Source of the DNA: an uncultured Gammaproteobacteria bacterium
GTDB taxonomy: Bacteria > Patescibacteriota > Microgenomatia > UBA10105 > UBA927
Direction: 5' to 3'
Length of the DNA: 64,000 nucleotides
Assembly (NCBI GenBank): GCA_964445435.1
Contig: CAYUKU010000001.1
Location: 44,384 to 108,383, forward strand
The position numbers and the translations under genes were made by a program. Below the pieces are notes generated by a model. The model made no database searches. It had not been told where the DNA came from and was given only the letters and a program-made list of their open reading frames with translations. Of this stretch, positions 1-64,000 are shown in pieces. Numbering within the stretch: the stretch's first letter is position 1; every line of letters begins with the position of its first letter.

Positions 1-109
1 AGGCACCACGAAGGGCGCGTCCGGTTGAGGAGAAGCGGTTTGGCCGCCAAGAGACATCCCTCCCTGAGTAGTTTGATCATTCATACGATTCCTGTACAAT
101 TATCATAAC

Positions 110-1507
110 ATGGGGTCATCAGCCAAAACCACAAGATCATACCGGTGGATCCGGGCTATCGCCGCAGGTGTGGCATTTTTTTCACTGCTTATTCTTCTTG
201 TTATTGGTATATTTCGCAAATACTACGAAGGACGCATCTATCCGAACGTTACTATTGCAGGCGTACCATTTGGGGGACAGACAAGACTACAAGTCGCCCA
301 ATACTGGCAACAGAAAAACGAACCGTTTGGCAGTGCCCAATTTGAACTGAAATTCAAATCCACCATAGCCACGTTTTCGGGAAGCGATATTGAACTCGGA
401 TATGATGCTGATTTGTCCGCCACCCAAGCCTACCTGATCGGCCGCTCCGGAGGATTTTTAAGTAAGCTGAACGTCACATTCTTTCAGAAATCAGTGAATT
501 TAGAGCCGTATTTTCGATGGACGGAAAGCGTCGTTGATGAAACACTTGCGCAACTCGCATCTCAAATAGACATACCGGAGCAGGATGCGCTATTTCAGTT
601 TGCTGACGGAAAAGTTGTATCCTTCCGACCGTCAAAGACAGGCCAAAAACTTGACCAGGCTGAAGCCAAACGACGAATTCAGGAAGCATTCACAACCGTT
701 GCCCGGACGAACCAGCAGCGGGTGACCATTCTTTTACCGGTCGACACGGTAAAACCATCAACTGCCACAAATGACACGAACGCGTACGGCATAAAAGAAC
801 TCATCGGACGGGGCTATTCGGAATTCGCAGGGTCCATACCCGGACGCATTCACAATGTGGCACTGGCAGCCTCCCGTCTCAATGGAATCCTCATAAAACC
901 CGGCGAAGAATTTTCATTTAACAAGGCCATAGGTGATATTTCCGCAGCAACAGGGTATCAATCCGCGTATATTATTAAAGAGGGCAGGACGGTGTTGGGA
1001 GACGGTGGTGGCGTCTGCCAAGTCTCAAGCACGTTGTTTCGCGCGGCTTTGGACGCGGGGCTCCCGATTGTCGAACGTCATGCGCACGCATACCGGGTTC
1101 ATTATTACGAAGAAGGAGGGTACAAACCCGGCCTGGACGCTACAGTATTTAGTCCTTCCGTCGATTTACGAATAAAAAACAATACCCCGTCTTACATTCT
1201 CATCCAGACGAAAACGGATACAAAAAATCTGACCCTGACGTTTGAACTTTACGGAACCCGCGACGGGCGGAAAGCGGAAATTTTCAATCATGTGGTGTCA
1301 TCACAAACACCTCCTCCTCCCCCGTTATACCAGGATGATCCGACACTGAAAGCCGGCGTCGTCAAACAGGTCGACTGGGCAGCGTGGGGCGCCAAAGCCT
1401 CTTTTCAGTATAAAGTCACGCGAAACGGCGAAACGCTTGAAGACACCACCTTCTATTCAAACTTCCGCCCGTGGCAGGCGGTCTTCCTAAAAGGCACGGC
1501 GCCCTGA
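110..1507 (+). CDS. VanW-family protein with N-terminal membrane anchor
   Basis: N-terminal hydrophobic helix (IRAIAAGVAFFSLLILLVIGIF). The VanW-domain hallmark GDGGGVCQVSSTLFRAALDAGLP lies in the C-terminal half. Confidence 0.7.
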   Translation: MGSSAKTTRSYRWIRAIAAGVAFFSLLILLVIGIFRKYYEGRIYPNVTIAGVPFGGQTRLQVAQYWQQKNEPFGSAQFELKFKSTIATFSGSDIELGYDADLSATQAYLIGRSGGFLSKLNVTFFQKSVNLEPYFRWTESVVDETLAQLASQIDIPEQDALFQFADGKVVSFRPSKTGQKLDQAEAKRRIQEAFTTVARTNQQRVTILLPVDTVKPSTATNDTNAYGIKELIGRGYSEFAGSIPGRIHNVALAASRLNGILIKPGEEFSFNKAIGDISAATGYQSAYIIKEGRTVLGDGGGVCQVSSTLFRAALDAGLPIVERHAHAYRVHYYEEGGYKPGLDATVFSPSVDLRIKNNTPSYILIQTKTDTKNLTLTFELYGTRDGRKAEIFNHVVSSQTPPPPPLYQDDPTLKAGVVKQVDWAAWGAKASFQYKVTRNGETLEDTTFYSNFRPWQAVFLKGTAP

Positions 1508-1508
1508 T

Positions 1509-1925
1509 ATGAAAAAAGTGCTTGTCGGCGGCTGTTTCGATTTTATTCACTTCGGTCATATTTCGTTTCTCAAGCAGGCCAAAATGTATGGCGACTCGCT
1601 TGTCGTTGCGTTGGAATCCGATGAAAATGTGAAACGCGCAAAGGGTGAAACGCGGCCGATTCATTCGCAGGATAAACGGAAAATCATGCTCGAGTCCCTT
1701 TCATTTGTCGATGAGGTTATCAGCTTGCCTCCGATGCGAACCGACGAAGAGTATACGAATCTCGTGAGGGACGTGCATCCAGCCGTCATTGCGGTAACCG
1801 AGGACGATCCCATCATGGATAAGAAAAAGAGTCAGGCAAACAAGGTTGGGGCAACGCTCGTGGTTATTCCGAAAATCCATACACCGTCCACGTCTCAACT
1901 CGCCAAACTCCTGGGCCTCGAGTAA
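1509..1925 (+). CDS. cytidylyltransferase-like nucleotidyltransferase (TagD/RibL-like HxGH family)
   Basis: N-terminal GGCFDFIHFGHISFLKQAK matches the (T/H)xGH nucleotidyltransferase motif. The 138-aa size and the LVVALESDE...VDEVI pattern resemble glycerol-3-phosphate cytidylyltransferase / FAD synthase RibL. Confidence 0.55.
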   Translation: MKKVLVGGCFDFIHFGHISFLKQAKMYGDSLVVALESDENVKRAKGETRPIHSQDKRKIMLESLSFVDEVISLPPMRTDEEYTNLVRDVHPAVIAVTEDDPIMDKKKSQANKVGATLVVIPKIHTPSTSQLAKLLGLE

Positions 1926-1935
1926 AATAACTCCC

Positions 1936-2907
1936 ATGAAGATTCTCGCGATAGAAACAAGCTGCGATGAGACCGCGGCCGCGGTCGTTGAGGATGGAAC
2001 GAAAGTTCTATCCTCCATCGTGGCATCATCTGCGTCAATGCACGAGAAATACGGAGGCATCGTTCCTGAGATTGCGGCACGTGAACAACTCAAATGCATC
2101 ATGCCAACCGTCGAGGAAGCAGTCGCGCCTGTCGGCATTGATCACATCGACGCGCTTGCTGTAACAGTCGGGCCCGGCCTTATCGGATCGCTCCTCATCG
2201 GCGTAGAAACTGCCAAGACGATTTCATATATAACGGGCAAACCGCTTCTTCCGGTCAATCACGTTCTGGCGCACATGTACGCAAATTTTATAGAGAAAAT
2301 TCCAGAATTTCCCGCGATCTCTCTCGTTGTCTCAGGGGGACATACAGAACTGTATCTCATGAAGTCTGAAAAAGATCTTGAGTGGCTTGGCGGCACCCTC
2401 GATGACGCGGCCGGTGAAGCATTTGACAAAACAGCTCGACTTCTCGGATTCGGCCATGGCGGAGGTATAGCCATACAGCAAAACGCACGGGATAACGGCA
2501 TCGGCATCAAACTTCCCCGACCACTTCTCTACGACAACACACTGAACTTTTCTTTTTCCGGTCTCAAAACTGCCGTACTTCGGGAAATTGGCAAACAGAA
2601 AGAAAACAATAGTTTCGACAGACCAACAATTGAACAGGTAGCGTTTGAGGTACAGGAGGCAATCACTGATGTTTTGGCAGCAAAAACAAGACTAGCCGCC
2701 AAACAAAGCAATGCAAAAACCATACTTCTTTCTGGCGGAGTTGCCGCAAATCTTCGTCTTCGGGAAAAATTACCGGAGGCTGTAGCGCCGCCTGTTTCTT
2801 TGTGCACGGATAACGCGGTTTATATAGCCTCATACGCCTATTTTCGGGGCAAGAAAACTGATTGGCACGACATTAGCGCAGAGCCGGATCTTTCTGTTGA
2901 AGTATAA
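1936..2907 (+). CDS. tsaD: tRNA N6-adenosine threonylcarbamoyltransferase TsaD (Kae1/Gcp family)
   Basis: MKILAIETSCDETAAAVV start, HVLAHMYA and SGGVAANLRLRE motifs. The upstream ORF extension 1846-1935 is judged spurious because it overlaps the preceding gene. Confidence 0.9.
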   Translation: MKILAIETSCDETAAAVVEDGTKVLSSIVASSASMHEKYGGIVPEIAAREQLKCIMPTVEEAVAPVGIDHIDALAVTVGPGLIGSLLIGVETAKTISYITGKPLLPVNHVLAHMYANFIEKIPEFPAISLVVSGGHTELYLMKSEKDLEWLGGTLDDAAGEAFDKTARLLGFGHGGGIAIQQNARDNGIGIKLPRPLLYDNTLNFSFSGLKTAVLREIGKQKENNSFDRPTIEQVAFEVQEAITDVLAAKTRLAAKQSNAKTILLSGGVAANLRLREKLPEAVAPPVSLCTDNAVYIASYAYFRGKKTDWHDISAEPDLSVEV

Positions 2908-3400
2908 TCGCCTCTTCTTTGCACCAGGGAGAATAAACATCGTTTGTGTCAGCTGCTATTTCACGAAGAAATATCTTCCAGTCCATCCATTTCCAATCCT
3001 CAACTTCTTTTCTATTTGGATTGGGATCTTGGTCATACTGCCCAACAAGAATAGGACAAATTTCGTTTTCTACAATTCCGTTTCGGTCAGCTGCACGATA
3101 GCGGTACGGGGAGACCTCCTGTACATCAACGCCCTTAATACCCAATTCGTCTGTCAATCGTCTTTGGGCTGCGAGGACCGCAGACTCGCCCGGTGCAAGA
3201 TGGCCGCAAACGGTATTCGTCCATACACCGGGAAATGTTTTTTTTGAGAGGGCGCGTCGCGTTATGAGTATCTGTCTTTTGGAATTAAAGATAAAAAGTG
3301 AAAACGCGCGATGAAGCGGAGTATTTGTAGAATGGACCGTGTCCTTCGGCGCAGTGCCGATCTCCCGGTTATGTTCATCGACTAATACGACCAATTCCAT
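2873..3400 (-). CDS. idi: isopentenyl-diphosphate delta-isomerase, type 1 (Nudix fold)
   Basis: HRAFSLFIFN...ITRRALSKKTFPGVWTNTVCGHLAPGES...ENEICPILVG matches type-1 IDI including the catalytic Cys/Glu context. Convergent 35-nt overlap with the tsaD 3' end. Confidence 0.8.
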   Translation of the reverse strand: MELVVLVDEHNREIGTAPKDTVHSTNTPLHRAFSLFIFNSKRQILITRRALSKKTFPGVWTNTVCGHLAPGESAVLAAQRRLTDELGIKGVDVQEVSPYRYRAADRNGIVENEICPILVGQYDQDPNPNRKEVEDWKWMDWKIFLREIAADTNDVYSPWCKEEAIILQQKDPALR

Positions 3401-3401
3401 G

Positions 3402-3473
3402 TGGGCCCGCTTGGTGACGATCCAAGCGCCCCCATGTTATAAGCATGGTGCTCTACCGCTGAGCTACGGGCCC
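3402..3473 (-). tRNA. tRNA with anticodon UAU (tRNA-Ile, AUA-reading), 72 nt
   Basis: The reverse complement folds as a canonical cloverleaf. Acceptor GGGCCCG/CGGGCCC, D-arm GCTC-AGCGGTA-GAGC, anticodon stem CCATG/CATGG with loop CTTATAA (T33, anticodon TAT, A37), 5-nt variable loop, T-arm CTTGG-ATCGTCA-CCAAG, discriminator A, no encoded CCA. Confidence 0.75.
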
Positions 3474-3492
3474 GACAATAAATTATATCAAT

Positions 3493-3885
3493 TTACACCG
3501 CTTTTCTCACAATATGCCCCGCAACAACTCGAATTCCTATCAAAACACGCTCCTTTATCTCGGTGTCATAGACGCGGATTCCACAAGTACCGTGTCCGAA
3601 TCCTTTCTGATCGATATCACTTCTATTACTATCTTTCAGATATGGTTTGGTAAACTGTCGCAGTGGTAGGCCAAGCATGTCACTCCAGTACTTCATCTCC
3701 TTCAGAACGTTCATATCTTTATACAGATGAAGATATATTCGCAATTGATTCAAGGGCACCCGTAATCCTTTATGGATCCATTGCAGCGCAAACTGCATCA
3801 AGGTGGGATCTGTGTTACTTATGCTCAGCATATTGCGAGACCCTTTGTCGCCCTCCCCCCAATACAAAAAAAGTCCAGCTATCAA
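3493..3885 (-). CDS. LAGLIDADG-like homing endonuclease domain (downstream half of a split ORF pair)
   Basis: Starts on TTG in the -1 frame, overlapping the stop of the upstream HTH ORF. IAGLFLYWGEGDKG resembles a degenerate LAGLIDADG/LAGFIDGDG motif followed by a LYKD..VLKE helical region typical of that fold. Weak. Confidence 0.3.
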   Translation of the reverse strand: MIAGLFLYWGEGDKGSRNMLSISNTDPTLMQFALQWIHKGLRVPLNQLRIYLHLYKDMNVLKEMKYWSDMLGLPLRQFTKPYLKDSNRSDIDQKGFGHGTCGIRVYDTEIKERVLIGIRVVAGHIVRKAV

Positions 3886-4163
3886 TAGTCTTTGTGTGAT
3901 AAAGGGAGTAGGCTTCGAGCTTCCTCACTTCGATACTTATCTATCTTCATCTCTTGTTTTCTTCTCATTGTTTCTCTGAATTTTTCAATTCGTATCTCAC
4001 TTCGTCCCCGTAATGCGTTAATTTCTTCCTTTGTAAGAGGGCTATCGCGCAACCATATACTCAATGTGCTTTTGCCTACACCGAGGATCGATTTTATCTG
4101 GTTATAACTCTTCCGCTGGCGCCTTAAAATAAGGGCTTTACGACGGAGAAGTGTATGAGTCAT
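3882..4163 (-). CDS. resolvase/IS-type helix-turn-helix protein (upstream half of the split HTH + LAGLIDADG-like pair)
   Basis: SYNQIKSILGVGKSTLSIWLRD is a classic HTH. The ORF ends in TGA overlapping the TTG start of the downstream 130-aa ORF, so the two may be one frameshifted gene. Confidence 0.35.
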   Translation of the reverse strand: MTHTLLRRKALILRRQRKSYNQIKSILGVGKSTLSIWLRDSPLTKEEINALRGRSEIRIEKFRETMRRKQEMKIDKYRSEEARSLLPLSHKDY

Positions 4164-4225
4164 TTTGAACCAACAATGAATATTTTCTCAACAATAATTC
4201 CATTGTACGATAATGGAGAAAAGCA

Positions 4226-5623
4226 TCAAGCTCGAAGGAGAGATTCCATTTCCCCCTCAATATCATACGCGCGTTTTCTCGTTTTCCCGAAAATTATGTA
4301 TGCAAGTTTATCCATGCGCAGCAAATTTTCTGAAACAGTAATAACTCCTTCCCGTGTCGCTTTATCAAATAACACAGGTCGCAGCCGATCCTGGATCTGC
4401 CCAAACGTAAGGTGACCCAGGTGAGAAATATCGTAACTGTTATTGGAAAGTACGTTGGTGATGTACATGAAGTCCTTACCAAAAAGCTTGAGTGCCGTCG
4501 TATAGACAAACGTGCCGCCCGTGCTTCGCACGTTTGATTCCGTCACGAACAGTTGTCCGTTTCTGCCTGCGACAAAATCGACATCATAATATCCCCGATA
4601 CCCGGCAGCCGCGTACCGCTCTCCAATGAAAAATCCCGTATCTACCATCTGTGCCGCTATCCGGTCGCTCACCACCTCGTTGTGGATCTCCACGCCCTTG
4701 AAAATTCCCTCAGAGGTCATACGCATCCCGCAATAATAGAGAAACTCCACCCGTCCGTTTTTGAGGATTTTGAATTCCACATTCGGGCAACCACCACCTA
4801 TTGACGACTGTATCTGAATAAAATCTTCGACAATAATCGGAAATCTACTCCAATAGGCTTCCTTTTCAAGAATCTTCAGTATAGTTTGCTCGCATGCTAA
4901 GTAATCCTGCGGCAAATCTCCGGGGCGGAAAAGTAAAACTCCCATGCCGGCGTGCCCCTTGTTCGTCTTAATCACGACTCCGTTTTCCTTAATGTATCGT
5001 TTTGCCGCAATTTTGGCCGCATCTTCAACGCCGACACAAATAAGGCCTTCCGCCATTTGGAAATCCGGCTCTGCGTTTTGACTCTGCTGTGCTAATTGTC
5101 TTATACCTGACTTGCTCCCGTAAAAATTTACCGTCCACCCGTCTTCTTCTTCCGGCGCTTCCGGTGTGTAAATGGTAAGTCCGCGACTGCGAAGTTCACG
5201 CATGAGGTGAAGAAACTCCGGTGTCGTAGCGTAACTGACTACAGTCAGCCTTCTTGTGGAGTTTGCTATTTCCACAAGTCTTTTCATCATCGACTCGTCA
5301 TTGAGGATGTCATCACATAAGGCGCCCGTATGGTGCGTCATGGGAATAATCGTGATATGCGTATTGCCAAAAAGTCCCTGATAATACGAAAGGAATTGGT
5401 CGCTGACTCCCTGAGGACAAATGAAATAAACGTGATCATCCTCACCGCAAAACTGGAAAAGCCGCATATCCGCCAAAAAAACATTTTCCTGTATCTCGCT
5501 AACCCGGCCTTTTTTGTTTGACATTGCACTAATAAACGGCCACACGTCTTCCGACATGTTGAAGAAATACACAAGTTTTGATGGTAATTTCGACGCCCCT
5601 GAAGGACTGGAAGATATATCCAT
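4226..5623 (-). CDS. ATP-grasp superfamily protein (pre-ATP-grasp + ATP-grasp), function unknown
   Basis: Central KTNKGHAGMGVLLF, the later EDFIQIQSS...EFKIL and the C-terminal YYDVDFV..GQLFVTESNVR match the ATP-grasp nucleotide-binding and catalytic loops. 465 aa. Confidence 0.5.
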   Translation of the reverse strand: MDISSSPSGASKLPSKLVYFFNMSEDVWPFISAMSNKKGRVSEIQENVFLADMRLFQFCGEDDHVYFICPQGVSDQFLSYYQGLFGNTHITIIPMTHHTGALCDDILNDESMMKRLVEIANSTRRLTVVSYATTPEFLHLMRELRSRGLTIYTPEAPEEEDGWTVNFYGSKSGIRQLAQQSQNAEPDFQMAEGLICVGVEDAAKIAAKRYIKENGVVIKTNKGHAGMGVLLFRPGDLPQDYLACEQTILKILEKEAYWSRFPIIVEDFIQIQSSIGGGCPNVEFKILKNGRVEFLYYCGMRMTSEGIFKGVEIHNEVVSDRIAAQMVDTGFFIGERYAAAGYRGYYDVDFVAGRNGQLFVTESNVRSTGGTFVYTTALKLFGKDFMYITNVLSNNSYDISHLGHLTFGQIQDRLRPVLFDKATREGVITVSENLLRMDKLAYIIFGKTRKRAYDIEGEMESLLRA

Positions 5624-5688
5624 GCAGTTAGTATTTATTCCACCATATTAGGAGAATACCGCTTTTTGCATGTATGTAAAGAGGGAAA

Positions 5689-8037
5689 TTAAAGTCGCGC
5701 ACGATGCGCAATTTCCGCTTCCACTAATTCTTTTGATCTGCCGAACTTGAGGCGGGAAAGCTGAATGATCGCCTCGGCAACTTTCTGATTTTTCTCTGCG
5801 CTCACTTTTGCCATGTCTTTCGTTAAATCCATGCTAAAAGGTTTCACCGGCTCATTTCGGACACTCGTTTTTATGTAGGCGTTAAACTTATCAATATTGA
5901 TAAGGTCAGCTTCATTAAAAGTCGGCTGGAACTCGTGTTGGAGATAGTTGGCGTCCGTCACACCGACACGGAAGGAAACAACCGTTCCCACATTCCCGAA
6001 CACGGCGTTTTTCACTTCCTCTTCCATCTGTCCGATGAATTGATTGGCGACGATGAGGTTCAACCTATACTTACGGGCCTCGGAAAGAATCTGGGCAAAG
6101 TCAGGCGTTGCGAAATTCTGAAACTCGTCAACATAGAGATAAAAATCTCTGCGCTCGTTCTCCGGAATTTCCTGCCTACTCATGGCAGCGATAAGAATCC
6201 GGGGTACGAGAATAAGTCCTAAGAAGTTACTGTTTTCTTCGCCAATTTTTCCCTTCGCGAGATTCACGAGAAGAATTTTTCCGTCGTCCATCACTTTACG
6301 GAAATCAAAGGATGACTGTGATTGACCTATGATATTACGCATCAATTTATTCGTCACGAATCTTCCGAACTTAGACACAATGTAATCGAGAACTTCGGAT
6401 TTGTGAAAATCAGCAGTTTGCGCGATCTGATCGGTCCAGTACCGCCTGATAATCGGATCCTGAAGTTTAGGGAGAAGCTCCTGGACAAATGCGCTATCCG
6501 TAAGAACACGAACAACTTCAACGAATGTATTTCCCGGTTCGACCATGACAGTAAGCATCGCATTTCTAATAGCGTGCTCAAACCTCGGTCCGATGATTCC
6601 TGTTTTCATAGGATCGTACAGCTTATACATGAGGCCCACGATCGATGTCACGACGAAGTGCTTCTGCTCCTCGGTTTTTGCCTCGAGCATGTTTAATCCC
6701 ATTGGTCGCTCGATATCCGAGGGATCGAAATAAATAACATCTTCAGCGCGTGAGGCGGGCATCCGGGAGAGAACCCCGTCAATAAGATCGCCGTGAGGAT
6801 CGATAACGGCAATGCCTTTCCCCTCATTAATATCCTGGATAATCATTTCCTCAAGAAGTTGAGACTTTCCGGTACCTGTTTTCCCGATAACGTACATATG
6901 CCGCCGCCGGTCATCTTCCGCGATATAAATTGGCCGCTCGACACCACGATACCGGGATTTACCCAAAAACAACCCGCTCATGGGGATTTGGGAAGGCGCC
7001 GGTGCACGCTTCGCGTTAAGCCAATAAATATGTGCTGTTTCGATAGACTTATTTGGAAGGTGAAATACACTTGCTAGCTCATCGCTGTTCATAACGCTAA
7101 ACTGCCGAAACAACGGAATATTCATAACTGGGAAATACCGATAGATGAAGTCAATCATGAACAACTGTTTGAATGGCATTTTCACTTTCGTGAAATGATT
7201 ATGGTCGGATGAAAACTGGCTGAAACTGGTCAGAAGATTATCCAAATGCATCTGTGCATTTTCTCTCGTCTCTGCTGAAACAACACACCGTATAACGGCA
7301 TTGAAACCGGGTTTGCTTACTTTCTGTTCTATCGCCTCAAGAGTTTTGGGATCTACGGAAAAACTTGCTTTCTCTGGATTCGCCTCGTTCTTCTTCACTT
7401 TGGAAATATATGAACGGCCGGTGCCGCGCCATTTGTCATTCGCAGGCTGGATAAGAATTTGCACAGCAGCTGCTTCACCGGGGCGCATTTTCGCAAGAAC
7501 CGACGTAATGGAAGATAAGGGATCAGTCGGCAGATCACGGAAAATACGGATCGGCTGGTAATCTGCACCGCTTAAACACAGAGCCGCGAACGCTACTTTT
7601 CCTGTTTCCGAAAAGAGCGAATACTCCTCTACCTGACGGATATCAGCGCCCGGATATGCCCCATGAATCTGCTTTTCCACAAGATCGGTTAATTTCTTGG
7701 GAACCGCCACATAAAACCTGATATCCTCGGGTTTTGCCACGATTTCAAACGATAGATGTTCCTGCGGTTTCAGAAACGACCAAAAATCCCCGTGTGCGAT
7801 ACTATGTAAACTGGCAAACATCTGCTCTGCAGCGTCAATTTTGATTTCATTATCGCGAGGCACCGCTATCTGAAGGAGCACCGTTTCCAAAGAGTGCTCT
7901 TCCCGGTTGCGATACTTCCAGAAAAGAAACAGAATATATCCCACGAGGAATAAGCCCCCCACAAACAACACTAGAAGAATCAGGCTCACTCCGAGCATTT
8001 CCAACCGATACGTTATATCAATAAGTTGATCCTGCAT
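5689..8037 (-). CDS. TraD/VirD4-like type IV coupling protein ATPase (TraG-D_C family), membrane anchored
   Basis: N-terminal TM helix (LILLVLFVGGLFLVGYILFLFW). Walker A VIGKTGTGKSQLL, Walker B-like LYVDEFQNFA, and RKYRLNLIVANQFIGQM typical of the TraM-recognition (TraG/TraD C-terminal) domain. Confidence 0.6.
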   Translation of the reverse strand: MQDQLIDITYRLEMLGVSLILLVLFVGGLFLVGYILFLFWKYRNREEHSLETVLLQIAVPRDNEIKIDAAEQMFASLHSIAHGDFWSFLKPQEHLSFEIVAKPEDIRFYVAVPKKLTDLVEKQIHGAYPGADIRQVEEYSLFSETGKVAFAALCLSGADYQPIRIFRDLPTDPLSSITSVLAKMRPGEAAAVQILIQPANDKWRGTGRSYISKVKKNEANPEKASFSVDPKTLEAIEQKVSKPGFNAVIRCVVSAETRENAQMHLDNLLTSFSQFSSDHNHFTKVKMPFKQLFMIDFIYRYFPVMNIPLFRQFSVMNSDELASVFHLPNKSIETAHIYWLNAKRAPAPSQIPMSGLFLGKSRYRGVERPIYIAEDDRRRHMYVIGKTGTGKSQLLEEMIIQDINEGKGIAVIDPHGDLIDGVLSRMPASRAEDVIYFDPSDIERPMGLNMLEAKTEEQKHFVVTSIVGLMYKLYDPMKTGIIGPRFEHAIRNAMLTVMVEPGNTFVEVVRVLTDSAFVQELLPKLQDPIIRRYWTDQIAQTADFHKSEVLDYIVSKFGRFVTNKLMRNIIGQSQSSFDFRKVMDDGKILLVNLAKGKIGEENSNFLGLILVPRILIAAMSRQEIPENERRDFYLYVDEFQNFATPDFAQILSEARKYRLNLIVANQFIGQMEEEVKNAVFGNVGTVVSFRVGVTDANYLQHEFQPTFNEADLINIDKFNAYIKTSVRNEPVKPFSMDLTKDMAKVSAEKNQKVAEAIIQLSRLKFGRSKELVEAEIAHRARL

Positions 8038-8047
8038 ACATCCTCAA

Positions 8048-8506
8048 CTAGACTTTCACACGAATAAGAGTACTTCCCATTTTCTGAATACCGACATGAA
8101 GCTGCTTTAGCCTCTTCACGCACCATTCTGCAAGCCACCGCCAGGAGTCGTTCACGCTCTGGGTGAGTCCGCGGGCAATCTGGTCGTCAGAAATGGGAAG
8201 TGTAATGGTTGCCGTGGTAGCAACGGGAACACTTGCCGGAGCCGGCTTAACCCCCATCTGCGCGACCGGCTGGGGAATGGGAATAGTGGTTGGCTGCATG
8301 CGCACGCCTGCAGAGACGACTTCTTTCGGAAGTTCCATTTCACTGCCCGTCGCATCGATAAGTCCTTCTTTCGCGTCAATGGGAGCGCCCACCACCTCCT
8401 TGTTTCCCGATGGCGTTACAGGAATAGGTGACGCCGCAGGTTGAGCTGCGGAAACAATTTGGTCATCGGTTTGGTCGTTGGGAGTGGGCAGATTGGTCAT
8501 GTCCAT
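8048..8506 (-). CDS. hypothetical Pro/Ala-rich protein
   Basis: ORF in operon position between the 662-aa unknown and the coupling ATPase (10-nt gap). No recognisable domain. Confidence 0.35.
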   Translation of the reverse strand: MDMTNLPTPNDQTDDQIVSAAQPAASPIPVTPSGNKEVVGAPIDAKEGLIDATGSEMELPKEVVSAGVRMQPTTIPIPQPVAQMGVKPAPASVPVATTATITLPISDDQIARGLTQSVNDSWRWLAEWCVKRLKQLHVGIQKMGSTLIRVKV

Positions 8507-8512
8507 ATCATA

Positions 8513-10501
8513 TCATGAACCGTATGCAAATATGACGCCGTACATGGGCATAATCGTCGTTGCGGTTACCGTTTTTTTGTGTTTTTTGGTTTGCTTTTTG
8601 TTTGCCCCCGCTTTTGTCGTCTGCATACCCTGTTCCCGAATCATGGAAAGATGCCAGATAATCGCAAGAAGCAACCATTGGCCAAATTCCCGCTGTATAA
8701 GCCCTTCTGGGTGCCTTTCTCTTACGCGTGCAAGGAGACCAACTTCCTTCATGTTCTTCCCCTCTGTCCGCATATCCCCAGGCGCGGCGAGAAACGACTC
8801 GAGAGACTCCAATGTCGCGTGATAGCTCATAAGTTTCAATGTCATCCAGAGAGCAAGCGCAAGAGAAAATCGAGATATCTCATACCGCTCCCGTTTAATC
8901 GGCTCTGGTAAAAACGCACCCTCAGAAACATCCGGCGCACTGACAAGACGTTGCGTTTCTCCAAAAAGCATCACAAGAGACTGTTCTACTCGTTTCTTCT
9001 CACGAGCAATCGCTTCTTTCTGATCCTTTACCGGAAGCGCGTCTATACCTTCCAAAAATCTGATGGACCGGACAAATGTCTGCACGTCTACACTCTCTGA
9101 TACCTCAACCAGTTTGGGATTCGTTTCTGCTTCCGGCTGTTTACGTATTCCTTCACTCATCATCATAAAAAACAAGTCGAAAACATGTGCGCCAACCTGG
9201 TCCGTTTCGTTTGCGTTACCCTTTGACGTTACTGCATCCTTCCCTCCAAGCCTTTCCTCTGCGGGCATCAGAAACACACCTTCGCCCAACAATCCTTCAT
9301 GCGGCGTCAAAGTGAAGGTGTCTAGCGCGAAAAGGGCTGCGGGAACCCCGACACTTGAAGACTCTTGAACCAGTGCCGTGGCGAGGCTACGTATCTCATT
9401 GGCTTCTTCAAACGTTTCCCACATCTCCCGCACCTCAATATATAAGTGTTCTGATTGTTCTTCTGAAACTCCCAGGACATCTCGTACCGTTTGCGTCCAA
9501 ACTTCTACCTTTTCCGGCTCCGTAAGAAGAGAAAATCCGGGAGAAGCAGGTTCCGTGGTGATTGCGAGCATAACCGTCAGGTTTCCCTTGTGGATCACAT
9601 CTTCCAAGTTTCTGGTGTACGTTGGAGCTTCGTATGACACACTTGACTCCTCAACGATCTCTGGAGCGTGCTGCCGTTTCATATAGTCAACAACGCCGAC
9701 AATCGTCTCCCGCGTGTCATCCACAATGTTGTATGCCACCACTTCTGCTGTCTCGGAAGAAAGTGCGATAACCCCATATACGGCTGCCGCTAATCCTTCG
9801 CGGACATCATCCTCTGCTATCATATGATCTAGCGCTATAGACGCCATTTCCGCAACCTGTCGTTCACGCTCCCTTAAGATGAGCGGGAAAACCGATACAT
9901 CCCGAGATAGGCGCGCTAGATACTCCGCTCCCTCGTCCGTTGCAGCGACGGTTTCTTTGGCTTCTTGGAGAATCTCCTCTGGAGTAACGGTCCGGAAGAA
10001 AAGAAGCGGCTTTTCGAAATTATCGCTTTCAGATACGTCGGCACCGCCTTTCACGCCGAGTCCCCGAAAAAAATCACCAAGAGTTTCATCGTTTCCGTGA
10101 AATTCAACCGCAAGCGCCTGAATCGTGTTCCCTTCGCCCCTGCTGTAGAGATATATATAATTTCTTCCGTATCCCAAATCCGGACTTGCAACTGCAGCCA
10201 TCTCTATGGAATCATCGTTCATCATGGCTTTCTCTGCTGCCAAAACACGATCAAGCCTATCAGCACCCACGTCATCGGGATCGGTCAATTCTTCGATTGT
10301 TTTTCCACCGCTGTCCGTCCATCTTCCTTCTTCATTAATCTCGTAATCGAAAGGGATAAGCGTTTGCTTGAGGATAAACTCGTGATCGTGTGCTACTGCG
10401 TCTTTCGCAAGCGCCCTGGAAACCACGTCGAGCGATCTGCCGTTATCGAGCATTTCCTCCAGATAATTTTTTTCGTTTTGCGGATTCCATTCGTGACTCA
10501 T
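8513..10501 (-). CDS. large acidic hypothetical protein (662 aa)
   Basis: Long uninterrupted ORF, co-oriented and nearly contiguous with the downstream genes. No recognisable motif. Confidence 0.4.
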   Translation of the reverse strand: MSHEWNPQNEKNYLEEMLDNGRSLDVVSRALAKDAVAHDHEFILKQTLIPFDYEINEEGRWTDSGGKTIEELTDPDDVGADRLDRVLAAEKAMMNDDSIEMAAVASPDLGYGRNYIYLYSRGEGNTIQALAVEFHGNDETLGDFFRGLGVKGGADVSESDNFEKPLLFFRTVTPEEILQEAKETVAATDEGAEYLARLSRDVSVFPLILRERERQVAEMASIALDHMIAEDDVREGLAAAVYGVIALSSETAEVVAYNIVDDTRETIVGVVDYMKRQHAPEIVEESSVSYEAPTYTRNLEDVIHKGNLTVMLAITTEPASPGFSLLTEPEKVEVWTQTVRDVLGVSEEQSEHLYIEVREMWETFEEANEIRSLATALVQESSSVGVPAALFALDTFTLTPHEGLLGEGVFLMPAEERLGGKDAVTSKGNANETDQVGAHVFDLFFMMMSEGIRKQPEAETNPKLVEVSESVDVQTFVRSIRFLEGIDALPVKDQKEAIAREKKRVEQSLVMLFGETQRLVSAPDVSEGAFLPEPIKRERYEISRFSLALALWMTLKLMSYHATLESLESFLAAPGDMRTEGKNMKEVGLLARVRERHPEGLIQREFGQWLLLAIIWHLSMIREQGMQTTKAGANKKQTKKHKKTVTATTIMPMYGVIFAYGS

Positions 10502-10506
10502 AAAAA

Positions 10507-10523
10507 AACTTCTCGAATCGAGA
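10507..10523 (-). terminator. intrinsic terminator-like hairpin followed by a T7 run
   Basis: On the minus strand, CTTCTCG-ATT-CGAGAAG (7-bp stem) is followed immediately by TTTTTTT and then the ATG of the 662-aa ORF. Sits 118 nt downstream of the pduO-type gene. Confidence 0.45.
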
Positions 10524-10640
10524 AGTTGGCTTTGGCCTCTCCTTTGACTCGAAGGATACGCGTATCTGAAACCTGCGACCGGACTATCACCGTTGCGGTA
10601 CAGTTCCCGAGTTTCACGGGATTCGGAGTTTCGGATATGA

Positions 10641-11192
10641 CTATTTTTGGGTACGTTCCCGAGGAATACCGGACCAAACCGTTTCCTCGATATGATTGTT
10701 CTTATTTATAAATCTCGCAAGCATAAAAAACAAGTCCGATAACCGGTTGAGATATTTAATGATTTGAGGATCGACCTGTTGTCGCTGAGCCAAGGCAACG
10801 ACCTGCCGCTCTACGCGTCGCGCTATACTTCTGGTGACATGAATATGAGCGGCTTGCGGTGATCCGCCCGGGAGGATGAAATTGGCAAGCGGTGGTAAGC
10901 TTTTTTCCATCGCATCAATCTCCACCTCCATTTCGGTGACGCGGGTAGGAAGAACGGACAAATCAGCTTTCCAACCGGCAAGACTTCCTCCTACTGTAAA
11001 AAGGTCTGACTGGATTTTCACGAAAAGATCGCGAAGATGGTCAAATTTCGTTTCCGAGACAACGAGTCCCACCCAACTGTTGAGCTCATCCATTGACCCG
11101 TATGCATCGACTAACTCTTCGCATTTAAGAACGCGCTTGCCACCGAAGAGGCTCGTTTTTCCGGCATCGCCGGTACGGGTGTAAATCGGCAT
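10641..11192 (-). CDS. ATP:cob(I)alamin adenosyltransferase, PduO-type
   Basis: MPIYTRTGDAGKTSLFGG...DAYGSMDELNS is the signature N-terminus of PduO/MMAB-type adenosyltransferases. Confidence 0.85.
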   Translation of the reverse strand: MPIYTRTGDAGKTSLFGGKRVLKCEELVDAYGSMDELNSWVGLVVSETKFDHLRDLFVKIQSDLFTVGGSLAGWKADLSVLPTRVTEMEVEIDAMEKSLPPLANFILPGGSPQAAHIHVTRSIARRVERQVVALAQRQQVDPQIIKYLNRLSDLFFMLARFINKNNHIEETVWSGIPRERTQK

Positions 11193-11198
11193 AGAGTC

Positions 11199-13628
11199 CT
11201 AACACTCTGAGTATCCGCAGCTGTAGCATTTCTTGCAGGACTCTTCAAATACAAGACTCCCCTCCCCGCAGCTCGGACACAGATCGACGGTAACCATGCG
11301 TTTTTCCGTCAAAAGCATTTGCTGTGCTGGCACAGTCATCGGCTTTTCTGCCGGCTCCACTTGCGGTGCGTCCGTGTGGACAGTATGACCGTTCGTATGT
11401 CCATTTGCCTGTGCAGGCTTGGCATCGGTATTAATGGCAACTACGTCTTCCAAACGATGTTTCGTGAAAAATCCAAAATGCCGATCTATGACTTTTGCAA
11501 CCCCGTCCGGCAGACTTCGAACCCTGTTTTCACCAAAACCCATACTTCGCGCACCACCAATACCGATAAGCTCTGCTGCTATCTTATGAGCCCGTTCGAT
11601 AGCTGGGATGGGCGAGGCCATTCGGAGGGTTAGAGATATAAGCCGACCCATCGCCTCAGCCATTGCCGTCACATCACTCCCCGCTTTTCCGACGTTAATA
11701 AATACCTCAAGAGGTCGGTTGCCACCATTCGTATTAATGGTCACGTACGCCTGACCGACCGGGGTTTCTACCTGGTAGGTAGAACCGTGGACTACCATAG
11801 GTCTCGGTTTTACTTCGGGTACCGCTGGCTCTGCCGGCTTGGCAACTTCCTCTTTTTTTGGTTCTTCTTTCCGTTCCAATACGCCCTGCCTACTGCCCTC
11901 TCTCATGTAGGTAATTCCCTTACACCCTTGTTCATATGCCAACGTGTACAGGCGCTTCACGTCTTCTACCGTGTGCGTATTGGGTGCATTAACGGTTTTA
12001 CTTATGGACGCATCAACGTACTTCTGGATGGTAGCCTGCACGAAGACGTGATCTTCGGGTGTCAGGTCATTTGCGGATACGAACCATGCTGGCCGCTCTT
12101 CCTTCGTGGGTTCCCGTCCGCTGGTTTTCTTGAAATCTTCATACCATGCTTCGTACAGCGGATGTCTCAAAATATGCTCTCCCAGCCTGCTTCTTCGTAT
12201 GAACTCGAATTCATACACGGGCTCAATACCGCTTGATACGCCGGCCAGAAGCGATGTCGTTCCCGTCGGCGCCTGTTGAAGGATAACGCTGTTTCGCACG
12301 CCGTACTTTTTAATTTTCTTCTTTATCCTCTCTGGAAGTTGTTTGATGAAGTACGCCTCCAGATGTTTTTTGATTTCGATTTTTGGAAAAGCACCTTTTT
12401 CCTTGGCAATGTCGGCTGAAGCCTCATACGCCGCATCGCGGATAGTGCGGTAAATTTTGTCGATAACCGGCAGGCTTTCGGGCGATCCGTACCGGAGCTT
12501 CATCTTAATCAGTGCATCGCCCAGCCCCATGGTGCCAAGACCAATCCGACGTTCTCCCTGCTGCTGTACTTTTCGTATTTCGTCAAAAACGTAGAAATCC
12601 GCGTCGATCACGTCATCCTGAAACCGTACACCGATTTTGGCAACCTCTGCCAGGCGGTCATAATCCATTTCACCCTTGTCGTTCACGAGTGCAGCGACAT
12701 TTATGGAACACAGGTTGCATACCCCCCAGCTGGGAAGCCCTTCTTCACCACACGGATTTACGCAGTTTACGTACTCGAAATAGTAATTATTAAACCATTT
12801 GTTATAGCGCTCCATAAATACGACCCCGGGCTCCGCGCTTCTCCACGCGGCCTGTGCGATAAGATCCCACAGCGCCCGGGCTTTGAGCGTCTTATGGACC
12901 ACCGTTTTCTTGCCCATCGCAATCCAGTTGGGAAGATATCCATCCCATTTGGTGTCATAGTCAGGATCCGTCTTATCCGGAAACACGAGATTCCAGTCTG
13001 CATCGTTTTTCACCGCGTCCATAAATGCATCAGATACACAGACGGAAAGATTGGCTCCGTTTATCCGCGAAAGATCCTGTTTGACGGTGATAAATTCCTC
13101 GATATCCGGATGCCAATCCCACAACATAAGCATGAGCGCGCCGCGACGGCTACCACCTTGCTGGATAATATCTTTCGTCGCAACGGAAAAAAGCTCCGCC
13201 CAATTGCATGGACCGGAGGAAAATCCGTTTACCTTCGTAACCCGTGCCCCGCGTGGTCGAAGACTCGAAAGATTAATCCCCACTCCTCCACCGCGCGACA
13301 TGATTTCCACCATTTGGGAAAGCGTTTTGAGAATTCCCTGCCTGGAATCATGGGGACTTGGTATGACAAAACAATTGTAAAAGGTTACTTTGTATCCTGT
13401 TCCTGCGCCTGAAAGAATCCGACCCCCCGGTACAAACACGAAGTCCTGCATTGCCCCATAAAACTTATCCTCCCACTCCTGCCGCTTGGCTTTCGGTTCG
13501 ACTTGTGCAACGGCGTGAGCAACCCTTCGCCACATTTCCTCGGGAGTTTTCTCAATGGGAGCACCCTTTTCGTCTTTGACGGCGTATCTGTCTGCAAAAA
13601 CGTTTTGTCGGATTCCTGTTAATTCCAT
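11199..13628 (-). CDS. nrdJ: ribonucleoside-diphosphate/triphosphate reductase, class II (adenosylcobalamin-dependent)
   Basis: 809 aa. NCFV, CNLCSIN and SCVNPCGE active-site regions. C-terminal Zn-ribbon CPSCGEGSLVFEESCKKCYSCGYSEC. Sits in an nrdR-nrdJ-adenosyltransferase operon. Confidence 0.85.
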   Translation of the reverse strand: MELTGIRQNVFADRYAVKDEKGAPIEKTPEEMWRRVAHAVAQVEPKAKRQEWEDKFYGAMQDFVFVPGGRILSGAGTGYKVTFYNCFVIPSPHDSRQGILKTLSQMVEIMSRGGGVGINLSSLRPRGARVTKVNGFSSGPCNWAELFSVATKDIIQQGGSRRGALMLMLWDWHPDIEEFITVKQDLSRINGANLSVCVSDAFMDAVKNDADWNLVFPDKTDPDYDTKWDGYLPNWIAMGKKTVVHKTLKARALWDLIAQAAWRSAEPGVVFMERYNKWFNNYYFEYVNCVNPCGEEGLPSWGVCNLCSINVAALVNDKGEMDYDRLAEVAKIGVRFQDDVIDADFYVFDEIRKVQQQGERRIGLGTMGLGDALIKMKLRYGSPESLPVIDKIYRTIRDAAYEASADIAKEKGAFPKIEIKKHLEAYFIKQLPERIKKKIKKYGVRNSVILQQAPTGTTSLLAGVSSGIEPVYEFEFIRRSRLGEHILRHPLYEAWYEDFKKTSGREPTKEERPAWFVSANDLTPEDHVFVQATIQKYVDASISKTVNAPNTHTVEDVKRLYTLAYEQGCKGITYMREGSRQGVLERKEEPKKEEVAKPAEPAVPEVKPRPMVVHGSTYQVETPVGQAYVTINTNGGNRPLEVFINVGKAGSDVTAMAEAMGRLISLTLRMASPIPAIERAHKIAAELIGIGGARSMGFGENRVRSLPDGVAKVIDRHFGFFTKHRLEDVVAINTDAKPAQANGHTNGHTVHTDAPQVEPAEKPMTVPAQQMLLTEKRMVTVDLCPSCGEGSLVFEESCKKCYSCGYSEC

Positions 13629-13650
13629 AAAACGTAAAAAGATAAAATTT

Positions 13651-14097
13651 TTATAAAAGTTTTTTTACTTCTCTCTCGAAATCTTCTATATCAACAAATT
13701 GTCGAAATACGCTTGCGAACCGTATGTAAGCTATCTTGTCCAATTTTTTGAGTCTCTTGGCGACCAGCTCTCCAATTCTTTTGCTCGGAACTTCCGTCGT
13801 GTCCCCGCTAATCAGTTCCCGTTCTACCTCATTAACAATTCTGTCTATGTCTTCTGCTTTTATGGTTGTTTTCCCGCTTGCTCTCCACAAACCCCTTCGC
13901 AATTTCTCACGGTCGAATGTCTCCCTGCGTTCATCTTTTTTTATAACCGTAATCGGAACGTTTTCTACCCGTTCATATGTGGTAAACCGCTTCTCGCATT
14001 TGGAACAGTTCCTGCGCCTTCGTGTCACCGCCAAATCTTCGCTGTCACGCGTTTCCAATACATCGGTATTTTCAAAGTTGCAATACGGACACTTCAT
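13651..14097 (-). CDS. nrdR: transcriptional repressor NrdR
   Basis: MKCPYCNFENTDVLETRDSED...RRRRNCSKCEKRFTTYE Zn-ribbon plus ATP-cone. 22 nt upstream of nrdJ. Confidence 0.9.
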   Translation of the reverse strand: MKCPYCNFENTDVLETRDSEDLAVTRRRRNCSKCEKRFTTYERVENVPITVIKKDERRETFDREKLRRGLWRASGKTTIKAEDIDRIVNEVERELISGDTTEVPSKRIGELVAKRLKKLDKIAYIRFASVFRQFVDIEDFEREVKKLL

Positions 14098-14176
14098 TTT
14101 CTCTTAATTTTCGTCCTTCCATTCATTTCACTCGTGAAATAATGAACGCTACCCATTGTGCCAAATCACATACTAA

Positions 14177-14220
14177 GACACTATATAAACCCCGTCAACT
14201 GGAATCTTCTATATCAAAAC
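14177..14220 (-). promoter_or_regulatory. candidate NrdR-box pair upstream of nrdR
   Basis: GACACTATATAAACC and CTTCTATATCAAAAC each carry the CwAtATaT core of the NrdR box, with centres about 30 bp apart. Flanks match the consensus only partly. Confidence 0.3.
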
Positions 14221-14405
14221 ACTACAAGGAAAATTTTTAGCCTCAATCGTGTTTTCGTGAGGAAAAAGTACGGTAATTCTTCTTTCATTTCTTCCCTATT
14301 GGGCAAGACCTTGCCAACAAACCAGTCTTATGTTTATAAAACGTGTTCGATATTCTTAATTCATCTCTTACTGTAAGTCTATTTCTTCGCAAATCAGCGA
14401 ATACT

Positions 14406-15017
14406 TCATCTTTTCAGTTTTATCAGAAGCGCCTGAAGATCTTTCAGCTGATTTTGCGCATTCACGAAGTTTTCCCGAGACCCTTCGGCTGCTTTCGTCA
14501 CCAGTTGCGCTACCACTTCCTCGTGTTTCATAAGCGCGTTGGTAAATTTCTCTGTAATATACGCCGGAACTTCTTTCCCCTGTTCCTTGAGTGTGATGGC
14601 CGTCGATAATCCTTTTTCCATGAACTTATTGGATTTCGCTAGCGATTCCACGGCAAGCGATACATTTCCCTTCGCTTCCAAAAACACTGCCATGTTCATT
14701 CGCTTGTCTGCCTGCAGAATATAAAATTCTGCCTTCCGCACCGGATCGGCGATCAGTCGTTCGAATATCTGATCGCGCAAGTCTTTCAGGAAATATAAGG
14801 GGTGGTCCGGGAGTATCCCAGGATATGGAAGCGCGTATTCTACTTTTGCCGGCATCATTGCCTCATCCGCGGGTGCGGTTGCTGTTTTGGTGCCTCCTTT
14901 TTCCATGACCGCCGTCGGCTTAACCGAAGTTGATGGCGTACTCGCGTGCACCGGCAGAGGAATGATGAGAGCATGAAGAACGAGTGTCGAAACAGCCAGT
15001 AGTGTACGCGTTTTCAT
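14406..15017 (-). CDS. secreted hypothetical protein (signal peptide)
   Basis: MKTRTLLAVSTLVLHALIIPLPVHAS signal-like N-terminus, then a helical/coiled C-terminal half. Confidence 0.45.
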   Translation of the reverse strand: MKTRTLLAVSTLVLHALIIPLPVHASTPSTSVKPTAVMEKGGTKTATAPADEAMMPAKVEYALPYPGILPDHPLYFLKDLRDQIFERLIADPVRKAEFYILQADKRMNMAVFLEAKGNVSLAVESLAKSNKFMEKGLSTAITLKEQGKEVPAYITEKFTNALMKHEEVVAQLVTKAAEGSRENFVNAQNQLKDLQALLIKLKR

Positions 15018-15053
15018 AGATCCTCCTTTTTAGGCCCGCTAAGTATACCCTAC

Positions 15054-15596
15054 CTATGCAAGCTTTGCCACATCACTCGGATCAATTCCGATAATTGAGA
15101 ATATTTCCTTTTCAAGCTCCTTTACCCTGGGATAACACCGATCGAGCATATCCTGTGCATCCGGAGGTAAATACTCCTCGTTCCATAATTGGAACCGTTT
15201 GTCGACCGTAATAATTTCATATTTCACCATCTTGTCTGCCAGATAGAGAATTTTTTCTTCCCATGTTTGAGGGCGAATAGCCGGAGTCACAATCGCATGA
15301 AGCGGATGAGTTACGACCAGATCTGCTACTTCATCCATATGTTCCTGACGAAGGATACGGACAGCGGTATCAGGATGCGACTCGCCTGCAAGCCTGGAAG
15401 CTGCCTTGTCGATATCGTGAAGAAGTCCGCCTGCAACAACCAGTCTTTCATTTATGGAAACATAGGGAACCTTCTTCTGACACTCGCGCGCGAGAAATGA
15501 CGCAACGCGTGCAACAAGGCCCACATGAATTCTCTTCATCTGGGGAAGAGCATATATATCCCACAACCGTTTGGCTTGCAGTTCGTCAGGAATCAT
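15054..15596 (-). CDS. HD-domain phosphohydrolase
   Basis: H...HDIDK and later HP...D motif spacing of the HD superfamily (GGLLHDIDKAASR). Confidence 0.6.
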   Translation of the reverse strand: MIPDELQAKRLWDIYALPQMKRIHVGLVARVASFLARECQKKVPYVSINERLVVAGGLLHDIDKAASRLAGESHPDTAVRILRQEHMDEVADLVVTHPLHAIVTPAIRPQTWEEKILYLADKMVKYEIITVDKRFQLWNEEYLPPDAQDMLDRCYPRVKELEKEIFSIIGIDPSDVAKLA

Positions 15597-15597
15597 C

Positions 15598-16761
15598 TTA
15601 AAGCATGATAAACAATAACACCGCAGACACTACCGCGCTTATGCCGCCGAAATAAAACGCCGCATCGGGCGATATCGTTTGCCAGAGGAATCCTGCGATA
15701 TACGACGCGGGCAAAAGCGTTATTCCGGTTACGAGATTATATAGTCCGTATGCCGCACCAAAACGTCGCTCGGCCACAACATCGGCAACAAGCGCTTTGG
15801 CCGCTCCCTGAGTTACTGCGTAGTAGAGTCCATACAGCATGGTAGCAATCACGATCCCGGATACGCCTTCAGTCTGGGCAAAAATTCCATACACGACTGC
15901 GTAGAGTCCCCATCCCGATACCAGAAGTTTTTTTCTTCCCACCTGATCGCTTAATGATGAAAGCGGAAGTCCAAAAAGCGATGCTACAAGATTAAGAAGT
16001 GCAAGAAGGAGGAAAATCTGGGAAAGAGGCATTCCGACAAGCTGGGCTTTCAGCACAAGAAACGCATCCGAAGAGTTTCCGAGTGTAAAAACGAAAGAAA
16101 TCGCCAGGAAAAGATAAAACTTCTTGGGAAATGAATCATGAAGAGTGAACCTCTCTCCCTTATGCCTTTCCCCTCTGTCCCGGACAAACAAAACAAGAAG
16201 CGCAAGTGCGATACAAAGCGGTACGACCGCAAGAAGGACGATGTGCTGAAAACCTGCCTGTGTCAAACTGACCGAAGAGCCAAAGAGAAGTGCCGCCAGT
16301 ATCATCCCAGCAACAGATCCCGCATCGTCAAGTGCGCGCGAGAGGCCGAATGACCGTCCTTTTTTCGTTTTGGGTGACGACGATGCGATAAGCGCATCAC
16401 GCGGAGCATTGGCTATTCCCTTGCCGCTTCTATCTATAAAACGCAGCAGAAGAACGACTGGCCAACTCGTGGCCCAAAAAAGAAGAAGCATGGTCAAGCG
16501 CATGAATTGCCCGCCGACAACCAGCGGCTTTCGCCGGTATACGGCATCGGAAAGCCTTCCGCTGATCGGTTGGAAAATATGCGGCGTCGCCTCTGCGACT
16601 CCTTCAACTAGCCCGATGACCGACGTTTTTACTCCGAGAATGTTTGAGAGATACAGAGGAATTGCCCTTTTGATAGTCTCTCCGCCGACATCATTGAAAA
16701 ACGACACGAGCGAAAGCACGAAGACATTCTGTGGAAAACCAAAAAACCGTTTCTCCCTCAT
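15598..16761 (-). CDS. MFS transporter
   Basis: 12 predicted hydrophobic segments. MFS-like GRLSD..RRK loop between TM2-3. 387 aa. Confidence 0.65.
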   Translation of the reverse strand: MREKRFFGFPQNVFVLSLVSFFNDVGGETIKRAIPLYLSNILGVKTSVIGLVEGVAEATPHIFQPISGRLSDAVYRRKPLVVGGQFMRLTMLLLFWATSWPVVLLLRFIDRSGKGIANAPRDALIASSSPKTKKGRSFGLSRALDDAGSVAGMILAALLFGSSVSLTQAGFQHIVLLAVVPLCIALALLVLFVRDRGERHKGERFTLHDSFPKKFYLFLAISFVFTLGNSSDAFLVLKAQLVGMPLSQIFLLLALLNLVASLFGLPLSSLSDQVGRKKLLVSGWGLYAVVYGIFAQTEGVSGIVIATMLYGLYYAVTQGAAKALVADVVAERRFGAAYGLYNLVTGITLLPASYIAGFLWQTISPDAAFYFGGISAVVSAVLLFIML

Positions 16762-16816
16762 GATCGCATTGACTTCGTGGTTTGCATCACATTATTATTC
16801 CCCTAGGTCTACCATT

Positions 16817-17635
16817 ATGTTACCATCATTTCTCATAACTTTCCGCGAGTTCATTGAAGCCTCACTCATCGTTGCGACGATTCTCGGCATTCTCACGAAA
16901 CTGGGACAAAAACGGGAAATTAAAACCGTCTGGATCGCAACTGCCGCGGCGGGATTTGTGAGCATCCTTCTTTTGGCGGGGGGAAGCCTTCTGGGTCTTA
17001 AGGTGCAGGAAATCTACTCAGGAAAAACAGAAGAATTGATTGAAGGCATTCTCATGATCACTTCCGCTGCTTTCATTACATGGGCGGTTTTCTTCCTGCA
17101 TTCGTATTTCGGACGATATAAGACAAAACTCCTCTCACAGCTCAAAGAAACGGTTGAGAGGCAGGAACAGCGGGCGCTATTCGTCTTGGCGTTTACTGCA
17201 GTACTTCGGGAAGGGTTTGAAATCGTGTTATTTCTTTCCACTGTATATTTCTCCTCCAGTCCCGCCGCTATCTTGACAGGATTTGGGCTTGGAGCTTTGC
17301 TTGCGCTTCTTGTATGTTTCTCGCTTTTTGCCGCAACGCTACGCATGCCGGTCTATTATGCGTTCCAAACGACAAGTGCCCTTCTTATCTTATTTGCGGC
17401 GGGTCTACTCGCCTACGGAGCACATGAACTCGTAGAGGCGGGCGTTCTTGTCAGCACGCCGAATGTCTACCTTCCCTTTCTCCCGGAAAAATCAACATTC
17501 ATAGGAAGCACCATCAAATCCGTTTTCGGACTGACGGAAAAAATGGAACTCTTATCTCTTGTTCTCTACGGCACGTACGCTACCGCCATGACGTGGTGGG
17601 TCTTTGGAAAAAAAGCGGATCACCGCGATGCCTGA
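16817..17635 (+). CDS. FTR1/EfeU-family high-affinity iron permease
   Basis: Two RExxE motifs (FREFIEAS and LREGFEIV) in TM1/TM4 positions, seven hydrophobic segments. Start set at ATG 16817, because the 5' extension of the ORF overlaps the MFS gene on the other strand. Confidence 0.7.
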   Translation: MLPSFLITFREFIEASLIVATILGILTKLGQKREIKTVWIATAAAGFVSILLLAGGSLLGLKVQEIYSGKTEELIEGILMITSAAFITWAVFFLHSYFGRYKTKLLSQLKETVERQEQRALFVLAFTAVLREGFEIVLFLSTVYFSSSPAAILTGFGLGALLALLVCFSLFAATLRMPVYYAFQTTSALLILFAAGLLAYGAHELVEAGVLVSTPNVYLPFLPEKSTFIGSTIKSVFGLTEKMELLSLVLYGTYATAMTWWVFGKKADHRDA

Positions 17636-18231
17636 TACCCCAGAGTTACAAGTACCAGATCAAGCGTTTGCTTCGGCCCGTTGGAATACGTATCTATTAT
17701 AAGGTCGTAATACTTGGGATCCCAAAAATCCGTTACTGCGTACATGCGTTTCCATTTGGCGAAATTCGCCTCTTGCCTCTCACTGATGTGCGCTTTGGCT
17801 TCCTCAACCGTCAGATTATCGCGGTTCACAAGGCGGTCAATCCGAAGTGAGTCGTCGCACTGAAGAAGTATTTTCAAAACATGCGAAAGGCCGCGCATGT
17901 TCCATCCGCCGATCCATGATTCCACAACGTAATGGGCATTAGGGTCAGCAAGTTTCTTTCGCATGGCAGTATCGATTTGATAATCGATATCATCCCCGTA
18001 ATCCGTTGCCTTGTGATGCCTTCGGTCCTCCGGTTTGTGTTTCCCGTTTTGGAGGGCAAACTGTCTGGCCCACTCTCCGCCGGAAAACGTCTGCCACCCC
18101 CACGACTCCACGATGGGCTTGAGGTTCTTGAGAAGTGTTGATCTCCCCGCTCCGGGCGGGCCGGAAATAGCAATGCTGCTGTATTTCAAATTCGCAGTAT
18201 CCATGCACCTATTATAGGGCACCATTGACAT
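17620..18231 (-). CDS. P-loop nucleotide kinase (cytidylate kinase-like / AAA_18 family)
   Basis: IAISGPPGAGRSTL Walker A. Small size. Probable true start at the internal Met (MDTANLKY, about 18204). Confidence 0.45.
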   Translation of the reverse strand: MSMVPYNRCMDTANLKYSSIAISGPPGAGRSTLLKNLKPIVESWGWQTFSGGEWARQFALQNGKHKPEDRRHHKATDYGDDIDYQIDTAMRKKLADPNAHYVVESWIGGWNMRGLSHVLKILLQCDDSLRIDRLVNRDNLTVEEAKAHISERQEANFAKWKRMYAVTDFWDPKYYDLIIDTYSNGPKQTLDLVLVTLGYQASR

Positions 18232-18259
18232 TGGTCAACTCACCAACTCATAATAAGCC

Positions 18260-18838
18260 ATGTCTATTGCGTACCTCCCTGTTGCGTGGAGCGAATATCA
18301 CGCTCTTGCCCGTACACTCGCTGCCAATATTCTCACGGACGGCATTCATATCGACGAAGTCGTCGCCATCTCAAGAGGCGGACTGACGCTAGGACATCTT
18401 CTGACTGATCTTCTTCGCGTTCCGATCTCCACATTCACTATCCAGAGCTACACCGATATTCAGGAGCAGGGAGAGGTAAAAATTACCAAACCGCTCACCA
18501 CCCCGATTCATGACAAACATGTTCTTCTCGTCGACGACGTATCCGACTCGGGAAAAACCATTAAACGCGCGCTCGAATATCTCAAGACACAGCAACCGAA
18601 AGAGGTAACGACGCTCACCATGTACTACAAACCTCACTCGGTATTCAAGCCGGATTATTACGCGAAAGAAACATCTGCGTGGATCCTCTTCCCGTATGAA
18701 CCTACGGAAATGATTACAAACATTATCGGGAGCATGAAAAAAGAAGGAAAGTCCCAAAACGACATTGACGACTTTCTTCATACACTCAACTACGCTGACG
18801 ATCAGATCAATTTCGTCAGAAAATTCTACAGCAAATAA
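18260..18838 (+). CDS. type I phosphoribosyltransferase (purine PRTase-like)
   Basis: VLLVDDVSDSGKT PRPP-binding motif. Typical size and layout for this family. Confidence 0.65.
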   Translation: MSIAYLPVAWSEYHALARTLAANILTDGIHIDEVVAISRGGLTLGHLLTDLLRVPISTFTIQSYTDIQEQGEVKITKPLTTPIHDKHVLLVDDVSDSGKTIKRALEYLKTQQPKEVTTLTMYYKPHSVFKPDYYAKETSAWILFPYEPTEMITNIIGSMKKEGKSQNDIDDFLHTLNYADDQINFVRKFYSK

Positions 18839-18846
18839 TTCCCCTC

Positions 18847-18875
18847 TTGACGCACATTCCCACGTTAGGTATAAA
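18847..18875 (+). promoter_or_regulatory. sigma70-like promoter (TTGACG-17-TATAAA)
   Basis: TTGACG at 18847-18852, 17-nt spacer, TATAAA at 18870-18875. Followed by a 5-bp hairpin AGGGC/GCCCT + TATTTTTT (18884-18910) and an AAGGAGG SD at 18918-18924. Confidence 0.5.
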
Positions 18876-18929
18876 AACGGTATAGGGCTTGATTCGCGCC
18901 CTATTTTTTGTGGCGAAAAGGAGGTAATT

Positions 18930-19109
18930 ATGTCAGCCGGCGGACAAGAATTAATTCCAGGAATTACAGGACCTACTACGGGTACAGCGGAGGCAACCCC
19001 ACCACCAACATTCACTCCCCCTGTGGACCAACCGCTCCATATAATCACGAGCGATACAAGCGGTGTTGTTGTATTGCCACAAGCGCCTGCGCCAGCAACT
19101 TCGACATAA
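18930..19109 (+). CDS. small Pro/Thr-rich ORF (59 aa) with strong SD, unknown function
   Basis: AAGGAGG 6 nt upstream of ATG. MSAGGQELIPGITGPTTGTAEATPPPTFTPP... No signal peptide. Confidence 0.35.
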   Translation: MSAGGQELIPGITGPTTGTAEATPPPTFTPPVDQPLHIITSDTSGVVVLPQAPAPATST

Positions 19110-19146
19110 TGCTTGTAAAAGCATGGCGATGGCGTTAGAATAGAGT

Positions 19147-19770
19147 ATGGTGGCTGACACACTTCAGCACAACCGTACGTACCTCAGAGAAGAATTTTTG
19201 CGTGAGGCAAAAGTTCTTGATCCCCGACGCGGCTATATCTCAGTTTCTTCGTTTAATTTGCGGATGAAACCAAACGTGCTTCGCGCAGCTGCTCAGCTTA
19301 TTGTCCAGGAGTTCAAAAACGACGGCATCAATACCGTGCATGGCATTCCCCACTCCGGAAATTATCTCGCTGCCGCGGTAGCCATTGAATTTGGCGATCG
19401 CGTGCGGCTCCACAGTTCCAGAAAAGACCAAACCATCCCCGCCACCTGGAAGGACGTGTATCGCCAAGAGGTACAATCGTTTACCACAAGCGACGACGCA
19501 GTAACGGTGTACTCCGGCATCAATCTTTCGTTCGTCCAGAAAGGAGACCGCGTCTTACTTCTGGATGATGTGTGCGCAACCGGCGAAACGGCATACCAGA
19601 TAGCAGGCGGGCTTCTCAACCGGGGCGTGAAAGTACTGGGATTTGCCGTGTTGTTTGACAAAATTTTTCAGGAAGGTCTCAAGTACGTCAGCGGGTTAGG
19701 CATTAAAACGTTTTCCTGCGTCAGGGTCGCCAAAATAGGAACAGGCGATCAGATTGTGTTACAAGAATAA
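19147..19770 (+). CDS. type I phosphoribosyltransferase (second paralog)
   Basis: VLLLDDVCATGET PRPP-binding loop. Confidence 0.6.
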   Translation: MVADTLQHNRTYLREEFLREAKVLDPRRGYISVSSFNLRMKPNVLRAAAQLIVQEFKNDGINTVHGIPHSGNYLAAAVAIEFGDRVRLHSSRKDQTIPATWKDVYRQEVQSFTTSDDAVTVYSGINLSFVQKGDRVLLLDDVCATGETAYQIAGGLLNRGVKVLGFAVLFDKIFQEGLKYVSGLGIKTFSCVRVAKIGTGDQIVLQE

Positions 19771-19773
19771 TAT

Positions 19774-21291
19774 ATGATACTCGTCATTGATTTCGGAAGC
19801 CAGACTGCTCACCTCATCGGTCGAAGACTGCGATCTCTAGGCGTTACTGTGGAGTATTGCTACCCTGACGTTGCCCTCTCAGTCGTCGACAAGCTCAAGC
19901 CGTCAGGTATTATTCTTTCCGGCGGACCGGATTTCGTCGACAGGCAAGGCGCGCCGACCGTTCCCAAGAAACTCTTCGACCTGGGCATTCCTGTTTTGGG
20001 CATCTGTTACGGATGGCAGCTTATGAGCTATCTTCTGGGCGGTGATGGCCAAATAACCGCAAAAGAATTCGGCCCGGAAACGCTTCATATCACGAAACCC
20101 GTCGACATATTCAAATTGCCCGAACGGGATTTTACCGTTATCGTCTCCCACGGATATACGGTAACAAAAGCGCCTCCCGGATTTGAAATCGTAGGATCCA
20201 CTGACCGCGTGCGTTTCACCGCAGGGTTTGACAAAAAACGCAAACTCTACGGCATCCAGTTTCACCCGGAAGCCCATCATACGCAGTACGGCACGGAGCT
20301 CCTTCGAAATTTCGCCCACGACGTGTGCGGGCAGGCTATCCAACCCATGAAACTCGATCCGGAAAAAATCATCCAAGACATCCGCACCACCGTCGGAAAC
20401 CAGAAAGTCATCTGTGCCGTCTCGGGAGGAGTTGATTCCACAGTTGCTGCGTTTCTCATCGGCCGGGCCATCTGGGACCATCTGATCCCTGTCTATGTCG
20501 ACAGCGGACTCATGCGTCCGGAAACCGACCTGCGCGTCAAATATATTTTTACAAAACTCATCCATGCCAATCTCATTATCGTCGATGCCAAAAAGCGCTT
20601 CCTTTCTGCTCTCGCAGGCATTACTGACCCTGAGGAAAAACGTAAAACTATCGGAAAACTCTACATAGATATCTTCCAGGAAGAAGCCAAAAAACATAAA
20701 GATGCGACATTTCTGGGACAAGGCACAATTTACTCGGATGTCATCGAATCGAAAGGAAGCAAACACGCTTCCCACATTAAATCCCACCATAACGTCGGCG
20801 GACTTCCCAAGGGACTCCCCTTCCAACTTCTTGAGCCGGTGCGGAATTTCTACAAAGACGAGGTTCGGGAATTGGGACGACTGGCAGGACTTCCGGAAGA
20901 TATTGTCATGCAACAGCCGTTCCCGGGTCCCGGGTTTGCCGTTCGCATACGCGGAGAGGTAACTGAAGAACGCCTTAAGCAGGTTATCATGGCCGACTCA
21001 ATCGTCGTTGAAGAGCTCACGCGGGCTAACTTATACGATTCGCTTTTCCAATGTTTTGCCATCATGACCGGCGCCTATTCAACGGCCGTAAAAGGAGACG
21101 AGCGGGCTTTTGCGGAAGTCGTGGGAGTCAGAGCGTACGAATCCCATGACGTTATGACCTCGCAATGGGCGCATATTCCGCATGAAATTCTTGCAAAAAT
21201 CTCCTCCCGCATCGTCAACGAGGTTCCGAATGTCTCCCGTGTCGTCTATGACATCACCACCAAGCCCCCGGCAACTATGGAATGGGAGTAG
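19774..21291 (+). CDS. guaA: GMP synthase (glutamine-hydrolysing)
   Basis: N-terminal class-I GATase (MILVIDFGSQ..., GICYGWQ). PP-loop SGGVDSTV. C-terminal dimerisation domain ending ...PPATMEWE. Confidence 0.9.
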   Translation: MILVIDFGSQTAHLIGRRLRSLGVTVEYCYPDVALSVVDKLKPSGIILSGGPDFVDRQGAPTVPKKLFDLGIPVLGICYGWQLMSYLLGGDGQITAKEFGPETLHITKPVDIFKLPERDFTVIVSHGYTVTKAPPGFEIVGSTDRVRFTAGFDKKRKLYGIQFHPEAHHTQYGTELLRNFAHDVCGQAIQPMKLDPEKIIQDIRTTVGNQKVICAVSGGVDSTVAAFLIGRAIWDHLIPVYVDSGLMRPETDLRVKYIFTKLIHANLIIVDAKKRFLSALAGITDPEEKRKTIGKLYIDIFQEEAKKHKDATFLGQGTIYSDVIESKGSKHASHIKSHHNVGGLPKGLPFQLLEPVRNFYKDEVRELGRLAGLPEDIVMQQPFPGPGFAVRIRGEVTEERLKQVIMADSIVVEELTRANLYDSLFQCFAIMTGAYSTAVKGDERAFAEVVGVRAYESHDVMTSQWAHIPHEILAKISSRIVNEVPNVSRVVYDITTKPPATMEWE

Positions 21292-21293
21292 CC

Positions 21294-22145
21294 ATGAGTG
21301 ATATATACATCGATCACGTACAGGAAGCGGTTTTGCATATCCAGAAGAAAATGGGCCCGACATTTTCGCCGCGCGTCGCTCTCACGCTCGGATCCGGACT
21401 CAACAAACTTGCAGACCTCATCAAGCCGGTTGCAGTCATAAACTATAGTGACATTCCTCACTTCCCTGTATCCACCGTTCCCGGACATGAGGGAAAAATG
21501 ATTTTAGGAGACTTAGAAGGTGTACCGGTTGTGGGATTTAAAGGAAGAAAACATTATTACGAAGTCGCCGACCAGCCCGGGGCAATGGATATCGTAACGT
21601 TCCCTGTCCATGTCGCAGCAACACTCGGTTGCAGACTTTATATAGCCACAAACGCTGCGGGCGGACTCAATCCTTCCTATAACGTTGGGGATCTCATGGT
21701 CATCAAGTCGCATATCGGACTGTTTCTACCCAGCCCCCTTTTGGGCGCCCACCATGATTTTGGCGGCAATGATCTCTTTCAGCCGCAAAGCGGGGAATAC
21801 GACCAAAAACTGCGGGACCTGTTTCGCTCTCTTGATCCATCGATCCATGAAGGCGTATACGTAGCCGTCACCGGACGTGCGTACGAAACGCAGGCTGAAT
21901 GCCTGATGCTTCGTGCCATGGGCGCAGATGCCGTCGGCATGTCCACCGTACCCGAGATTCTCGCTGCCGCCAATCGAAAAATGAAAACCTGTGCCGTTTC
22001 CATGATCACCAATAAAATAGCAGAAGACGGCACGAACGCAACCAATCATGAAGAAGTCATGGCAGTACTGCAGAGTAAAGAAACCGAAGACAAATTGTAT
22101 CGCGTATTCAGGGAGTTTTTTGGGAAACTTATTGGGGCTTATTGA
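21294..22145 (+). CDS. purine nucleoside phosphorylase (PNP/MTAP trimeric family)
   Basis: VAVTGRAYETQAECLMLRAMGADAVGMSTVPE matches the PNP-I/MtnP family. Start at the internal ATG just after the guaA stop. Confidence 0.75.
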   Translation: MSDIYIDHVQEAVLHIQKKMGPTFSPRVALTLGSGLNKLADLIKPVAVINYSDIPHFPVSTVPGHEGKMILGDLEGVPVVGFKGRKHYYEVADQPGAMDIVTFPVHVAATLGCRLYIATNAAGGLNPSYNVGDLMVIKSHIGLFLPSPLLGAHHDFGGNDLFQPQSGEYDQKLRDLFRSLDPSIHEGVYVAVTGRAYETQAECLMLRAMGADAVGMSTVPEILAAANRKMKTCAVSMITNKIAEDGTNATNHEEVMAVLQSKETEDKLYRVFREFFGKLIGAY

Positions 22146-23613
22146 TAACCACCGGTTTCAACCTGCTCATTGCTTCAAGCGAATACCTGACTCCCTGCAC
22201 GCCGACCCCTGATTGCCGAACGCCCAGAAACGGGAAATGATCAGGACCCCGCTGTGGCGACCCGTTAATCTGTACCGTCCCGACGTTTAGCTCGGAGGCG
22301 AATTTCAGACCTGCGCCCTCATCTTTCGTAAACACGCACGCCTGCAATCCGAACCGCTGGGAGTTCACCAGGCGAGCCGCTTCGTCCATGCTTCCTATGG
22401 CGATAAAGGAAATAACGGGACCGAACACTTCGGTGGTGACGATATTCATCGCTGGCGTTACCGCTGTAAGAATGGTTGGCTCTATATACGCATTCGTCCG
22501 TTTGCCGCCGGTTGCTACTTTCGCCCCCTGCGAAACCGCACCGTTGATTGCCTCTTCTATGTTTTTTGCTGCGTCTTGGGAAATAACCGGCCCGACGAGT
22601 TTGGTCGACTCTTCACGCGGGTCACCCATGTGAACCATGTCTTTCATGTGCTCCAACACGACGGGAAGAAGTACGTCCAAAACGTTTTGCGTCGCCACGA
22701 CATATTTGATAGCTGTACACCGTTGTCCCGCGTAAGAAAATCCGCCTTTTATAATTTCTTTCGCGGTTAATGTCATGTCCGCATCAGGAAACACGATGGT
22801 CGCATTATTTCCTCCGCACTCAAACAGAAGCGGCTTCATCGCCGCTTTCCCAGCAATTGCCATCCCCACATCAGAGCTCCCCGTGAATGCGACCATGGAG
22901 ATGTCTTTATGGGCGACTAAATAATTCCCGATCTCGCTACCGCCCCCGGTGACACAGGTAATGACGCCGGGTGGCACGCCCGCTTTCTCAAAAATTCTCA
23001 CAAGGTGAAGCCCGCTTATCCCTCCCTGGGTCGGAGGTTTGAAAACCACGCTGTTGCCCATAAGAAGTGCGGGGGCAATTTTACTGCCCGATAGGTTAAC
23101 CGGGTAATTGAACGGGGCTATCGCCAAAACGACCCCGTGGGCAACCCGTTCAATCATCGCAAGTCTCCCTTTGTCGTATCCCGGGAAATTATCGCTATCG
23201 AGCGTCTCACCTCGAATCGACTGGGCTTCGTCGGCGAAATAATCCGTCAAATCTGCGGTGCGCACGATTTCACTTTTGGCCTCCCCTGCAGTCTTGCCGA
23301 TTTCCCGGGATAGAAGTTCCGTGAGGTACGCTTCGTAGTGTCTAATCCAGTCCGCAGCAAGGTGAATAATTTTTACCCGTTCATTGAGCGGCGTGGCTTC
23401 CCATTTTTTTTGCGCTTCCCTGGCTGCTGCTATCACTCGATCAATTTCCTCAGTGGTGACAATTTGAAGTTCACCTACCGGTGCATTATCAATCGGTGAG
23501 AAAATTTGTGTTCGTTTGCCGCTCGTACTTTCTTTCCAGGTATTGCCGTCAAAGTAAAAATACGCCGGTGGGCTACCCGCTGAGCAAATGGTATCAAAAA
23601 AAGGTTCGGACAT
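22129..23613 (-). CDS. NAD(P)-dependent aldehyde dehydrogenase (GapN-like non-phosphorylating family)
   Basis: ALDH motifs FECGGNNA (ELGGKSP-equivalent) and catalytic Cys in YAGQRCTAIKYV. 494 aa. Confidence 0.75.
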   Translation of the reverse strand: MSEPFFDTICSAGSPPAYFYFDGNTWKESTSGKRTQIFSPIDNAPVGELQIVTTEEIDRVIAAAREAQKKWEATPLNERVKIIHLAADWIRHYEAYLTELLSREIGKTAGEAKSEIVRTADLTDYFADEAQSIRGETLDSDNFPGYDKGRLAMIERVAHGVVLAIAPFNYPVNLSGSKIAPALLMGNSVVFKPPTQGGISGLHLVRIFEKAGVPPGVITCVTGGGSEIGNYLVAHKDISMVAFTGSSDVGMAIAGKAAMKPLLFECGGNNATIVFPDADMTLTAKEIIKGGFSYAGQRCTAIKYVVATQNVLDVLLPVVLEHMKDMVHMGDPREESTKLVGPVISQDAAKNIEEAINGAVSQGAKVATGGKRTNAYIEPTILTAVTPAMNIVTTEVFGPVISFIAIGSMDEAARLVNSQRFGLQACVFTKDEGAGLKFASELNVGTVQINGSPQRGPDHFPFLGVRQSGVGVQGVRYSLEAMSRLKPVVINKPQ

Positions 23614-23638
23614 TATTCTTACTATAACAAAAGGAATA

Positions 23639-24379
23639 CTATGTTGTCGCGGGTATTTTTTTTATCAGACATGCGGTTTTGTTATCGGTACTTCCGTTCT
23701 CTTCGGCGGTCTTAAGAAGATGCACAACCGCCTGTGATAAACTGTCTGCCGTGTCCCCAGCGGCTTCAAGGACGACACGCAGCTCATCTTCGCTTACAAA
23801 ACCCAACACACCATCTGTAGCAAGCAGTAAAACATCGCCAATGAGAAACCGCTCTGTTTTAACGTGCGGAACCAGGCCATATCTGGTAAGTCCCACCGCA
23901 TTGGTAAGCCGGCCTGCTTCATCGATATCATACGGGGTTACCATATCGATAAGCCCGTCGCGGTAGAGATAAATACCGGAATCTCCGACCGATCCCACCC
24001 AGAGAGCATGGGTTCCTATGATTGCCGTCACCAGCGTAGATGCAAGGCCTTCTTCGTAGCCCGGCTCTCTTTTCTTCTGCCAGACGGCGATATTGACGCT
24101 TCTGAATATCCGCTTAAGGAATAGTTTTTTGTCAGCCCAATAAAATGGCCGCTCCCGGATATGTTTATATCCCCAAATTGCAGTCTCTGCTGCGAGCTTG
24201 GCGGCCACATCCCCGTGCGGCAGTCCTCCAACGCCATCGGCAACGACGAAACACTCGTCGTTGAAATTGATAAAAAAATCTTCCTGAGTAGGACGATTCC
24301 CTTGAAGCTGACTTCCCGCAAAAATAATCGCCGCCGGCGTCTTTTTGTGCCTAACAACGAGAGGGTCGACAAAATTCAT
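23639..24379 (-). CDS. PP2C-family Ser/Thr protein phosphatase
   Basis: FVVADGVGG...and C-terminal LLLATDGVLG metal-binding Asp motifs. Confidence 0.7.
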   Translation of the reverse strand: MNFVDPLVVRHKKTPAAIIFAGSQLQGNRPTQEDFFINFNDECFVVADGVGGLPHGDVAAKLAAETAIWGYKHIRERPFYWADKKLFLKRIFRSVNIAVWQKKREPGYEEGLASTLVTAIIGTHALWVGSVGDSGIYLYRDGLIDMVTPYDIDEAGRLTNAVGLTRYGLVPHVKTERFLIGDVLLLATDGVLGFVSEDELRVVLEAAGDTADSLSQAVVHLLKTAEENGSTDNKTACLIKKIPATT

Positions 24380-24392
24380 TTCTTCTTTCGCG

Positions 24393-24995
24393 TTATCCTG
24401 AAACGAACCGTTTTTCGACCTCGTTCCAGTTCACGACATTCCACCATGCTCTAATGTAATCCGCCCGCATGTTTTGATACTTAAGGTAGTATGCGTGTTC
24501 CCAGACGTCCAATCCAAGAATGGGAGTCTTCCCTTCCATAACAGGACTATCCTGATTTGGCGTGTCCATGATGTCTAATTTTCCTCCTGATACTACAAGC
24601 CAAACCCATCCGCTTCCGAATCGTCCCATCCCGGCAGTACTAAACTTCTCCTGAAACCCCTGGATACTGCCAAACGTCGAACTTAGTGCATCTTTTAACG
24701 TACCTGCCGGTTCTTTTTGTGCATTCGGCGCCATCACCTGCCAGAAAAGGCTATGATTTGCGTGACCTCCGCCGTTATTTCGGACCTTAGTACGGACGGT
24801 TTCAGGAATCAGTGAAAGGTCAGCTATCAACTGCTCAACGGGCATGCGCAACAAATCTTCCTGACCCGCAAGGGCATCATTGAGATTTTTCACATACGCA
24901 GCATGGTGTTTTCCGTGATGAATCTGCATCGTGCGTTCGTCGATATACGGTTCAAGTGCATTTGCCGCATACGGCAATTCGGGAAGAGTAAACAT
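24393..24995 (-). CDS. sodA: Fe/Mn superoxide dismutase
   Basis: [31 protein letters not shown]...DVWEHAYYL canonical metal ligands. Confidence 0.9.
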
Positions 24996-25083
24996 ACGAA
25001 ACCTCCTTTGGGATAAACATTGTACGCTAGCCTACATTATTATATACCATGCAGAAAAGCCACCCGATCGGTATAATAGAGGG

Positions 25084-27315
25084 ATGTTCGCTTCACGCAT
25101 AAAATTAGCCGCACAGTGGGTGCAAAAAAAATTACCGAAAAAGCTTACCAACGGCAAACTGTCCAGGCGCCTCGGATATGCTTTTTGGCTTTTGCCTCTA
25201 TCCATCGTCATTTCCTCTTACCTTTTGATTCTGAAAGATCTCCCCTCTCCTACAAAACTCGGTAGGTATGATATACCGCTGGCAACGAAAATATACGACA
25301 GAAACGGTCAATTGTTGTTTGATATCTTTGCCGACGAAAACCGCACCGCCGTACCGCTTGCCGAAATTCCCGTGCACGTAAGACAGGCAACTATCGCCAT
25401 AGAAGATAAGGATTTCTATAAACACCAAGGCATTAATCCTGTCGGTGGCATACTGCGAGCCATCTCTTCAAGTATCACCCGAAAACGGCTTGAGGGCGGA
25501 TCGACCATTACCCAGCAACTCGTTAAATCAGCTCTCCTCACTCCGGAGCGCACTATCATCAGAAAGATTAAAGAAGCTATCCTGGCCATTTGGGTCGAAG
25601 CGCTCTATTCAAAAGATAAGATTCTCGAACTCTACCTCAACCAAGTGCCGTATGGAGGCACAGCGTGGGGAGTCGAATCTGCAGCGGAAAAATATTTCGG
25701 AAAATCAGTGCGGGACCTGACGTTGGCAGAGTCTGCGCTTCTTGCTGGTTTACCGCAAGCGCCCACCCGGTACTCACCGTTCGGCGCATACCCGGAATAT
25801 GCGAAAAACCGACAGCGAGAAGTCCTGCGAAGAATGACGGAAGACGGCTACATAACTCATGAACAAGCCGAAGAAGCGGATAGAGCAGAACTTGTTTATA
25901 AGAGAGAAGAGGGTATAAAAGCAGGACATTTCGTCATGTACGTCAAGCAACAACTGGTAGAAAAGTACGGTGAGGCACTCGTTGAACGCGGCGGGCTAAA
26001 AGTAACCACAACCCTCGACGCTAACCTGCAGGAGTATGCCCAGGCAACGGTCGCTGCAGAAATCGCAAAACTCTCCCGCCTTCGGGTTGGGAACGGAGCG
26101 GCTCTCATCACCAAGCCCTCAACCGGGGAAATACTCGCTATGGTTGGAAGTACAGATTATTTTGCGACTCCCTCCGGGAGCTATAACGTAACAACGGCGC
26201 TTCGGCAACCCGGTTCATCGATCAAACCCATTAATTACGCAATCGGCATTGAAAACAGAATCGTCACCCCCGGAACCGTATTCCTCGACATTCCGACCTG
26301 CTTTGGGGTTACCGGTCAACCTAACTATTGTCCCAAGAATTACGACGGAAAATTTCATGGCCCTGTTGCCCTTCGCATGGCACTTGGAAATTCGTTCAAT
26401 ATACCGGCAGTGAAAATGCTAAAACTTAATTCAGTCGAAACCATGATTGCCTCCGCATCGGCCTTCGGTCTGGATACGCTTCAAGACCCGAGTCGTTATG
26501 GCTTGTCCCTTGCCTTGGGAGGCGGTGAAGTACGCATGATCGACATGGCCGAAGCATTCGGAGTTTTTGCAAACGGCGGTATCAGGAAAGACCTTGTATC
26601 CATACTCAAGGTTGTCGATAAAAACGGAAAAACGCTTGACGAGTATTCTGACCCGAATCTCAATCGGGATATACCCTCTCAACTCCTGCTCCAGGGACCG
26701 AGAGTGGTTTCCCAAGAAACGGCATTTCTCATTTCCCACATACTCTTGGATAATAACGCGCGCATTCAAGCATTCGGACCGTCATCCGAACTCGTCATCC
26801 CGCAACATGCAGTTTCCGTTAAAACAGGAACGACAGACGATTTACGGGACAACTGGACCATCGGCTACACCCCACAATATCTCGTCGCCACCTGGGTAGG
26901 AAACAATGATAATTCCCCTATGAACCGTGCGCTCGTCTCCGGCGTTACCGGAGCCGCTCCTATTTGGAACAAATTAATGCGACGCGTTCTTCAGGGCGCC
27001 TCAGATATCTGGCCAAAACAGCCTGACGGGGTAGTCGGCGCACGCATATGCTCTCTCTCTGGTCTTCTGCCACCAAACGACGGGGATGATGCAGGATGTC
27101 CAATCCGATTTGAGTATTTTATAAAGGGTACCGTGCCCACACAACGGGAAGGCTTGAAACAATCGGTGTTGATCGATAAGGCAACGGGCGATATTGCCGC
27201 ACCCGGGAAAACCGATAATGTTGAACCACAGGAACATATCGTCCTGAAGGACGGCATTTCCACGTATTGTTTGGATTGTCCCCATCCCACCGAAAATCCG
27301 ACGCCCGCACCCTAA
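25084..27315 (+). CDS. class A penicillin-binding protein (PBP1A; GT51 transglycosylase + transpeptidase)
   Basis: TM anchor. GT51 motifs (IAIEDKDFYKHQGIN, RKRLEGGSTITQQL). Transpeptidase SxxK context (PGSSIKP) and KTGTT. The 5' ORF extension overlapping sodA is judged spurious. Confidence 0.85.
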   Translation: MFASRIKLAAQWVQKKLPKKLTNGKLSRRLGYAFWLLPLSIVISSYLLILKDLPSPTKLGRYDIPLATKIYDRNGQLLFDIFADENRTAVPLAEIPVHVRQATIAIEDKDFYKHQGINPVGGILRAISSSITRKRLEGGSTITQQLVKSALLTPERTIIRKIKEAILAIWVEALYSKDKILELYLNQVPYGGTAWGVESAAEKYFGKSVRDLTLAESALLAGLPQAPTRYSPFGAYPEYAKNRQREVLRRMTEDGYITHEQAEEADRAELVYKREEGIKAGHFVMYVKQQLVEKYGEALVERGGLKVTTTLDANLQEYAQATVAAEIAKLSRLRVGNGAALITKPSTGEILAMVGSTDYFATPSGSYNVTTALRQPGSSIKPINYAIGIENRIVTPGTVFLDIPTCFGVTGQPNYCPKNYDGKFHGPVALRMALGNSFNIPAVKMLKLNSVETMIASASAFGLDTLQDPSRYGLSLALGGGEVRMIDMAEAFGVFANGGIRKDLVSILKVVDKNGKTLDEYSDPNLNRDIPSQLLLQGPRVVSQETAFLISHILLDNNARIQAFGPSSELVIPQHAVSVKTGTTDDLRDNWTIGYTPQYLVATWVGNNDNSPMNRALVSGVTGAAPIWNKLMRRVLQGASDIWPKQPDGVVGARICSLSGLLPPNDGDDAGCPIRFEYFIKGTVPTQREGLKQSVLIDKATGDIAAPGKTDNVEPQEHIVLKDGISTYCLDCPHPTENPTPAP

Positions 27316-27371
27316 GATTGGAACGCTCCCCTATTGTTGGAGCCTATAGATTGTGATATAAACGCAAGGCT

Positions 27372-29705
27372 ATGGCGCGCCAAAATAACCCAAGCACTTC
27401 ACCTGACCCCCGCGGTAACATATTCGTACAGCTTCTCATAGGTATTCTTACCGTACTTATCGGAATCGGCCGTGTAGTTCAGTTCCCCTTTCGGTTGCCG
27501 TTTCTCCTTGCCAAACTCCTCAAACCTAAACGGAAGCCAGGCAGACCGAGGAAACACAAAAAATTTTCAGATACGTTTTCAAAAATTCAGCTGCCAAAAT
27601 TCCGCATTCCCCAAATGCTACGTGTCACAATTCCACGACTGCCTTCTTTGCACATTTCCTTTCCTAAGGTACCGCGAGTTGTATTGCCGCATGTATCAAT
27701 GCCCACCATTACCATCCTCCCGTCGAGCGAAGTGCTGGATCGGATTAAATTCTTTACTTCCGGGGTTGCGGTAACGATTATTTTCTTTTTTGCGCCATAC
27801 GTGACGTACTCATGGCTTCGGGCACTGCCGAATCCCGAACTGCTCTCAAAAAGGGATATCCAGGTCACCACAAAAATATTTGACCGGAATGGACTCCTTC
27901 TGTATGAAATCTACGCGGACCAGAACCGCACGCCCATTCCGCTTTCAGAAATTCCGGCGTACGTAAAAGAGGCGACAATCGCAATTGAAGACCAGGATTT
28001 CTACCGACACAACGGCATATCACTTCGGGGCATTATCCGCGCCGTGCGGGAGACGCTCCTCAATAACCAGATTCAGGGAGGTTCAACAATCACCCAGCAG
28101 CTTATCAAATCCGCGCTTCTTACGCCGGAAGTTAAACTCACCAGGAAAATAAAAGAAATTATCCTTGCCTTCTGGGCAGAACGGTTATACACCAAGAACC
28201 AAATTCTAGAAATGTATCTTAACCAGGTTCCGTATGGCGGCACTGCATGGGGTATCGAAGCTGCGAGTCAGACATATTTCAACAAGTCTGTGGTCGAATT
28301 AAGCCTCGCGGAAGCGGCACTTCTTGCCGGACTTCCTCAGGCTCCCACAGAATATTCCCCCTTTGGGAGCCATCCCCAAAAAGCATTTGAACGGCAAAAA
28401 GAAGTGTTGCGTCGCATGGTCGAAGACCGATATATAACAGTTAAAGAGGAAAGCGACGCGCTCAATACTCCAATCGTGTTTGCACAGCCCCGTACGTCTA
28501 TCAAAGCTCCGCATTTTGTCATGTACGTAAAAAATCTTCTCGAAAAAGAGTATGGACTACGACTTGTAGAGCAAGGCGGTCTTCGCATCACAACGTCACT
28601 TGATCTTTCACTTCAGGAAAAAGCAGAAGAAATTGTTGCAAGCCACATCAACAATCTCGCGGCACTTCAGGTAGGCAATGGAGCGGCACTCATAACAAAC
28701 CCAAAAACAGGGGAAATTCTCTCAATGGTCGGCAGTAAGAATTACTTTGATCTCGCAGGCGAGGGAAATGTGAACGTCACAACGAGCTTACGACAACCAG
28801 GTTCATCGATAAAAGTCATTACCTACGCAGCGGCATTGGAAAACGGATTTACGCCCGCTTCCATCATCGATGACTCACCCGTTATCTACCAAACACCCGG
28901 CAGTCCGCCGTATGTTCCGGTAAACTACGATGGAAGATTCCACGGACCTACACCTCTAAGGTATGCGCTTGCAAATTCATATAACATACCGGCCGTAAAA
29001 ATACTTGCAAAACTCGGAGTCCAAACCATGATCAATACAGGACGCCTTATGGGAATCACGTCGTGGTCTGATGAAAGCAGATACGGGCTCTCTCTCACTT
29101 TGGGAGGCGGGGATGTCACTATGCTGGAAATGGCACAAGTATACGGAACGCTTGCCAACGAAGGCAAACACGTTACGCTCATGCCTATTTTAGAAATCAC
29201 GGATTACACGGGTCGCGTTATCAAACGAAACAAACCCAAGGGAGCAACACAGGCAATCAAACCGGAAGTCGCCTGGCTTATAAGTAACATTCTTAGTGAC
29301 AATACGGCACGAATCGCGGCGTTTGGTCCGAACTCAAGTCTCGTCATCCCGGGTAAAACCGTTTCGGTGAAAACTGGCACGAGCAATGAGAAACGCGACA
29401 ACTGGACCATCGGATATACGCCGTCCTTTGTCGTATCGGTGTGGGTGGGAAATAACGACAATAGTCCGATGAACCCATATCTCACATCCGGTGTAACGGG
29501 AGCAGCTCCGATATGGCACGATCTTATGGTGGAACTCCTGAAGGATACACCCGATGAAATACCAAGCAAGCCCGATTCTGTTGTGTCCGTACCATGCTAC
29601 TTCGGCAGGCCAGAATACTTCATCTCGGGAACTCAACCCTCATCCGGTCGCTGCGCAGCAGTCCCAACCGCAACGCCAAGCGCCTCTGTTGCACCGCTTC
29701 GCTAG
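27372..29705 (+). CDS. class A penicillin-binding protein, second tandem paralog
   Basis: Same motif set (IAIEDQDFYRHNGIS, QGGSTITQQL, PGSSIKV, KTGTS). Unique Pro/Lys-rich N-terminal tail before the TM helix. Confidence 0.85.
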   Translation: MARQNNPSTSPDPRGNIFVQLLIGILTVLIGIGRVVQFPFRLPFLLAKLLKPKRKPGRPRKHKKFSDTFSKIQLPKFRIPQMLRVTIPRLPSLHISFPKVPRVVLPHVSMPTITILPSSEVLDRIKFFTSGVAVTIIFFFAPYVTYSWLRALPNPELLSKRDIQVTTKIFDRNGLLLYEIYADQNRTPIPLSEIPAYVKEATIAIEDQDFYRHNGISLRGIIRAVRETLLNNQIQGGSTITQQLIKSALLTPEVKLTRKIKEIILAFWAERLYTKNQILEMYLNQVPYGGTAWGIEAASQTYFNKSVVELSLAEAALLAGLPQAPTEYSPFGSHPQKAFERQKEVLRRMVEDRYITVKEESDALNTPIVFAQPRTSIKAPHFVMYVKNLLEKEYGLRLVEQGGLRITTSLDLSLQEKAEEIVASHINNLAALQVGNGAALITNPKTGEILSMVGSKNYFDLAGEGNVNVTTSLRQPGSSIKVITYAAALENGFTPASIIDDSPVIYQTPGSPPYVPVNYDGRFHGPTPLRYALANSYNIPAVKILAKLGVQTMINTGRLMGITSWSDESRYGLSLTLGGGDVTMLEMAQVYGTLANEGKHVTLMPILEITDYTGRVIKRNKPKGATQAIKPEVAWLISNILSDNTARIAAFGPNSSLVIPGKTVSVKTGTSNEKRDNWTIGYTPSFVVSVWVGNNDNSPMNPYLTSGVTGAAPIWHDLMVELLKDTPDEIPSKPDSVVSVPCYFGRPEYFISGTQPSSGRCAAVPTATPSASVAPLR

Positions 29706-29707
29706 CG

Positions 29708-30106
29708 CTACTCTTTCACCGTAATAGTTCCGGTAATATAGGGCGCCAGATGGTCATGCATTCGCCACGATCCCACCCGATCGAAGCGAAAAGACCAGGA
29801 TTTTTCCGGCGCAACCGGCTCCTTGGGGTCAAACTCGGGATATATATCATGGGTTGGGTGAAGATTCGACGCGGGCCATCGCCAGTCCGAGCTTTTGTTT
29901 ACGAAAACGACGGTCGTTCCCTTTTGTATCGTAACGTCTGAGGGGTCATAATCATCCTGCCGCATCGTTATCACAACGGCATCTTTGGATGGTAACGACT
30001 CCTCTTTTTTGGAAACCGAAAACTTCTCTGCACGTCCTGCCCAATAAGACCATCCGATCCCCGCGAGGACAGCCACAATGATAACCACTCCCATGATTTT
30101 TTTCAT
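29708..30106 (-). CDS. membrane-anchored cupredoxin-like domain protein (no Cys ligand)
   Basis: TM anchor, then TIQKGTTVVFVNKS...HPTHD...WRMHDH...TGTITV beta-sandwich pattern. His-rich HPTH/HxH. Start taken at the internal MKKIMGVV. Confidence 0.45.
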   Translation of the reverse strand: MKKIMGVVIIVAVLAGIGWSYWAGRAEKFSVSKKEESLPSKDAVVITMRQDDYDPSDVTIQKGTTVVFVNKSSDWRWPASNLHPTHDIYPEFDPKEPVAPEKSWSFRFDRVGSWRMHDHLAPYITGTITVKE

Positions 30107-30137
30107 AGACGTAGTATACAAAGAAACAACGCTCCCG

Positions 30138-30635
30138 TCATTTGGCAACTACCACGACAGAGCCGGTGTCAGCCGGATTCATGTGGTTATGGTATTTCCA
30201 TGTGCCTACCTTCGTAAAGGTATATTCATATGTTCCGTTGCGTGCAACCGATGTCAGCTGATCAAAGCCAGGAAGCAATTGATGCGTCGGGTGTACGGCA
30301 GACGCAACCCACATTGATCGGCTAGACTCATTAACGAATGTCACTGCCGTTCCTTGTGTGATAGTAATCGAAGCAGGCCCAAATCCGCTATCTGAATACG
30401 TAACCACGGATCTGGTTACAGTGCCCCCGCCCTTGTTTTCCATAACTCCACTATCGGTCGTTATGGGAACCTCTACGCTTGGTCTGTCAACCGTCTGCGT
30501 CGGAGTAGCTTGTTGGGAAATTTCTCCCGTGCCCATCAACTCCTGATACGAAGGAATCTCTCCTTTAAATACGAACCACCCGACCAGAATTCCGGCGGCC
30601 AAAACCAAAAGTCCCAAAAATACTTTATTACTCAT
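30138..30635 (-). CDS. membrane-anchored cupredoxin-like domain protein, tandem paralog
   Basis: ITQGTAVTFVNESS...HPTHQ...WKYHNHMNP...TGSVVV, collinear with the neighbouring paralog. Confidence 0.45.
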   Translation of the reverse strand: MSNKVFLGLLVLAAGILVGWFVFKGEIPSYQELMGTGEISQQATPTQTVDRPSVEVPITTDSGVMENKGGGTVTRSVVTYSDSGFGPASITITQGTAVTFVNESSRSMWVASAVHPTHQLLPGFDQLTSVARNGTYEYTFTKVGTWKYHNHMNPADTGSVVVVAK

Positions 30636-30655
30636 AAACGTTTCACCTCCTCTTA

Positions 30656-31126
30656 TTAGGTGTATCGGTCTGCTACCTTACTTGCCGCGTAGCTTTCCGG
30701 CTTTATTTTTACATTGTATCCTGATCCGCGAATCATACCGACAATCTCCTGAATCATCTCTCTGGTATCGCCGAACTTGCCAATATCCACGTGTATCTCT
30801 ACATCGTATTTCGTAATGCCGTCTTTGTGCAAGAGCGTGAGGACCGTTTCTGCCATCTCAAGCGACATAGTGGCCTCTTCGTACATCCGCTCTCGTAGAA
30901 CATAATGCTTCTTGTTCACCGTCCTTCGCCAGAAATAGATGCCACCCGCTCCAATCCGATGGACAACCAGAGCGGTCACGAAATCCACGCCTAAACCGTT
31001 ATGCGGCTGGGAATCAGTACCGATCACAATCTGATATATCTTGTCCGGATCATTGGCAAGAAAATGAAGAATTCTTTCACGCACCTGGGGAAGCTCTAGA
31101 TCTCCGTATGTCGGACTTTGAAACAT
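30656..31126 (-). CDS. YkuK/DUF458-like RNase H-fold protein
   Basis: IVIGTDSQ...VDFVTALVVHRIG...EIHVDIG pattern of the DUF458 family. Weak. Confidence 0.35.
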   Translation of the reverse strand: MFQSPTYGDLELPQVRERILHFLANDPDKIYQIVIGTDSQPHNGLGVDFVTALVVHRIGAGGIYFWRRTVNKKHYVLRERMYEEATMSLEMAETVLTLLHKDGITKYDVEIHVDIGKFGDTREMIQEIVGMIRGSGYNVKIKPESYAASKVADRYT

Positions 31127-31149
31127 ACGAGGGGTATGGTACCAAAGTA

Positions 31150-31177
31150 AAGCCCCGCCTTCAAGAAAGCGGGGCTT
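31150..31177 (-). terminator. intrinsic terminator hairpin (9-bp GC-rich stem)
   Basis: AAGCCCCGC-(10 nt)-GCGGGGCTT. On the minus strand it is followed by TTTACTTT. Lies 34 nt downstream of the RRM-protein gene. Confidence 0.55.
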
Positions 31178-31210
31178 ACCGGTAACTCAAATAACCTCAG
31201 TTATTTAAGT

Positions 31211-31477
31211 TTATTGTCGTGGTCGCTCTTCGCGGGGTCGTGCTTCGTTGACTACCAATGCTCGGCCATCCACGTCTTTACCATTGAACATTTCAATGGC
31301 TTTCTTCGCCTCTTCATCGCTTGCCATTTCGACAAATCCGAATCCGCGTGATCGACCAGAATATTTGTCACTGATGACCTTTGCGGAAACGACGTTGCCT
31401 GCCTGCGCAAACATTGTCTGAAGCTGCGCGCTATCTGTTGCGTAAGGAAGATTCCCTACAAATAGATTCGTTGCCAT
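31211..31477 (-). CDS. RRM-type RNA-binding protein
   Basis: RNP2 LFVGNL and RNP1 RGFGFVEM motifs. Confidence 0.85.
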   Translation of the reverse strand: MATNLFVGNLPYATDSAQLQTMFAQAGNVVSAKVISDKYSGRSRGFGFVEMASDEEAKKAIEMFNGKDVDGRALVVNEARPREERPRQ

Positions 31478-31619
31478 ATTGGATTTCCTTTCTCCTTAGG
31501 ACTTGAAGGAAGTGCCAGAAACGCCTAAAGAGAAAAATAGACGATGGTCACAGACACTTTGTTCCCAGGACATCGTGAAGTATATCACATTGAGGGCGCA
31601 ACAATCAAACGACTACGCT

Positions 31620-32234
31620 TTATTCAAGCACCTCTTCCTCATCTACAGCCATATCTTCACCTTCACCAGGCGCAGAAGATTGCGCTGTCTGATCCCCGAT
31701 TGACGTAAAGGCAAACGTTGAAACGACGGTATCGTACACACGACTCCAGTAATCGCTGTTATCGAACTCCCCCTCGACGAAGAAAACAATTGCATCATCG
31801 ATCGTTGCGGTTACAATTCTTTTCTTTGGACTGCTTACAAGCACCTTCTTGCCCGGTTGACCTGCCAGTGTCGTTTCGAAAATTACCCCGTCTTTGAGAG
31901 TCTTCTCCCCGCTTACCCATACCGCAGGGCTTTGCGCTGTCGTATCTTTTGCCCACACGATAATGCTTCCGGGGTAATCAGGGTGAGTGAATTCAATGTG
32001 GGCGTAATTTTCGTTATCCTCCGGATGATTATTTATCTTGAGATTTTTCGGGTAGGTAAACGAAAATCCTGCCTGATCTGTCCATTGTTCCATTTCCTCC
32101 GGAATCGGTGTCGGACTCACGCTCGATACAGGTACGGATTCACTTTGCTGTACACGTGTCTTCCACGCATATAATCCTGCACCCGATACCACAAGGAGAA
32201 TAACCACGACCGACACTATCCAGAATCTTTTCAT
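31620..32234 (-). CDS. secreted/anchored hypothetical protein
   Basis: N-terminal hydrophobic helix. Acidic C-terminus. Confidence 0.4.
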   Translation of the reverse strand: MKRFWIVSVVVILLVVSGAGLYAWKTRVQQSESVPVSSVSPTPIPEEMEQWTDQAGFSFTYPKNLKINNHPEDNENYAHIEFTHPDYPGSIIVWAKDTTAQSPAVWVSGEKTLKDGVIFETTLAGQPGKKVLVSSPKKRIVTATIDDAIVFFVEGEFDNSDYWSRVYDTVVSTFAFTSIGDQTAQSSAPGEGEDMAVDEEEVLE

Positions 32235-32284
32235 AACTCCCCGAGTATACCATGTTTCTTCTTCCTGTTTGGTATAATGCGCTC

Positions 32285-32695
32285 ATGAGACAAGGAATCA
32301 TGTTTGCCGTTATCATGGCGCTTATGCTTTCGTCGGCTGTAAACGTATCGGCTGCCAAAAAACGCATCAGAACCACCCGCGCCGCAGCAGTAAGCTACTC
32401 TTCGGCAAAACTCTCCCGCTCCACAAACAGCGTCATCGTGACGTTCAAAAATCTCGCCAGGGTCAATCGCGTCGAATACACATTAAGCTATTCAGCCAAC
32501 GGTATTTCGCAGGGCGTAGTAGGTTCGTTTATTCCAAACGGACTGGGATCAGACACGCGTGACTTATATTTCGGCACGTGCAGCAAGGGCGTTTGTACGC
32601 CGCACTACGGCATTACCAATGCAACTCTGGTTATTACGACAACGCTCACGTCCGGAAAAACAAACACAAAGCGGTACATCATCAAACGCGTGTAA
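32285..32695 (+). CDS. small secreted beta-rich hypothetical protein
   Basis: Signal-like IMFAVIMALMLSSAVNVSAA, then Ser/Thr-rich beta strands. Confidence 0.4.
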   Translation: MRQGIMFAVIMALMLSSAVNVSAAKKRIRTTRAAAVSYSSAKLSRSTNSVIVTFKNLARVNRVEYTLSYSANGISQGVVGSFIPNGLGSDTRDLYFGTCSKGVCTPHYGITNATLVITTTLTSGKTNTKRYIIKRV

Positions 32696-32700
32696 GCCGT

Positions 32701-33459
32701 ATGACATTTCTTCACGCGATACTCCTGTCTTTTGTCGAGGGAATCACAGAATTTTTGCCGGTCTCATCGACCGGCCACCTGATTCTCACAAGCCAGATCC
32801 TCAATATCCCCCAAACAGAATTTACGAAATCCTTCGAATTATTTATTCAGCTTGGCGCTATCCTCGCCGTCTTATGGCTGTATGGGAAAAAACTTCTCGT
32901 GGAGAAACTGCTCCTGGTAAATATCGGCATCTCCTTTCTCCCCACTGCGTTAGCAGGATTTCTCCTCTATCCCTTCATCAAAGGAACCCTGCTGGGAAAC
33001 AGTTCGGTCGTGTCGTGGTCACTTATCGTGGGCGGTGTCGTTCTTATCGCAATAGAACGTTTCGTAGAAAAAAATAAAACTCCAGATATGAAGTCTTTTT
33101 CCCAGAAAGAAGCGTTTCTCATCGGCTGTGCTCAGGCAGTCTCAGTTATCCCCGGCGTATCGCGGGCAGGAGCGACCATTGCAGGAGCGCTTCTTCTGGG
33201 AGTCCCGCGCCAAACGGCTGTTGAATATTCGTTTCTGCTTGCTCTTCCCACCATGGCAGCGGCCGTCGGATTCGACATTCTTAGAACCGCCTGGCAGTTT
33301 TCCGCGTCCGACATGTCAATTCTTGCAGTCGGATTTCTCGGCGCGTTTATTACGGCACTCTTTACTATCCGAATATTTACGAATTTCGTGAAAGCGCACT
33401 CGTTTACCTTTTTTGGCATATATAGAATCCTGGTTGGAATTCTGTTTTTATTTGCATGA
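32701..33459 (+). CDS. uppP: undecaprenyl-diphosphatase (BacA/UppP)
   Basis: MTFLHAILLSFVEGITEFLPVSSTGHL and later PGVSRAGATI motifs. Confidence 0.9.
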   Translation: MTFLHAILLSFVEGITEFLPVSSTGHLILTSQILNIPQTEFTKSFELFIQLGAILAVLWLYGKKLLVEKLLLVNIGISFLPTALAGFLLYPFIKGTLLGNSSVVSWSLIVGGVVLIAIERFVEKNKTPDMKSFSQKEAFLIGCAQAVSVIPGVSRAGATIAGALLLGVPRQTAVEYSFLLALPTMAAAVGFDILRTAWQFSASDMSILAVGFLGAFITALFTIRIFTNFVKAHSFTFFGIYRILVGILFLFA

Positions 33460-34313
33460 AAAAAGTTGCGCTCGTCACCAGTACTGAGTTCCCAAAACTG
33501 TCGGAAAGCGATCAACTCCTCGTTTCTCCACTAAAACGTCACGGGGTTGAACCGACTGCGGTAGCCTGGGATGATCCCTCAGTCGAATGGAGTCAATTCG
33601 ACGCAATTATCCTCCGCTCAGCCTGGAACTATCATTACCGATACGATCCGTTTATCAAGTGGGTTACAGATCTGGAAAAAATTCGAGTACCCGTTTTCAA
33701 CGCGCCGGCTGTCGTCAAGTGGAATTCTCAAAAAACGTACCTAAAAGATTTGGCGCAAAAAGGAATTCGTACGATTCCGACTGTTTATCAAACGTACCAT
33801 TCACATTGCGACCTTGCCCGTGAGATGGAAACGCATTCCTGGAACACCGTCGTCGTAAAACCAGTCATCGGAGCATCTGCGTATGAGATTTTTTCCGTTT
33901 CCCGCTCAGATGTGGAAACAGGACAGAAGAAACTTACCAAACTTCTTGAAAAAAAAGGCTGCATGCTCCAGCCGCTTATGGAAGAAGTACAACAAGGAGA
34001 ATACTCGCTTATTTTCATCGGCGGCAAATATTCGCACGCCGTCTTGAAAGTTCCTCCGAAAAACGACTTCCGTTCCAACTATCAATTCGGAAGCCGAGAA
34101 ATTATCGTCGAACCCGATAAAACGATACTGGATCAGGCGGCCCATGTCATTTCCCAAGTCAAATCCGACCTCCTGTATGCCCGCGTGGACGGAATACGCA
34201 AGGATAACACGTTTGTTCTCATGGAACTGGAACTTATCGAACCGCATTTATTTTTCGATATGTACCCCAGCGGCGCGGAATTTTTTGCAGCGGAATGCGC
34301 GAAACGTCTATGA
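33456..34313 (+). CDS. ATP-grasp ligase (RimK/GshB-like)
   Basis: 285 aa. KPVIGASAYEIF and C-terminal ARVDG...FVLMELELIEP consistent with the ATP-grasp fold. Start overlaps the uppP stop. Confidence 0.5.
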   Translation: MKKVALVTSTEFPKLSESDQLLVSPLKRHGVEPTAVAWDDPSVEWSQFDAIILRSAWNYHYRYDPFIKWVTDLEKIRVPVFNAPAVVKWNSQKTYLKDLAQKGIRTIPTVYQTYHSHCDLAREMETHSWNTVVVKPVIGASAYEIFSVSRSDVETGQKKLTKLLEKKGCMLQPLMEEVQQGEYSLIFIGGKYSHAVLKVPPKNDFRSNYQFGSREIIVEPDKTILDQAAHVISQVKSDLLYARVDGIRKDNTFVLMELELIEPHLFFDMYPSGAEFFAAECAKRL

Positions 34314-35779
34314 ACGACTCTTCGGTAAAAGTAGATATTGTCGAGACGCTGAATGAAGTGTCGTATCTTCTCTCCGACGCGGATCGAAAACTCGCCAGGT
34401 TTCTCGGGATAATCCAAAAAAACAAAAAACATATTACACCCCAAACCGCAGATCGAATAGTACGCACAGTCCAAGTCTACAGACACGACCTCTCCTCTCA
34501 GAAAGAGATCATAAATGCTTGTTACGTCAAAACCCGCAGGCTATCTTCAGAAAAAGAGGTCGAGAGTATTACGGGCGTCATAGAAAACGCACGGGAGCAT
34601 CTTCGGACACATCTTGGCCTGTTTGGTACGCTTATCACAAGTACGGATTGGCAGTCTCCGACGTTCGCACATTCTCTGTTTTCGCAGGCAGGACGAGAAA
34701 CCGGGCGTATCTACGCAACTATGAATGACTACAAGCGCGATCAGCATTGGGATAGTTACTACTACGAACAGGCGTTTCTGAGAGAATACATCGATGTCCT
34801 CATTAAGTTTCCAGCACACATCTTCGCTACTTCAAGCGGCATGGCGGCTTTTACAACTATCCTTCTTTTTCTCGTCGGGGAAAAGAAAATTTCCGGACCG
34901 ATACTGGCGGGCAACTCTATCTATTTTGAAAACAAGGGACTGCTAACTCAATTGTTTGGGAATTCGGTTATTTATGAAGATGAAACGGATATGGAATCAT
35001 TTATCGGTGCGGTCAAAGCCCATAAACCCTCGGTAATTTTCATCGACAGCCTCACAAATTCGCCTTCCATCATCATACCGAATATTCCCAAGCTTATTGG
35101 GTGGCTTGCGGCACACGCCGTCAAAGAAACATATCTTATTATCGACAACACCGGCCTATCAGTGTTACTTCAACCATATAAACACCTCTTTGGCAGGAGG
35201 ACGAAACTTCGGATCATTACATTCGAAAGCCTCAATAAATACCATCAATTTGGCATGGATCGGTTTACGGGCGGCATCGTTACTTCCTACGGCATGCACA
35301 CAGGAAAGCTATTTGATTATCGGGATCACGGCGGAACAAACATCATCGATAGTACCGCCGCAGCGCTTCCGACGCCCAATCGAAAACTCCTCTCAGCGCG
35401 GCTTGCCCGTCACACCCGCAATGCACGCAAACTGGCGTCTTCATTACGACAATGGCTCGCCGGTCACCCGGCAAATGCGGTAGAGGAAATCTCGTATCCC
35501 GGACAGGGAAGCTATCTCGCTCTCAAATTTACACCAAAGAAACACACAATCAAGACATATAAACGCTTTGTCGAAACTGCCGTGGCGATAGCCAAACGCC
35601 ATAACGTCAATCTAGTTTCCGGTACCAGTTTCGGGCTCGACACGACGCGTATTTACCTTACCGCTGTTCGAAGCCGTCCGAACACTCCGTTCGTCCGAAT
35701 AGCGCTCGGGACAGAACATGTTCTTATGCTGAAAAAAATAACTGATGTCTTCATCGAAACGCTCAAACAATTCGCCTGA
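34295..35779 (+). CDS. PLP-dependent Cys/Met-metabolism family enzyme (CGS/MGL-like) with about 160-aa N-terminal extension
   Basis: ATSSGMAAF glycine-rich PLP loop, and ESLNKYHQFGMDRFTGGIV aligning to the S-A-T-K-Y-x-G-G lysine motif. 19-nt overlap with the upstream ATP-grasp gene. Confidence 0.55.
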   Translation: MRETSMNDSSVKVDIVETLNEVSYLLSDADRKLARFLGIIQKNKKHITPQTADRIVRTVQVYRHDLSSQKEIINACYVKTRRLSSEKEVESITGVIENAREHLRTHLGLFGTLITSTDWQSPTFAHSLFSQAGRETGRIYATMNDYKRDQHWDSYYYEQAFLREYIDVLIKFPAHIFATSSGMAAFTTILLFLVGEKKISGPILAGNSIYFENKGLLTQLFGNSVIYEDETDMESFIGAVKAHKPSVIFIDSLTNSPSIIIPNIPKLIGWLAAHAVKETYLIIDNTGLSVLLQPYKHLFGRRTKLRIITFESLNKYHQFGMDRFTGGIVTSYGMHTGKLFDYRDHGGTNIIDSTAAALPTPNRKLLSARLARHTRNARKLASSLRQWLAGHPANAVEEISYPGQGSYLALKFTPKKHTIKTYKRFVETAVAIAKRHNVNLVSGTSFGLDTTRIYLTAVRSRPNTPFVRIALGTEHVLMLKKITDVFIETLKQFA

Positions 35780-35780
35780 T

Positions 35781-36806
35781 ATGCCAACACCAATTTCTGA
35801 GTACGACTATCATCTTCCTGAAGACCGAATTGCCCAGACGCCCGCAAACCCGCGGGAATCCGCAAAACTTATGGTCCTTACGAGAAACGACCAAACCATG
35901 ATCCATAAACATGTATCAGATCTGCCTCAATATTTTCGTCGGGATGACATCCTTGTAGTGAATAATACGAAGGTGTTCAGGGCACGACTCCATGGAACTG
36001 TCGGGAAAAAAACGGTTGAATTATTTCTTATACGACCGACAGAAAAAAACACGTGGATTGCGATGGGAAAACCAGGAAAAAAAATTACGCCCGGAAGCAC
36101 AATTGTCATCGCAGGCGATTTTATCGGCCACGTCGCTCACAAACACGAAGACGGCACGTTTATCGTTGACTTCGGGATGCTTCCCGAGGCGGTCATCGCA
36201 AAGGCCAATCAGTATGGCTCAGTTCCGGTGCCGCCGTACATAAAAGCAGTTCCCAACGCTTCCGACTATCAAACCAGTTACGCCAAATACGAAGGCTCTG
36301 TTGCTGCCCCCACTGCCGGATTCCATTTCACGAAAAACATCCTGCAAACACTTGCAAAAAAAGGCATTACGATCATAGAGCTAACACTTCATGTGGGACT
36401 GGGAACATTCTTACCCATAAAATCACAAACCGTGGAAGAACATGCAATTCACAGTGAATGGGTAAACGTTTCCGCAGACGTAGCCAGAACGATCAATGAA
36501 GCCAAGCGGGACAAGAGAAGGGTTATCGCCGTAGGAACAACCACAGTACGCACGCTCGAAGGAATTGCACACATTCACAACGGCCTGGTAGTGCCATATC
36601 AAGGCGATATCAATCTCTTTATTACACCCGGATATCGATTCTCAATTGTCGATGGCATGGTAACGAATTTCCATTTACCGAAATCCACGCTTATCGTTCT
36701 TGTAAGTGCGTTTGCCGGTCGGAAGACAATATTGAATGCATATGAAGAGGCAATTCGGTTGGGATACCGCTTTTACAGCTTCGGCGATGCTATGCTTATC
36801 TTGTAA
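35781..36806 (+). CDS. queA: S-adenosylmethionine:tRNA ribosyltransferase-isomerase
   Basis: YDYHLPEDRIAQTPANPRESAKLMVL N-terminus and GTTTVRTLE motif. Confidence 0.9.
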   Translation: MPTPISEYDYHLPEDRIAQTPANPRESAKLMVLTRNDQTMIHKHVSDLPQYFRRDDILVVNNTKVFRARLHGTVGKKTVELFLIRPTEKNTWIAMGKPGKKITPGSTIVIAGDFIGHVAHKHEDGTFIVDFGMLPEAVIAKANQYGSVPVPPYIKAVPNASDYQTSYAKYEGSVAAPTAGFHFTKNILQTLAKKGITIIELTLHVGLGTFLPIKSQTVEEHAIHSEWVNVSADVARTINEAKRDKRRVIAVGTTTVRTLEGIAHIHNGLVVPYQGDINLFITPGYRFSIVDGMVTNFHLPKSTLIVLVSAFAGRKTILNAYEEAIRLGYRFYSFGDAMLIL

Positions 36807-37273
36807 TATCTTTCCCCGCGGCGCTCGAGAATCTTTCGTATGAGCATGAGCTGATCCTTCCGGATATCCGGCAGTTCACGGAAAGAAAAAAATTCCGCCC
36901 TGTCCACCTCGGTTGATTTTCTGAATGTTCCGCCGAGATACTTCCCGACATAGACGATATCCAGACGCGCTGTCTGCCTATCGGTACGGATTTTGAATCG
37001 CGTATCAGCTGATACGATAAAACCTGATTCCTCCTCGATTTCTCGTTCAATGCCTTCTTTTGGGTGTTCACCTTTCTTCATATACCCTCCGGGGAGACTC
37101 CACTCGTAATCGTTTCTGTATGTGTGACGAAAAAGAAGCACTTCGTCTTTTTCATTGAAAATAACACCGGTAACTCCAACGAGAAATTGATCCTGCACCA
37201 CCCTCATAAACCGCAGTTGCCACACCTTTGAGATAGGAAGCACCTTCCATAAGAACGCAATAAACGACGTCAT
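36773..37273 (-). CDS. NUDIX hydrolase
   Basis: Nudix box GGYMKKGEHPKEGIEREIEEESGF. Confidence 0.8.
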   Translation of the reverse strand: MTSFIAFLWKVLPISKVWQLRFMRVVQDQFLVGVTGVIFNEKDEVLLFRHTYRNDYEWSLPGGYMKKGEHPKEGIEREIEEESGFIVSADTRFKIRTDRQTARLDIVYVGKYLGGTFRKSTEVDRAEFFSFRELPDIRKDQLMLIRKILERRGERYYKISIASPKL

Positions 37274-37620
37274 ATCACTTCATCTTCTGCGCTTATCTCG
37301 CCGTATGTCGCCTGCAGGCGGGTATTTTCTATTTCCAATTCGTGATTTTTCTTTACCAAATCGATGTTTTCTTTCTTGATCTGGGCTATTTCTTTGGCCT
37401 GCTGGGCGACTTTCTTCTTCCTTCCGAATGATTCTACGAGGTAGAAGATGGTCGTGAATAGTACACCGAGAATGATGGATCCGAAAATTACCAGGTATAG
37501 AGGAACGCCGGACATGAGAGAATATCCAAAAGAAATGGAAATTGGAGTCGTATTGAGTGTGGCGAAATATCCGAACGCGATCCCGAAGAGAATAAACAGC
37601 AGGAGCGCATACATACCCAA
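37270..37620 (-). CDS. LapA-like (DUF1049) inner-membrane protein
   Basis: Two TM helices followed by a Lys/Glu-rich coiled tail. Confidence 0.5.
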   Translation of the reverse strand: MGMYALLLFILFGIAFGYFATLNTTPISISFGYSLMSGVPLYLVIFGSIILGVLFTTIFYLVESFGRKKKVAQQAKEIAQIKKENIDLVKKNHELEIENTRLQATYGEISAEDEVI

Positions 37621-37650
37621 ACCTCCTTACGCGTTTTATTGTAACATACA

Positions 37651-39471
37651 TTACCGATCCCGTCGCAGCGCGCGTACACGGTCGGTTTTGGATAAGTATT
37701 TCTTTCGCAAACGTAAACTTACCGGAGTAATCTCGAGCAATTCATCGTCCTCTATAAAATCAAGACACTGTTCAAGACTATATGAAATCGGCGGATCCAG
37801 CTGGATGGCGACGTCGGCGGTTGCAGAGTGAATGTTAGTAAGTTTCTTGGTTTTGCATACGTTGATGTCGATATCTTCCTGGCGATTATTAATCCCGATA
37901 ATCATCCCTTCGTAGACTGGAACACCGGGTCCGATAAATGCCCGCCCCCGTTCCTGCACCGTCGTCAATGCATACCCGCTTGATGTGCCGGTTTCGCTTG
38001 CGACAAGTACGCCGTTTCTGAGTTTCGGAATATGACTTGCCAACGGGAAATACCCGATAAACCGAGTCGCAAATATTCCGTTTCCGCGTGTCTTTGTCAT
38101 GATATCACCCCGAAATCCCAACAAGTTTCGACTAGAAACTTTGTAGACCATCCGGGTAATGCCCCGCTGATTCGTATGTGTGTCCAGAAGCTCTGCGCGC
38201 CGTTTGCCTAATTCCTCAGAAATAATACCGACATACGAATTGTCAATCTCGATTGTGATCTCCTCAAATGGTTCGCGTTTTTCCTCGTTTTCTTCGATAA
38301 ATATTACCTCAGGTTTCCCCACCTGCATTTCAAATCCCTCTCGCCTGAGGTTTTCAAGAAGCACTGCCAAATGAAGCTCTCCACGGCCTGCTACGATAAA
38401 CCCTTGACCGTTGGGATTCTCAGATATCCGAAGACCGATATTTGTCTTCTTTTCCTTAATAAGTCGCTCGTGGATCTGACGCGCAGTACAAAATTTACCT
38501 TCTTTCCCCGCGAACGGCGAAGTGTTTGCAGATACGAAAATTTTCAGCGTCGGTTCCTCAAGTCGTATAACCGGGTATCCTGTTGGATCGGCCGGATCGG
38601 CAAGCGTTTGTCCTATCTCTACACCATCTATCCCGGTAACTGCAATAATATCTCCCGGCACTGATTGCTCTATGGCTACCCGCTTAAGCCCGGCACTTGT
38701 GAATACGCCTTCTATCTTGCAGTGTTTCACTTTCGCATTCTCACTCAATAGCAGTACGGACTGGCCTGGCGAAACGACTCCCTGACTCACCTTACCGATG
38801 GCATATGTGCCTTTATAAGCATCAAAATCGAGCGTCGATACGAGCATCTTAAATGGACGATCCGCATCAACAGCCGGCGCGGGCACACTTCGAATAATTT
38901 GCTCAAATAAAGGCTCCAGAGTGGCATGTTCCTGCAAATTCTTCGGTAACTCATTCCAAGCTTTTTCTTCCCGGCCGACTGAATAGAGCACCGGAAATGA
39001 GAGATGCCCTTCGTGATGGGCAAGGTGAAGAAAAAGTTCCTCTGTTTGACGGATGACTTCTTCCGGACGTGCATCTTTGCGGTCAATTTTATTGATTACG
39101 ACAATGACGGGAATGTTACGTCCAAGCGCCTTTTCCAGAACAAATTGTGTTTGTGGAAGCGGTCCTTCCGCCGCGTCGACAATAAGAAGCGCACCGTCTG
39201 CCATGTTTATGACCCGTTCGACTTCTCCCGAGAAATCCGCATGACCCGGCGTATCAATGATGTTTATTTTTATCCCCTTATAGGTAACAGAGGTATTCTT
39301 GGCAAGAATGGTAATTCCCTTCTCTCGCTCAAGGTCATTACTATCCAGGATGGTCGTTTGACTCATCTCGGCCTCGTTTTCGCGGAATGTATGCGTCTGC
39401 TTGAGCATCCCGTCAACGAGTGTCGTTTTCCCGTGATCGACATGGGCGATAATAGCGATATTTCGTATTTC
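37651..39471 (-). CDS. typA: translational GTPase TypA/BipA
   Basis: MEIRNIAIIAHVDHGKTTLVD G1, DTPGHADF G3, NKIDR G4. Start set at the internal Met, because the 5' ORF extension has no homology. Confidence 0.9.
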   Translation of the reverse strand, partial: EIRNIAIIAHVDHGKTTLVDGMLKQTHTFRENEAEMSQTTILDSNDLEREKGITILAKNTSVTYKGIKINIIDTPGHADFSGEVERVINMADGALLIVDAAEGPLPQTQFVLEKALGRNIPVIVVINKIDRKDARPEEVIRQTEELFLHLAHHEGHLSFPVLYSVGREEKAWNELPKNLQEHATLEPLFEQIIRSVPAPAVDADRPFKMLVSTLDFDAYKGTYAIGKVSQGVVSPGQSVLLLSENAKVKHCKIEGVFTSAGLKRVAIEQSVPGDIIAVTGIDGVEIGQTLADPADPTGYPVIRLEEPTLKIFVSANTSPFAGKEGKFCTARQIHERLIKEKKTNIGLRISENPNGQGFIVAGRGELHLAVLLENLRREGFEMQVGKPEVIFIEENEEKREPFEEITIEIDNSYVGIISEELGKRRAELLDTHTNQRGITRMVYKVSSRNLLGFRGDIMTKTRGNGIFATRFIGYFPLASHIPKLRNGVLVASETGTSSGYALTTVQERGRAFIGPGVPVYEGMIIGINNRQEDIDINVCKTKKLTNIHSATADVAIQLDPPISYSLEQCLDFIEDDELLEITPVSLRLRKKYLSKTDRVRALRRDR

Positions 39472-39812
39472 CATAGCAATGCCCACGCGTCTTCCTTCAT
39501 TGGTAACAATACAAAGAGGAGCACAACGAGGGGACTTAAGTATACCAATTTCATACCCCGTACGCAAAAAGTTGATATGATATCGCCATCATATGAAAAT
39601 ACGCTTTCACTGGGGAATTTTGGCGATTTTCGTACTCGCTGTGTTTCTTCGATTTGTTAATTTCCCCAACAGGTGGGGACTTGGGTATGATCAGGCATCG
39701 TTTGCCATTGTTGGCAAACATGCAGCTTCAGCCGCAGATCTTGATCGGGCACACTGGGCGTATCTCGATTTCCCGGTGGTCTACAAAAGCGTGCAACACT
39801 GGTGGTAATGCT

Positions 39813-40697
39813 TCATGTTTTGTGTTCAGAGCGAATCACAAGAAGCGATGCCGCAAGCACACACATTCCTCCGATTGCCGTAGGAAACGACGGAATTTCC
39901 CTGAAAAACAAAAAAGCAAACACAATTCCGATAAAATTTTCAGACAACATTACTAAGCTTCCCGTTCCTGCGCTTACCAGCTGAAAACCGCGGGTCATAA
40001 ATAACCACGCGGCGAAATTATCTATGCCAAACAACAGCGTCAAAAGCCACGTGCCTGGCGCAACTGATCCGATGCCGCCAGGGGCATAAAAAGATGACTC
40101 GGTGGTAACCGATATCAGTCCTACTGCAACCACACCGAGAAACGTATTTGTAAGAAGAAGCTTTGGCGATCCGATGGAAGAAAGCTTCTTCCTTCCGATC
40201 ACATACACAGCCTGCCCTATAGCCGAAAGCACGGCAAACCATGCTCCCGCCTTCCATGTATCTATAGGACCAGGACGGAAAAGGAATAGAAGAGCTACGG
40301 CGCCCAAGAGTATAGCAACAAGCTTCTCTTTGGTAATCGTCTCCCCCAAAAATACTTGTGCAAATATGGGGGTCAGGACACTAAAAGAAAAAAAGATGAA
40401 AAGCACCGTTCCAACTTGTGTAAGGAGAATCGCGTATGTGTAAAAAAGATTCGTTAACGCATATCCGAAAAGGGATACGATAAAAAGTAGGGCAATTTCA
40501 CTACGCTTCATGATAAATCGTTCACTCGTTCGCCAAAAATAAATACCCGCGCAGAAAAAAGCGACGACATACCTTAAAAACACCTGGGCCGCGGGAGGGA
40601 GTGATCCGGCTCCGAGAAATCGTATGAGAACCGGCATGATGCTGTAGAGCACGACTGAAATACCAAGGTACAGTACTCCCCGATGAAATTTACTCAT
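39813..40697 (-). CDS. EamA/DMT-superfamily transporter
   Basis: 10 TM segments in two repeated halves. Confidence 0.65.
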   Translation of the reverse strand: MSKFHRGVLYLGISVVLYSIMPVLIRFLGAGSLPPAAQVFLRYVVAFFCAGIYFWRTSERFIMKRSEIALLFIVSLFGYALTNLFYTYAILLTQVGTVLFIFFSFSVLTPIFAQVFLGETITKEKLVAILLGAVALLFLFRPGPIDTWKAGAWFAVLSAIGQAVYVIGRKKLSSIGSPKLLLTNTFLGVVAVGLISVTTESSFYAPGGIGSVAPGTWLLTLLFGIDNFAAWLFMTRGFQLVSAGTGSLVMLSENFIGIVFAFLFFREIPSFPTAIGGMCVLAASLLVIRSEHKT

Positions 40698-40701
40698 ATG
40701 G

Positions 40702-41244
40702 TCACAAATCCTTGAGTATTTCGTCAATGTACTCAATAGCCGCAGTCGGAGTGTCCGCGAAATGCACGAGTTCTTCCACTGTTTTGTTCACGAATCCATC
40801 GTCTTTCATTTTCTGGAGCTGAACGCGGATGCCTTCATAAAAATTTTCCGTATTGAGAAACACGATAGGCTTATTATGAATCCCTAGTTTCTTAAGCTCT
40901 AATATTTGTGCTACTTCATCGAGAGTTCCCAACCCACCGACAAGTACTACAATTGCTTCTGCTTTCGCAAGCATCATTGACTTTCGTTCCCCCAAATCCT
41001 TAGCTACGATCATCTCATCGGCGCTTTTTTTTGCGATACTGGAGAAAATTTCCAAAGATACACCGAACAATTTTCCTCCCCCCGCCTGCACCTCCGCTGA
41101 TATGACCCTCATAAGTCCTGTGTCCGACCCACCCCACACCAAGTGATATCCGTGACTTGCAAGAAGTCGTCCAAATTCAGCTGCAGGCGATACGTATTTA
41201 TCGGCCACCTCACTGGCAGAACAGAATACCGCTATGTATTTCAT
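40702..41244 (-). CDS. LOG-family cytokinin riboside 5'-monophosphate phosphoribohydrolase-like (TIGR00730)
   Basis: VFCSAS...GGSDTGLM...GGLGTLDE motifs. Confidence 0.75.
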   Translation of the reverse strand: MKYIAVFCSASEVADKYVSPAAEFGRLLASHGYHLVWGGSDTGLMRVISAEVQAGGGKLFGVSLEIFSSIAKKSADEMIVAKDLGERKSMMLAKAEAIVVLVGGLGTLDEVAQILELKKLGIHNKPIVFLNTENFYEGIRVQLQKMKDDGFVNKTVEELVHFADTPTAAIEYIDEILKDL

Positions 41245-42116
41245 CGACTTTCCTCCTTCTCAATACTTTTTATTATTGCTGAAAAATCCTCATCCGATAA
41301 CCCTTCAGCAACTCCGCGATCGAAGACTTCCTTCACCATCGTAAGCATGGTCAATTTCTTCCCGTGCACCTCCTCAAAGGCAAGCGAGACATCCTTGCGC
41401 ATATTCGAAAGGGAGAAGATCACAGGATAGTTGCCGGTGGCATGATTGGCTATCACGAGCTTCATCGCAGGCGACATCCCAGTCGATGCGCTCTGAAGAA
41501 CGTCCGCCACTTGCGCCCGACTCAGCCTCATGCTATCTGCAAGCATCATACCCTCACTGAGGGCTACTGCCTCTACGGCGACGAAATAATTATTGACAAG
41601 CTTAATCGCCTGCCCGGCCCCTACTTCACCCATATGATGGAGCGTCGTTCCCATCGCAAGAAGGACAGGCTTTATCTCTTCAAACACGTCTTTTTGGGCA
41701 CCTATAAATATCGTCAGCTCCCCGCTTGTTGCGCGAACCACGCTTCCGGTCACCGGCGCATCGACAAATCGTGCGCCCCGCTTCACAACCTGTATCCCTA
41801 TGGTACGCGCTGCTGTGGGGCCGATCGTGCTCATGTCTATCACAACCAGTCCCTTCTTCGGATCCGAAAGAACCCCGTTCTCACCCAATAGAACACTTTC
41901 GACGTCCGCCGGTCCCGTCACCATGGTAATCACAACGTCGCAGTCTTGACCCAACGCTCGTGGGGAATCGGCGGATTGGGCCCCAAGCGCAATGAGTTCC
42001 CTGGTCTTATCAGCGGTTCTACTGTAGACAGATAACGGAAATCCCCTCTTGAGGATGTTTTTCGCCATGGGCATGCCCATGAGTCCGAGGCCGATAAATC
42101 CGATCCGTTTTCTCAT
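41241..42116 (-). CDS. NAD-binding 3-hydroxyisobutyrate/tartronate-semialdehyde reductase family (HIBADH)
   Basis: IGFIGLGLMGMPMAKN Rossmann motif and the MGEVGAGQAIKLVNN catalytic region. Confidence 0.8.
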   Translation of the reverse strand: MRKRIGFIGLGLMGMPMAKNILKRGFPLSVYSRTADKTRELIALGAQSADSPRALGQDCDVVITMVTGPADVESVLLGENGVLSDPKKGLVVIDMSTIGPTAARTIGIQVVKRGARFVDAPVTGSVVRATSGELTIFIGAQKDVFEEIKPVLLAMGTTLHHMGEVGAGQAIKLVNNYFVAVEAVALSEGMMLADSMRLSRAQVADVLQSASTGMSPAMKLVIANHATGNYPVIFSLSNMRKDVSLAFEEVHGKKLTMLTMVKEVFDRGVAEGLSDEDFSAIIKSIEKEESR

Positions 42117-42121
42117 CTGGA

Positions 42122-43060
42122 TTACTTTTTAAGTTCGAAAAACGAAAACACGATATATAAGCATAACAGAACGCACCCCTCAAGTCTGGAAATTGAATTT
42201 CTCGAACGGGAGAAAATAAAAAATAATGCGATTCCTCCGACGATAAATACAAAAGTTAATGGAAATCTGTTTGCTGTCAACACGTCTCCTTGATTGATCA
42301 GTGTGAATATGCCGAAAAAAAGCGAATTGACCGCAGCAGATCCCATATAGTCTCCGAAGGCGACATCTTTTTTTCCCAACATAATCGAACGGATTGCAAG
42401 CGAGAGCTCAGGAAGATTCGTCCCCAATGATAAAACAATAAGACTAATGTAGAGGGGGTGGATAGAAAAAATCCGCGAGAAATAAAGTGTGTGATCCACG
42501 ATAATCTGGCTTGCCCCAAAAACGATAATCGCTCCGAAAAGCACTTTAAGAATATCTTTCAAGCTATACGCTTTGAGCTGAAGCAATTCTTTATTCTTTC
42601 TATCCAGAAAACCGTGATCCCTCGCAAGTACGAATAAGAGTATTGCATACAACGCGATGAGAAATGCACCTTCTGCGTTCGTGACTTTTCTGTCCAGAAT
42701 CATTATCGAAGGCGTTACGATAACACCAAGCGTGAGAAGCATATTTCTCTGACTGAAAAAGTGCTTCAACTGAACTCCGTTCCCGAAGATAGCCAACATG
42801 GGAATAACAAAAAGGAAAATAACGGGAATCCCTCCCAAAAGATTACCGACGAAAATTTCCGGATTTGCCTCGGAAATCGCGGCAAACCCGACGGCAAATT
42901 CGGGCGTGGATGTCAGAAGCCCCAAAAGAACGAATGAAACGGCAAATGAGGAAAGTTTTAACCTATGGGCAAATTTGTCTATCGAAGAGACGATAAGTCC
43001 GGCGCCAAGCCATATTAACAGAAACGATGCGATGTAAGATAGAAAGTTATAAACAAGCAT
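42122..43060 (-). CDS. Ca2+/Na+ antiporter (CaCA/YrbG family)
   Basis: Two alpha-repeat regions (GLLTSTPEF, LSLGTNLPEL). Confidence 0.7.
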   Translation of the reverse strand: MLVYNFLSYIASFLLIWLGAGLIVSSIDKFAHRLKLSSFAVSFVLLGLLTSTPEFAVGFAAISEANPEIFVGNLLGGIPVIFLFVIPMLAIFGNGVQLKHFFSQRNMLLTLGVIVTPSIMILDRKVTNAEGAFLIALYAILLFVLARDHGFLDRKNKELLQLKAYSLKDILKVLFGAIIVFGASQIIVDHTLYFSRIFSIHPLYISLIVLSLGTNLPELSLAIRSIMLGKKDVAFGDYMGSAAVNSLFFGIFTLINQGDVLTANRFPLTFVFIVGGIALFFIFSRSRNSISRLEGCVLLCLYIVFSFFELKK

Positions 43061-43119
43061 GATATCTAGTATACCAAACGGGTCAGCTTGCCTTTACCGG
43101 AATGGTATAATTAGCGCGT

Positions 43120-43875
43120 ATGAACAATATAAATATTGCCTTTATTCTTACACTCGTTCTTCCTTTCCTTGTCGCGGCGCTCTTGAGTCGTCTGATTCAC
43201 CGGTACATGAGGATTCCCAAAAACCTCGAATCCCCACGGACAAAAACGTATCTCGCTACAATCCAAAGCTTGTCAACAATGATTCTCTACATAATCGCGG
43301 TATATTACGTGCTTACCCAACTACGCATTAACGTCACGCCGCTCTTTGCTTCGGCTGGCGTCATCGGCATCATTATAGGGTTGGGCGTCCGGTCATTTAT
43401 TGAGGATTTCTTCACCGGAATTCTTATGCTCACGCAAGACACAATAAGCGTCGGTGATTACGTGGAAATCGGCGGCACCCAGGGAATTGCGGAAGCCGTG
43501 GGCCTGAGAACAGTCCGCATTAAGGACCAAAATGGAGCTATTCACATATTCCCAAACCGTGAAATCAAAAAAATCGTCAATTATTCCAGAAGACTTGCAC
43601 GCGTTGTCGTTGATGTACCGATCAAATCAAATCAGCCGATCGATCGGGCCATAAAAGCGCTGGAACGCGCAATCAAAGAACTTAAGAAAGACACGGTGCT
43701 CTCTTCTCTCATCGCAGAGGGCTCACGCGTTCAGGGAGTCGAACGCATCAGCGGAAACTCAATCGCCGTTCGGGTACTCATCATTACCCGTGCCGCATTC
43801 CGATGGGACACCGCAAGAAAATACCGGTACCTGGCGCTTCGGCAGCTGGAACGTGCAAAAATTCTCCTGGGATAG
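43120..43875 (+). CDS. small-conductance mechanosensitive channel (MscS)
   Basis: Three TM helices plus the beta domain VGDYVEIGGTQGIAEAVGLRTVRIKDQNGAIHIFPN. Confidence 0.85.
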   Translation: MNNINIAFILTLVLPFLVAALLSRLIHRYMRIPKNLESPRTKTYLATIQSLSTMILYIIAVYYVLTQLRINVTPLFASAGVIGIIIGLGVRSFIEDFFTGILMLTQDTISVGDYVEIGGTQGIAEAVGLRTVRIKDQNGAIHIFPNREIKKIVNYSRRLARVVVDVPIKSNQPIDRAIKALERAIKELKKDTVLSSLIAEGSRVQGVERISGNSIAVRVLIITRAAFRWDTARKYRYLALRQLERAKILLG

Positions 43876-43908
43876 AACTCTCTTGCGCTTAAGTGTTACG
43901 ATAGGTAT

Positions 43909-44244
43909 ATGCACATTCTCGTCCGTTGGATAATAAATGCTCTTTCTCTGTATATCGTTGCCAGAATCGTCCCGGGAATACGATTGACCGATTTCGGAGC
44001 GGCGCTCATTGCCGTTATCTTCATAGGCTTGATAAACGCACTTCTCAAACCTATCCTTCTTCTTCTGACGCTGCCTATTAACATTCTCACGTTGGGACTA
44101 TTCACATTCATTCTGAATGCGAGCCTTCTTAAGCTGGCTGCGTCGGTAAGTCCGGACTTTCAGGTTGATGGATGGGGATCGGCTATTATCGGTTCTGTTC
44201 TTCTGTCAATCGTCTCGACCATCCTTCACTCGCTTGTTCGGTAG
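43909..44244 (+). CDS. DUF360 / phage-holin-4 family membrane protein
   Basis: Four short TM helices. 111 aa. Confidence 0.5.
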   Translation: MHILVRWIINALSLYIVARIVPGIRLTDFGAALIAVIFIGLINALLKPILLLLTLPINILTLGLFTFILNASLLKLAASVSPDFQVDGWGSAIIGSVLLSIVSTILHSLVR

Positions 44245-44247
44245 GAG

Positions 44248-44952
44248 TTACTTGTTTACCTCTTTTTCAAGCTTCTTCGGAGAAACTCCAGGGACATCCG
44301 GATGACGCTTCGCCTGAACGTATTCGTACACCATTGGAACGAGCGACAAGAAAATAATTGCAAATATCGCGTAATGGAAATTCTTTTGGATAAACTCAAG
44401 ATTCCCGAAGAAATACCCGGCAAGCGTGAAGAGCGTAACCCATACAACACCCCCGATAACGTTGTATGTGATAAATTTACCGTATTCCATCGTGCCGACT
44501 CCGGCGACAAACGGCGCGAACGTCCGAACGATGGGAACGAATCGTGCAAGGATGATGGTCTTGCCTCCGTATTTTTTGTAAAACTGCTCTGTCTTATCGA
44601 TATGTTCCTGGTTAATAATCGTAATCTTGGGATTATCGACAATCTTCTGGCCAAAAAAATGCCCGATCCAATAGTTAGCTGTATCACCCATAACGGCAGC
44701 TATTATAAGAAGAATGATCACACCCGCGATATGAAGGGATCCAAGCGCGGATATGGCCCCTGCGGCAAACAAAAGCGAATCTCCCGGTAAAAAGGGCGTG
44801 ATGACAAACCCGGTTTCCGCAAACACGATCCCAAAAAGTATAGCGTATGTCAGTATCCCATACTGTGAGACCAATTCTTTCAAGTGAACATCGAGGTGTA
44901 AAACGAAATCGACAAACGACTGGATAATTTCCATAGACCTCAATGATACCAC
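44248..44952 (-). CDS. DedA-family membrane protein
   Basis: GILTYAILFGIVFAETGFVITPFLPGDSLLFAAG signature. Confidence 0.8.
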   Translation of the reverse strand: MVSLRSMEIIQSFVDFVLHLDVHLKELVSQYGILTYAILFGIVFAETGFVITPFLPGDSLLFAAGAISALGSLHIAGVIILLIIAAVMGDTANYWIGHFFGQKIVDNPKITIINQEHIDKTEQFYKKYGGKTIILARFVPIVRTFAPFVAGVGTMEYGKFITYNVIGGVVWVTLFTLAGYFFGNLEFIQKNFHYAIFAIIFLSLVPMVYEYVQAKRHPDVPGVSPKKLEKEVNK

Positions 44953-44976
44953 GGACCACGTCGTGCGCGAAGTCGT

Positions 44977-45600
44977 CTAAAATCCTAAGTTTTCCTTTAC
45001 GAGGATGAACGTCACCTTTCGTCCCAACATGGGGTTTTCTCCCTTAAATATCACGATTTTATTGAGGTGTGTCCCGACTCCGTAGGCTTCGTTCATTCGC
45101 TTATCCTCCAGAGGAACGACATGCTCTTCAAGCCTGCGCAAGCCATCCGCGAGCGTCGGGACGATTTTTTTCGTACTAACGACGAATATAAGATTTGGCG
45201 AGGTATGAACGACATGCGGCAACTGGCTGCCGGTGTTTGAGGCGATAAGGAATTCTCCGTTTTCCACTAACGCGTGGACGCTTCCAAGATAATATTCGGA
45301 CAGCACCGCCTGTCTTCGTAACTGTCGCTGCTTCTTCTCATCTTTTTCTGCCACTATGGCAGCGTGGAGGTTATTCCACGGATGCGTGCCGCTTTTGAGA
45401 TAGTCCGTAAATCCGATTTGTGTAAGCGTCGTTGATGAGCCGTTCATGACGGATGATCCGGCCGGAATCAATTCTTTTACTTTTTCGAGAGCTTGAACAC
45501 CCGTATCCGCAAGATAAACGGTATAACTGTGCTTCACGAGATTACCAACAGTCGTTTGAACAACAGCATCACTTGCTAAATCATCAAATGACATAGACAT
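44977..45600 (-). CDS. LUD-domain (LutC/YkgG-like) protein
   Basis: 207 aa. Pattern consistent with DUF162/LUD. Confidence 0.45.
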   Translation of the reverse strand: MSMSFDDLASDAVVQTTVGNLVKHSYTVYLADTGVQALEKVKELIPAGSSVMNGSSTTLTQIGFTDYLKSGTHPWNNLHAAIVAEKDEKKQRQLRRQAVLSEYYLGSVHALVENGEFLIASNTGSQLPHVVHTSPNLIFVVSTKKIVPTLADGLRRLEEHVVPLEDKRMNEAYGVGTHLNKIVIFKGENPMLGRKVTFILVKENLGF

Positions 45601-45623
45601 CCCTTCCTATAAAATAACCGTTA

Positions 45624-45902
45624 TTACTTTTTTACCGAAGATGAAATGCTTTTAAGCAGCTGCAACATGTACGAACTGTTAATTGCGTAAATAACTTCTT
45701 TCCCTTTGCGCACGTCATGAACGAGATTATTGTCCTTAAGGAGTTTGAGATGCTGTGAAACAAGCGGCTGGGACAGACCTGTGGTCGCCACCAGATCACT
45801 GACGGTTTTTGCATGATCCAGCAACTCCTGAACGATTCGGTACCTTGACTCGTTGCCGATACTTTTGCCGAATTTCGCGATTTGGGCACACACGTCATCC
45901 AT
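45624..45902 (-). CDS. ArsR/SmtB-family transcriptional regulator
   Basis: Winged HTH RYRIVQELLDHAKTVSDLVATTGLSQPLVSQHLKLLKD. Start set at the internal Met to avoid overlapping the upstream MGMT gene. Confidence 0.7.
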   Translation of the reverse strand: MDDVCAQIAKFGKSIGNESRYRIVQELLDHAKTVSDLVATTGLSQPLVSQHLKLLKDNNLVHDVRKGKEVIYAINSSYMLQLLKSISSSVKK

Positions 45903-45960
45903 ATATAAACATATTAGTATATGTTTATATATTATGCAATGGAGGATTCCTTCATGAACC

Positions 45961-46266
45961 TTATTTCGGATGCCATTGGGAAAAAGAAAGATCAACGCGT
46001 TCTCCCCTGAAGCGAACACCTTCGTTCTCAAGCATATTCTTCTTTCGTTTCACGCCCCCTTCCGCTGAATATCCGGTCAATCTGCCGTCTGACGCAACGA
46101 CGCGATGACACGGAGTACGTGGCGCGTCAGGATTTACCTTCATGCACATACCGACTGCCCGGGAAGCTCTCGGGCTACCGACAAGCGCTGCTACCTGACC
46201 ATAGGTGGCAACTTTTCCTTTGGGAATCTTGCGGATGAGCGTGTATACGGAATCGCGGAATGTCAT
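45961..46266 (-). CDS. methylated-DNA-protein-cysteine methyltransferase (Ogt/MGMT, DNA-binding/active-site domain only)
   Basis: PCHRVV active-site motif. 101 aa. Confidence 0.8.
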   Translation of the reverse strand: MTFRDSVYTLIRKIPKGKVATYGQVAALVGSPRASRAVGMCMKVNPDAPRTPCHRVVASDGRLTGYSAEGGVKRKKNMLENEGVRFRGERVDLSFSQWHPK

Positions 46267-47324
46267 AATTGAGGTATTGTATCATACACCGGCTGGAGTC
46301 TTTCTCCCCGCAAAAACTTTTCAAGAATCCGCGACAGGACAACCGCCTCCAACTCAAGTCCTTTCGAAGTAAAATGACAACACACGTCCAGAAAAACCTC
46401 TTCATCCGGATAGTTTGCAAACTCGCCCCGTATATCTACGAAATGCACGCGATCATGTGTCGTAGCGTACGTTCGCAGTGTTTCGTTCAAGAGTGTAATC
46501 GGCCGGAGCTCTTCCTGTGAAATCTCTTTCATCACGAGCAGCGGGCGGGATAACGCCACCAGAAAAATATGACTTCTTGTATGAGCCAGAAGAGTGTCCA
46601 AAGAGAGCGTGATGGATTCTCTCAGCCTGTCAAGATCTGCTTCATCGTAGGGAATGCGGCCGTTCAGCGGCTCGAAAAACAATCCGCTGTATCGCCAAAA
46701 CAGATAATACATGAATGAATACCGCAATCGCGAGTCGGTCATTCGTTTCACAGCTCCAATTTTGTGGCGGGCGCTACTTGTGTACCAGTTTTTCGTGACA
46801 TCCCACTTGTGCCCAAGCCAATAGAAGTTCTCTGCCGGATCATACGCCTGCAAGACAATCGCTGCCTCCGGAAATTTGCCTTCAATGTCATAGATATACC
46901 GATATACAGCCTGATTCAGCGAATACGAAGGTACTGCGGCATTTATGGAAGCCACCGTTAACCCGGCTCGGCCCAACATGTTACTAACCCGACTGGGAAC
47001 CGTCTCTCCCGCCGTTGCCAGATAACCGAAAAGAATGGAATCTCCCAGAAAAATGATATTCTTTTCCGTTTTTGAAGGGTTCACGCCCGGTGTTTTTCGA
47101 AATCCGTACTCATCAAACATAACGTACTCATCTGAGTATGAGATATCAGGAACGACATACCGCTCATCCTGCACAGGAGTCAAATATTGAATGTTAAACA
47201 CCTCAACTTTGTCGATTATCTCCCATGTATATTCATTATTCTTGAGGTGATACAAAAACTGGAGGAGGCCGTCCGCAATTACCAGACTCCCAACGGCAAG
47301 CATCAATCGAGCGAGTATTCTCAT
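46263..47324 (-). CDS. SGNH/GDSL-like hydrolase with N-terminal anchor
   Basis: IIFLGDSILFG block I with catalytic Ser. Confidence 0.5.
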   Translation of the reverse strand: MRILARLMLAVGSLVIADGLLQFLYHLKNNEYTWEIIDKVEVFNIQYLTPVQDERYVVPDISYSDEYVMFDEYGFRKTPGVNPSKTEKNIIFLGDSILFGYLATAGETVPSRVSNMLGRAGLTVASINAAVPSYSLNQAVYRYIYDIEGKFPEAAIVLQAYDPAENFYWLGHKWDVTKNWYTSSARHKIGAVKRMTDSRLRYSFMYYLFWRYSGLFFEPLNGRIPYDEADLDRLRESITLSLDTLLAHTRSHIFLVALSRPLLVMKEISQEELRPITLLNETLRTYATTHDRVHFVDIRGEFANYPDEEVFLDVCCHFTSKGLELEAVVLSRILEKFLRGERLQPVYDTIPQL

Positions 47325-47473
47325 GAGTATGATCAGTATACCTGGAAGAGGAAATAAACGTTATCCCCATAAAGAAGCGTTCTGATTCAACCGGATAATG
47401 GTTGTCACGTCAACTATACTCTGATTGTCAACATATGACCAAAAAGGCGTATGAGCGAGACAGTGGCAAACTA

Positions 47474-47893
47474 TTACCGAGTAGAAAAACCTGGGTTCTT
47501 CGCAGCCATCTTGATCAACTCTTCGAGGACTGTAAGATTTACCTTATTCACATCATCAAACCGGATACAGCTTTTCCCGACGCTTACTCTCCCTAGACGC
47601 GATTTATTTTTTTCTGCGATATATTCACCGTTTACTACCGCACATATGTACATAGATATGTAATTCTTCTGGTTCGCCAATGACACAATCGGCCATTGGA
47701 TCTCTTCCCCTTTATAGTTTTTGTACAAAAAATTACCGTAGCCAATCATGTTGTATGAAAAATGCGGCTTAAGACCCGGTGTCGCTCTTTGAATAAACTG
47801 ATGCAGAAATTTTATTGCTTTTCTTCGTTCATGTGGCAGTGAAGCAAGATATTCTTCGATTGTCTTGGCCTTGACAGGTTTGAACATGTTCAT
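47474..47893 (-). CDS. DUF1801 (YdhG-like) protein
   Basis: Family-like pattern. Start overlaps (ATGA) the stop of the upstream VOC gene. Confidence 0.45.
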   Translation of the reverse strand: MNMFKPVKAKTIEEYLASLPHERRKAIKFLHQFIQRATPGLKPHFSYNMIGYGNFLYKNYKGEEIQWPIVSLANQKNYISMYICAVVNGEYIAEKNKSRLGRVSVGKSCIRFDDVNKVNLTVLEELIKMAAKNPGFSTR

Positions 47894-48287
47894 ACATGTA
47901 TTTTTACTGGTTCAAGCATGCCGACGCGGTTCCCTTCCGTATCCACAAACATCACAAACGCACCGATCCCCGGTATATCCATGGGATTTCCTTCGATACG
48001 TCCGCCTGATTTCTTTACGATTTCCATGTACCCCCTCAGGTTATCGACGGAAATCACAACATGAGGGATCGTTCCCTGCTCTCCATGCAGGAAAAATCCG
48101 CCGTTGATGGCGCCTTTTCTGTTGACATCCGGTTTTCATCTACGGGCGTCGTGCCTGCCAGAAGATAGTCTCCCATTTCCGGTCCCATCTGGGTCATCTG
48201 CCAGCCGAATACCTCTTCATAGAACTTCTTTGTGCGCGCTTTATCCTTTGCCGGCATTTCGAAATGGACAACAGGATTCATTTTCAT
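47890..48287 (-). pseudogene. VOC/glyoxalase-family gene with internal frameshift
   Basis: The N-terminal 60 aa (VHFEMPAKD...YLLAGTTPVDENR) and the C-terminal 75 aa (GAINGGFFLHGEQGTIPHVVISVDN...MLEPVKIHV) are both clear VOC halves but in different frames. The shift maps to the A-run region GAAAAC/GAAAAG around 48100-48125. Confidence 0.6.
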
Positions 48288-48383
48288 AGGACCTCCGATT
48301 TGTAATGTTTCTTACACACTTACTCTACCAGAGTACGCGTATTGCGCAAGCTTTTTTGCTTTATCCCGTATAATACGGCTGCG

Positions 48384-49154
48384 ATGCGTCGACTCGTATC
48401 AACGCTTTTTACGTTCGCCTTTTGCGGGACGCTGTTTCTGGCCGCTACTCCCCGCACATTTGCTGCAGTCGTTATCAACGAGATATTACCCAAGTCAGCT
48501 GACGTGAAACAAACCTGGATCGAACTCTACAACAACGGATCAGAGTCCGTATCCCTGGATCGCTGGCGATTGGAAAATGCAAACGGAACATCGTTTATCC
48601 TCAACGCAAGTGCGATTATCTCGCCCCGGGGATTTCTGACTTTTTTCCAAACACAGTCAGGAATCACATTCAACACCGAAGGAGACACAGTGAGGTTATT
48701 CGATGAGACAAATACCTTGAAAGACGCCCAAAGTTATCCTGGCATTCTCGGTTACAACACATCCATGGGCCGCAGTACTGATGGCGCCGAGGGTTGGGTT
48801 ACGTGCTCACCTGCTCCCGACTACTCGGCAACGCCAAACAAATCAAACGACTGCCCCCCGCCGCCTACGCCAACTGCGACAACCAGTCTTCTTCCGGCTA
48901 CATCATCGCCGACCAGTTCTCCCAAGCCCACAGCAACTCCCACAACTTCGACGATCGATTCCAGAAACGCATTTTCATCCCCCCAAGTTCCGGGAGAGGT
49001 CGCGCCTCTCTCTCCGTCTCCGACGCCCACCCCGCAACCGTTTTTGGAAAGTGATCTGTATGGGAAAATTTGGGCCGCCAGTCTCGTTTTCGGCGTAAGC
49101 GCGGGCGTCACCATCATGCTCTACGGGTTATATACAACGCGGAAACGCACATAA
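48384..49154 (+). CDS. secreted lamin-tail-domain (LTD) protein with Pro/Thr-rich linker and C-terminal TM anchor
   Basis: AVVINEILPKSADVKQTWIELYNNGSESVSLDRWRLENANGT LTD motif. PT-rich low-complexity region. Terminal hydrophobic helix + RKRT. Confidence 0.55.
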   Translation: MRRLVSTLFTFAFCGTLFLAATPRTFAAVVINEILPKSADVKQTWIELYNNGSESVSLDRWRLENANGTSFILNASAIISPRGFLTFFQTQSGITFNTEGDTVRLFDETNTLKDAQSYPGILGYNTSMGRSTDGAEGWVTCSPAPDYSATPNKSNDCPPPPTPTATTSLLPATSSPTSSPKPTATPTTSTIDSRNAFSSPQVPGEVAPLSPSPTPTPQPFLESDLYGKIWAASLVFGVSAGVTIMLYGLYTTRKRT

Positions 49155-49283
49155 TAGTTTATTTTGCGAATTAAGGCCACGGGAGATCCATTCTCAAACG
49201 GATCTCTTATCAAAAGCGATTATCTATTACCGTAACTTGGCGAGAGCATGCACTCCTCAACACCGTGTGCTATCCTTATACTT

Positions 49284-49715
49284 ATGGGAAAACAAAAGGG
49301 TATTGCCGCGATTGCCGTCGGATTGATTCTTCTTTTGGCCTTCATCATCTTCACGTCCCTTCGCGGAAACACTCCGCCGACGTCAGGCGTCAATCCCATC
49401 TATACCGTCCCAAACAGCAGCCCGGTAGGCACGTATACCGGTACCATCAAACGCGGGTCTGATATCACCGAGAAAACATATTGCTCCAACGGATATTACC
49501 TGGTGGCAGACGCCGGCACATACATCAAGGACCAGGCCATGATGATTCTTCTGAAAAATCCCGGAGACGAGCCTCAATCGATGTATGATGGGGTCGAGTT
49601 TGTGGGGAAGAAAGTGCGCATGACGGCAATGGAATCCAATAGACAAGCCTTCTGCGAAGCCCTCATTTGCAGCTGCGATGACTATCTTCTCGTCGACACC
49701 GTTACCCCCCTCTGA
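49284..49715 (+). CDS. membrane-anchored hypothetical protein
   Basis: N-terminal TM. No domain recognised. Confidence 0.35.
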   Translation: MGKQKGIAAIAVGLILLLAFIIFTSLRGNTPPTSGVNPIYTVPNSSPVGTYTGTIKRGSDITEKTYCSNGYYLVADAGTYIKDQAMMILLKNPGDEPQSMYDGVEFVGKKVRMTAMESNRQAFCEALICSCDDYLLVDTVTPL

Positions 49716-49745
49716 CAGAGGTATCCGATTTGCTATGATAAAGAA

Positions 49746-50975
49746 GTGAGTATCGCCCTATCGATATTTCTTCTATTAACCACAGTCGTTGCCGTAAGCC
49801 TATTCCTGCGGCAACGCACCCAGCTCATCCGGCACAAAAAGAAAATCTCAGAATTAGAGCTTCAGCTTACCAGTGCGACAGCCGACGCTGCCGCTACGCG
49901 AGCGCAGGCCATCAGCCAGGATGAATTCGTCCGTCTCTCAAGCCACGTGGTATCCCGCATGGACCAGGGCATTCTTTGTATCGACCAAAAGGGCATGGTG
50001 AGACTTGCAAATCCCTATGCAGAAAAACTGCTTGGCGGCACACCCCTAGTCGGAAAACCGTATACAGAAGTTCTCCATTCGCTGAAAATTGCAGGAACGA
50101 CTGATTTTTCCGCGTTTGAAGCAGCCATTGGAGGAAACGGATTTACACTTCCAGACAACATAGAACTCGCCACAGGACACGGGAACATTCCCCTGAGCGC
50201 TACGCTCGTGCCGCTTTTTTCCGATCTTTCCGGCACATTTACCCTATTTACTTTCGCCGACAACAGTAGGAACGTTGCCGGAATCGCAGAAGAAAAGGCT
50301 TTTTTCTCCGCCGCGGCACACGAGCTTCGGACCCCTCTTACCGTCATACGACTGGCTGTTTCTATCCTGCTTTCAAAAATCGATACGTTCGACAAAGCGG
50401 CGTTACTTGATCATCTTAATAAAATTAATATCTCCTCAGAACAGCTTCTGAATCTCATCAATGACCTTCTTAACGTATCGCGGATAGACCAGGGACGACT
50501 CATTGTTGAGAAGACTCCGTTTGACATCATTTCCCTCACCGATGAGGTCGTAAAAGAACTCACCGATCTGGCAAACACACGAAGGCTCTATATACATCAT
50601 GATCCGTCAACCAACGAGTATCGGACAGTCATCGGTGATAAAACGAAGGCAAAAGAAGTACTCACCAATCTTATAAGTAACGGCATCAAATACACTATTC
50701 AGGGAGGAATCACAATTACTCATGAGCAAAATGGGGGGTCCTTGGTCACCGTCGTTTCCGATACCGGAAGCGGTATTCCGGCAGGGTCAAAGAGCTTGCT
50801 CTTCAAGCGGTTTCTGCAGGTCGGAGAGGCGCGCCAGCAATCATCGGCAAAAGGAAGCGGTCTGGGACTCTATATATCCAAAAAATTTGCTCAGCTGATG
50901 GGCGGGGACGTGAAACTCGAGTCAAGCGAACCGGGGAAAGGATCGACGTTTGCCTTTCGTCTACCGCTGGGGTAA
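49746..50975 (+). CDS. sensor histidine kinase (TM + PAS-like + HisKA + HATPase_c)
   Basis: H-box FSAAAHELRTPLTVI. N-box LISNGIKYT. G-boxes DTGSGIP and GSGLGL. Confidence 0.8.
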   Translation: MSIALSIFLLLTTVVAVSLFLRQRTQLIRHKKKISELELQLTSATADAAATRAQAISQDEFVRLSSHVVSRMDQGILCIDQKGMVRLANPYAEKLLGGTPLVGKPYTEVLHSLKIAGTTDFSAFEAAIGGNGFTLPDNIELATGHGNIPLSATLVPLFSDLSGTFTLFTFADNSRNVAGIAEEKAFFSAAAHELRTPLTVIRLAVSILLSKIDTFDKAALLDHLNKINISSEQLLNLINDLLNVSRIDQGRLIVEKTPFDIISLTDEVVKELTDLANTRRLYIHHDPSTNEYRTVIGDKTKAKEVLTNLISNGIKYTIQGGITITHEQNGGSLVTVVSDTGSGIPAGSKSLLFKRFLQVGEARQQSSAKGSGLGLYISKKFAQLMGGDVKLESSEPGKGSTFAFRLPLG

Positions 50976-50981
50976 GGCATT

Positions 50982-51221
50982 TTGCAATCTAGTAAACTAG
51001 ATAAAGCATATCGAAGCGCTACCATAGAAATACTTATCGACGTGATCCGCACGCACCCGTTCATCATGCTTCACGGAAAAATGTACGAGAATAAGTATTT
51101 CTATACCGCGCCGGAATATAGCGCCGGACTCCTCAACCGATTCAAGGCCGAGGATTATGACGTCATTCTTTCCATTATCGAAGAAGACAAACCGGAGGCC
51201 ATCGGAAAAATTTCACATTAA
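50982..51221 (+). CDS. small hypothetical protein
   Basis: 79-aa ORF just downstream of the kinase. No receiver-domain motifs. Confidence 0.3.
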   Translation: MQSSKLDKAYRSATIEILIDVIRTHPFIMLHGKMYENKYFYTAPEYSAGLLNRFKAEDYDVILSIIEEDKPEAIGKISH

Positions 51222-51280
51222 ACCTGTGCGGCACACACGAACTGCCCTGTAGATTCCGTACGTCGGAACTCTATTTTTCA

Positions 51281-51613
51281 TTAACGGAAAACTCCGAGGA
51301 ATAGGAGCGCAAAAACAAACACAGTGATACCTGCAAAAGCGGCAACGGTCTGCAGGAAAAGGTTCGCCCCTTGTTTTTTATGACCATCCAGAAGAAACTG
51401 AAGCGGCTGGTAGACGAAAAGATACCCCATGACGGCAGCAGACAAGGTAAAAAGGGAAATCATCGCAACCGGTATTGCCATTGTTTTTTCCGAGTTAAGC
51501 AGCCTGGAACCATAAAACATAAACCACGCGACCGCCGTTATATATAAAGAGGCAGCAACCGCATTGACAAGAGGATTCTTGGTCATAGCTTCTTGAGTAT
51601 AGCACGTTCCCAA
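51281..51613 (-). CDS. small integral membrane protein
   Basis: Three hydrophobic helices. Confidence 0.4.
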   Translation of the reverse strand: MGTCYTQEAMTKNPLVNAVAASLYITAVAWFMFYGSRLLNSEKTMAIPVAMISLFTLSAAVMGYLFVYQPLQFLLDGHKKQGANLFLQTVAAFAGITVFVFALLFLGVFR

Positions 51614-51683
51614 GAAAGCATTTACAAATATGCGGTGAGATCTTATTGTTAGATAAGATACATTTACAAAGGAGGTGAACAGT

Positions 51684-51893
51684 ATGCAGAATATGTCAGG
51701 TGCGGTTGATCATCTCAAAAATCATGTCGGTAAATGGCCAGCGACCAAAGCGGAGCTTGTCGCAGCATGTAATAATCTTTCCGACTTCACGCCGGAAGAC
51801 AAGGCGGAATTTGAATCCAAACTTCCTGAGGGAACCTACAACACCCCCGGAGGACGTGATGAAGGCGCTTGGGTGGTCATAAATTTGGTATGA
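51684..51893 (+). CDS. DUF2795-like small protein
   Basis: AAAGGAGGTG SD 6 nt upstream. HLKNHVGKWPATKAELVAAC resembles DUF2795. Confidence 0.4.
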   Translation: MQNMSGAVDHLKNHVGKWPATKAELVAACNNLSDFTPEDKAEFESKLPEGTYNTPGGRDEGAWVVINLV

Positions 51894-51953
51894 AAAGCTC
51901 CTCGATTCTTGGTATTACAATGCCGACGGGGAGCTTTTTGTTGGTTAAATTCC

Positions 51954-52385
51954 TTATCTCACTGCTTTTTTGACAAGATCGGCGATTTTCTTCTCTTCTG
52001 TATCGGTCAGTTTTTTCAAGGCATAGGAAACCGGCCACATGTTGTCTTCGTCGAGATTAGCCGCGTCCTGGAATCCCAACGTAGAATACCGATATTTGAA
52101 TTTACTCGCGTTTTGGAAAAAACAGACCACCTTACCGTTTTTGTCTGCATACGCAGGCATGCCGTACCAGGTTTTGGGTGTGAGGGATGGGGCGCTTTTC
52201 CTGATGACATCGTGAAGTCGTTTGGCCATGGAGCGATCCGGTTCCGGCATCTGTGCGATCTTCGCAAGTACGGCTGCTTCCCCATTTGCCTTGCCAGAGC
52301 GCATTTCCTGATACCGCTCCTTCATTGCCTCCCGCTCCTCATCAGAGAAACCTTTAGCTTTCGTGTTTGATTTCGCGTTTGTCAT
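51954..52385 (-). CDS. DUF1801-like protein (second copy)
   Basis: [19 protein letters not shown] pattern. Confidence 0.4.
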
Positions 52386-52398
52386 GATCGTTAATGTA

Positions 52399-53013
52399 TC
52401 ACGAATGAGAACTTAACGAAAACGAGCCGGTTGCAACTCTTCCAGCGCGCCTATAGTTTGCGAAGATTACTCCGCTTGGAGAAGTTGTGGCATCTAATAA
52501 TGTAAAGGCTGCGGGAATAGCTCCCTCGCCGAATAATCGTTTCCCTTTTCCGAGCGTTATCGGGAAAATCTTTAACCAGAGCTCATCAACTAAGTCATGT
52601 TTGAGAAGCGTTTGAAGCAAATTCCCGCTGCCGTACACGTGTAAATTAGGACCGTTTTCGGCTTTCAGTTTCTTTAATCTTTCGACTACGTTATTATGTA
52701 TAACCACCGAGTTATTCCATGTAGTTTTTTTGAGCGTGTGTGAAACGACATACTTTGTGGCATCGTTGACTCCCGGCCAATTGTCTTCGTGTTGCGGCCA
52801 ATACGAAGCAAAAATTTCAAACGTTTTCCTGCCCAGAAGCAGACTGAACGGCTGCTTCATCTGCTTAGCCATCATTTTTCCTGAATAATCATCGAAATAT
52901 GGGACCGTCCATCCGCCATATGTAAAGTTACCGGATCTATCTTCTCCCGGCCCACCCGGAGCTTGCAAAATACCATCAAGCGTTACAAATTCAAGCGCAA
53001 TTATTTTCCTCAT
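52399..53013 (-). CDS. RibD C-terminal domain / dihydrofolate-reductase-like protein
   Basis: [26 protein letters not shown]-terminus typical of the RibD_C/YwjB family. Confidence 0.75.
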
Positions 53014-53064
53014 AAGGCTGGATGTGATTGTCGTCTCCGTTTCAGTGAAGCTGAAAATACTTTT

Positions 53065-53565
53065 TTATTCGCCGGCTTTTTTCATTGCTTCAAGGTCAAG
53101 TTTCTTCATTGGCAGAAAAGCGGCGGTTACCGCCTCAACCTTTTGCGGGTCGCGCATATACTCACCCAAAATCCTTGGAACTATTTGCCATGTGACGCCA
53201 AAGCGGTCTTGACACCATCCGCATTGTTCAGCTTCAGGAACAGCTGAAAGCTTTTCCCAGAAGAAGTCAATTTCTTCCTGCGTTTCGCACTCAACTATGA
53301 AGGATGTCGAGCCATTCAGCTTGAATTGCTCAAGAGGGCCACCGTTCAGAAACATAAAACTGGTGCCATCCAGCTCGCATTCAGCTGTTAACACCGACCC
53401 GGCGGGCCTGCCGGAAACGTCTTCTGATGCCTTCGGTGATTTGGTAACATCTCTCATGGTTCCTCTGTGATCACCTGGCGCGGCATTGAACGTATCTGTG
53501 TAGTACTGCGCTGCCTCTTCCCCGTTATTCTTGGCAAACCAGAGACATGTAATGAGTTTACTCAT
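53065..53565 (-). CDS. VOC-family protein (PhnB / 3-demethylubiquinone-9 3-methyltransferase-like)
   Basis: KLITCLWFAKNNGEEAAQYYTDTF...GWCQDRFGVTWQIVP. Confidence 0.7.
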   Translation of the reverse strand: MSKLITCLWFAKNNGEEAAQYYTDTFNAAPGDHRGTMRDVTKSPKASEDVSGRPAGSVLTAECELDGTSFMFLNGGPLEQFKLNGSTSFIVECETQEEIDFFWEKLSAVPEAEQCGWCQDRFGVTWQIVPRILGEYMRDPQKVEAVTAAFLPMKKLDLEAMKKAGE

Positions 53566-53566
53566 A

Positions 53567-53995
53567 TTATTTACTGGAAGAATATTCAATGATCCATTCA
53601 ATACCGTATTTATCTCGAAACATACCCGCGTAGGAGCCCCATGGGCTGTCCCCCATGGGCCCTTCTACATCTCCTCCGGCTGAAAGGCCCAGAAATAATC
53701 TGTCCGCCTCTTCTTTGCTTTCTACGCGTACCAAAATTTTGCTTCGATTTTCTTTCTCATTTACTCGCCCCAAAACCTCCGGCACGTCATTGGCTATAAG
53801 CATGGTAGTGGCACCGATGGGTAAAGCGATATACATTATTTTGTTTTCCTCTTTTTCTGCTACGGGGAATTCAGCGCTCGCGATATCTTTAAAGCGCACC
53901 ACTTTCGCAAACTCGCCACCAAAAACGGATTTATAAAAGGTAAACGCCTCTTCTGCGTTTCCGTTGAAGTTGATCCAGGGGTGTAATGCGGCCAT
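53567..53995 (-). CDS. VOC/glyoxalase-family protein (PhnB-like)
   Basis: HPWINFNGNAEEAFTFYKSVFGGEF...FRDKYGIEWIIEY. Confidence 0.65.
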   Translation of the reverse strand: MAALHPWINFNGNAEEAFTFYKSVFGGEFAKVVRFKDIASAEFPVAEKEENKIMYIALPIGATTMLIANDVPEVLGRVNEKENRSKILVRVESKEEADRLFLGLSAGGDVEGPMGDSPWGSYAGMFRDKYGIEWIIEYSSSK

Positions 53996-54158
53996 ACTGT
54001 AATCTATATCACACTAAAGCAAGTAAATAAAACAGTTTTGTCCGAGAAACGGGAATTTTCCGACACATTGACTAGTGACTTACCTAGAATATCCAGAATT
54101 TACCACCAAAGAAATTAATCGATTTCTCAACTTTTAGTCAAAGCAAGATGCCAATCAT

Positions 54159-54486
54159 TATTGATTTTCATAGACTTTCTTACCGGCTTCTGTGATCAGT
54201 CCGAGTCTCAGTAATTCAGCATATCTTTTTTGTTCATCGCTGACCACTGACTGTTCTTTTTTCTGGGAGTAAACCGCACCATATAGGTTTCTTTATCAAT
54301 GCCTTTTTCCATGCTGTCTATCCAACCAAAGCACAAAGCCTCATCCAGTAGATTTTGAAAAGTGACAGTCTGCTTCCCGCTGGACTTCTTGTGTAAAGTT
54401 ACCCAAATCTCTTTTTCATTCTGGTGATACTATCGTAGCCAATGACGCCACTCGACTTGAGCTTGAGGGGAAATAGTGTTTGTCAT
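54159..54486 (-). pseudogene. YdeI/OmpD-associated-family gene remnant (at least 2 frameshifts)
   Basis: Minus-strand translation gives MTNTISPQAQVEWRHWLR* / QNEKEIWVTLHKKSSGKQTVTFQNLLDEALCFGWIDSMEKGIDKETYMVRFTPRKKNSQWSAMNKKDMLNY* / LRLGLITEAGKKVYENQ* in three different frames. No ORF of 60 aa or more in the track. Confidence 0.6.
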
Positions 54487-54543
54487 ATCATTAGTTTAAT
54501 GGGAAATTGCCCTTTTGCCTAATTTGCTTCATTCGAAAAATGG

Positions 54544-55013
54544 ATGAAAAATCTGTCAAAACTTGTTATTTCTATTGTTGGTTGTGAAGTAGTAGGAATT
54601 CTGGGGAGCGTATTTACGGTTTCCTCAATTTCCTCTTGGTACGCCACTTTAAATAAGCCCTTCTTTGCGCCACCGAACTGGATATTTGGGCCTGTTTGGA
54701 CACTCCTATATTTTCTAATGGGCGTAGCGTTTTATCTGATCTGGAAACAAGGTTGGAAGAAGAAAAAAGTTGCTACCGCCGGCAAATACTTTTTCGCACA
54801 ATTAGGGCTCAACTTTATCTGATCACCCGTTTTCTTTGGCTTACGATCGCCGCTATTGGCTCTATGTGTTATTATCGTCCTGTTGGCGCTGATCGTGATG
54901 ACAATCAAAAAATTTTATCCCCTGTCCAGATGGGCAGCCTACCTGCTTGTCCCATATCTTTTCTGGGTGAGCTTTGCTTCCGCACTGAACGCTGCCATCG
55001 CTATTCTTAATTG
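54544..55013 (+). pseudogene. tspO: TspO/MBR (tryptophan-rich sensory protein) gene interrupted by a single in-frame TGA at a conserved Trp position
   Basis: WYATLNKPFFAPPNWIFGPVWTLLY...LNFI-TGA-SPVFFGLRSP...AAYLLVPYLFWVSFASALNAAI is a full TspO in one frame. The TGA at 54820-54822 aligns with the conserved W of the LNxxWxPxFF motif. Confidence 0.65.
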
Positions 55014-55109
55014 ATCTTTGGCTCCACCTCATAGATATGTTCCGTAACCGCGTGATTGAGATAAGCATACCACTCGTCAATCTCAAAACACTGTTTGAAA
55101 CGTTTCACA

Positions 55110-55721
55110 TCACACCTGCGTTCGCTTGACCATGATGGTTGGAACACGAATAGTAAAACCACTTTCTTCCGGACTAATGTATATGGTTTCATATTTTTCC
55201 TGCAATTTCTCCCGAAGCTTTTCCAGATATACGTCTTTTTTTAGTTTTCTGCCTCCCGTCTGGTGTGCCCAAAAAAGAGCCATAGCATCGCTCCCGTCAC
55301 CTGCTTGTATCGTAAACGGCAGATGTATTTTTTGCGCGTATGCTTCTATCTCATGGATAAATGCCTGAACACTTTGGTTTTTCGCATGAAACAGTCTGTC
55401 CCTGTACATGAGTGAGAATGGATAATATCTCGTTATAAAACTCCAAAATCGGTCGTGGATAGTCATGATGACCAGAACAATTATTACCCGTATGCCTTTG
55501 TTAAAGTCCGAACGTCTTATTTCAACATTTCTTGGCACATGGACGAGCTTGTAAATATACCGAGCAAATGGTTTTGGCAAAAATAGGATAAGATATACAC
55601 CGAAAAGAAGGAGAAACAGAAAAAATAATCCTATCGTAATATGAAGTAATTCAAGGAATTTGAGAAACAGAAAAAACGCTACTACTGAACCCAAAACTAT
55701 ATACTGTGTTTTTACGCTCAT
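55110..55721 (-). CDS. membrane protein, unknown function
   Basis: Two N-terminal TM helices plus a soluble C-terminal domain. Confidence 0.4.
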   Translation of the reverse strand: MSVKTQYIVLGSVVAFFLFLKFLELLHITIGLFFLFLLLFGVYLILFLPKPFARYIYKLVHVPRNVEIRRSDFNKGIRVIIVLVIMTIHDRFWSFITRYYPFSLMYRDRLFHAKNQSVQAFIHEIEAYAQKIHLPFTIQAGDGSDAMALFWAHQTGGRKLKKDVYLEKLREKLQEKYETIYISPEESGFTIRVPTIMVKRTQV

Positions 55722-55992
55722 ACATCAGTTAACTTGTAATTCCCTTACCCGTATTTTTTTCACGTCGCCTATAATGGTGTTTTCATCATACTCCTGTGGA
55801 CGAACATTGATAATAAGACCGATATTTTCTGGCTCATGAAATAGCTCTTCTGCGTATCTAAATCTATGGCCAAATGCCGTTGAAAGAGATACGGGCTTAC
55901 CTGATTGTTAACCACCTTTAACCACCTTGGAGGTGAAATATTAGGTAGCCTATTAAGACAAAGTCAATCAGGTACTAAACCAAAGACAAAAC

Positions 55993-56148
55993 TTAAACCT
56001 TAACCTTAATAAGATCCCTAATACGACGTTCAACCACGCTCTTATACAAATATTGATACGCAGTCACTACATTTTCCATAAGTTGTTCTTTTTGTTCAGA
56101 AGTAGCCGTATCAAGATTTGTTGTAACACTAATTTTCCGTTTACTTCT
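55993..56148 (-). CDS. small ORF (about 52 aa) translationally coupled to the upstream nuclease gene
   Basis: MRSKRKISVTTNLDTATSEQKEQLMENVVTAYQYLYKSVVERRIRDLIKVKV. Its start overlaps the nuclease stop by 8 nt. Confidence 0.3.
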   Translation of the reverse strand, partial: RSKRKISVTTNLDTATSEQKEQLMENVVTAYQYLYKSVVERRIRDLIKVKV

Positions 56149-56896
56149 CATATTGCCTAACAGCACTGCGATATTTACAGAAGTCACAGTCTTCCCCTGA
56201 TTCAGGTATGCCGTCACTTTTCAAACATTCAATGGCTTTGAGAATAGTTCCCTCAACCCAATCTGTATTGCCTTTATAGGGAATGAGTTTGATATCAAAT
56301 TCCAATTTGGCGTCAAAGGCCTCTTTGTCGGTATTGCCATTGCAGTAGACGAAATAGCCAGTATCAGACACTTTGAAGCCGTTTTCTCTAAATAGCCATT
56401 GGTATATTTCCATCTGACGTTTGTATCCATCCTGCCACTCGGCATCTAGGGTTACTTCTTCATCTTTGGATGTAGCCTTGTAGTCAACCACGATATATTC
56501 TCTCGATGGCGTCACCCACATATCATCCACACCACCCGTGATAACAACGTTCGTGTTATCCACTCGGACAGTTATACCGCCCCGTAGTGAATCCCGCCAT
56601 TCGTCGATCTTTTCGTGGGCTAGTGGTATAGCGTCGATGCCGTACTTCTCCATTAATGGATGTCTGGTGCCTTTGGCCCGATGAATATCAAACTCTTTTT
56701 TCAGGAGTTTATCGACGGCAGAGTTAAGGGAAAAAGGGTATCCAGGCGGTTGGGCCACACCAAGTCTACGATCCAGATAAAAACAACGGGGACATGTAAT
56801 AAAATTGTTAATTTTTCCACGACTCAAACGAAACAACTCACTAGAGTTTGGATCGTAAATATTTCTTGTTCGGTTTGGATTGTAATACTGGCTCAT
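56141..56896 (-). CDS. Cas4/RecB-like PD-(D/E)xK nuclease with Cys cluster
   Basis: N-terminal CPRCFY and C-terminal C-x12-CDFC cysteines. Core D...VVDYKATSK (D-x-K) nuclease motif. Confidence 0.55.
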   Translation of the reverse strand: MSQYYNPNRTRNIYDPNSSELFRLSRGKINNFITCPRCFYLDRRLGVAQPPGYPFSLNSAVDKLLKKEFDIHRAKGTRHPLMEKYGIDAIPLAHEKIDEWRDSLRGGITVRVDNTNVVITGGVDDMWVTPSREYIVVDYKATSKDEEVTLDAEWQDGYKRQMEIYQWLFRENGFKVSDTGYFVYCNGNTDKEAFDAKLEFDIKLIPYKGNTDWVEGTILKAIECLKSDGIPESGEDCDFCKYRSAVRQYEK

Positions 56897-59379
56897 TGTT
56901 TGTTTACTTTATTACTTATGATTTTTTGCACCAATCGTAAATCCTCGTCGTTATAAAGCCTAAATCTCACAGATTGATACTGGTTATCTCGTACCAATAC
57001 TGAATCTGGATGTGACAACCCATTTTTTAATTGTTCTACTATTTCGGGGGTAGATGAGCCGAGTTCGCCATATACCCAATGATTTGCGTAATAGTAAAAC
57101 AACAACAATTCTTCACCCCGTTTAATACTGTGATACGAACCAGCTCCACCTTTTGAAATGTACACATCGCCGTCAGGGAACTCTTCATCAACCCACTGAG
57201 GAATAGACGTAACAGCTTTTTTGACAAATTCGTCTTTCACTCTGGCAATTGTTTCATCTTCTGTTTCTGGTGGTTTAGTTACGCTTACCTTAACCTCCTC
57301 CTCGTTATCGTCATCACCCTTTACGCCCCGCAACACCTGGGCAAACCATTCAATCGCCGCTTCCGCTTCTCGTTGCAATACAAAGTTAATTTCTTTGATG
57401 TGTTTAACCGCATTACGGAAATCTTTTAGAGTTATAAATCGTTTCTCTGTTTCGTACTTAGAGCCAAAGAATATTTCGAAGTGTTCCCAGTTTTTGAGAA
57501 TGATATTGGAATAATCCATGACGTCGCATTGACACAAACGATCATATGCATCCAGTTTCTCCTCAACAACATAGGGGTTCTTACGCAGGTATTCTGCTAG
57601 TTTTACTTTTACTTTCCCTTGAATATCTCCTGGCACTACCTGATTCCAATAATCTTTGCCAATTTTTTCGGACAATTGACTATTGATAAGTAAACGCAGT
57701 TTTAATTCAATGTCGTCTAAAGCTTTATTTGCATTTACGCCAAGGATCTGGATAATCTTTGATCCCGTTAGTCTTTCAAACTCTCGCTTGATAGCTTCTG
57801 CACGCTCTTTGATAAACAATTTATAGTTATCTTCTTTAATGGCATCACCGTAGTTGATTAAATGCGTTTCCAGTGTGTCATTAAATTCAGGATTTTCATT
57901 TTGATAATGGGCGAAATAATCGCTAGGTTTTTGATCTAATATTTCCTTATTCAATTCAGCAGGGATAAAGCAAAAGTTGGCTATTAAATTTTCCCCACCA
58001 ATCCTGTTTTTTGAGAGAAAACGCCTCGGGAAGATATGATGTTTTTCTGGACTATTAAAGCTTGAGTAGAAATGTCGATCCATTGGAATAAGTCCATTGG
58101 TTTTGAAATGCCTTGGGTTTCTACGGGCCAACATACAGAAGATAGCATTTCTAAGCGCAGATTTTGTACCAATTGTGGCAGTGGCAATCTTTTCCTCATC
58201 CGCCGTAATAGCAAAGTTTATCTTCACATCTTTGCCATTTAGGAGCTTATCGAATATTTCCCGACGATCTTCTCCCATCTTGCTTTCCATAGCTGCTGTG
58301 TATCGCTCGCTTAAAGATGATTTCCAAAACCACTCATGTACCACATCTGTCATCTCTTTACTTAATGCCCGCCCATCCGTCTTGAAATACAGATAGGCCA
58401 ATAGCGGAATGAATGACGGGTATGGAGTAAATTCAAAGATTTTAACCCCTAGATTGGCCGACAAATGCTCAACCGCCAACTCAATCGCATTAGCAATCTC
58501 ATTCCAATTCTCCTTTATTTCCTCTTTTTTTAGCTGTAATTGATATATCTTGCTACAAAACCCTTTGAGAATGAGCGAAATGGCGTGTGTAACTACTTCT
58601 GGGCTAATATCTCCAAAACCTTTCGATGCAATCCTTTCCCGCAATTGGTTGTAATTCTCCTTTAGATCAAAATCTTCACCCCATGTACTAGCTACCACCA
58701 AATCGAACAACGACAATTTCTTACCACCCTGGTTGATGCGTTCAAATATGACGCTAGCATTGTTGAGTTCGACGTTATAGACAGTTACCACACTAAGGGG
58801 GTAAGTGGTGAATATCCGATGACACTCCATGAACACTTCCTGCCGTTCGGGTGACAGTTTGCGAAACATCTGCATGTGATCTTCACCCAAGACTTTGTAT
58901 AGAGGAATATATCTATCGCTTTCCCGCTTCACCTCAAAGACTGATTGGTTGCCATTATCATCAGGCTCTTTTTTGTAGTAATCCAAGTCTAAGCAGATTT
59001 GCGAACAGTCAACCAATTTTGTTTTATTGCCATCCTTAAACTCAACCCGAACACCATGCCAGGCGGCATAGAGTGAACAAATACGTTGTTGGCCGTCTAG
59101 GATGAATTTCAATTTTTCATCCTCTCTTGGTTTAGGTGGTGTTATTCCAAGTTCAGGTAGATCCCGATAAAACAGATTGTATTTGCCCGTTGTTTCCCAA
59201 AGAAAAAAACTACCAATCGGATACTCTTTGTAAATGCTATCCAACAAGGCCACAATTTTGCTTCGTTCCCACACAAAGTCCCGTTGAAATCGGGGAACAC
59301 GAAGAGTTCCTTCTTTTAGGTAAGTAAGTAGGGAAATGATTTGTTTGTTTCCCTCTGATTCAATTTTTGGTAGCTTCAT
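56893..59379 (-). CDS. GmrSD-like DUF262 (ParB/Srx-fold, DGQQR) + DUF1524 (His-Me finger) protein with C-terminal HEPN-like and unknown domains
   Basis: N-terminus VPRFQRDFVWERSKIVALLDSIYKEYPIGSFFLWE ... ILDGQQR. Middle EKHHIFPRRFL...NLIANFCFIPAELNKEI (DUF1524). Later Rx4H motif FRNAVKHI. The final about 130 aa is aromatic-rich (LLLFYYYANHWVYGE). Confidence 0.65.
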   Translation of the reverse strand: MKLPKIESEGNKQIISLLTYLKEGTLRVPRFQRDFVWERSKIVALLDSIYKEYPIGSFFLWETTGKYNLFYRDLPELGITPPKPREDEKLKFILDGQQRICSLYAAWHGVRVEFKDGNKTKLVDCSQICLDLDYYKKEPDDNGNQSVFEVKRESDRYIPLYKVLGEDHMQMFRKLSPERQEVFMECHRIFTTYPLSVVTVYNVELNNASVIFERINQGGKKLSLFDLVVASTWGEDFDLKENYNQLRERIASKGFGDISPEVVTHAISLILKGFCSKIYQLQLKKEEIKENWNEIANAIELAVEHLSANLGVKIFEFTPYPSFIPLLAYLYFKTDGRALSKEMTDVVHEWFWKSSLSERYTAAMESKMGEDRREIFDKLLNGKDVKINFAITADEEKIATATIGTKSALRNAIFCMLARRNPRHFKTNGLIPMDRHFYSSFNSPEKHHIFPRRFLSKNRIGGENLIANFCFIPAELNKEILDQKPSDYFAHYQNENPEFNDTLETHLINYGDAIKEDNYKLFIKERAEAIKREFERLTGSKIIQILGVNANKALDDIELKLRLLINSQLSEKIGKDYWNQVVPGDIQGKVKVKLAEYLRKNPYVVEEKLDAYDRLCQCDVMDYSNIILKNWEHFEIFFGSKYETEKRFITLKDFRNAVKHIKEINFVLQREAEAAIEWFAQVLRGVKGDDDNEEEVKVSVTKPPETEDETIARVKDEFVKKAVTSIPQWVDEEFPDGDVYISKGGAGSYHSIKRGEELLLFYYYANHWVYGELGSSTPEIVEQLKNGLSHPDSVLVRDNQYQSVRFRLYNDEDLRLVQKIISNKVNKQ

Positions 59380-59382
59380 AAT

Positions 59383-62300
59383 TTATTTTTCTCCCGTCCA
59401 ATCTTTTGCTAATAACTCCGCCTGTTCCAATACAATCTTGGTAGCTCCATCCTGTTTGTCTGGCGGGTAGTTATATTTCTTGAGCAACCGCTTGATATAA
59501 ACCCGTAATTTAGCTTGAATGCTTTCCTTGATCGTCCAGTCGATAGTGGTATTTTTACGGAGCATATCCACCAGCTCCCGAGCCATTGCCTTAAGGGTTT
59601 CATCACCTAGTTCTCTAATTGCGCTTTCGTTATTAGAGAGTGCGTCATAAAATGCCACTTCTTCCTCGGTTAATCCCATGCCCTTGCCTTTGTCTTTTTC
59701 GTCTTTGATCTTCTTGGCTAGTTCTAGAAGTTCTGCGATTACCTGCGCCGCTTCAATCGTCCTGTTCTGGTACTTACGAATTGTTTCCGCGAGCATTGAG
59801 GCAAATGAACGAGATTTAACCAGATTTGTTCTGGCAAAAGTTCGGAGTTCATCGTTTAAGAGTCTTTTCAGAAGTTCCAAAGCTACGTTTTTGTGCTTCA
59901 TATTTTTCACTTCTTCCAAAAACTCCTCGGAAAATATCGAAATGTCAGGAGTCTTGATCCCAGCTGCAGAATAGATATCTATCACCGCGTCCGATGTCAC
60001 CGCCGAAGATACTATCTGTTTAATCGCTACGTCATACTCTTCATCAGTTGGCCCTCCGGAACGTGCTTCCATTTTCAGAATCGCGCCCCGTACAATCTGG
60101 AAAAATCCTACTTCATCTCTAATCTCAATTGCTTTCTCATGGGGAACGGCTAGTGAAAATGCCTTCGATAATTCTGATACCGCCGCAAGATACCGTTTTT
60201 TGCCATCAGGAAGCCCCAAGATAAAATCAGTTGCGCCAGAAATTGTTTGCGTGCGTAAAGAGGCAGCAGAGCTAAAGTAGTTTTGGTAGCCAAACCCGTG
60301 ATACATTCCCCGAACCACTTCGTATTTTTCGAGCATTACCGATACCGCCTCGTCTTGAGGAATAGCTGTTTCCTGTCTATCGGATTCCGAATAATAAGAT
60401 AGAGCCTCCTTTAATTCAGGCGCAATGCCGATGTAGTCAACGATAAGTCCGCCTTGTTTGTCCTTATAGACACGATTGACGCGAGCAATAGCTTGCATCA
60501 AACCATGCCCCTGCATGGGTTTGTCTATGTACATCGTATGCAAGGACGGCACGTCAAAACCCGTCAGCCACATATCCCGCACAATAACTAGTTTCAGGGA
60601 ATCGTCGGGATCTTTCATTCGTCTAGCCATTTCATCTAATGCATGTTTGGCCCGAATGTGGGGTTGATACTCCTCTGGATCAGCCGCCGATCCTGTCATC
60701 ACAACTTTCAAAAATCCTTTGTTGTCATCTCCCTCATGCCAGTTTGGCCGAAGTTTTATGATTGCGTTGTATAGTTCCACCGCAATCCTACGGCTCATCG
60801 CCACGATCATGCCTTTGCCATCAATGGCAGAGAGTCTATTTTCAAAATGATCCACCACGTCACGGGCAATAAGAGCAATGCGTTTTTCCGATCCCACCAT
60901 TGCCTCGAGCCTTGCCCACTTACTCTTCAATTTTTCCTTGCGCTCAACTTCTTCACCCTCGGTTAGTTCTTCAAATTCGGGATCAATCTTGGGCTGTTCT
61001 TCTTTCTTTAGTTCAATACGGGCTAGTCTGGCCTCGTAGTAGATCGGTACTGTGGCATGATCTTCAACCGCACGGGTAACATCGTATACATCGACATATT
61101 CACCAAATACCGCCCGTGTGTTTCGATCTGTCAGCTCGACAGGAGTGCCAGTAAAACCGATAAAGGAGGCATTGGGGAGAGCAGAGCGCATGTGTTTGGC
61201 AAAGCCATGAATAAATTCATACTGGCTCCGATGGGCTTCGTCGGCAATAACCACAATGTTTTTTCGATCAGACAGCATCGGATATTCCGTGTGTCCATTT
61301 TGAGGTAAGAATTTTTGAATAGTCGTAAATATCACCCCACCCGATGCCACCCGTAACAACTCTTGTAACTCTTCTCGGTTCTCTGCCTGTTTAGGAGTTT
61401 GCCGTAAGAGTTCATGACAACGAGAAAAGATGCCAAACAGTTGGTTGTCCAAGTCGTTGCGATCGGTTAAGACGACGAGAGTCGGGTTGTTGAGAGTTTG
61501 GATGATTTTACCCGCATAAAACGTCATGGTTAGGCTCTTTCCCGATCCTTGCGTATGCCAAACTACACCCGCTCGTCTGTCTCCCTCTTCCTGTGTCGCC
61601 TTAATCGTGCTTTCAATGGCCTTATTGGTAGCAAAATATTGGTGATACGCTGCCGCTTTTTTGATAGTATGCTCGCCATCGGTTTCAAAAACAATGAAGT
61701 TGGCGAGTAAGTCCAAGAGTCGGGTTTTATCAAAAATACCTTTTAAGAGTACCTCTAGCTGGGGTAGTGCATTGGAGGCTAGCTCTTTCCCATCTACAGT
61801 TCGCCAACGGGTAAACCATTCCAGGTTGGCCGAAAGCGTCCCCATGCGGGCCTCAATTCCGTCACTAATGATGGAAAGTTCGTTATAGGCAAACAGAGTG
61901 GGAATATCCCGTTTGTAGGTTTGGATTTGGTTAAAGGCATTTTTAACTGTGGCTTTTTCATCTCCTGGGTTTTTTAGTTCGATAACAACTACAGGTAACC
62001 CATTCACAAACACCACCACATCGGGCCGACGATTCACATTGTTTTCAATAATGGTGTATTGGTTAACAGCCAAAAAGTCGTTATTTGCAACGTCGCCAAA
62101 GTACACCAATCGTACTTTATCACCAGCTACAGTTCCATCAGAGCGCATATATTCCACATCCACACCATCCCGCAGATAGGAATGAAAGATTTTGTTATTG
62201 ATGATCAGATTCGGGGTAGTGTGGGCCACCTGCACCACTTTCTTAAACGCCTCTTCTTTAGCATCTTGGGGAATATTGGGATTTAGTTTTTCAATAGCCG

Positions 62301-62463
62301 TAAGCAATCTGTCCTCAAGTACCACGTCGCCATAACTAGCCCGTTCGGGATGTTCGCCATCGGGAGGTGGGGCAATCTCTGGGCCACCAATAACCGAATA
62401 ACCCAACCCCTCGAGCCATTCAAGTGTTGCTAGTTCTAGATCTGTTTCTGTGTATTTAGTCAT
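59383..62463 (-). CDS. hsdR: type I restriction enzyme R subunit
   Basis: 1026 aa. N-terminal nuclease domain. SF2 helicase motifs [24 protein letters not shown] and QAIARVNR. Confidence 0.9.
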
Positions 62464-62468
62464 ATTTA

Positions 62469-63623
62469 TTAAAATGATATTTTGTCATCATCCAATTCCA
62501 CTTCAAAGGAAGTTACAACTTTTGTATCGGCAGGTTGTACCTCTTCTGTAGAATTGTTAACGATAAATTTTGCCCTTTCAAATAATTCATCAAATGTAAT
62601 AATTTCAGGGTTAGATAAATTTCTCCTGTATAACTCAAAAGTCTTTTTCTTAGAATTGGAGTCCAACTGATTACAATGGCCGATTACCAATAATCCTTTT
62701 GGGCTGCATGTGGTAATACCGCCTAATTCTTCTCTGTTTTCGTCTGTTCTTGAACCCTCAGTTTCCCATTTATTTGCGTTAACTTGGAGCTGTGATACAC
62801 CACCAACTAATTCTTTTCCAATCTCCCATGCTCCATTTCTATATTCATCATTCCCGAGTAATGCAGTACTTGGTTTTTTGATTTCTACTAATACTGTAAA
62901 TCTGCCATCAGCGGCTGTATCCATCAGATAATCTCCACGTTGATTTCCTGAACCAAATACATTGCCTCCACCGTACTGAGGCTGGGATGTTATCAAATGA
63001 AGATATTGGTATTTCAACCCTAATCCGAAAATCCACTCATTGTTCTTGAAGAAATTTTGCCAATAGGCCTCGTCCTTATCTTCTGTTAATGAATTTTCAA
63101 ATTCTCTTAAGGCTGTTCCCCGTTCAGTTTGCACCCGAGAATATGCAAGCCGTGTGGCCAAGTGTGGCTCCTTTTGTACTAACTGTTCCCAAACCTCATT
63201 TCCGTAATCCTGCTCCAATAACTTGGTAACGAAACTCTTTCTCTTTTCATCAACCCTGATAATTTCGTCCTCCTTGGCCACGACATAGCTCTGTTCTAAC
63301 CAGGGTAATTCTTGCTTTGAAATGCGATATAGATTTACGAGTGCTTCAAACAAATTTTTTAATGCCAAGCTTTTAAGCTCAAATTTAATTCCCTCGTCTT
63401 TTTTTAATTCGTTGAGTTTTACCGAAGATAAATCTTGCCATTCATCATGCGCCCCTTTTCTTTGCACGATAATATACCCCTTAAGTGTGGCCTTAGGATC
63501 TTTCGGGTTGTCTTTAATGACAACTCCTCGAAAGACTTTTCTAAAGGTACCGCTTTCTTCAATAACAACATCGTCTGTTTTTGCAACATTGCTCGACACT
63601 CTGGTTAATTGATATTGCTGCAT
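62469..63623 (-). CDS. PD-(D/E)xK nuclease, Shedu/DUF4263-like, inserted between hsdS and hsdR
   Basis: GDYLMD...[10 protein letters not shown] (D231/D235 ... E247-x-K249). C-terminal [11 protein letters not shown]. No Walker motif, so not PrrC. Confidence 0.4.
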
Positions 63624-63624
63624 A

Positions 63625-64000
63625 CTAATTTTTCACTCTTAATTTCCCACTCATTAATCTTGGTAATAGAGAATCTCGCAGTGCGCCCAATTGTTCGTTC
63701 TCATCCATTTTTGCATTGATTTCTTGATATATGGCTCCGCATATCTGATTAAATCGATCTAGAATATCCTTACTCGGTGACAATACTGACATTTGTTTTA
63801 GATGTGTTGGCCCAAAATTTGCTTGCACACTACCTGCTGATAATCGTATTTGTTCACTTAAAAATTCTTCAGATTGTAAATACTGATACATAAAGGGATA
63901 ACTTACATTATCTTGGGGCCTAAATCGAATAACGCTCGTATTAAGTAAAAGTGGTAGATGTGATTTGCGCACAATTGCATTTTTACCTAAAGTTCCCGAT
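63625..64000 (-). CDS. hsdS: type I restriction enzyme S subunit (C-terminal part; gene continues beyond window end)
   Basis: C-terminal conserved helix EQLGALRDSLLPRLMSGKLRV typical of HsdS. The ORF is open at the window edge. Confidence 0.75.
   Translation of the reverse strand, partial: SGTLGKNAIVRKSHLPLLLNTSVIRFRPQDNVSYPFMYQYLQSEEFLSEQIRLSAGSVQANFGPTHLKQMSVLSPSKDILDRFNQICGAIYQEINAKMDENEQLGALRDSLLPRLMSGKLRVKN

Follow-up and report, generated by a model that had tools for sequence, protein, structure and literature searches.

The 64-kb stretch of DNA analysed here (the window) carries a genuine, confirmed tRNA-Ile gene with the anticodon UAU at positions 3402-3473. The gene is probably functional and vertically inherited, and its product most likely serves as the main or only decoder of AUA codons, free of lysidine as in Mycoplasma mobile, in a genome with neither TilS nor tRNA-Ile2(CAU). 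Textbooks and recent papers treat the lysidine (TilS) system as nearly universal and essential, with tRNA-Ile(UAU) as a rare exception. The CPR lineage of the window keeps the UAU tRNA at a fixed locus despite heavy use of AUA. Together with the CPR relatives and a published table of protein families, the window gene suggests that an entire radiation reads AUA without lysidine, and the interest lies in this clade-wide pattern and not in the single gene.

Identity and structure of the tRNA gene

The only tRNA that ARAGORN finds in the window is a tRNA-Ile with the anticodon (tat), on the minus strand at 3401-3473. The Rfam tRNA model RF00005 matches 3473..3402 end to end (model positions 1-71) with 56.6 bits, compared to a gathering score of 29, and E = 1.6e-09. 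This E-value and the recurrence of the gene at this locus in relatives exclude a chance occurrence. The sequence-only reading had placed an isoleucine-type tRNA with a UAU anticodon at the correct coordinates and had read the loop correctly as CT-TAT-AA; this is the minus strand, which it left unstated. The coordinates of the gene, its parts and its neighbors are collected in Table 1.

Folded as a single sequence, the tRNA forms a cloverleaf of -32.7 kcal/mol (z = -2.66). The gene is uninterrupted over 72 nt, with no intron according to ARAGORN and Rfam. CCA is not encoded by the gene: the discriminator is followed by a C and then by the ATG of the downstream gene. The cloverleaf had been called canonical, a description that suits the fold and the Rfam match and does not suit the T-loop AUCGUCA or the missing CCA. 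Upstream of the gene lies a promoter-like site, the best within 2800-4300, which shows 10 of 12 consensus matches plus the TG element and ends 9 nt before the tRNA 5' end.

The usual T-loop of tRNAs is UUCRANN, and T54 and A58 are found in nearly all of them. The window tRNA carries A54 and U58 instead, and the same AUCGUCA loop occurs in the tRNA-Ile(UAU) of contigs L005, L029, L074, L107, and L120. The loop CUCGACA (C54/A58) is found in the tRNA-Ile(UAU) of L012, L060, L064, L086, and L126. A tRNA(CAU) gene sharing the contig with the tRNA-Ile(UAU) of L005 shows the normal T-loop TTCGATC. As judged from these comparisons, the atypical T-loop is conserved and clade specific; an effect on EF-Tu or on A-site behavior would be speculation.

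Table 1. Coordinates of the tRNA-Ile(UAU) gene, its parts and neighboring synteny anchors in the window, and of ftsH-tRNA-Ile(UAU) linkages in other contigs
Feature	Position	Strand	Evidence or remark
tRNA-Ile(UAU) gene, 72 nt up to discriminator A73	3402..3473	-	ARAGORN, Rfam, MFE cloverleaf, same-locus orthologues
tRNA sequence	3473..3402	-	GGGCCCG UA GCUC AGCGGUA GAGC A CCAUG CUUAUAA CAUGG GGGCG CUUGG AUCGUCA CCAAG CGGGCCC A
Anticodon UAU (ATA on + strand)	3439..3441	-	Sequence; ARAGORN anticodon at position 33
Anticodon loop CUUAUAA	3437-3443	-	Sequence
Atypical T-loop AUCGUCA (A54, U58)	3415..3421	-	Sequence
Promoter-like site GTGAGA, 17 nt, TG-n-TATAAT (extended -10), TGATATAAT	3482..3510	-	Consensus match only
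Nudix-family gene, synteny anchor	2873..3400	-	Pfam NUDIX 4.1e-21; start 1 nt after tRNA, same strand
ATP-grasp-type gene, upstream of tRNA, same strand, synteny anchor	4226..5623	-	Pfam PreAtp-grasp
TsaD, synteny anchor	1936..2907	+	Pfam TsaD 8.2e-80
ftsH-tRNA-Ile(UAU) linkage, Parcubacteria-like CPR contigs	L001 2356-4250; L042 1273-3242; L083 441-2370; L087 9245-11232		
ftsH-tRNA-Ile(UAU) linkage, continued (L096 to L138)	L096 5624-7669; L116 4533-6448; L125 5674-7682; L136/L137/L138 10001-12191		
ftsH-tRNA-Ile(UAU) linkage, continued (L139 to L143)	L139 10001-11892; L141 10001-11883; L142 10001-11992; L143 10001-12031		

Usage and meaning of AUA codons

In 49 nonoverlapping long open reading frames of the window, ATA occurs 276 times, corresponding to 15.8 per 1,000 codons and 22% of the Ile codons. 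Since ATA is this frequent, a decoder is needed in quantity. To derive the meaning of the codon, GuaA, TypA, and TsaD were each aligned with the E. coli orthologue, which gave a small sample of 25 ATA positions. These positions face Ile in E. coli in 28% of cases, I, V, or L in 76%, and Met in 4%. In the same alignments, ATT and ATC face Ile in 32-33% of cases, and ATG faces Met in 32%. The profile of ATA resembles those of ATT and ATC and differs from that of ATG, which on the strength of these alignments shows AUA to stand for isoleucine in the window organism.

The identity elements recognized by E. coli IleRS are A73, t6A37, A38, C4-G69, U12-A23, and C29-G41. The window tRNA has A73, A37, A38, U12-A23, and C4-G69, which are Ile-type features; its pair 29-41 is A29-U41, not C29-G41. 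This missing pair, and the fact that the tRNA was typed by its anticodon alone, would fit a tRNA that is not specific for isoleucine, with AUA reassigned (e.g., to Met, as in many mitochondria) or with another amino acid charged. Such a reassignment is highly improbable given the alignment profile of ATA and the agreement of A73, A37, and A38 with isoleucine.

Locus and host clade

The gene order VanW, cytidylyltransferase, TsaD, Nudix, tRNA, ATP-grasp, type IV secretion system (T4SS) coupling protein, in part followed by adenosyltransferase and ribonucleotide reductase (RNR), is common to the window and its relatives, with amino acid identities of 52-88%. This syntenic locus is found in at least nine related contigs (L012, L029, L044, L060, L064, L074, L086, L107, and L126). 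The Nudix protein beside the tRNA shows 55-68% identity in L012, L029, L060, L064, L074, L086, and L126, the ATP-grasp-type protein shows 53-58% in L012, L029, L044, L060, L064, L086, and L126, and TsaD shows 64-67% in L012, L029, L060, L064, and L086. In most of the syntenic contigs, including the window, the Nudix start codon follows 0-23 nt after the tRNA. Every syntenic copy of the tRNA has T34, and the pattern of the metagenome scan admitted C or T at this position.

In addition to VanW, the cytidylyltransferase, TsaD, Nudix, and ATP-grasp proteins, the window encodes a TrwB/VirD4-like coupling protein, a cobalamin adenosyltransferase, a class II RNR with NrdR, two PBP1A proteins, GuaA, TypA, and a type I restriction enzyme. 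This gene content is CPR-like, with VanW, the T4SS coupling protein, and the class II RNR as the pertinent genes. In a protein search, TypA has a 100%-identical match on a 248-kb NCBI contig, and its named relatives with 75-80% identity all belong to Candidatus Gottesmanbacteria or to the "Patescibacteria group." By the evidence of these relatives, the host is a bacterium of the Gottesmanbacteria (Microgenomates, Patescibacteria/CPR).

Distribution and conservation of tRNA-Ile(UAU)

A pattern of the D-arm and the CUUAUAA loop was used to scan 185,579 species-representative genomes. It returned 14 loci, all typed as tRNA-Ile(tat), 12 of which carry titles of Patescibacteria-lineage metagenome-assembled genomes (MAGs): Paceibacterota, Falkowbacteria, Saccharibacteria, Spechtbacteria, Woesebacteria, Microgenomates, and the unclassified "Patescibacteria group." The two remaining loci bear just the titles "bacterium" and "uncultured Gammaproteobacteria." A scan of metagenomes, with C or T allowed at position 34, gave 115 loci with 51 TAT and 65 CAT matches. 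In CPR loci chosen by FtsH alone, tRNA-Ile(UAU) lies just downstream of ftsH in five of five. A UAU anticodon encoded in the genome had been called rare, a judgment shared by the papers that treat tRNA-Ile(UAU) as an exception; it fails for this lineage, with 14 species-representative genomes (12 titled as Patescibacteria), 51 metagenome contigs, and all five ftsH loci. The tRNA looks common in CPR and, as far as these scans reach, ordinary within its clade.

An alignment of 29 distinct CPR tRNA-Ile(UAU) sequences was examined for covariation. All 609 stem cells (100%) are paired, both sides have changed in 14 of the 21 pairs, and none of 500 shuffles reaches the observed values. Controls with slid partners collapse. 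The invariance of the D-arm and the anticodon loop is uninformative because both were fixed by the search pattern. The alignment shows that the cloverleaf is kept through compensatory changes, as expected for selection on its structure.

The atypical T-loop and the unusually long upstream spacer of 752 nt, which contains an open reading frame without a family match, would agree with a tRNA that is decayed, was recently acquired, or belongs to a mobile element and that plays no part in host decoding. This origin is very hard to reconcile with the nine or more related contigs that carry an orthologue at this locus, the fully paired stems with compensatory changes, the conservation of the odd T-loop itself in the clade, and the common ATA codon, which requires a decoder. 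Neither 2.9 million viral contigs nor 50,697 phage records gave a match to the tRNA pattern, so that, by these collections, tRNA-Ile(UAU) is not phage borne.

The surroundings of the gene differ among CPR contigs. In Parcubacteria-like contigs, tRNA-Ile(UAU) is located 0-300 nt downstream of ftsH and is often followed by tRNA-Val. In the Paceibacterota-type contigs L002, L008, L014, L039, L040, L058, L067, L089, and L092, the gene is placed between the ValRS and LeuRS genes, and the adjacent ValRS is short, with about 700 amino acids. Contig L023 encodes on the plus strand (8005-11670) a CPR FtsH of 1,221 amino acids that harbors an intein with a LAGLIDADG domain, and tRNA-Ile(UAU) follows directly. 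Contig L123 is a metagenome contig with 63% GC, not CPR, and contains about 33 tRNA genes in 9.7 kb (1243-9735); several of these could not be typed by ARAGORN, with anticodons of four or two bases.

TilS, tRNA(CAU), and IleRS

TilS acts on C34. Position 34 of the window tRNA is T (window 3441, minus strand), not C, and the gene therefore needs no TilS by construction; the sequence-only reading rightly described it as lysidine independent, as TilS has no substrate there. The further step of that reading, that the gene implies the loss of tilS, does not follow from the gene alone, because tilS and tRNA-Ile(TAT) occur together in some bacteria (Taniguchi et al., PMC3575796).

Motif and family searches of the 64-kb window detected no TilS. 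The SGGxDS motif occurs in only one open reading frame of substantial length, GuaA, and a second time in a frame of 67 amino acids. ARAGORN found no tRNA(CAU) in the window. A TilS profile (HMM) had no match in ∼0.95 Mb of collected loci, roughly half of which is CPR DNA, and a phmmer search of the same loci for IleRS yielded none, the matches being ValRS and LeuRS. The class I synthetases adjoining some CPR copies of tRNA-Ile(UAU) are ValRS and LeuRS. Among the matches listed for a profile of the TilS N-domain (E. coli, Geobacillus, and Aquifex) searched against 5.8 billion proteins, only enteric and Aquificae sequences appear.

In Supplementary Data 1 of Meheust et al. (2019), the TilS family (K04075, PF01171) is present in 123 of 2,321 CPR genomes compared to 866 of 1,198 non-CPR bacteria and is flagged as "depleted," a count that may be too low for CPR, as the family has a median length of 438 amino acids and short CPR TilS proteins such as that of Southlakia epibionticum, with 294 amino acids, might be clustered elsewhere. 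In this cultured Saccharibacterium (CPR), TilS is encoded by SEML1_0730, with the Tn-seq calls NE/ES/ES, and is apparently essential. Three genes of S. epibionticum are annotated as tRNA-Met and only one is annotated as tRNA-Ile, which corresponds to the canonical system. Because this TilS-bearing organism has no second tRNA-Ile, the two systems, tRNA(UAU) and TilS, are suggested to alternate.

tilS is located directly upstream of ftsH in S. epibionticum and many other bacteria. In Parcubacteria-like CPR loci, a gene with an S1 domain occupies the tilS position upstream of ftsH. The open reading frames just upstream of CPR ftsH were considered as divergent TilS and rejected: they encode S1-domain, TrpRS/TyrRS-family, or PAP2 proteins or have no Pfam match, and none has a PP-loop. 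No TilS gene was found within 10 kb in any of the five CPR loci chosen by FtsH. A lone weak PF01171 match in these loci belongs to an NAD-synthase/GuaA-C-like protein and not to TilS.

A redundant decoder, with tilS and tRNA-Ile2(CAU) also present in the genome and AUA read by both tRNAs, is the alternative to be weighed against these data. Coexistence is documented, for example, in Lactobacillus casei/plantarum, Cyanothece, and Ferrimonas, which have the same kind of tRNA but have kept TilS, making AUA decoding redundant. TilS also exists in CPR, as in S. epibionticum and the 123 genomes mentioned above, and an elongator-type tRNA(CAU) of the GCCAG[GC]G/GCTAGGG family, which may be Met or Ile2, lies near tRNA-Ile(UAU) in L005, L090, and L095; a further member of this family is found in L088. 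These points are countered by the presence of TilS in only about 5% of CPR genomes, its absence from the window and the collected loci, and the lack of a second tRNA-Ile gene in the TilS-bearing cultured bacterium. A C34 sibling of the CPR-type tRNA was also sought in the metagenomes and rejected: the CAT matches are high-GC non-CPR tRNAs, and the only CAT copy with a CPR-like acceptor stem, L026, resides on a non-CPR contig of 62% GC with RpoD and PTS genes. Redundancy of the Lactobacillus or Cyanothece type is, on these clade-level data, the less likely case for the window organism, and rather improbable. TilS looks mostly absent from CPR, again at the level of the clade, and on the same basis, the genome of the window organism can be expected with reasonable confidence to be without TilS. 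The preferred reading remains that of a main or sole AUA decoder.

Comparison with known systems

tRNA-Ile(UAU) was reported by Taniguchi et al. in nine species (2013, PMC3575796) and in 17 genomes by the tRNAscan-SE 2.0 paper, and a 2026 preprint refers to "rare cases." One published description credits 98% of bacteria with TilS and calls it evolutionarily stable. No paper linking CPR or Patescibacteria with lysidine or tilS was found in the searchable literature. The kind of tRNA is already known from M. mobile, Bifidobacterium, Neorickettsia, and two archaea, and the CPR lineage is new.

The best-described case is that of M. mobile, in which U34 is unmodified, Arg865 of IleRS is needed, and the ribosome rejects AUG (Taniguchi et al. 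2013, PMC3575796). The tRNA-Ile2(UAU) of M. mobile resembles that of the window in its genomic UAU anticodon, the lysidine-free reading of AUA, and the small genome, with the absence of tilS being probable for the window organism at the level of the clade. M. mobile belongs to the Tenericutes and not to the Patescibacteria, and its kind comprises a few species compared to many classes of a superphylum. The clade-specific T-loop distinguishes the window tRNA from that of M. mobile, whereas the properties of U34, of IleRS, and of AUG rejection were demonstrated in M. mobile only.

Bifidobacterium and Neorickettsia likewise have tRNA-Ile(TAT) as bacteria without a tilS homologue. Their own feature is a horizontally acquired IleRS of the eukaryotic type, and the window has no IleRS gene. 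An IleRS adapted to U34 would be of this eukaryotic type or would carry Arg or Lys at the position of E. coli W905. The canonical system of tRNA-Ile2(CAU) and TilS, as in E. coli and S. epibionticum, fulfills the same task, the reading of AUA as Ile without the reading of AUG, but relies on C34, in contrast to T34 in the window gene, which leaves TilS without a substrate. The archaea Nanoarchaeum equitans and Korarchaeum cryptofilum, likewise ultrasmall or deep-branching lineages, use a UAU tRNA in place of the tRNA with a modified C; there, the agmatidine (TiaS) system is replaced and not the lysidine system. The eukaryotic tRNA-Ile(UAU) has an intron and the anticodon pseudouridine-A-pseudouridine, in contrast to the uninterrupted window gene, and the context of the window is bacterial and CPR-like (PBPs, VanW, TsaD, NrdR, and GuaA).

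Proposed decoding of AUA

The tRNA would probably be transcribed from its own extended -10 promoter and matured by a CCA-adding enzyme. It would then be charged with isoleucine, presumably by IleRS. In tRNAs that read ANN codons, A37 is expected to be modified to t6A37, which is made by TsaD. t6A37 is presumed for the window tRNA as well, with TsaD encoded two genes away and near universal in CPR. The frequent AUA codons would be read as Ile through U34-A pairing.

The table of Meheust et al. (2019) counts TsaD in 1,942, MnmA in 1,495, and MnmG in 5 CPR genomes; in non-CPR bacteria, MnmG is counted in 897 and MnmA in 948. The near absence of MnmG from CPR argues against a modification of U34 of the xm5U type. 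The sequence-only reading had also proposed a changed way of telling AUA from AUG, which is conjectural. How a plain U34 avoids AUG is a question on which the window tRNA bears and which is testable in cultured Saccharibacteria relatives with either system.

More tentatively, tRNA-Ile(UAU) might be the standard AUA decoder of most Patescibacteria, with TilS as the exception, and might even be ancestral (LUCA type, as Taniguchi et al. proposed). In this wider and rather doubtful scheme, U34 would carry no MnmEG-type modification, and the A54/U58 T-loop (in Gottesmanbacteria) or features of the ribosome would block the reading of AUG. If true, lysidine-free reading of AUA would be a major bacterial regime and not a curiosity, as Patescibacteria make up a large share of bacterial diversity. 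The pattern also bears on the annotation of tRNA(CAU) and tRNA(UAU) in CPR MAGs, on completeness marker sets that contain TilS, and on TilS as a proposed broad antibacterial target.

Other features of the window

The tRNA is separated from the ATP-grasp gene by 752 nt (3474-4225), compared to about 40-390 nt in the syntenic relatives. This spacer contains an open reading frame of 130 amino acids on the minus strand (3493-3885) with the motif GLFLYWGEGDK, which has no counterpart in the relatives and no Pfam or NCBIfam match and may be the remnant of an inserted element. A LAGLIDADG remnant was considered for this frame and rejected, as it shows neither a family match nor similarity to a CPR LAGLIDADG protein.

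A tilS-hpt-ftsH arrangement is common in Firmicutes. The window carries a purine-salvage cluster at 18260-21291 on the plus strand, composed of two phosphoribosyltransferases together with GuaA and a purine nucleoside phosphorylase; neither tilS nor ftsH adjoins its Hpt-like gene.

A marginal match to the AdoCbl-II riboswitch (37.5 bits compared to a gathering score of 36.5) is located at 10570-10637 on the minus strand, between the cob(I)alamin adenosyltransferase gene and an open reading frame of 662 amino acids without a family match. It adjoins the B12-dependent class II RNR and NrdR.

The stretch from 52000 to 64000 has a G+C content of 0.41-0.43, compared to about 0.47-0.50 before it. 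It codes for the type I restriction enzyme HsdR (59383-62463) and contains large open reading frames without family matches at 56893-59379 and 62469-63623. This stretch may be an acquired island.

Follow-up and report, generated by a model that had tools for sequence, protein, structure and literature searches.

A gene for a type IV coupling protein (T4CP) homolog that adjoins a tRNA gene, with no other transfer genes around it, raises the question of whether it is what is left of an integrative or conjugative element (ICE) or a resident gene that has been put to a different use. The first-pass annotation of the 64-kb stretch of DNA analysed here (the window) had offered both readings. Its placement of the genes, the tRNA and the terminator-like hairpin, all on the minus strand, was right (Table 1), as was its statement that the T4CP homolog has no type IV secretion system (T4SS) or relaxase genes nearby; our Pfam scan found no integrase, relaxase or T4SS domain in the ~54 window ORFs.

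Table 1. Coordinates of the locus and of features within the ATPase gene
Feature	Position	Strand	Remark
idi (flank)	2873-3400		
tRNA-Ile, anticodon TAT (UAU)	3401-3473	minus	
HTH protein gene copy, frameshifted	3493..4163	minus	~230 aa when intact; earlier labelled 'HEG-like'
Short ORF 1 of HTH gene	3493-3885	minus	130 aa
Short ORF 2 of HTH gene	3882-4163	minus	93 aa; weak HTH_23 match
ATP-grasp amide/peptide ligase	4226-5623	minus	465 aa; PGM1/BesA-like
T4CP/VirD4-like P-loop ATPase	5689-8037	minus	782 aa; DUF8128; membrane-anchored; centre of the module
ATPase C-terminal helical hairpin	5695..5787	minus	aa 751-781; conserved, consensus LSRLKYGR.R..VE.EI
ATPase P-loop NTPase domain	5818..6972	minus	aa 356-740
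ATPase Walker A, GKTGTGKS	6862-6885	minus	aa 385-392
ATPase DUF8128 domain	7003..7884	minus	aa 52-345; VirB4 N-terminal domain fold
ATPase N-terminal transmembrane helix	7915..7995	minus	about aa 15-41; single; Kyte-Doolittle and AF2
Small partner protein	8048-8506	minus	152 aa
Acidic protein	8513-10501	minus	662 aa
Terminator-like hairpin	10527-10507	minus	9-bp stem, then T-run; consensus match only
pduO-nrdJ-nrdR (flank)	10641-14097	minus	

Inheritance of the locus

The gene order, nrdR-nrdJ-pduO-[~650 aa]-[~150 aa]-[782 aa ATPase]-[ATP-grasp]-tRNA-Ile(UAU)-idi-tsaD, is kept in related Gottesmanbacteria, and the flanking genes are conserved core genes. The ATPase is 93, 87 and 79% identical to its orthologs in three relatives, in which NrdJ is 93, 84 and 82% identical, Idi 63, 65 and 67% and TsaD 66 and 67%; its pace of evolution matches that of NrdJ and NrdR and falls below that of TsaD and Idi. 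Homologs number more than 7,900, the top 120 all full length and at least 79% identical, and the family (6,336 clusters at 50% identity, E<1e-30) is present in every CPR class sampled. A neighbor-joining (NJ) tree of the family broadly follows CPR taxonomy, with a second paralog forming its own clade; no paralog was found in the 64-kb window. The locus is vertically inherited chromosome of Candidatus Gottesmanbacteria (Patescibacteria/CPR), and we are confident that it holds a conserved core module and not a mobile-element remnant.

Not every gene at the locus shares this history. The 662-aa gene stops 6 nt short of the 152-aa gene and encodes an acidic protein (pI 4.7; 114 D+E vs 67 K+R) whose N-terminal domain is conserved and whose middle varies; its C-terminal WLLxAIIWxLxMIREQG...GVIFA is invariant. 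Family and PDB searches returned no match to it, and only 9 homologs (37-53% identity) were found. Among the loci compared, it is detectable in just the six of Gottesmanbacteria type (L001-L006); in the genome whose ATPase is 93% identical it is 51% identical. It is specific to Gottesmanbacteria and fast-evolving. The hairpin lies 6 nt ahead of its start codon, past nrdR-nrdJ-pduO. It marks the end of the upstream nrdR-nrdJ-pduO operon and not, as had been proposed, the boundary of an element.

On the other side of the ATPase gene, the contents of the slot before the tRNA differ by lineage. The 465-aa protein (PreATP-grasp match, 1e-6; best PDB match 8ynd, 'ATP-grasp peptide ligase', 4.6e-7) has counterparts in the closest relatives only, at 84% and 56% identity, and in L006 an unrelated Ddl-type ATP-grasp occupies the same slot; the gene is a lineage-specific later insertion. 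The neighbouring short ORFs are a frameshifted copy of a ~230-aa HTH protein with an LYWAEGDK motif: intact relatives of 230 aa (L079) and 236 aa (L044) align to two different frames that meet near 3882-3900. The gene gave weak HTH matches only, and neither it nor its intact relatives matched LAGLIDADG or other endonuclease models; the label 'HEG-like' found no support. It is not at this position in L002-L004 or L006; its insertion is private to this genome and later than the core module. In ~27 Microgenomates/Dojkabacteria loci the ATPase gene is followed directly by the tRNA, an arrangement that most Microgenomates share, and the adjacency of tRNA-Ile(UAU) and the ATPase gene is ancestral across Microgenomates.

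These observations bear on whether the Gottesmanbacteria 662-152-782-465 genes form a single functional unit, in which the ATP-grasp ligase would build or modify a peptide handled by the ATPase module, or modify the small or the 662-aa protein. The same order and strand in the closest relatives and the Ddl-type ATP-grasp at the same position in L006 would fit such a unit, but we consider it improbable: between the ATPase and ligase genes lie 65 nt that contain a promoter-like site and a weak hairpin, no other lineage has the ligase (there the tRNA comes directly after the ATPase gene), and the two ATP-grasp genes belong to unrelated families, which better fits an insertion hotspot. What is phylum-wide is the 152-aa/782-aa pair only, and the five genes do not make up a single unit.

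That the region is an ICE remnant, inserted at the tRNA and since stripped of its T4SS and relaxase genes, is scarcely credible. A T4CP-type gene beside a tRNA without other transfer genes, a frameshifted and sporadically distributed HTH gene next to that tRNA and a slot with lineage-dependent genes are what such a remnant might look like; however, synteny is kept in relatives, the ATPase is under the same purifying selection as NrdJ, and its phylum-wide distribution is congruent with taxonomy. Furthermore, the adjacency to the tRNA is ancestral, and the cluster lies on the 5' side of the tRNA and not at its 3' end. The direct repeats expected of att sites were looked for, and no tRNA-derived or other credible ones were found; no GC deviation was seen across the region, and the window ORFs scanned include no integrase or relaxase.

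Architecture of the ATPase and its small partner

The 782-aa ATPase scores above the gathering cut-offs of three Pfam T4CP families (TrwB_AAD_bind, 32.3 bits; T4SS-DNA_transf, 30.9; TraG-D_C, 25.8) and also contains PF26449 (DUF8128). The AF2 model has a pLDDT of 90.3 for the whole protein and 94 for the N-domain. Residues 2-50 form one long helix in the model, and the sole Kyte-Doolittle window of at least 1.6 covers aa 8-42 (maximum 2.85); the remainder of the protein is predicted to be cytoplasmic because of the positive-inside rule (KYRNR after the helix). Both Walker motifs are intact, Walker B being YVDEF (D637, E638). The motor domain carries an all-alpha insertion at ~aa 456-585, and the C-terminal hairpin consists of modelled helices 751-765 and 769-781, with S761 near-invariant. 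In Foldseek searches with the model the best full-length matches were VirB4 chains, followed by TrwB, while TrwB and DotL rank first in a profile search with the family; in structure, the motor domain resembles HerA and the VirB4 C-terminal domain no less than it does TrwB. The motor domain is TrwB/VirD4-like and the N-domain VirB4-N-terminal-domain-like.

This combination sets the protein apart from the families it resembles. Members of the VirD4/TrwB family (R388 TrwB, Legionella DotL, H. pylori Cag-beta) have two transmembrane helices where the window ATPase has one, and lack the extra ~300-aa VirB4-like domain between helix and motor; unlike them, the window ATPase is chromosomal, conserved at a housekeeping level and without relaxase or T4SS neighbours, and its scores against NCBIfam T4CP equivalogs stay far below the cut-offs (57 vs 366 bits). 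Compared with VirB4 (R388 TrwK; T. pseudethanolicus VirB4), it has no VirB4 sequence signature in Pfam, NCBIfam or PDB profile searches and no adjacent VirB3, VirB6 or VirB8, and a separate bona fide VirB4 exists in Patescibacteria (PMC12102498). It does belong to the same family as the Patescibacteria T4CP homologues of Quinonero-Coronel et al. 2025 (PMC12102498) and as SEML1_0142 and SEML1_0293 of S. epibionticum (PMC10633639), and it shares their Pfam set, DUF8128 included. Quinonero-Coronel et al. counted 5,713 copies, spread over 2,918 genomes and seldom close to virB4, and considered exaptation possible. The earlier suggestion of a co-opted coupling-ATPase homolog is broadly right and agrees with those statements; its more specific idea of DNA uptake is speculative. 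In the literature that we examined on these homologues we found no description of the VirB4-like N-domain or of an obligate small upstream ORF.

A gap of 10 nt separates the 152-aa gene from the ATPase gene that follows it, and the two are probably co-translated. The 152-aa product (20% Pro+Ala, pI 5.3) is small, fast-evolving and largely disordered, with a P/A-rich disordered N-terminal part and a conserved C-terminal helix bearing the motif LP[IL]T..G..S.RWLxEW..R..K (about nt 8102-8200). It has no match in Pfam, PDB, PHROG or PADLOC, and its own sequence family was found at 16 loci, each time directly upstream of the ATPase gene. In about half of 85 loci a same-strand ORF of ~90-280 aa (typically 120-190) ends between -11 and +30 nt from the ATPase ORF, and in about 60 such an ORF ends within ~190 nt of it.

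Possible roles of the ATPase

Evidence on function comes from Saccharibacteria. In the S. epibionticum Tn-seq data (Table S1 of PMC10633639), SEML1_0142 (1019 aa; core, Patescibacteria-enriched) was called ES/ES/ES, insertions falling from 114 in the input to 11/11/9, and SEML1_0141 (139 aa, 12 nt upstream) went from 9 input insertions to 0 and was called GD/ES/ES. Based on synteny, gene lengths, annotation and the NJ tree, the window ATPase and SEML1_0142 are very probably members of one ortholog group; synteny and tree place the window ATPase with this gene and not with SEML1_0293, and SEML1_0141/0142 is the likely counterpart of the 152-aa/782-aa pair. The order SEML1_0138-0145, from YifB to GyrB, matches loci L066, L069 and L091. 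The likely counterpart of the window gene therefore carries an essential call in the only relative that is genetically tractable. The S. epibionticum homolog was treated as non-essential in PMC12102498, which fits if the 't4cp' of that study is the second paralog, SEML1_0293, non-essential in the published Tn-seq table (PMC10633639).

The explanation we favor overall, although we regard it as evenly balanced between right and wrong, is a core module whose ATPase couples to or energises a Patescibacteria T4SS encoded elsewhere. As its relatives TrwB, DotL and Cag-beta do, the ATPase would form a ring against the membrane's inner face, and it would serve a chromosomal, MPF-FATA-derived secretion apparatus whose virB4 cluster would sit elsewhere in the genome, docking through its VirB4-like N-domain. 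From the literature, a T4SS elsewhere in this genome is plausible. The 152-aa protein could be an adaptor or regulator, by analogy with CagZ/Cag-beta (PDB 8dol) or the DotL adaptors, where a small protein likewise adjoins a coupling ATPase; binding is presumed, and the analogy involves no similarity of sequence or fold. The 662-aa protein might be a lineage-specific accessory or candidate substrate, and the ligase and HTH genes would be unrelated later insertions in the slot.

That the ATPase works with the T4SS is a part of this model that we hold tentatively. There is precedent in a conjugation operon on a 65-kb Bacillus subtilis plasmid (CP120602.1), which encodes a full-length homolog with 26% identity across 700 aa (E 4e-49): P5635_00045 (913 aa, DUF87-annotated) lies upstream of TcpD/TcpE-like conjugation genes in a complete transfer operon, and the homology includes the N-domain. 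These plasmids presumably resemble the pLS20 family. Further homologs occur on haloarchaeal and Sulfolobus plasmids. In S. epibionticum the T4SS genes SEML1_0006-0019 are likewise essential, and their cluster is stated to have no recognisable coupling protein (PMC10633639), therefore the coupling role is vacant. Several observations run against a T4SS role. The 64-kb window contains no T4SS gene, relaxases are nearly absent in Patescibacteria (PMC12102498), a membrane part made of a single N-terminal helix and a 300-aa domain is unlike canonical VirD4, and the motor is no nearer to TrwB than to HerA or the VirB4 C-terminal domain. The rarity of links to virB4, a distribution wider than that of VirB4 and the class I essentiality of SEML1_0142, all detailed below, also count against it.

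Alternatively, the small protein and DUF8128 ATPase could be an essential, T4SS-independent housekeeping translocase or remodelling motor, for example one that handles DNA or proteins at the membrane while replication or division is under way. Its origin would be a conjugative coupling protein that was exapted early in the evolution of Patescibacteria. We consider this reading rather unlikely. Conservation is at a housekeeping level, and the homologs are more widespread than VirB4 (2,918 vs 2,417 of 3,035 genomes) and almost never linked to virB4 (148 of 5,713 copies), the authors leaving exaptation possible (PMC12102498). Moreover, T0 already shows SEML1_0142 to be essential (class I), and most T4SS genes are class II (PMC10633639), which may indicate a more basic role than that of the T4SS. 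The neighbours that recur across CPR loci, namely a XerC/D-type recombinase (18 loci), DnaX (12), DivIC/FtsB (10), SpoIID (6) and, in Saccharibacteria, GyrB/GyrA, would also suit such a motor, and the recombinase recalls FtsK/SpoIIIE, which belong to the same ATPase superfamily and are membrane-anchored as well. However, S. epibionticum also has a canonical essential FtsK (SEML1_0096; PF01580 plus gamma domain), therefore the ATPase is not an FtsK substitute, and most of these neighbours lie on the opposite strand or vary with the class and therefore may reflect lineage synteny only. One transmembrane helix per subunit would be unlikely to make a channel alone, and the nearest homologs with an informative context sit in conjugation operons.

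Finally, it is very improbable that the ATPase belongs to a HerA- or MADS-type anti-phage defence system: the matches are confined to the shared P-loop domain, no gene for a nuclease, Sir2 or methylase partner adjoins it, and the ATPase gene is universal, evolves slowly, keeps its synteny with housekeeping genes and has an essential counterpart.

Architecture of the coupling-protein-like ATPase

All features between 3401 and 10527 lie on the minus strand (see table), with gaps of 6 nt from the 662-aa to the 152-aa gene, 10 nt from there to the 782-aa ATPase gene and 65 nt from the ATPase gene to the ATP-grasp gene. The block is flanked by idi and tsaD on one side and by pduO-nrdJ-nrdR on the other, and the remaining window genes serve housekeeping and transport, apart from a defence island of low GC content at 54-64 kb. 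The first-pass annotation was accurate on the coordinates and annotations of these genes, a 'HEG-like' label excepted, and also in stating that no other T4SS or relaxase genes accompany the coupling-ATPase homolog; domain scans of the window ORFs found no T4SS, relaxase or integrase domain within the 64 kb. There is no second copy (paralog) of the ATPase within the window.

Features of the ATPase locus and of the defence island
Feature	Position	Strand	Remark
tRNA-Ile(UAU)	3401-3473	-	
Two overlapping short ORFs, frameshifted HTH gene	3493-3885 and 3882-4163	-	
465-aa ATP-grasp gene	4226-5623	-	
782-aa ATPase gene	5689-8037	-	Pfam T4CP families
152-aa gene	8048-8506	-	no family match
662-aa gene	8513-10501	-	no family match
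Terminator-like hairpin and T-run	10527-10507	-	6 nt ahead of the 662-aa start codon
Defence-island genes	56141-56896, 56893-59379, 59383-62463, 62469-63623	-	

The ATPase contains a P-loop NTPase domain that belongs to the FtsK/HerA superfamily and bears both Walker motifs, A and B; the protein scores above the Pfam cut-offs for TrwB_AAD_bind, T4SS-DNA_transf and TraG-D_C (PF10412, PF02534, PF12696) and for DUF87. Walker A (GKTGTGKS; G385, G388, G390, K391) and Walker B (D637/E638) are invariant across 42 homologs, and the motor, which is intact, falls in the VirD4/VirB4/HerA branch. By the precomputed Pfam table for the exact window protein and its top homologs, the ATPase and all of these homologs carry a PF26449 N-domain followed by T4CP-type domains over ~780-1050 aa; the locus is an ordinary representative of a Patescibacteria family that is known, though uncharacterised. 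An AlphaFold2 model based on a 42-sequence alignment (pLDDT 90.3) consists of one long N-terminal helix, an alpha/beta domain (aa 52-345), a P-loop domain (aa 356-740) with a helical insertion at ~aa 456-585, and a C-terminal hairpin of two helices. The sole TM-grade segment is aa 8-42 of the N-terminal helix. When the whole model was submitted to Foldseek, VirB4 chains came out on top (850-900 aligned columns) with TrwB next, and the N-domain is predicted to adopt the fold of the VirB4 N-terminal domain; TrwB aligns with the ATPase over 364 residues and Cag-beta over 388. At the sequence level the matches were to T4CPs only, then HerA. Because Foldseek ranks VirB4 first and sequence searches rank T4CPs first, the ATPase as modelled pairs the overall layout of a VirB4 with the motor signature of a VirD4.

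The protein departs from canonical VirD4 at its membrane-proximal end: canonical VirD4 has two TM helices directly before the NTPase domain, whereas the ATPase has one helix and then a 300-aa DUF8128 domain. A VirD4 T4CP cooperates with a T4SS channel plus a relaxase or substrate, and its gene is usually linked to relaxase/MPF genes; the ATPase is without such genes in the 64-kb window. The VirB4/TraC/CagE sequence signature is absent from it in Pfam, NCBIfam and PDB profile searches, the lone match to an NCBIfam VirB4 model being a 37-residue P-loop stretch (17 vs 590 bits). VirB4 is encoded with VirB3, VirB6 and VirB8, whereas the neighbours of the ATPase are the 152-aa, 662-aa and ATP-grasp genes, the tRNA, nrd and idi.

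Outside the phylum, tblastn hits with the full architecture (20-31% identity) came from plasmids of Bacillus, Streptomyces, haloarchaea and Sulfolobus and from Bacillus phages. The most informative homolog, carried by a 65-kb B. subtilis plasmid, matches over 700 residues with the N-domain included (26% identity, E 4e-49); its gene is part of a conjugation operon in which genes of the TcpD and TcpE families lie downstream of it, which agrees with the published derivation of the Patescibacteria T4SS from monoderm conjugation machinery (PMC12102498). Distant full-length homologs occur in the large Bacillus phages G (gp156), SP-10, SBSphiC and vB_BsuM-Goe26, and PHROG 5156 (function unknown) matches the ATPase at 3e-93.

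Conservation of the ATPase and its variable partners

Three related genomes share the order nrdR-nrdJ-pduO-[632-700 aa]-[145-151 aa]-[782-787 aa]-[ATP-grasp]-tRNA-Ile(UAU)-idi(-tsaD). Identity to these relatives is 93, 87 and 79% for the ATPase, 93, 84 and 82% for NrdJ and 96, 91 and 85% for NrdR, with Idi (63, 65 and 67%) and TsaD (66 and 67%) well below the ATPase. The ATPase is under very strong purifying selection and has descended vertically. Its word-sharing homologs number more than 7,900, the family forms 6,336 clusters at 50% identity (E<1e-30), and a scan of one genome per species placed it in the Levy-, Curtiss-, Woese-, Roizman-, Davies-, Shapiro-, Dojka- and WWE3 groups and in Sacchari-, Magasanik-, Doudna-, Uhr-, Berkel-, Falkow-, Staskawicz- and Peribacteria. 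In a distance-based neighbour-joining tree, 86 ATPase sequences grouped roughly by taxon, and three adjacent second copies formed a separate sister clade. These divergent DUF8128-type ATPases lie next to or near the first in the homologous loci L046 (1128-6163), L059 (9741-17193) and L064 (9965-18593). The taxon labels of metagenome-assembled genomes are partly unreliable, loci clearly of Patescibacteria type being tagged, for instance, 'uncultured Gammaproteobacteria'; exact and near-exact copies of the ATPase carry the source names Candidatus Gottesmanbacteria or Patescibacteria.

In most of 85 homologous loci a same-strand ORF, typically of 120-190 aa, lies directly upstream of the ATPase gene, and in roughly half of the 85 it ends within -11 to +30 nt of the ATPase ORF; this small upstream ORF is a feature proposed in the present analysis, not a curated one. 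The close spacing in the window resembles that of SEML1_0141/0142 in the saccharibacterium S. epibionticum. The family of the 152-aa protein was found in Microgenomates (16 loci), always directly upstream of the ATPase, and the protein has a disordered P/A/Q-rich front and the C-terminal motif LP[IL]T..G..S.RWLxEW..R..K. Parcubacteria, Saccharibacteria and two other groups have small-protein families of their own at the equivalent position. A common origin of the small upstream proteins found no support, as hhalign found no similarity among the four families tested (probabilities <1%) and iterative HMM searches gave matches confined to Microgenomates. Because profile-profile comparison finds no similarity, the small partner is, as judged from sequence, conserved in position and architecture and not by demonstrable homology.

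The 662-aa protein could be detected in the six Gottesmanbacteria-type loci (L001-L006) and in no others. No other gene product of the neighbourhood evolves as fast as this protein (51% identity where the ATPase has 93%), in which an N-terminal domain is retained and the C-terminal WLLxAIIWxLxMIREQG...GVIFA is invariant. Profile searches with the 152-aa and 662-aa proteins, a step suggested in the first-pass annotation, gave no match in Pfam, NCBIfam, PHROGs, PADLOC or PDB. Upstream, the stem of the hairpin overlaps the expected position of the 662-aa ribosome-binding site, and the hairpin could influence initiation of 662-aa translation besides terminating the nrd-pduO transcript.

Published essentiality data and the possible role of the module

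Among 3,035 Patescibacteria genomes, Quinonero-Coronel et al. (PMC12102498) counted 5,713 VirD4-like homologs, spread over 2,918 of the genomes. Only 148 of these homologs are near virB4, and 2,417 genomes have VirB4. According to the same authors, the homolog of S. epibionticum was not essential and exaptation cannot be excluded. Wang et al. (PMC10633639) described an essential S. epibionticum T4SS without a recognisable coupling protein, and Tables S1 and S2 of that study contain two homologs, SEML1_0293 and SEML1_0142. The former (921 aa) is non-essential. The latter (1019 aa) is flagged as core and Patescibacteria-enriched and is essential at three of three time points, its 114 input insertions dropping to 11, 11 and 9; being essential at T0, it belongs to the 'class I' genes, which number just 61, the majority of the T4SS genes being class II. 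Twelve nt ahead of it lies SEML1_0141, a 139-aa hypothetical protein (GD/ES/ES, 9 input insertions dropping to 0) that was scored class II essential (PMC10633639).

The gene order SEML1_0138 YifB(-), 0140, 0141, 0142, 0143(-), 0144(-), 0145 GyrB is matched gene for gene in the Saccharibacteria loci L066, L069, L071 and L072 and in the complete genome L091, and the large protein in these loci is DUF8128-bearing and belongs to the same clade as the window ATPase. Judging from this synteny and clade membership, and not from the SEML1 sequence itself, the window module probably corresponds to the essential pair SEML1_0141/0142, for which the Tn-seq essentiality comes from a different class (Saccharimonadia) than that of the window genome. 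The t4cp published as non-essential would then be the other paralog, SEML1_0293. The VirB4-like N-domain, the small partner and the probable identity with the essential pair are not described in PMC12102498 or PMC10633639.

We tentatively favor the possibility, to which we give slightly less than an even chance, that the module works as a T4SS coupling ATPase. Our reasoning for this is that: (i) a homolog resides in a conjugation operon; (ii) the N-domain appears to be of VirB4 type and (iii) the role of coupling protein is vacant in an essential T4SS. The ATPase would assemble as a ring at the cytoplasmic face of the membrane and would dock onto a distant T4SS through its VirB4-like domain; the small protein would act as an adaptor or regulator, by analogy with Cag-beta/CagZ and the DotL adaptors, and the 662-aa protein would be an accessory or a substrate. 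The co-opted coupling ATPase that the first-pass annotation offered as an alternative is supported in part. An essential role independent of the T4SS we regard as less likely than coupling; it is favoured by the absence of linkage to virB4, the wider spread of the ATPase family than of VirB4 and the class I essentiality call of SEML1_0142. Somewhat less probable again is a phylum-wide essential, T4SS-independent membrane motor, a VirB4-N/VirD4-motor mosaic that would descend from a conjugative coupling protein of monoderms and would have been exapted for a core process of the cell, and whose target would be set by its partners, namely the fast-diverging small protein and, in Gottesmanbacteria, the 662-aa protein.

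A substitute for FtsK, prompted by XerC/D, DnaX and DivIC neighbours, was dropped since a canonical FtsK, SEML1_0096, is present and essential in S. epibionticum (PMC10633639); the ATPase lacks the FtsK/SpoIIIE features (PF01580 motor, 4-TM N-domain, gamma winged-helix domain), and the E. coli FtsK motor as query, a weak test, found no match in the window or the 85 loci.

Patescibacteria account for a large part of bacterial diversity, and no T4SS had been reported as essential to the organism carrying it before theirs. The literature discusses one T4CP homolog, which is reported to be dispensable, and the DUF8128 ATPase with its small partner is a specific candidate for the vacant coupling role, given its conservation at the level of ribonucleotide reductase, its predicted VirB4-like docking domain and its likely Saccharibacteria counterpart that was scored essential. 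The coupling hypothesis is directly testable in the tractable S. epibionticum. Should the module prove to be T4SS-independent, it would represent a new essential machine specific to the phylum.

The mobile-element question and neighbouring genes

The first-pass annotation had offered a degraded integrative or conjugative element as one of two readings. We reject such an element or remnant, since no integrase, att repeats, relaxase, MPF genes, patchy distribution or shift in composition were found, synteny is conserved, the ATPase matches NrdJ in identity and adjacency to the tRNA is ancestral. A search of 2800-11300 for att-like direct repeats, whether derived from the tRNA 3' end, as had been suggested, or from elsewhere, returned short chance matches only, and 3-11 kb shows no GC or skew anomaly, 54-64 kb being the sole deviant part of the window. 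Integrative elements usually target the tRNA 3' end; the cluster genes lie on the 5' side of this tRNA. In many of ~27 Microgenomates/Dojkabacteria loci (those with tRNA-Ile(UAU) within 2.5 kb of the ATPase gene) the tRNA lies 5-100 nt downstream of that gene, and because this adjacency recurs across both groups we regard the tRNA as an old neighbour. The UAU anticodon is rare, and this tRNA is a conserved downstream neighbour of the ATPase gene in loci L002-L048. For the annotation of genomes, a lone T4CP-like gene beside a tRNA in a CPR genome is therefore not evidence of a mobile element.

The slot between ATPase and tRNA holds different genes by lineage (two unrelated ATP-grasp genes, an HTH gene and others). 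In the window it holds an ATP-grasp protein with Pre-ATP-grasp and ATP-grasp domains like those of PGM1, BesA and peptide ligases (PF18604 at 29.6 bits vs a cut-off of 27.5; PDB 8ynd at 4.6e-7 over residues 60-433, with PGM1 and BesA also matching); NCBIfam equivalog cut-offs were not reached. This PGM1-like gene was found in the closest relatives only, and an unrelated Ddl-type ATP-grasp occupies the same slot in the Gottesmanbacteria-type locus L006.

The ORFs at 3493-4163 are a frameshifted copy of a gene for an HTH protein of ~230 aa, of which intact copies occur in unrelated contexts in loci L079 and L044; the gene is missing here in relatives and is the only plausibly mobile piece of the region. 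A LAGLIDADG homing endonuclease, considered in view of the 'HEG-like' label, was rejected: neither these ORFs nor their intact relatives matched an endonuclease model in Pfam, NCBIfam, PHROGs or PDB, and the ORFs show an 'LYWAEGDK' motif and an N-terminal HTH only. Within the window, it is the defence island at 54000-64000 (GC 0.38-0.42 vs ~0.48 elsewhere) that truly has the look of horizontal acquisition; it encodes a PD-(D/E)XK nuclease, a GmrSD-type restriction enzyme, a type I HsdR subunit and Shedu SduA.

In 15 Parcubacteria loci (within L050-L080) a ~211-aa family without a Pfam match follows the ATPase on the same strand, often with dnaX next. A XerC/D-type recombinase gene is convergent downstream of the ATPase in 18 mostly Microgenomates loci, and DivIC/FtsB is found near the ATPase in 10 loci. 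Elsewhere in the window, two class A penicillin-binding proteins (transglycosylase and transpeptidase) are encoded in tandem at 24931-27315 and 27372-29705, and a second, unrelated ATP-grasp gene (glutathione-synthetase-like, 33456-34313) adjoins a gene for a PLP-dependent enzyme (34295-35779) and queA.

Follow-up and report, generated by a model that had tools for sequence, protein, structure and literature searches.

What does a cluster of small genes with several broken members mean when it lies directly against a defence operon: foreign cargo that is now eroding, or a resident part of the chromosome that is losing genes? The question is raised by positions 47.4-55.0 kb (the patch) of a 64,000-nt stretch of DNA, hereafter the window, whose host is, to judge from its sequence, a Candidate Phyla Radiation (CPR) bacterium of the Microgenomates, Candidatus Chisholmbacteria-like. 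CPR bacteria have reduced genomes, and small CPR genomes are gene-dense with few pseudogenes. The initial annotation had taken the whole of 47.4-55.1 kb for a recent, strain-specific, horizontally transferred cargo island in the course of erosion.

The inventory of gene families given there was largely sound. Pfam identified two DUF1801 genes, three genes of the VOC fold, RibD_C and TspO_MBR, and the patch further contains a DUF2795-like gene and a gene for a YdeI-type N-terminal domain (DUF8412). The matches to DUF1801 (47.0 and 30.2 bits), RibD_C (87.6 bits) and the VOC fold (PF00903/PF06983; 108.5, 40.8 and, for the repaired gene, 44.3 bits) lie above the gathering score, and the families are identical to those of the small VOC, PhnB-like, RibD_C and DUF1801 genes annotated by NCBI in many bacteria. 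The functional label of these small genes, stress response and detoxification, derives from the family names; such functions are putative and would be non-essential.

At the left edge, an intact DUF1801 gene of 139 aa at 47474-47893(-) (PF08818, E = 3.5e-12; 58% identity to the DUF1801 gene of L062, a locus with a comparable patch) overlaps with its start the end of a VOC/bleomycin-resistance-like pseudogene at 47890-48287(-) by 4 nt, and the two therefore probably form one operon. The following ~3.3 kb (48.3-51.6 kb), which the initial annotation omitted, begins with a secreted, membrane-anchored Lamin-Tail-Domain (LTD) protein of 270 aa at 48342-49154(+) (PF00932, E = 2.5e-16), which belongs to the conserved backbone and is 52-56% identical to the collinear gene of a relative, L061. 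It is followed by a 155-aa ORF without a family match at 49248-49715(+), whose C-terminus is found in a close relative (contig L053) and which is missing at the same position in L061, and by a PAS-HisKA-HATPase histidine kinase of 409 aa at 49746-50975(+), assigned by Pfam. The kinase is an anchor gene of the lineage, with 61-65% identity to the kinases of Candidatus Chisholmbacteria MAGs and L061 (61% in two Chisholmbacteria MAGs, which supports the placement of the host). A small membrane protein of ~101-110 aa at 51281-51613(-), 55% identical in L061, 46% in L054 and 43% in L062, closes this stretch and adjoins the same families in other CPR loci.

Further to the right, a probable four-gene operon runs from 53995 to 51954. 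It comprises an intact VOC/glyoxalase gene of 142 aa at 53567-53995(-) (PF00903 and PF06983; 88% identity in L061, and identical in the Logan contig L057), a PhnB-like VOC-fold gene of the 3-dmu-9_3-mt family, 166 aa from its ATG, at 53065-53565(-) (PF06983, E = 3.7e-31), a RibD_C 'dihydrofolate reductase family' gene of 204 aa at 52399-53013(-) (PF01872, E = 1.3e-24; 97% identity in L053) and, as its last member, the second DUF1801 gene, 143 aa, at 51954-52385(-) (PF08818; 68-73% identity in L002 and L030). RibD_C has hundreds of matches at 73-80% identity, and all the named ones are from CPR bacteria. The order PhnB-like to RibD_C recurs in L054, and the order RibD_C to DUF1801 in L062.

Five lesions in four genes (VOC, DUF2795-like, DUF8412 and TspO) were read directly from the sequence: three are slips of one base, plus or minus, in homopolymers of 4-7 nt, and two are substitutions to stop codons. 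The VOC pseudogene, encoded as ORFs of 77 and 55 aa, is broken by a single -1 in the T-run at 48115-48118 (read on the gene strand, a run of A). Its repaired product of 132 aa covers positions 3-119 of 121 of the Glyoxalase profile, aligns end to end with intact homologues of 127-135 aa and is 76-79% identical to intact CPR homologues of 128-131 aa; all VOC homologues among the matches listed are full length.

The DUF2795-like gene at 51684-51893(+) carries a +1 in the C-run at 51844-51848, which swaps the final 10 residues for 14 unrelated ones; the initial annotation overlooked this frameshift. The close relative has a C4 run here (contig L053) and an intact gene of 65 aa. As only the C-terminal 10 residues are altered, the gene may or may not have lost its function. 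The DUF2795 label (PF11387) is itself weak: the encoded form has no Pfam match and the repaired form scores 22.9 bits over profile positions 14-54 of 54, against a gathering cut-off of 25.

The DUF8412 pseudogene, ~109 aa in length, at 54158-54486(-), had been described as a YdeI-family remnant with at least two frameshifts. It is indeed broken, but by one TAG nonsense codon (54430-54432), which requires two base changes (CGG to TAG), and one -1 frameshift in the T-run at 54226-54231. Intact counterparts have 109 aa in contig L059 of the close relative and 112 aa in L061, and both carry the precomputed domain PF28474 (DUF8412). Proteins of ~190 aa in the YdeI/OmdA family (PF13376) have DUF8412 at the N-terminus and OmdA at the C-terminus, and the broken gene shares the N-terminal domain. 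In contrast to these proteins, DUF8412 stands alone in this lineage, at ~110 aa; a search down to E <= 1 gave no OmdA match, either for the gene or for any of the three frames of the 160 bp downstream, and in L061 OmdA is a separate gene of 98 aa.

The fourth gene, at 54544-55014(+), is a TspO/MBR pseudogene of the tryptophan-rich sensory protein family, 72-83% identical to CPR TspO proteins of 156 aa and interrupted, as first proposed, by a TGA. The stop codon (TGG to TGA, 54820-54822) replaces a conserved Trp codon; L059 and L060 have TGG there and an intact gene of 155 aa. The Pfam fragments on either side of the TGA cover profile positions 2-83 and 85-143 (94.5 and 67.9 bits), and if the stop is taken as Trp, the match to PF03073 rises to 174.2 bits over positions 2-143 of 145, above the gathering score. 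Unlike intact TspO/MBR genes, this one is cut at codon 93, and therefore at most a 92-aa fragment, roughly three helices, would be made.

A fifth broken gene is an older remnant. The MEDS-domain gene at 50982-51221(+), also overlooked by the initial annotation, is 5'-truncated; its 79-aa ORF, recognized by homology to L061, aligns with no more than residues 151-212 of the L061 MEDS protein (214 aa; 79% identity), and the close relative (L053) has the same stump.

Are the lesions real? The disruptions might be artefacts of sequencing or assembly in a metagenome-assembled genome, and three of the five are single-base changes of homopolymer length, a classic type of error. The close relative, from ERR15113708, is represented by two contigs, L053 (window positions 49522-53234 at 94.9% nucleotide identity) and L059 (53206-55024 at 96.0%), and in it the DUF2795-like, DUF8412 and TspO genes are all intact, at 65, 109 and 155 aa. 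Of the 11 genes shared with this ~95%-identical relative, 3 are broken in the present strain only. Independently assembled Logan contigs from SRR10095373 (L057, L058 and L063; 100%, 99.99% and 100% identical to the window) contain four of the five lesions in the same form, namely both DUF8412 lesions (L057), the TspO TGA (L058) and the C5 run of the DUF2795-like gene (L063); as these contigs may share the reads of the window, their agreement rules out assembler error and not platform error. The VOC frameshift is known from one assembly, because neither the close relative nor a second assembly spans it, and searches for covering contigs found no second source. However, two lesions are substitutions, one of them needing two base changes, and the affected runs are short (4-7 nt). 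Nor are errors scattered through the window, because ~40 checked upstream ORFs contain no split domains. Sequencing or assembly error is thus very unlikely as the general explanation. In the VOC, DUF8412 and TspO genes the frame is disrupted relative to full-length intact orthologues, and we classify these three as pseudogenes. The claim that several members of the patch are genuinely decaying is supported by these four genes and five lesions.

We also considered that the interruptions could be functional, with TGA read as Trp or Sec, programmed frameshifts or homopolymer phase variation. The TspO TGA falls exactly on a conserved Trp codon, three lesions lie within homopolymers, and an HsdR nonsense variant in the same sample hints at on/off heterogeneity nearby. 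Yet TGA is an ordinary stop here, because it ends 21 of the 65 intact genes, no suppressor or Sec tRNA was found in the window, the DUF8412 gene has a TAG stop as well, and the close relative encodes intact genes. An alternative genetic code with TGA as an amino acid was rejected on the same count of 21 of 65, with long ORFs tiling the window under table 11. A phase-variable contingency locus, in which a coding or promoter simple-sequence tract, usually of at least 8 nt, shows length heterogeneity, was likewise rejected: the window has tracts of 4, 5 and 6 nt and the intact forms have 5, 4 and 7 nt, all below the typical contingency tract length. We regard functional interruption as highly improbable.

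The broken genes are clustered more than expected by chance. Four to five of the 17 genes in the patch are broken, against none of 50 ORFs in 1-47.3 kb (Fisher p = 0.003-0.0006), where the Pfam check covered ~40 of the ~50 ORFs and clustering was judged against these 47 kb only. The matched domains of the checked ORFs are mostly full length, none looks split, and their functions are core. This bears on the possibility that decay is genome-wide, through a mutator or a bottleneck in an episymbiont, and that the patch merely samples it. The HsdR nonsense allele in the same sample, the three strain-specific breaks among 11 shared genes and the generally reduced state of CPR genomes would fit such decay, but none of the ~40 checked ORFs in the upstream 47 kb is split or truncated, and there is scarcely any chance that the patch is just a sample of a decaying genome.

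If the breakage is local, is the block foreign? Its composition is native. The GC content of 47.4-54 kb is 0.475, against 0.481 for 1-47.4 kb, with a tetranucleotide correlation of r = 0.92; 4-kb windows of the patch give r = 0.87-0.89, within the core range of 0.82-0.92, and the GC3 z-scores of patch genes range from -1.2 to +2.4, most within ~1.3 SD of the core mean. One gene departs from this pattern, the DUF1801 gene at 47474-47893, with a low total GC of 0.40 (z = -2.9). The alternating strands described in the initial annotation are there, but the spacers are only mildly AT-rich, because their GC is 0.33-0.51 against 0.45 in core spacers. No integrase or transposase was found by Pfam among the patch ORFs, and no tRNA lies in the patch or at its edge, the sole tRNA of the window being at 3401-3473.

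Synteny points the same way; both comparisons, of composition and of synteny, had been proposed in the initial annotation as tests of its cargo reading, and both speak against it. The span 49522-55024, which the comparison covers, is collinear in the ~95% relative (L053 and L059, 95-96% nucleotide identity). In the more distant L061, in which the kinase is 65% and the backbone proteins are 52-65% identical, the order and orientation of the scaffold are kept: GDSL-VOC-LTD-kinase...DUF8412-TspO-PDDEXK-GmrSD is collinear, and 11 of 12 shared genes have the same order and orientation. The adjacency of kinase and DUF1801 also occurs in L002 and L030, and comparable patches with the same families are present in L054 and L062. 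L061 and L002 differ from the window in the genes that lie between the anchors, and, because gene content varies between relatives, the stretch is accessory in that sense, as first described, on a conserved scaffold of native composition.

The initial proposal of imported cargo draws on this variable content, on the low-GC DUF1801 gene, on the adjoining defence island and on several members that are 72-88% identical to genes of distant CPR genomes where the backbone stands at 52-65%. That RibD_C, TspO and VOC are so similar across CPR classes (72-83% identity) could be due either to slow evolution or to transfer among CPR lineages. Against import of the block stand a GC, GC3 and tetranucleotide signature equal to the core, the synteny of 49.5-55.0 kb in the ~95% relative and of the scaffold in L061, the lack of any integrase, transposase or tRNA inside the patch or at its border, and the position of the break in composition and synteny, at 55025 and not at 47.4 kb. 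For the block as a whole the import view is largely refuted, and we consider it unlikely; by its synteny, 49.5-55.0 kb is not specific to this strain.

It is the neighbouring defence island, starting at 55025, that is the horizontally mobile, strain-variable element. This island (55025-64000(-), delimited by low GC, Pfam content and the break in homology) lies outside the patch and carries a 203-aa membrane ORF, a 74-aa ORF, a PD-(D/E)XK nuclease, GmrSD, type I HsdR, Shedu SduA and, truncated by the end of the window, one more ORF. As had been stated, a defence operon (PDDEXK, GmrSD, HsdR and Shedu SduA) directly adjoins the patch. An HsdR nonsense variant is present in the same sample. The GC content drops to 0.41 and the tetranucleotide correlation with the core to r = 0.62; the GC3 z-scores of the genes lie between about -1 and -5, with SduA and the small ORFs at the low end. 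Homology to L059, 96% identical in DNA, stops at 55024. The PDDEXK and GmrSD proteins are 88% and 85% identical to those of L061, against 52-65% for backbone genes, and the cargo varies, with type I HsdR and Shedu here and SMC-like and MmeI-like genes in L061. Thus, 55025-64000 shows the atypical composition, variable junction and discordant identity of a horizontally acquired genomic or defence island, which extends beyond 64000 with its far end outside the window. Unlike such an island, 47.4-55.0 kb has neither low GC nor discordant identity nor a variable junction.

We conclude that 47.4-55.0 kb is probably a native, long-resident variable zone in which four dispensable genes have recently been knocked out by strain-specific decay; we call it long-resident because of its core-like composition, its synteny with relatives and a break that comes only at 55025. 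It resembles chromosomal regions of genomic plasticity with pseudogenes in its conserved anchors, in small genes swapped between relatives, in strain-specific inactivations, by slippage and by nonsense mutation, that lie in a cluster, and in its site beside a defence island, and differs from them in having no mobility genes, in its native composition and in its setting in a small CPR genome.

In this zone, a conserved scaffold of GDSL hydrolase, VOC, LTD protein, histidine kinase, (MEDS), small membrane protein, DUF8412 and TspO would hold between its anchors small genes as well as short operons, from 'housecleaning' families that occur across the CPR (VOC, PhnB-like, RibD_C, DUF1801 and DUF2795); these genes are gained and lost between relatives. 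The four dispensable genes would have been inactivated after the split from the relative that is ~95% identical in DNA, by ordinary spontaneous slips and stop substitutions. Relaxed selection is the cause that we infer, with substitution counts that are too small for dN/dS. The patch is ordinary and of modest interest, and in this bacterium it would represent gene loss underway under relaxed selection.

The gene map of the patch (47.4-55.0 kb) was built from translation table 11 ORFs and Pfam matches. It opens with a DUF1801 gene assigned by Pfam (47474-47893, -) and a VOC/Ble-like gene split into 77-aa and 55-aa ORFs (47890-48287, -), followed by a Lamin-tail-domain (LTD) protein with a C-terminal membrane anchor (48342-49154, +), a 155-aa ORF of no family (49248-49715, +), a PAS-HisKA-HATPase histidine kinase (49746-50975, +), a 79-aa ORF (50982-51221, +) and a small membrane protein (51281-51613, -). 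The remainder comprises a DUF2795-like gene (51684-51893, +), a second DUF1801 (51954-52385, -), RibD_C (52399-53013, -), a PhnB-like (3-dmu-9_3-mt) gene (53065-53565, -), an intact VOC gene (53567-53995, -), a broken DUF8412 gene (54158-54486, -) and a TGA-interrupted TspO (54544-55014, +). From 55110 onward, a 203-aa membrane ORF precedes PD-(D/E)XK, GmrSD, type I HsdR and Shedu SduA genes, all on the minus strand. All families listed in the initial annotation were recovered where it had placed them; about 3.3 kb in the middle of the patch (48.3-51.6 kb), which it omitted, does not consist of stress or detoxification genes. NCBIfam gave no useful name for the unknown ORFs or for DUF8412, and a promoter and terminator scan gave a result no different from that on shuffled sequence. 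The genome belongs to the CPR/Patescibacteria (Microgenomates). Its kinase shares 61% identity with those of two Candidatus Chisholmbacteria MAGs recovered from the Rifle aquifer and 58-62% with several metagenome contigs, and genome and metagenome scans with it found no match closer than 62%.

The first 47 kb of the window is dense with core genes, including TsaD, two PBP1A, Fe/Mn SOD, UppP, phosphoribosyltransferases, an AdoCbl riboswitch and a class II-type ribonucleotide reductase with NrdR. The AdoCbl-II riboswitch (10570-10637, -; 37.5 bits, barely over the gathering score of 36.5) is flanked by the gene for a PduO-type cobalamin adenosyltransferase (10641-11192) and by a 662-aa ORF lacking Pfam matches (8513-10501), with the ribonucleotide reductase (11199-13628) and NrdR (13651-14097) upstream of it. 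The same region contains tandem cupredoxin-like paralogues (Cupredoxin_1; 29708-30148 and 30138-30635, -), a protein of 782 aa bearing the signatures of a VirD4/TraG-type coupling protein and of a HerA-like ATPase amid otherwise core genes (5689-8037, -), and a tRNA-Ile with anticodon TAT (UAU; 3401-3473, -). tRNA-Ile(UAU) is uncommon in bacteria, in which AUA is usually decoded by a lysidine-modified CAT tRNA.

The patch had been described as horizontally acquired cargo, with foreign composition and strain-specific occurrence as its expected marks. Neither was found. The 47.4-54.0 kb segment has a GC content of 0.475 and a tetranucleotide correlation of 0.92 with positions 1-47.4 kb (GC 0.481), and its 4-kb windows (r = 0.87-0.89) fall within the core leave-one-out range of 0.82-0.92, whereas 54-64 kb differs in both measures (GC 0.41, r = 0.63). 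The GC profile placed a compositional break at 54.0 kb, a position rejected in favor of 55,025 on per-gene GC3 and the break in synteny: GC3 is normal for DUF8412 (z = -0.1) and TspO (z = -0.8), and falls to z-scores of about -1 to -5 in the 203-aa ORF and the genes beyond it. In a close relative (two contigs from ERR15113708), 49522-53234 is matched at 94.9% and 53206-55024 at 96.0% nucleotide identity with gene order kept, so that 49522-55024 is collinear. Homology ends at 55024, ten bases past the TspO stop codon. The DNA past TspO in the close relative encodes a membrane protein of 267 aa and a fragment similar to a REP-associated tyrosine transposase; the latter, a 104-aa ORF (2893-3207, + in contig L059) with a weak match in the HYHLL motif region, may mark a mobile junction.

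The scaffold is also collinear in the locus of a distant relative, L061 (Logan SRR25435964), in which the kinase is 65% identical to that of the window, a GDSL protein 52% and the LTD protein 52-56%. The order there is GDSL (-), VOC (-, intact, 79%), LTD (+), kinase (+), MEDS (+), membrane protein (-), DUF8412 (-, intact), TspO (+, intact, 77%), the counterpart of the intact 142-aa VOC (-, 88%), a 58-aa ORF (-), PDDEXK (-, 88%) and GmrSD (-, 85%); order and orientation are kept for 11 of the 12 genes common to both loci. The adjacency of kinase and DUF1801 is retained in two further kinase-bearing relatives, L002 and L030, of which L002 has PDDEXK-GmrSD-HsdR nearby, likewise of low GC, and guaB-purA-purB at the position of the RibD_C to TspO genes of the window. 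The filling differs: in the window it comprises DUF1801, the 155-aa ORF, the DUF2795/DUF1801/RibD_C/PhnB-like block and the 203-aa ORF, and in L061 LigD_N, a BBE-type oxidase, a fused double PhnB-like protein, a PAS-like ORF, a full MEDS, OmdA, DUF6448 and a trypsin-like protease. Given the composition and the synteny with close and distant relatives, the scaffold and its adjacency to the defense slot predate these species, with a filling that varies.

The claim that the patch is eroding was borne out by its broken genes. VOC homologues read ...PVDENRM...KGAINGGF..., and the window gene keeps their frame to ...ENRMSTEK and then continues with GAINGGFF in the -1 frame. The homologue alignment assigns the lesion to the T-run at 48115-48118, short by one T, and excludes a frameshift in another T-run. 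The repaired product (132 aa) covers positions 3-119 of the 121-position Glyoxalase profile and aligns over 95-98% of its length with intact CPR proteins of 128-131 aa, at 76-79% identity. In the DUF2795-like gene, the run at 51844-51848 is C5 in the window and C4 in the close relative, whose intact 65-aa product ends ...TPEDVMKALGWS; the window product ends in 14 unrelated residues, and a Pfam match is obtained only after repair, at 22.9 bits, under the cut-off of 25. TspO is interrupted by TGG>TGA at 54820-54822, a codon that falls precisely on profile position 84, within the NF-W-S motif. The 79-aa ORF at 50982-51221 matches only residues 151-212 (79% identity) of a MEDS-domain protein, 214 aa long and encoded after the kinase in L061, and is a 5'-truncated MEDS stump left by an older event; the same stump is present in the close relative. 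A PAS-like 119-aa gene and the first ~150 MEDS codons are deleted in the window and in the ~95% relative alike.

The DUF8412 gene, named from precomputed PF28474 annotations, had been taken for a frameshifted YdeI-family remnant. Against the intact 109-aa gene of the close relative, its codon 19 (54430-54432) is changed from CGG to TAG, and a T7 run is shortened to T6 at 54226-54231. The family link holds, as the same domain forms the N-terminus of ~190-aa proteins with a C-terminal OmdA (PF13376, "YdeI or OmpD-associated"). The gene is not what is left of a long one: its closest relatives stand alone at ~110 aa (L059, 109 aa; L061, 112 aa; the homologue P0361, 110 aa), and the OmdA signal is absent in every frame downstream, so the ~160 bp downstream were rejected as debris of a lost OmdA. 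Its two lesions make it the pseudogene of a short gene. A sequence search of the PDB gave no match for the DUF8412 protein. In another homologue, P0375, the domain is joined to that of a DNA alkylation repair enzyme (PF08713), and the window has a free-standing MGMT-type alkyltransferase domain gene at 45961-46266; the two together hint at a possible link between DUF8412 and alkylation damage.

The DUF2795, DUF8412 and TspO lesions are reproduced in Logan contigs of SRR10095373, namely L063 (50786-52458, 100% identity), L057 (52496-54571, 100%) and L058 (54543-62963, one mismatch); these contigs, which may share reads with the window, exclude assembler artefacts but not platform artefacts. Two of the lesions are substitutions, one of which needs two base changes. 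Recoding is ruled out because TGA terminates 21 of 65 intact genes. The VOC frameshift is the sole lesion lacking a second source; it and the 47.4-49.5 kb segment have no close comparator, since exact-protein look-ups with the kinase, the DUF1801 at 47474-47893, the 77-aa VOC fragment and the GDSL protein gave no match. The ORFs in 1-47.3 kb tile the DNA with no unexplained gaps, and among the ~40 of ~50 scanned against Pfam, those with a family match have mostly full-length domains, none seemingly split. Broken genes number 4-5 of 17 in the patch and 0 of 50 upstream (Fisher p = 0.003-0.0006), with upstream genes judged intact from domain coverage rather than by comparison with a close relative.

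The label of horizontally acquired cargo fits the neighboring defense island rather than the patch, which has native composition and synteny. The island, from 55,025, is the horizontally mobile part and combines foreign composition, a strain-variable junction, PDDEXK and GmrSD proteins far closer to L061 than the backbone, and cargo differing between relatives. The 85-88% identity of PDDEXK and GmrSD to L061, compared with 52-65% for backbone proteins, suggests recent exchange. A defense slot adjoining TspO or DUF1801 is common to the window (55025-64000), L061 (11850-20471) and L002 (17137-21233), with PDDEXK-GmrSD-HsdR-Shedu SduA in the window and PDDEXK-GmrSD-SMC-like-MmeI-like in L061. Immediately upstream of type I HsdR (59383-62463, -), where HsdS or HsdM might be expected, lies the Shedu SduA homologue (SduA_N and SduA_C; 62469-63623, -). 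The lone difference in L058, G>T at 60890, splits the 1026-aa restriction subunit into 490-aa and 524-aa ORFs, and this nonsense allele appears to coexist with the intact allele in the SRR10095373 sample.

Searches with RibD_C, TspO and the VOC at 47890-48287 each gave thousands of matches, the best 120 of which were 65-83% identical. Among the matches listed, nearly all from named organisms were CPR (among them Staskawicz-, Davies-, Woyke-, Woese-, Pace- and Levybacteria, Saccharimonadia and Minisyncoccia), with the exception of one Micrarchaeota VOC, one "Pseudomonadales" TspO and one VOC labelled only "bacterium." Within 10 kb, a 690-kb contig (L054, GC 0.42) carries PhnB-like followed by RibD_C (79%), the small membrane protein (46%), OmdA, DUF1801, a DUF2795-like ORF (59%) and a glyoxalase, and a 140-kb contig (L062, GC 0.38) groups three DUF1801, two RibD_C, TspO and PhnB-like with DUF1428, RidA, DUF1761, DUF2200 and DUF4287. 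Such patches are thus a recurrent CPR feature, with conserved orders PhnB-like to RibD_C and RibD_C to DUF1801; our literature searches found no description of them. The cross-class identity of RibD_C, TspO and VOC seems to us high for lineages so far apart, and would reflect either very slow evolution or movement between CPR lineages. TspO, DUF8412, VOC, PhnB-like, RibD_C, DUF1801, DUF2795 and the ~100-aa membrane protein might even form a CPR-wide co-localized functional module, possibly mobile between lineages, that deals with a single class of small-molecule or alkylation stress; on this view, the four members lost at nearly the same time would mark one unneeded pathway collapsing in concert rather than independent neutral hits. 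In favor are the 72-88% identity of the small genes across CPR classes, the two recurring gene orders and the fusion of one DUF8412 homologue to a DNA-alkylation repair enzyme, but we regard this as quite improbable.

The most likely reading makes the patch a variable zone of resident DNA whose small genes are dispensable and are being lost in this strain through ordinary mutation, with three homopolymer slips and two nonsense changes, all since the ~5% nucleotide divergence from the nearest known relative. We infer relaxed selection on the decaying genes; the codon differences (e.g. 13 synonymous and 7 non-synonymous in TspO) are too few for a selection test. The phenomenon is ordinary, and these results open no long-standing question. 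Their main value is a correction: the patch is resident DNA with gene loss under way, and the foreign segment begins at 55,025. For CPR/Patescibacteria, the locus offers a dated case of pseudogenes forming in a single strain (five lesions accumulated over 6.7 kb since ~5% nucleotide divergence), which would be unusual in genomes considered streamlined, along with a group of small uncharacterized families that keep reappearing together in CPR genomes and a defense hotspot adjoining TspO whose cargo differs between relatives.

Follow-up and report, generated by a model that had tools for sequence, protein, structure and literature searches.

A Premature TGA at a Conserved Tryptophan Codon of TspO in an Uncultured Patescibacteria Genome: Very Probably a Recent, Strain-Specific Nonsense Mutation under the Standard Code

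The TspO gene in the 64,000-nucleotide stretch of DNA analysed here (the window) is interrupted by one in-frame TGA. The explanation that we hold with high confidence is a recent TGG-to-TGA nonsense mutation, which has made the gene a young, strain-specific pseudogene under the standard code. This reading is carried by the lesion itself, its absence from relatives, its recurrence in a second assembly, the standard use of stop codons across the window and the decay of a neighbouring gene. The event is ordinary gene decay and involves no altered genetic code. In the proposed course of events, one recent G-to-A transition would have turned the TGG of the conserved Trp93 into TGA in the window strain. 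The host, apparently a Gottesmanbacteria-like member of the Patescibacteria, would read this TGA as stop, so that only the first 92 residues would be made. Of the five transmembrane (TM) helices, the product would break off within TM3 and lack TM4 and TM5. Selection would be relaxed in the patch that holds TspO, where a neighbouring DUF8412 gene has two lesions and a variable defence island begins shortly after the end of TspO. The biological weight of the finding is small, as what is lost is an accessory membrane protein in a single strain, known from the genome of an uncultured member of the Patescibacteria. The coordinates of the features are collected in Table 1.

Table 1. Features of the TspO locus and the adjoining defence island (window coordinates).
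Feature	Position	Strand	Evidence
TspO/MBR gene, very probably now a pseudogene	54544..55014	+	Pfam PF03073 E=1.7e-51; 96% identity to intact 155-aa P0001; alignment to solved TspO structures
Premature TGA, codon 93, at conserved Trp of LNFIWSPVFFG	54820..54822	+	TGG in L001/L002; W in 11/11 homologs
Remaining translatable 92-aa ORF (TM1, TM2, most of TM3)	54544..54822	+	ORF list; called as gene in source record
DUF8412-family pseudogene, divergent from TspO	54158..54486	-	Alignment to L001 (intact 109 aa)
End of similarity to L001/L002	55015..55024	.	blastn of L001 vs window, alignment
Defence island, low GC (about 0.39)	55110-63972		Composition, Pfam of downstream ORFs
PD-(D/E)XK nuclease	56141-56896		Defence island
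GmrSD	56893-59379		Defence island
Type I restriction HsdR	59383-62463		Defence island
Shedu SduA	62469-63623		Defence island

The TspO Gene and Its Premature Stop

From its ATG, the TspO frame comprises 156 sense codons, one of which is replaced by the TGA, the only internal stop in the frame. With the stop read as W, the Pfam profile TspO_MBR (PF03073) was matched at 174.2 bits (cut-off 24) over profile positions 2–143 of 145. The translation could also be aligned to solved TspO structures (E values from 5e-24 to 5e-7), and the N-x-x-W-x-P-x-F-F motif is part of the alignment. The original prediction, which gave the gene as 54544–55013, was right in the start and in the presence of a full-length TspO, but the end is at 55014. 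The natural terminator (55012–55014) is also a TGA and matches the C-terminal position where the compared homologs end.

The same prediction placed the premature TGA exactly on a conserved tryptophan codon, and this was borne out by the alignments. The column of the stop is occupied by W in all 11 aligned close homologs (motif LNFIWSP[V/I]FFG), so that the stop falls on Trp in every sequence, and in the structures of R. sphaeroides TspO (8E7X/4UC1) it is aligned to the W of AQLAFNTLWTPVFFG. Thus, the window gene carries TGA in the place of the conserved Trp of the LNxxW-PxFF motif, and its five-TM reading frame is closed after 92 aa, compared with 155–156 aa in intact relatives. The gene is like the TspO/MBR family members of solved structure (R. 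sphaeroides 4UC1/8E7X, mouse TSPO 2MGY and Bacillus cereus TSPO 4RYI) in matching the full profile, but it differs from them in that the frame is broken at the conserved Trp and only 92 residues can be made under the standard code. The homologs compared are mostly of 155–156 aa and 72–96% identical, many of them from Microgenomates-type Patescibacteria; the nearest named homologs also come from Microgenomates-type CPR bacteria. A fragment of 92 residues should be unable to form the five-helix bundle of the solved structures, and we infer loss of function, the truncated TspO being in all likelihood non-functional.

The position of the lesion on a tryptophan codon was put in proportion by counting the single-base routes to a stop in the intact closest relative, which stood in for the ancestral sequence. 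There are 62 such routes; the eight TGG codons account for 16 of them, each a transition. The TGG share of nonsense routes is 26% at equal rates and rises to 40–55% with a transition/transversion ratio of 2–4. Since TspO is this rich in tryptophan, a nonsense lesion on a Trp codon is not improbable, and the conserved Trp is the single likeliest nonsense site in a "tryptophan-rich sensory protein".

Relatives Carrying the Intact Codon

The closest protein to TspO in a collection of 5.8 billion clusters, P0001, is intact, with 155 aa and 96% identity. The two contigs that carry it, L001 and L002, are 96% identical in nucleotides to window positions 53206–55024 and have the same local gene order, namely two 3-dmu-9_3-mt/glyoxalase-type genes, DUF8412 on the minus strand and TspO on the plus strand. 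Both have TGG at the position of the window TGA, from which the window differs by a single G-to-A transition. In a more distant sister lineage (L085–L088), TspO is 77% identical and intact with 156 aa; there the divergent DUF8412/TspO pair is kept, both genes being intact, and PD-(D/E)XK and GmrSD genes follow further downstream as in the window. The lesion is therefore absent from all of these close relatives with an intact TspO.

The search was extended to JGI metagenomes with a degenerate nucleotide pattern that codes for N-F-I-(W/stop)-S-P-(V/I)-F-F-G, in which TGG or TGA was accepted. It was matched by 62 metagenome contigs, and the codon was TGG in 62 of 62; an exact allele-specific pattern found no match in the JGI metagenomes. 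Among the other fetched loci with the motif, 24 have TGG, and the sole TGA was found in L083, which comes from the same strain as the window. As TGG is present in relatives and metagenomes and TGA in L083 alone, the TGA is private to the window strain. The original prediction had listed, as one option, that a TGG codon was recently mutated to TGA in an accessory patch undergoing decay. The TGG of the closest relative agrees with this, and so does the independent death of the neighbouring gene (see below).

Decay of the Neighbouring Gene and Selection on TspO

The DUF8412 gene has two lesions when it is aligned to the intact copy in L001: a TAG nonsense codon at 54430–54432, where L001 has CGG, and a 1-bp deletion in a T-run at 54226–54231. 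The DUF8412 label was taken from the precomputed annotation of the relatives' loci, and Pfam did not recognise the repaired window sequence. The copies adjoining TspO in L085–L088 have 112–115 aa. Between the window and L001, the DUF8412 gene shows 1 synonymous and 11 non-synonymous changes (dS 0.016, dN 0.044), which indicates relaxed constraint.

A different picture was obtained for TspO. Against L001 the whole gene has 14 synonymous and 6 non-synonymous changes (dN/dS 0.13), made up of 5 and 3 before the stop (dN/dS 0.17) and 9 and 3 after it (dN/dS 0.11). When the changes were polarised by outgroups, two amino-acid changes at most were found to be specific to the window, P5S and possibly V112, and downstream of the stop at most one is specific to the window lineage. 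Purifying selection is thus still visible on both sides of the stop, with dN/dS of about 0.1, and this signal implies a young lesion. Taken together, the substitution patterns suggest that the TspO lesion is probably very recent and that DUF8412 would have died earlier.

A conserved DUF8412–TspO module would have given meaning to the loss of both genes, but the idea was rejected. The pairing occurs in none of 80 GTDB loci and was seen only in the closest relatives, L001/L002 and L085–L088, which gives no ground for a general linkage. All pairs of same-frame open stretches split by one stop were also screened in the window; these were mostly noise or ordinary adjacent genes, adjacent same-frame pairs being seen at 8513, 49713 and 55725, and the screen established no other convincing interrupted gene.

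Compared with ordinary nonsense pseudogenes in bacterial accessory regions, the window TspO is nothing unusual. The likeness consists in a private single-base lesion, a disabled adjacent gene and an adjoining low-GC defence island; the particular feature here is a lesion so recent that the remaining gene is pristine. This feature is also a point that speaks against a young pseudogene, as no decay is seen downstream of the stop (9 synonymous against 3 non-synonymous changes). The undecayed downstream part is explained by a very young lesion, and equally by continued translation through readthrough.

Readthrough of the Stop

Among the alternatives, a leaky stop survives best. In this reading the TGA is real, but the near-cognate tRNA-Trp(CCA) decodes it now and then and gives a little full-length TspO, so that the gene is down-tuned and not dead. 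Near-cognate readthrough of UGA inserts Trp in E. coli and B. subtilis, and Trp is the residue required at codon 93; the part after the stop, moreover, still looks selected. On the other side, the base after the premature stop is U, and UGAU is an efficient termination context according to E. coli termination work. The TGA occurs in no relative, and nothing points to a maintained state; the low dN/dS is accounted for equally well by a young lesion, and the DUF8412 neighbour is clearly decaying. We consider a leaky stop unlikely on this balance, and readthrough of the UGA is presumably not appreciable. The more specific proposal, that a leaky UGA is being maintained and read at low frequency by tRNA-Trp to supply a trickle of full-length TspO in a Gottesmanbacteria-like bacterium, is given very little credence. 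If it were true, the leaky UGA would represent a single-codon "Trp-by-readthrough" state, a proposed intermediate toward UGA=Trp reassignment.

Sequencing and Assembly Error

A second alternative is an intact TspO with G, wrongly recorded as A, at 54822. In its favour, the lesion amounts to one base in a contig assembled from a metagenome, and the DUF8412 frameshift lies in a homopolymer run, a classic site of error. Nevertheless, the exact 92-aa truncated product is recorded both in the NCBI contig (248,106 bp) from which the window evidently comes and in the Logan assembly of SRR10095373. In the latter, contig L083 is equal to window positions 54543–62963 except for one base and carries the TspO TGA, while contig L084 is equal to 52496–54571 exactly and carries both DUF8412 lesions. 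The only difference between L083 and the window is at 60890 (L083 position 6348), where the window has G and L083 has T. Because of this difference L083 is not a copy of the window record, and the agreement of two non-copied assemblies on the TGA makes a consensus error unlikely, although the separate, k-mer-based assembly may share one sample with the source contig. Further, the TAG in DUF8412 needs two substitutions (CGG to TAG) and is reproduced in L084, and the long ORFs in other parts of the window (up to 1026 aa) speak against a noisy assembly. The sequencing error that had been raised as an option is thus weakened by the recurrence of the TGA in a separate assembly, and we judge an intact TspO behind a wrong base call to be decidedly improbable.

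Two observations were made on the Logan contigs in their own right. The T at 60890 in L083 creates a TAG, which splits hsdR into ORFs of 524 and 490 aa. This suggests that a loss-of-function allele is segregating for the restriction subunit HsdR. The contigs L084 and L083 overlap by only 29 bases (54543–54571), exactly at the TspO start; this suggests an assembly-graph branch and hence co-occurring strain variants at the TspO locus.

The Genetic Code of the Window

The TGA on a conserved Trp codon had been described in the original prediction as the signature expected for UGA=Trp decoding (code 4). This does not hold, as TGA is a working stop across the window and in TspO itself. To determine the stop usage, ORFs with a minimum of 100 aa were called under the standard bacterial code and picked greedily without overlap; the resulting 60 ORFs cover 57,099 of the 64,000 bases (89% of the window). 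These ORFs end in TAA (26), TGA (21) and TAG (13), in accordance with the earlier statement that UGA is used as stop in the rest of the window. Their TGG codons number 212, and in-frame TGA is absent from them by construction. The long ORFs supported by Pfam include HsdR (1026 aa), GmrSD (828 aa), ribonucleotide reductase (809 aa), two PBP1-type proteins and TypA. Under code 4, UGA would be unused as a terminator and in-frame TGA would be found at conserved Trp positions in many genes; within the window, it is found at codon 93 of TspO only, and 21 of the 60 ORFs as well as TspO end in TGA.

The lineage points in the same direction. TypA of the window is 75–80% identical to proteins named Candidatus Gottesmanbacteria or Patescibacteria, which would place the contig near Candidatus Gottesmanbacteria (Patescibacteria). 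UGA=Gly in Gracilibacteria and Absconditabacteria is the sole reassignment of UGA known in CPR bacteria, and UGA=Trp is found in Mycoplasmatales, Entomoplasmatales and some insect endosymbionts (PMC8629427). In its abstract, a 2026 paper gives UGA=Trp for Bacillota, Pseudomonadota, Verrucomicrobiota and Actinomycetota only (PMC13462651). The likeness of the window to code 4 consists in the one UGA of TspO at a Trp position, and its likeness to the code 25 lineages (UGA=Gly in Gracilibacteria and Absconditabacteria) in the membership of the same superphylum, CPR/Patescibacteria. It differs from them in that UGA ends about one third of the window ORFs, TspO included, and genome-wide in-frame UGA is absent; further differences are the Gottesmanbacteria-like lineage and the residue expected at codon 93 of TspO, which is Trp and not Gly.

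The related option of a recent horizontal acquisition of TspO from a UGA-recoding donor fails on the codon of the closest relative, which is TGG, and on composition, which is that of the contig. TspO has 7 TGG codons against 1 TGA, a GC content of 0.43 and a GC3 of 0.46, and ORFs outside the defence island mostly have GC3 of 0.43–0.58, so nothing foreign is seen in the comparison of GC3. Decoding of UGA as Trp, or a donor that does so, would account for a stop placed exactly on the conserved Trp codon. Against this stand the terminal TGA codons of TspO and of the 21 ORFs in a window whose genes need no other in-frame TGA, the TGG counts, the GC3, the TGG in the 96%-identical relative, a Gottesmanbacteria-like lineage outside the phyla listed for UGA=Trp in the 2026 paper (PMC13462651) and the fact that recoding in CPR goes to Gly (PMC8629427). 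Code 4 and a recoded donor were therefore ruled out, the probability left to them being minute, and the window gives no support to code 4, code 25 or a donor that uses either. A caution follows for similar cases: a lone in-frame TGA at a Trp codon of a Trp-rich gene should not count as evidence for an alternative code, and what settles the question is how stop codons are used on that contig and which codon the nearest relative carries.

Code 4 would also call for a tRNA-Trp(UCA) and for the absence of release factor 2. The sole tRNA found in the window, at 3401–3473 on the minus strand, is a tRNA-Ile with the anticodon UAU (ARAGORN; Rfam tRNA 56.6 bits). In most bacteria AUA is read by a lysidine-modified CAU tRNA, and a UAU isoacceptor is uncommon.

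Programmed Recoding and a Split Gene

Selenocysteine or another programmed recoding has an in-frame UGA in an otherwise intact gene in its favour, but we give it practically no chance, as a 77-nt stretch that spans the UGA and the sequence behind it is no more stable when folded than its shuffled versions (MFE −11.6 kcal/mol vs shuffle mean −12.6, z = +0.43, with 135 of 200 shuffles folding at least as well) and so show no SECIS-like hairpin, the Rfam search found no element at the UGA, and the 11 aligned homologs all have Trp at codon 93 and never Cys or Sec; selenocysteine is excluded for practical purposes. A functional split gene is also unlikely, since the first in-frame start past the stop, a TTG at 54856, gives a product of 52 aa without the end of TM3 and the start of TM4 and has no Shine-Dalgarno-like sequence upstream by eye.

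The Defence Island and Other Features of the Window

TspO is at the edge of a variable region. The similarity to L001 ends about 10 bp past the TspO stop, and there the low-GC defence island starts. Besides the genes listed in Table 1, the island holds a 203-aa membrane ORF without a family. Its PD-(D/E)XK and GmrSD pair is common to the window and the sister lineage (L085/L086), with about 80% nucleotide identity. An isolated exact match of 23 nt, TTAACCACCTTGGAGGTGAAATA, was found between window positions 55918–55940 and L001 positions 2830–2852. It has a short inverted repeat inside and is unique in the window. The copy in L001 stands roughly 40 nt before a gene that encodes an IS200/RAYT-like protein with an HYHLL motif. 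This match could mark the border of a cassette or be a regulatory site common to both.

Away from the TspO locus, an AdoCbl-II riboswitch match was observed at 10570–10637 on the minus strand, with 37.5 bits, barely above the gathering score of 36.5. The ORFs around it are 8048–8506, 8513–10501, 10641–11192 and 11199–13628. Those upstream encode a ribonucleotide reductase, with RNR barrel and TSCPD domains, and a PduO-type cobalamin adenosyltransferase. Those downstream, of 662 and 152 aa and without a Pfam match, are candidate B12-regulated genes. A homolog of VirD4/TraG-like type IV coupling proteins, with TrwB_AAD_bind, T4SS-DNA_transf and TraG-D_C domains, is encoded at 5689–8037 on the minus strand and is adjoined by a gene for a Pre-ATP-grasp domain protein (4226–5623, minus strand). 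Two genes for class A penicillin-binding proteins, with transglycosylase and transpeptidase, stand in tandem on the plus strand at 24931–27315 and 27372–29705.
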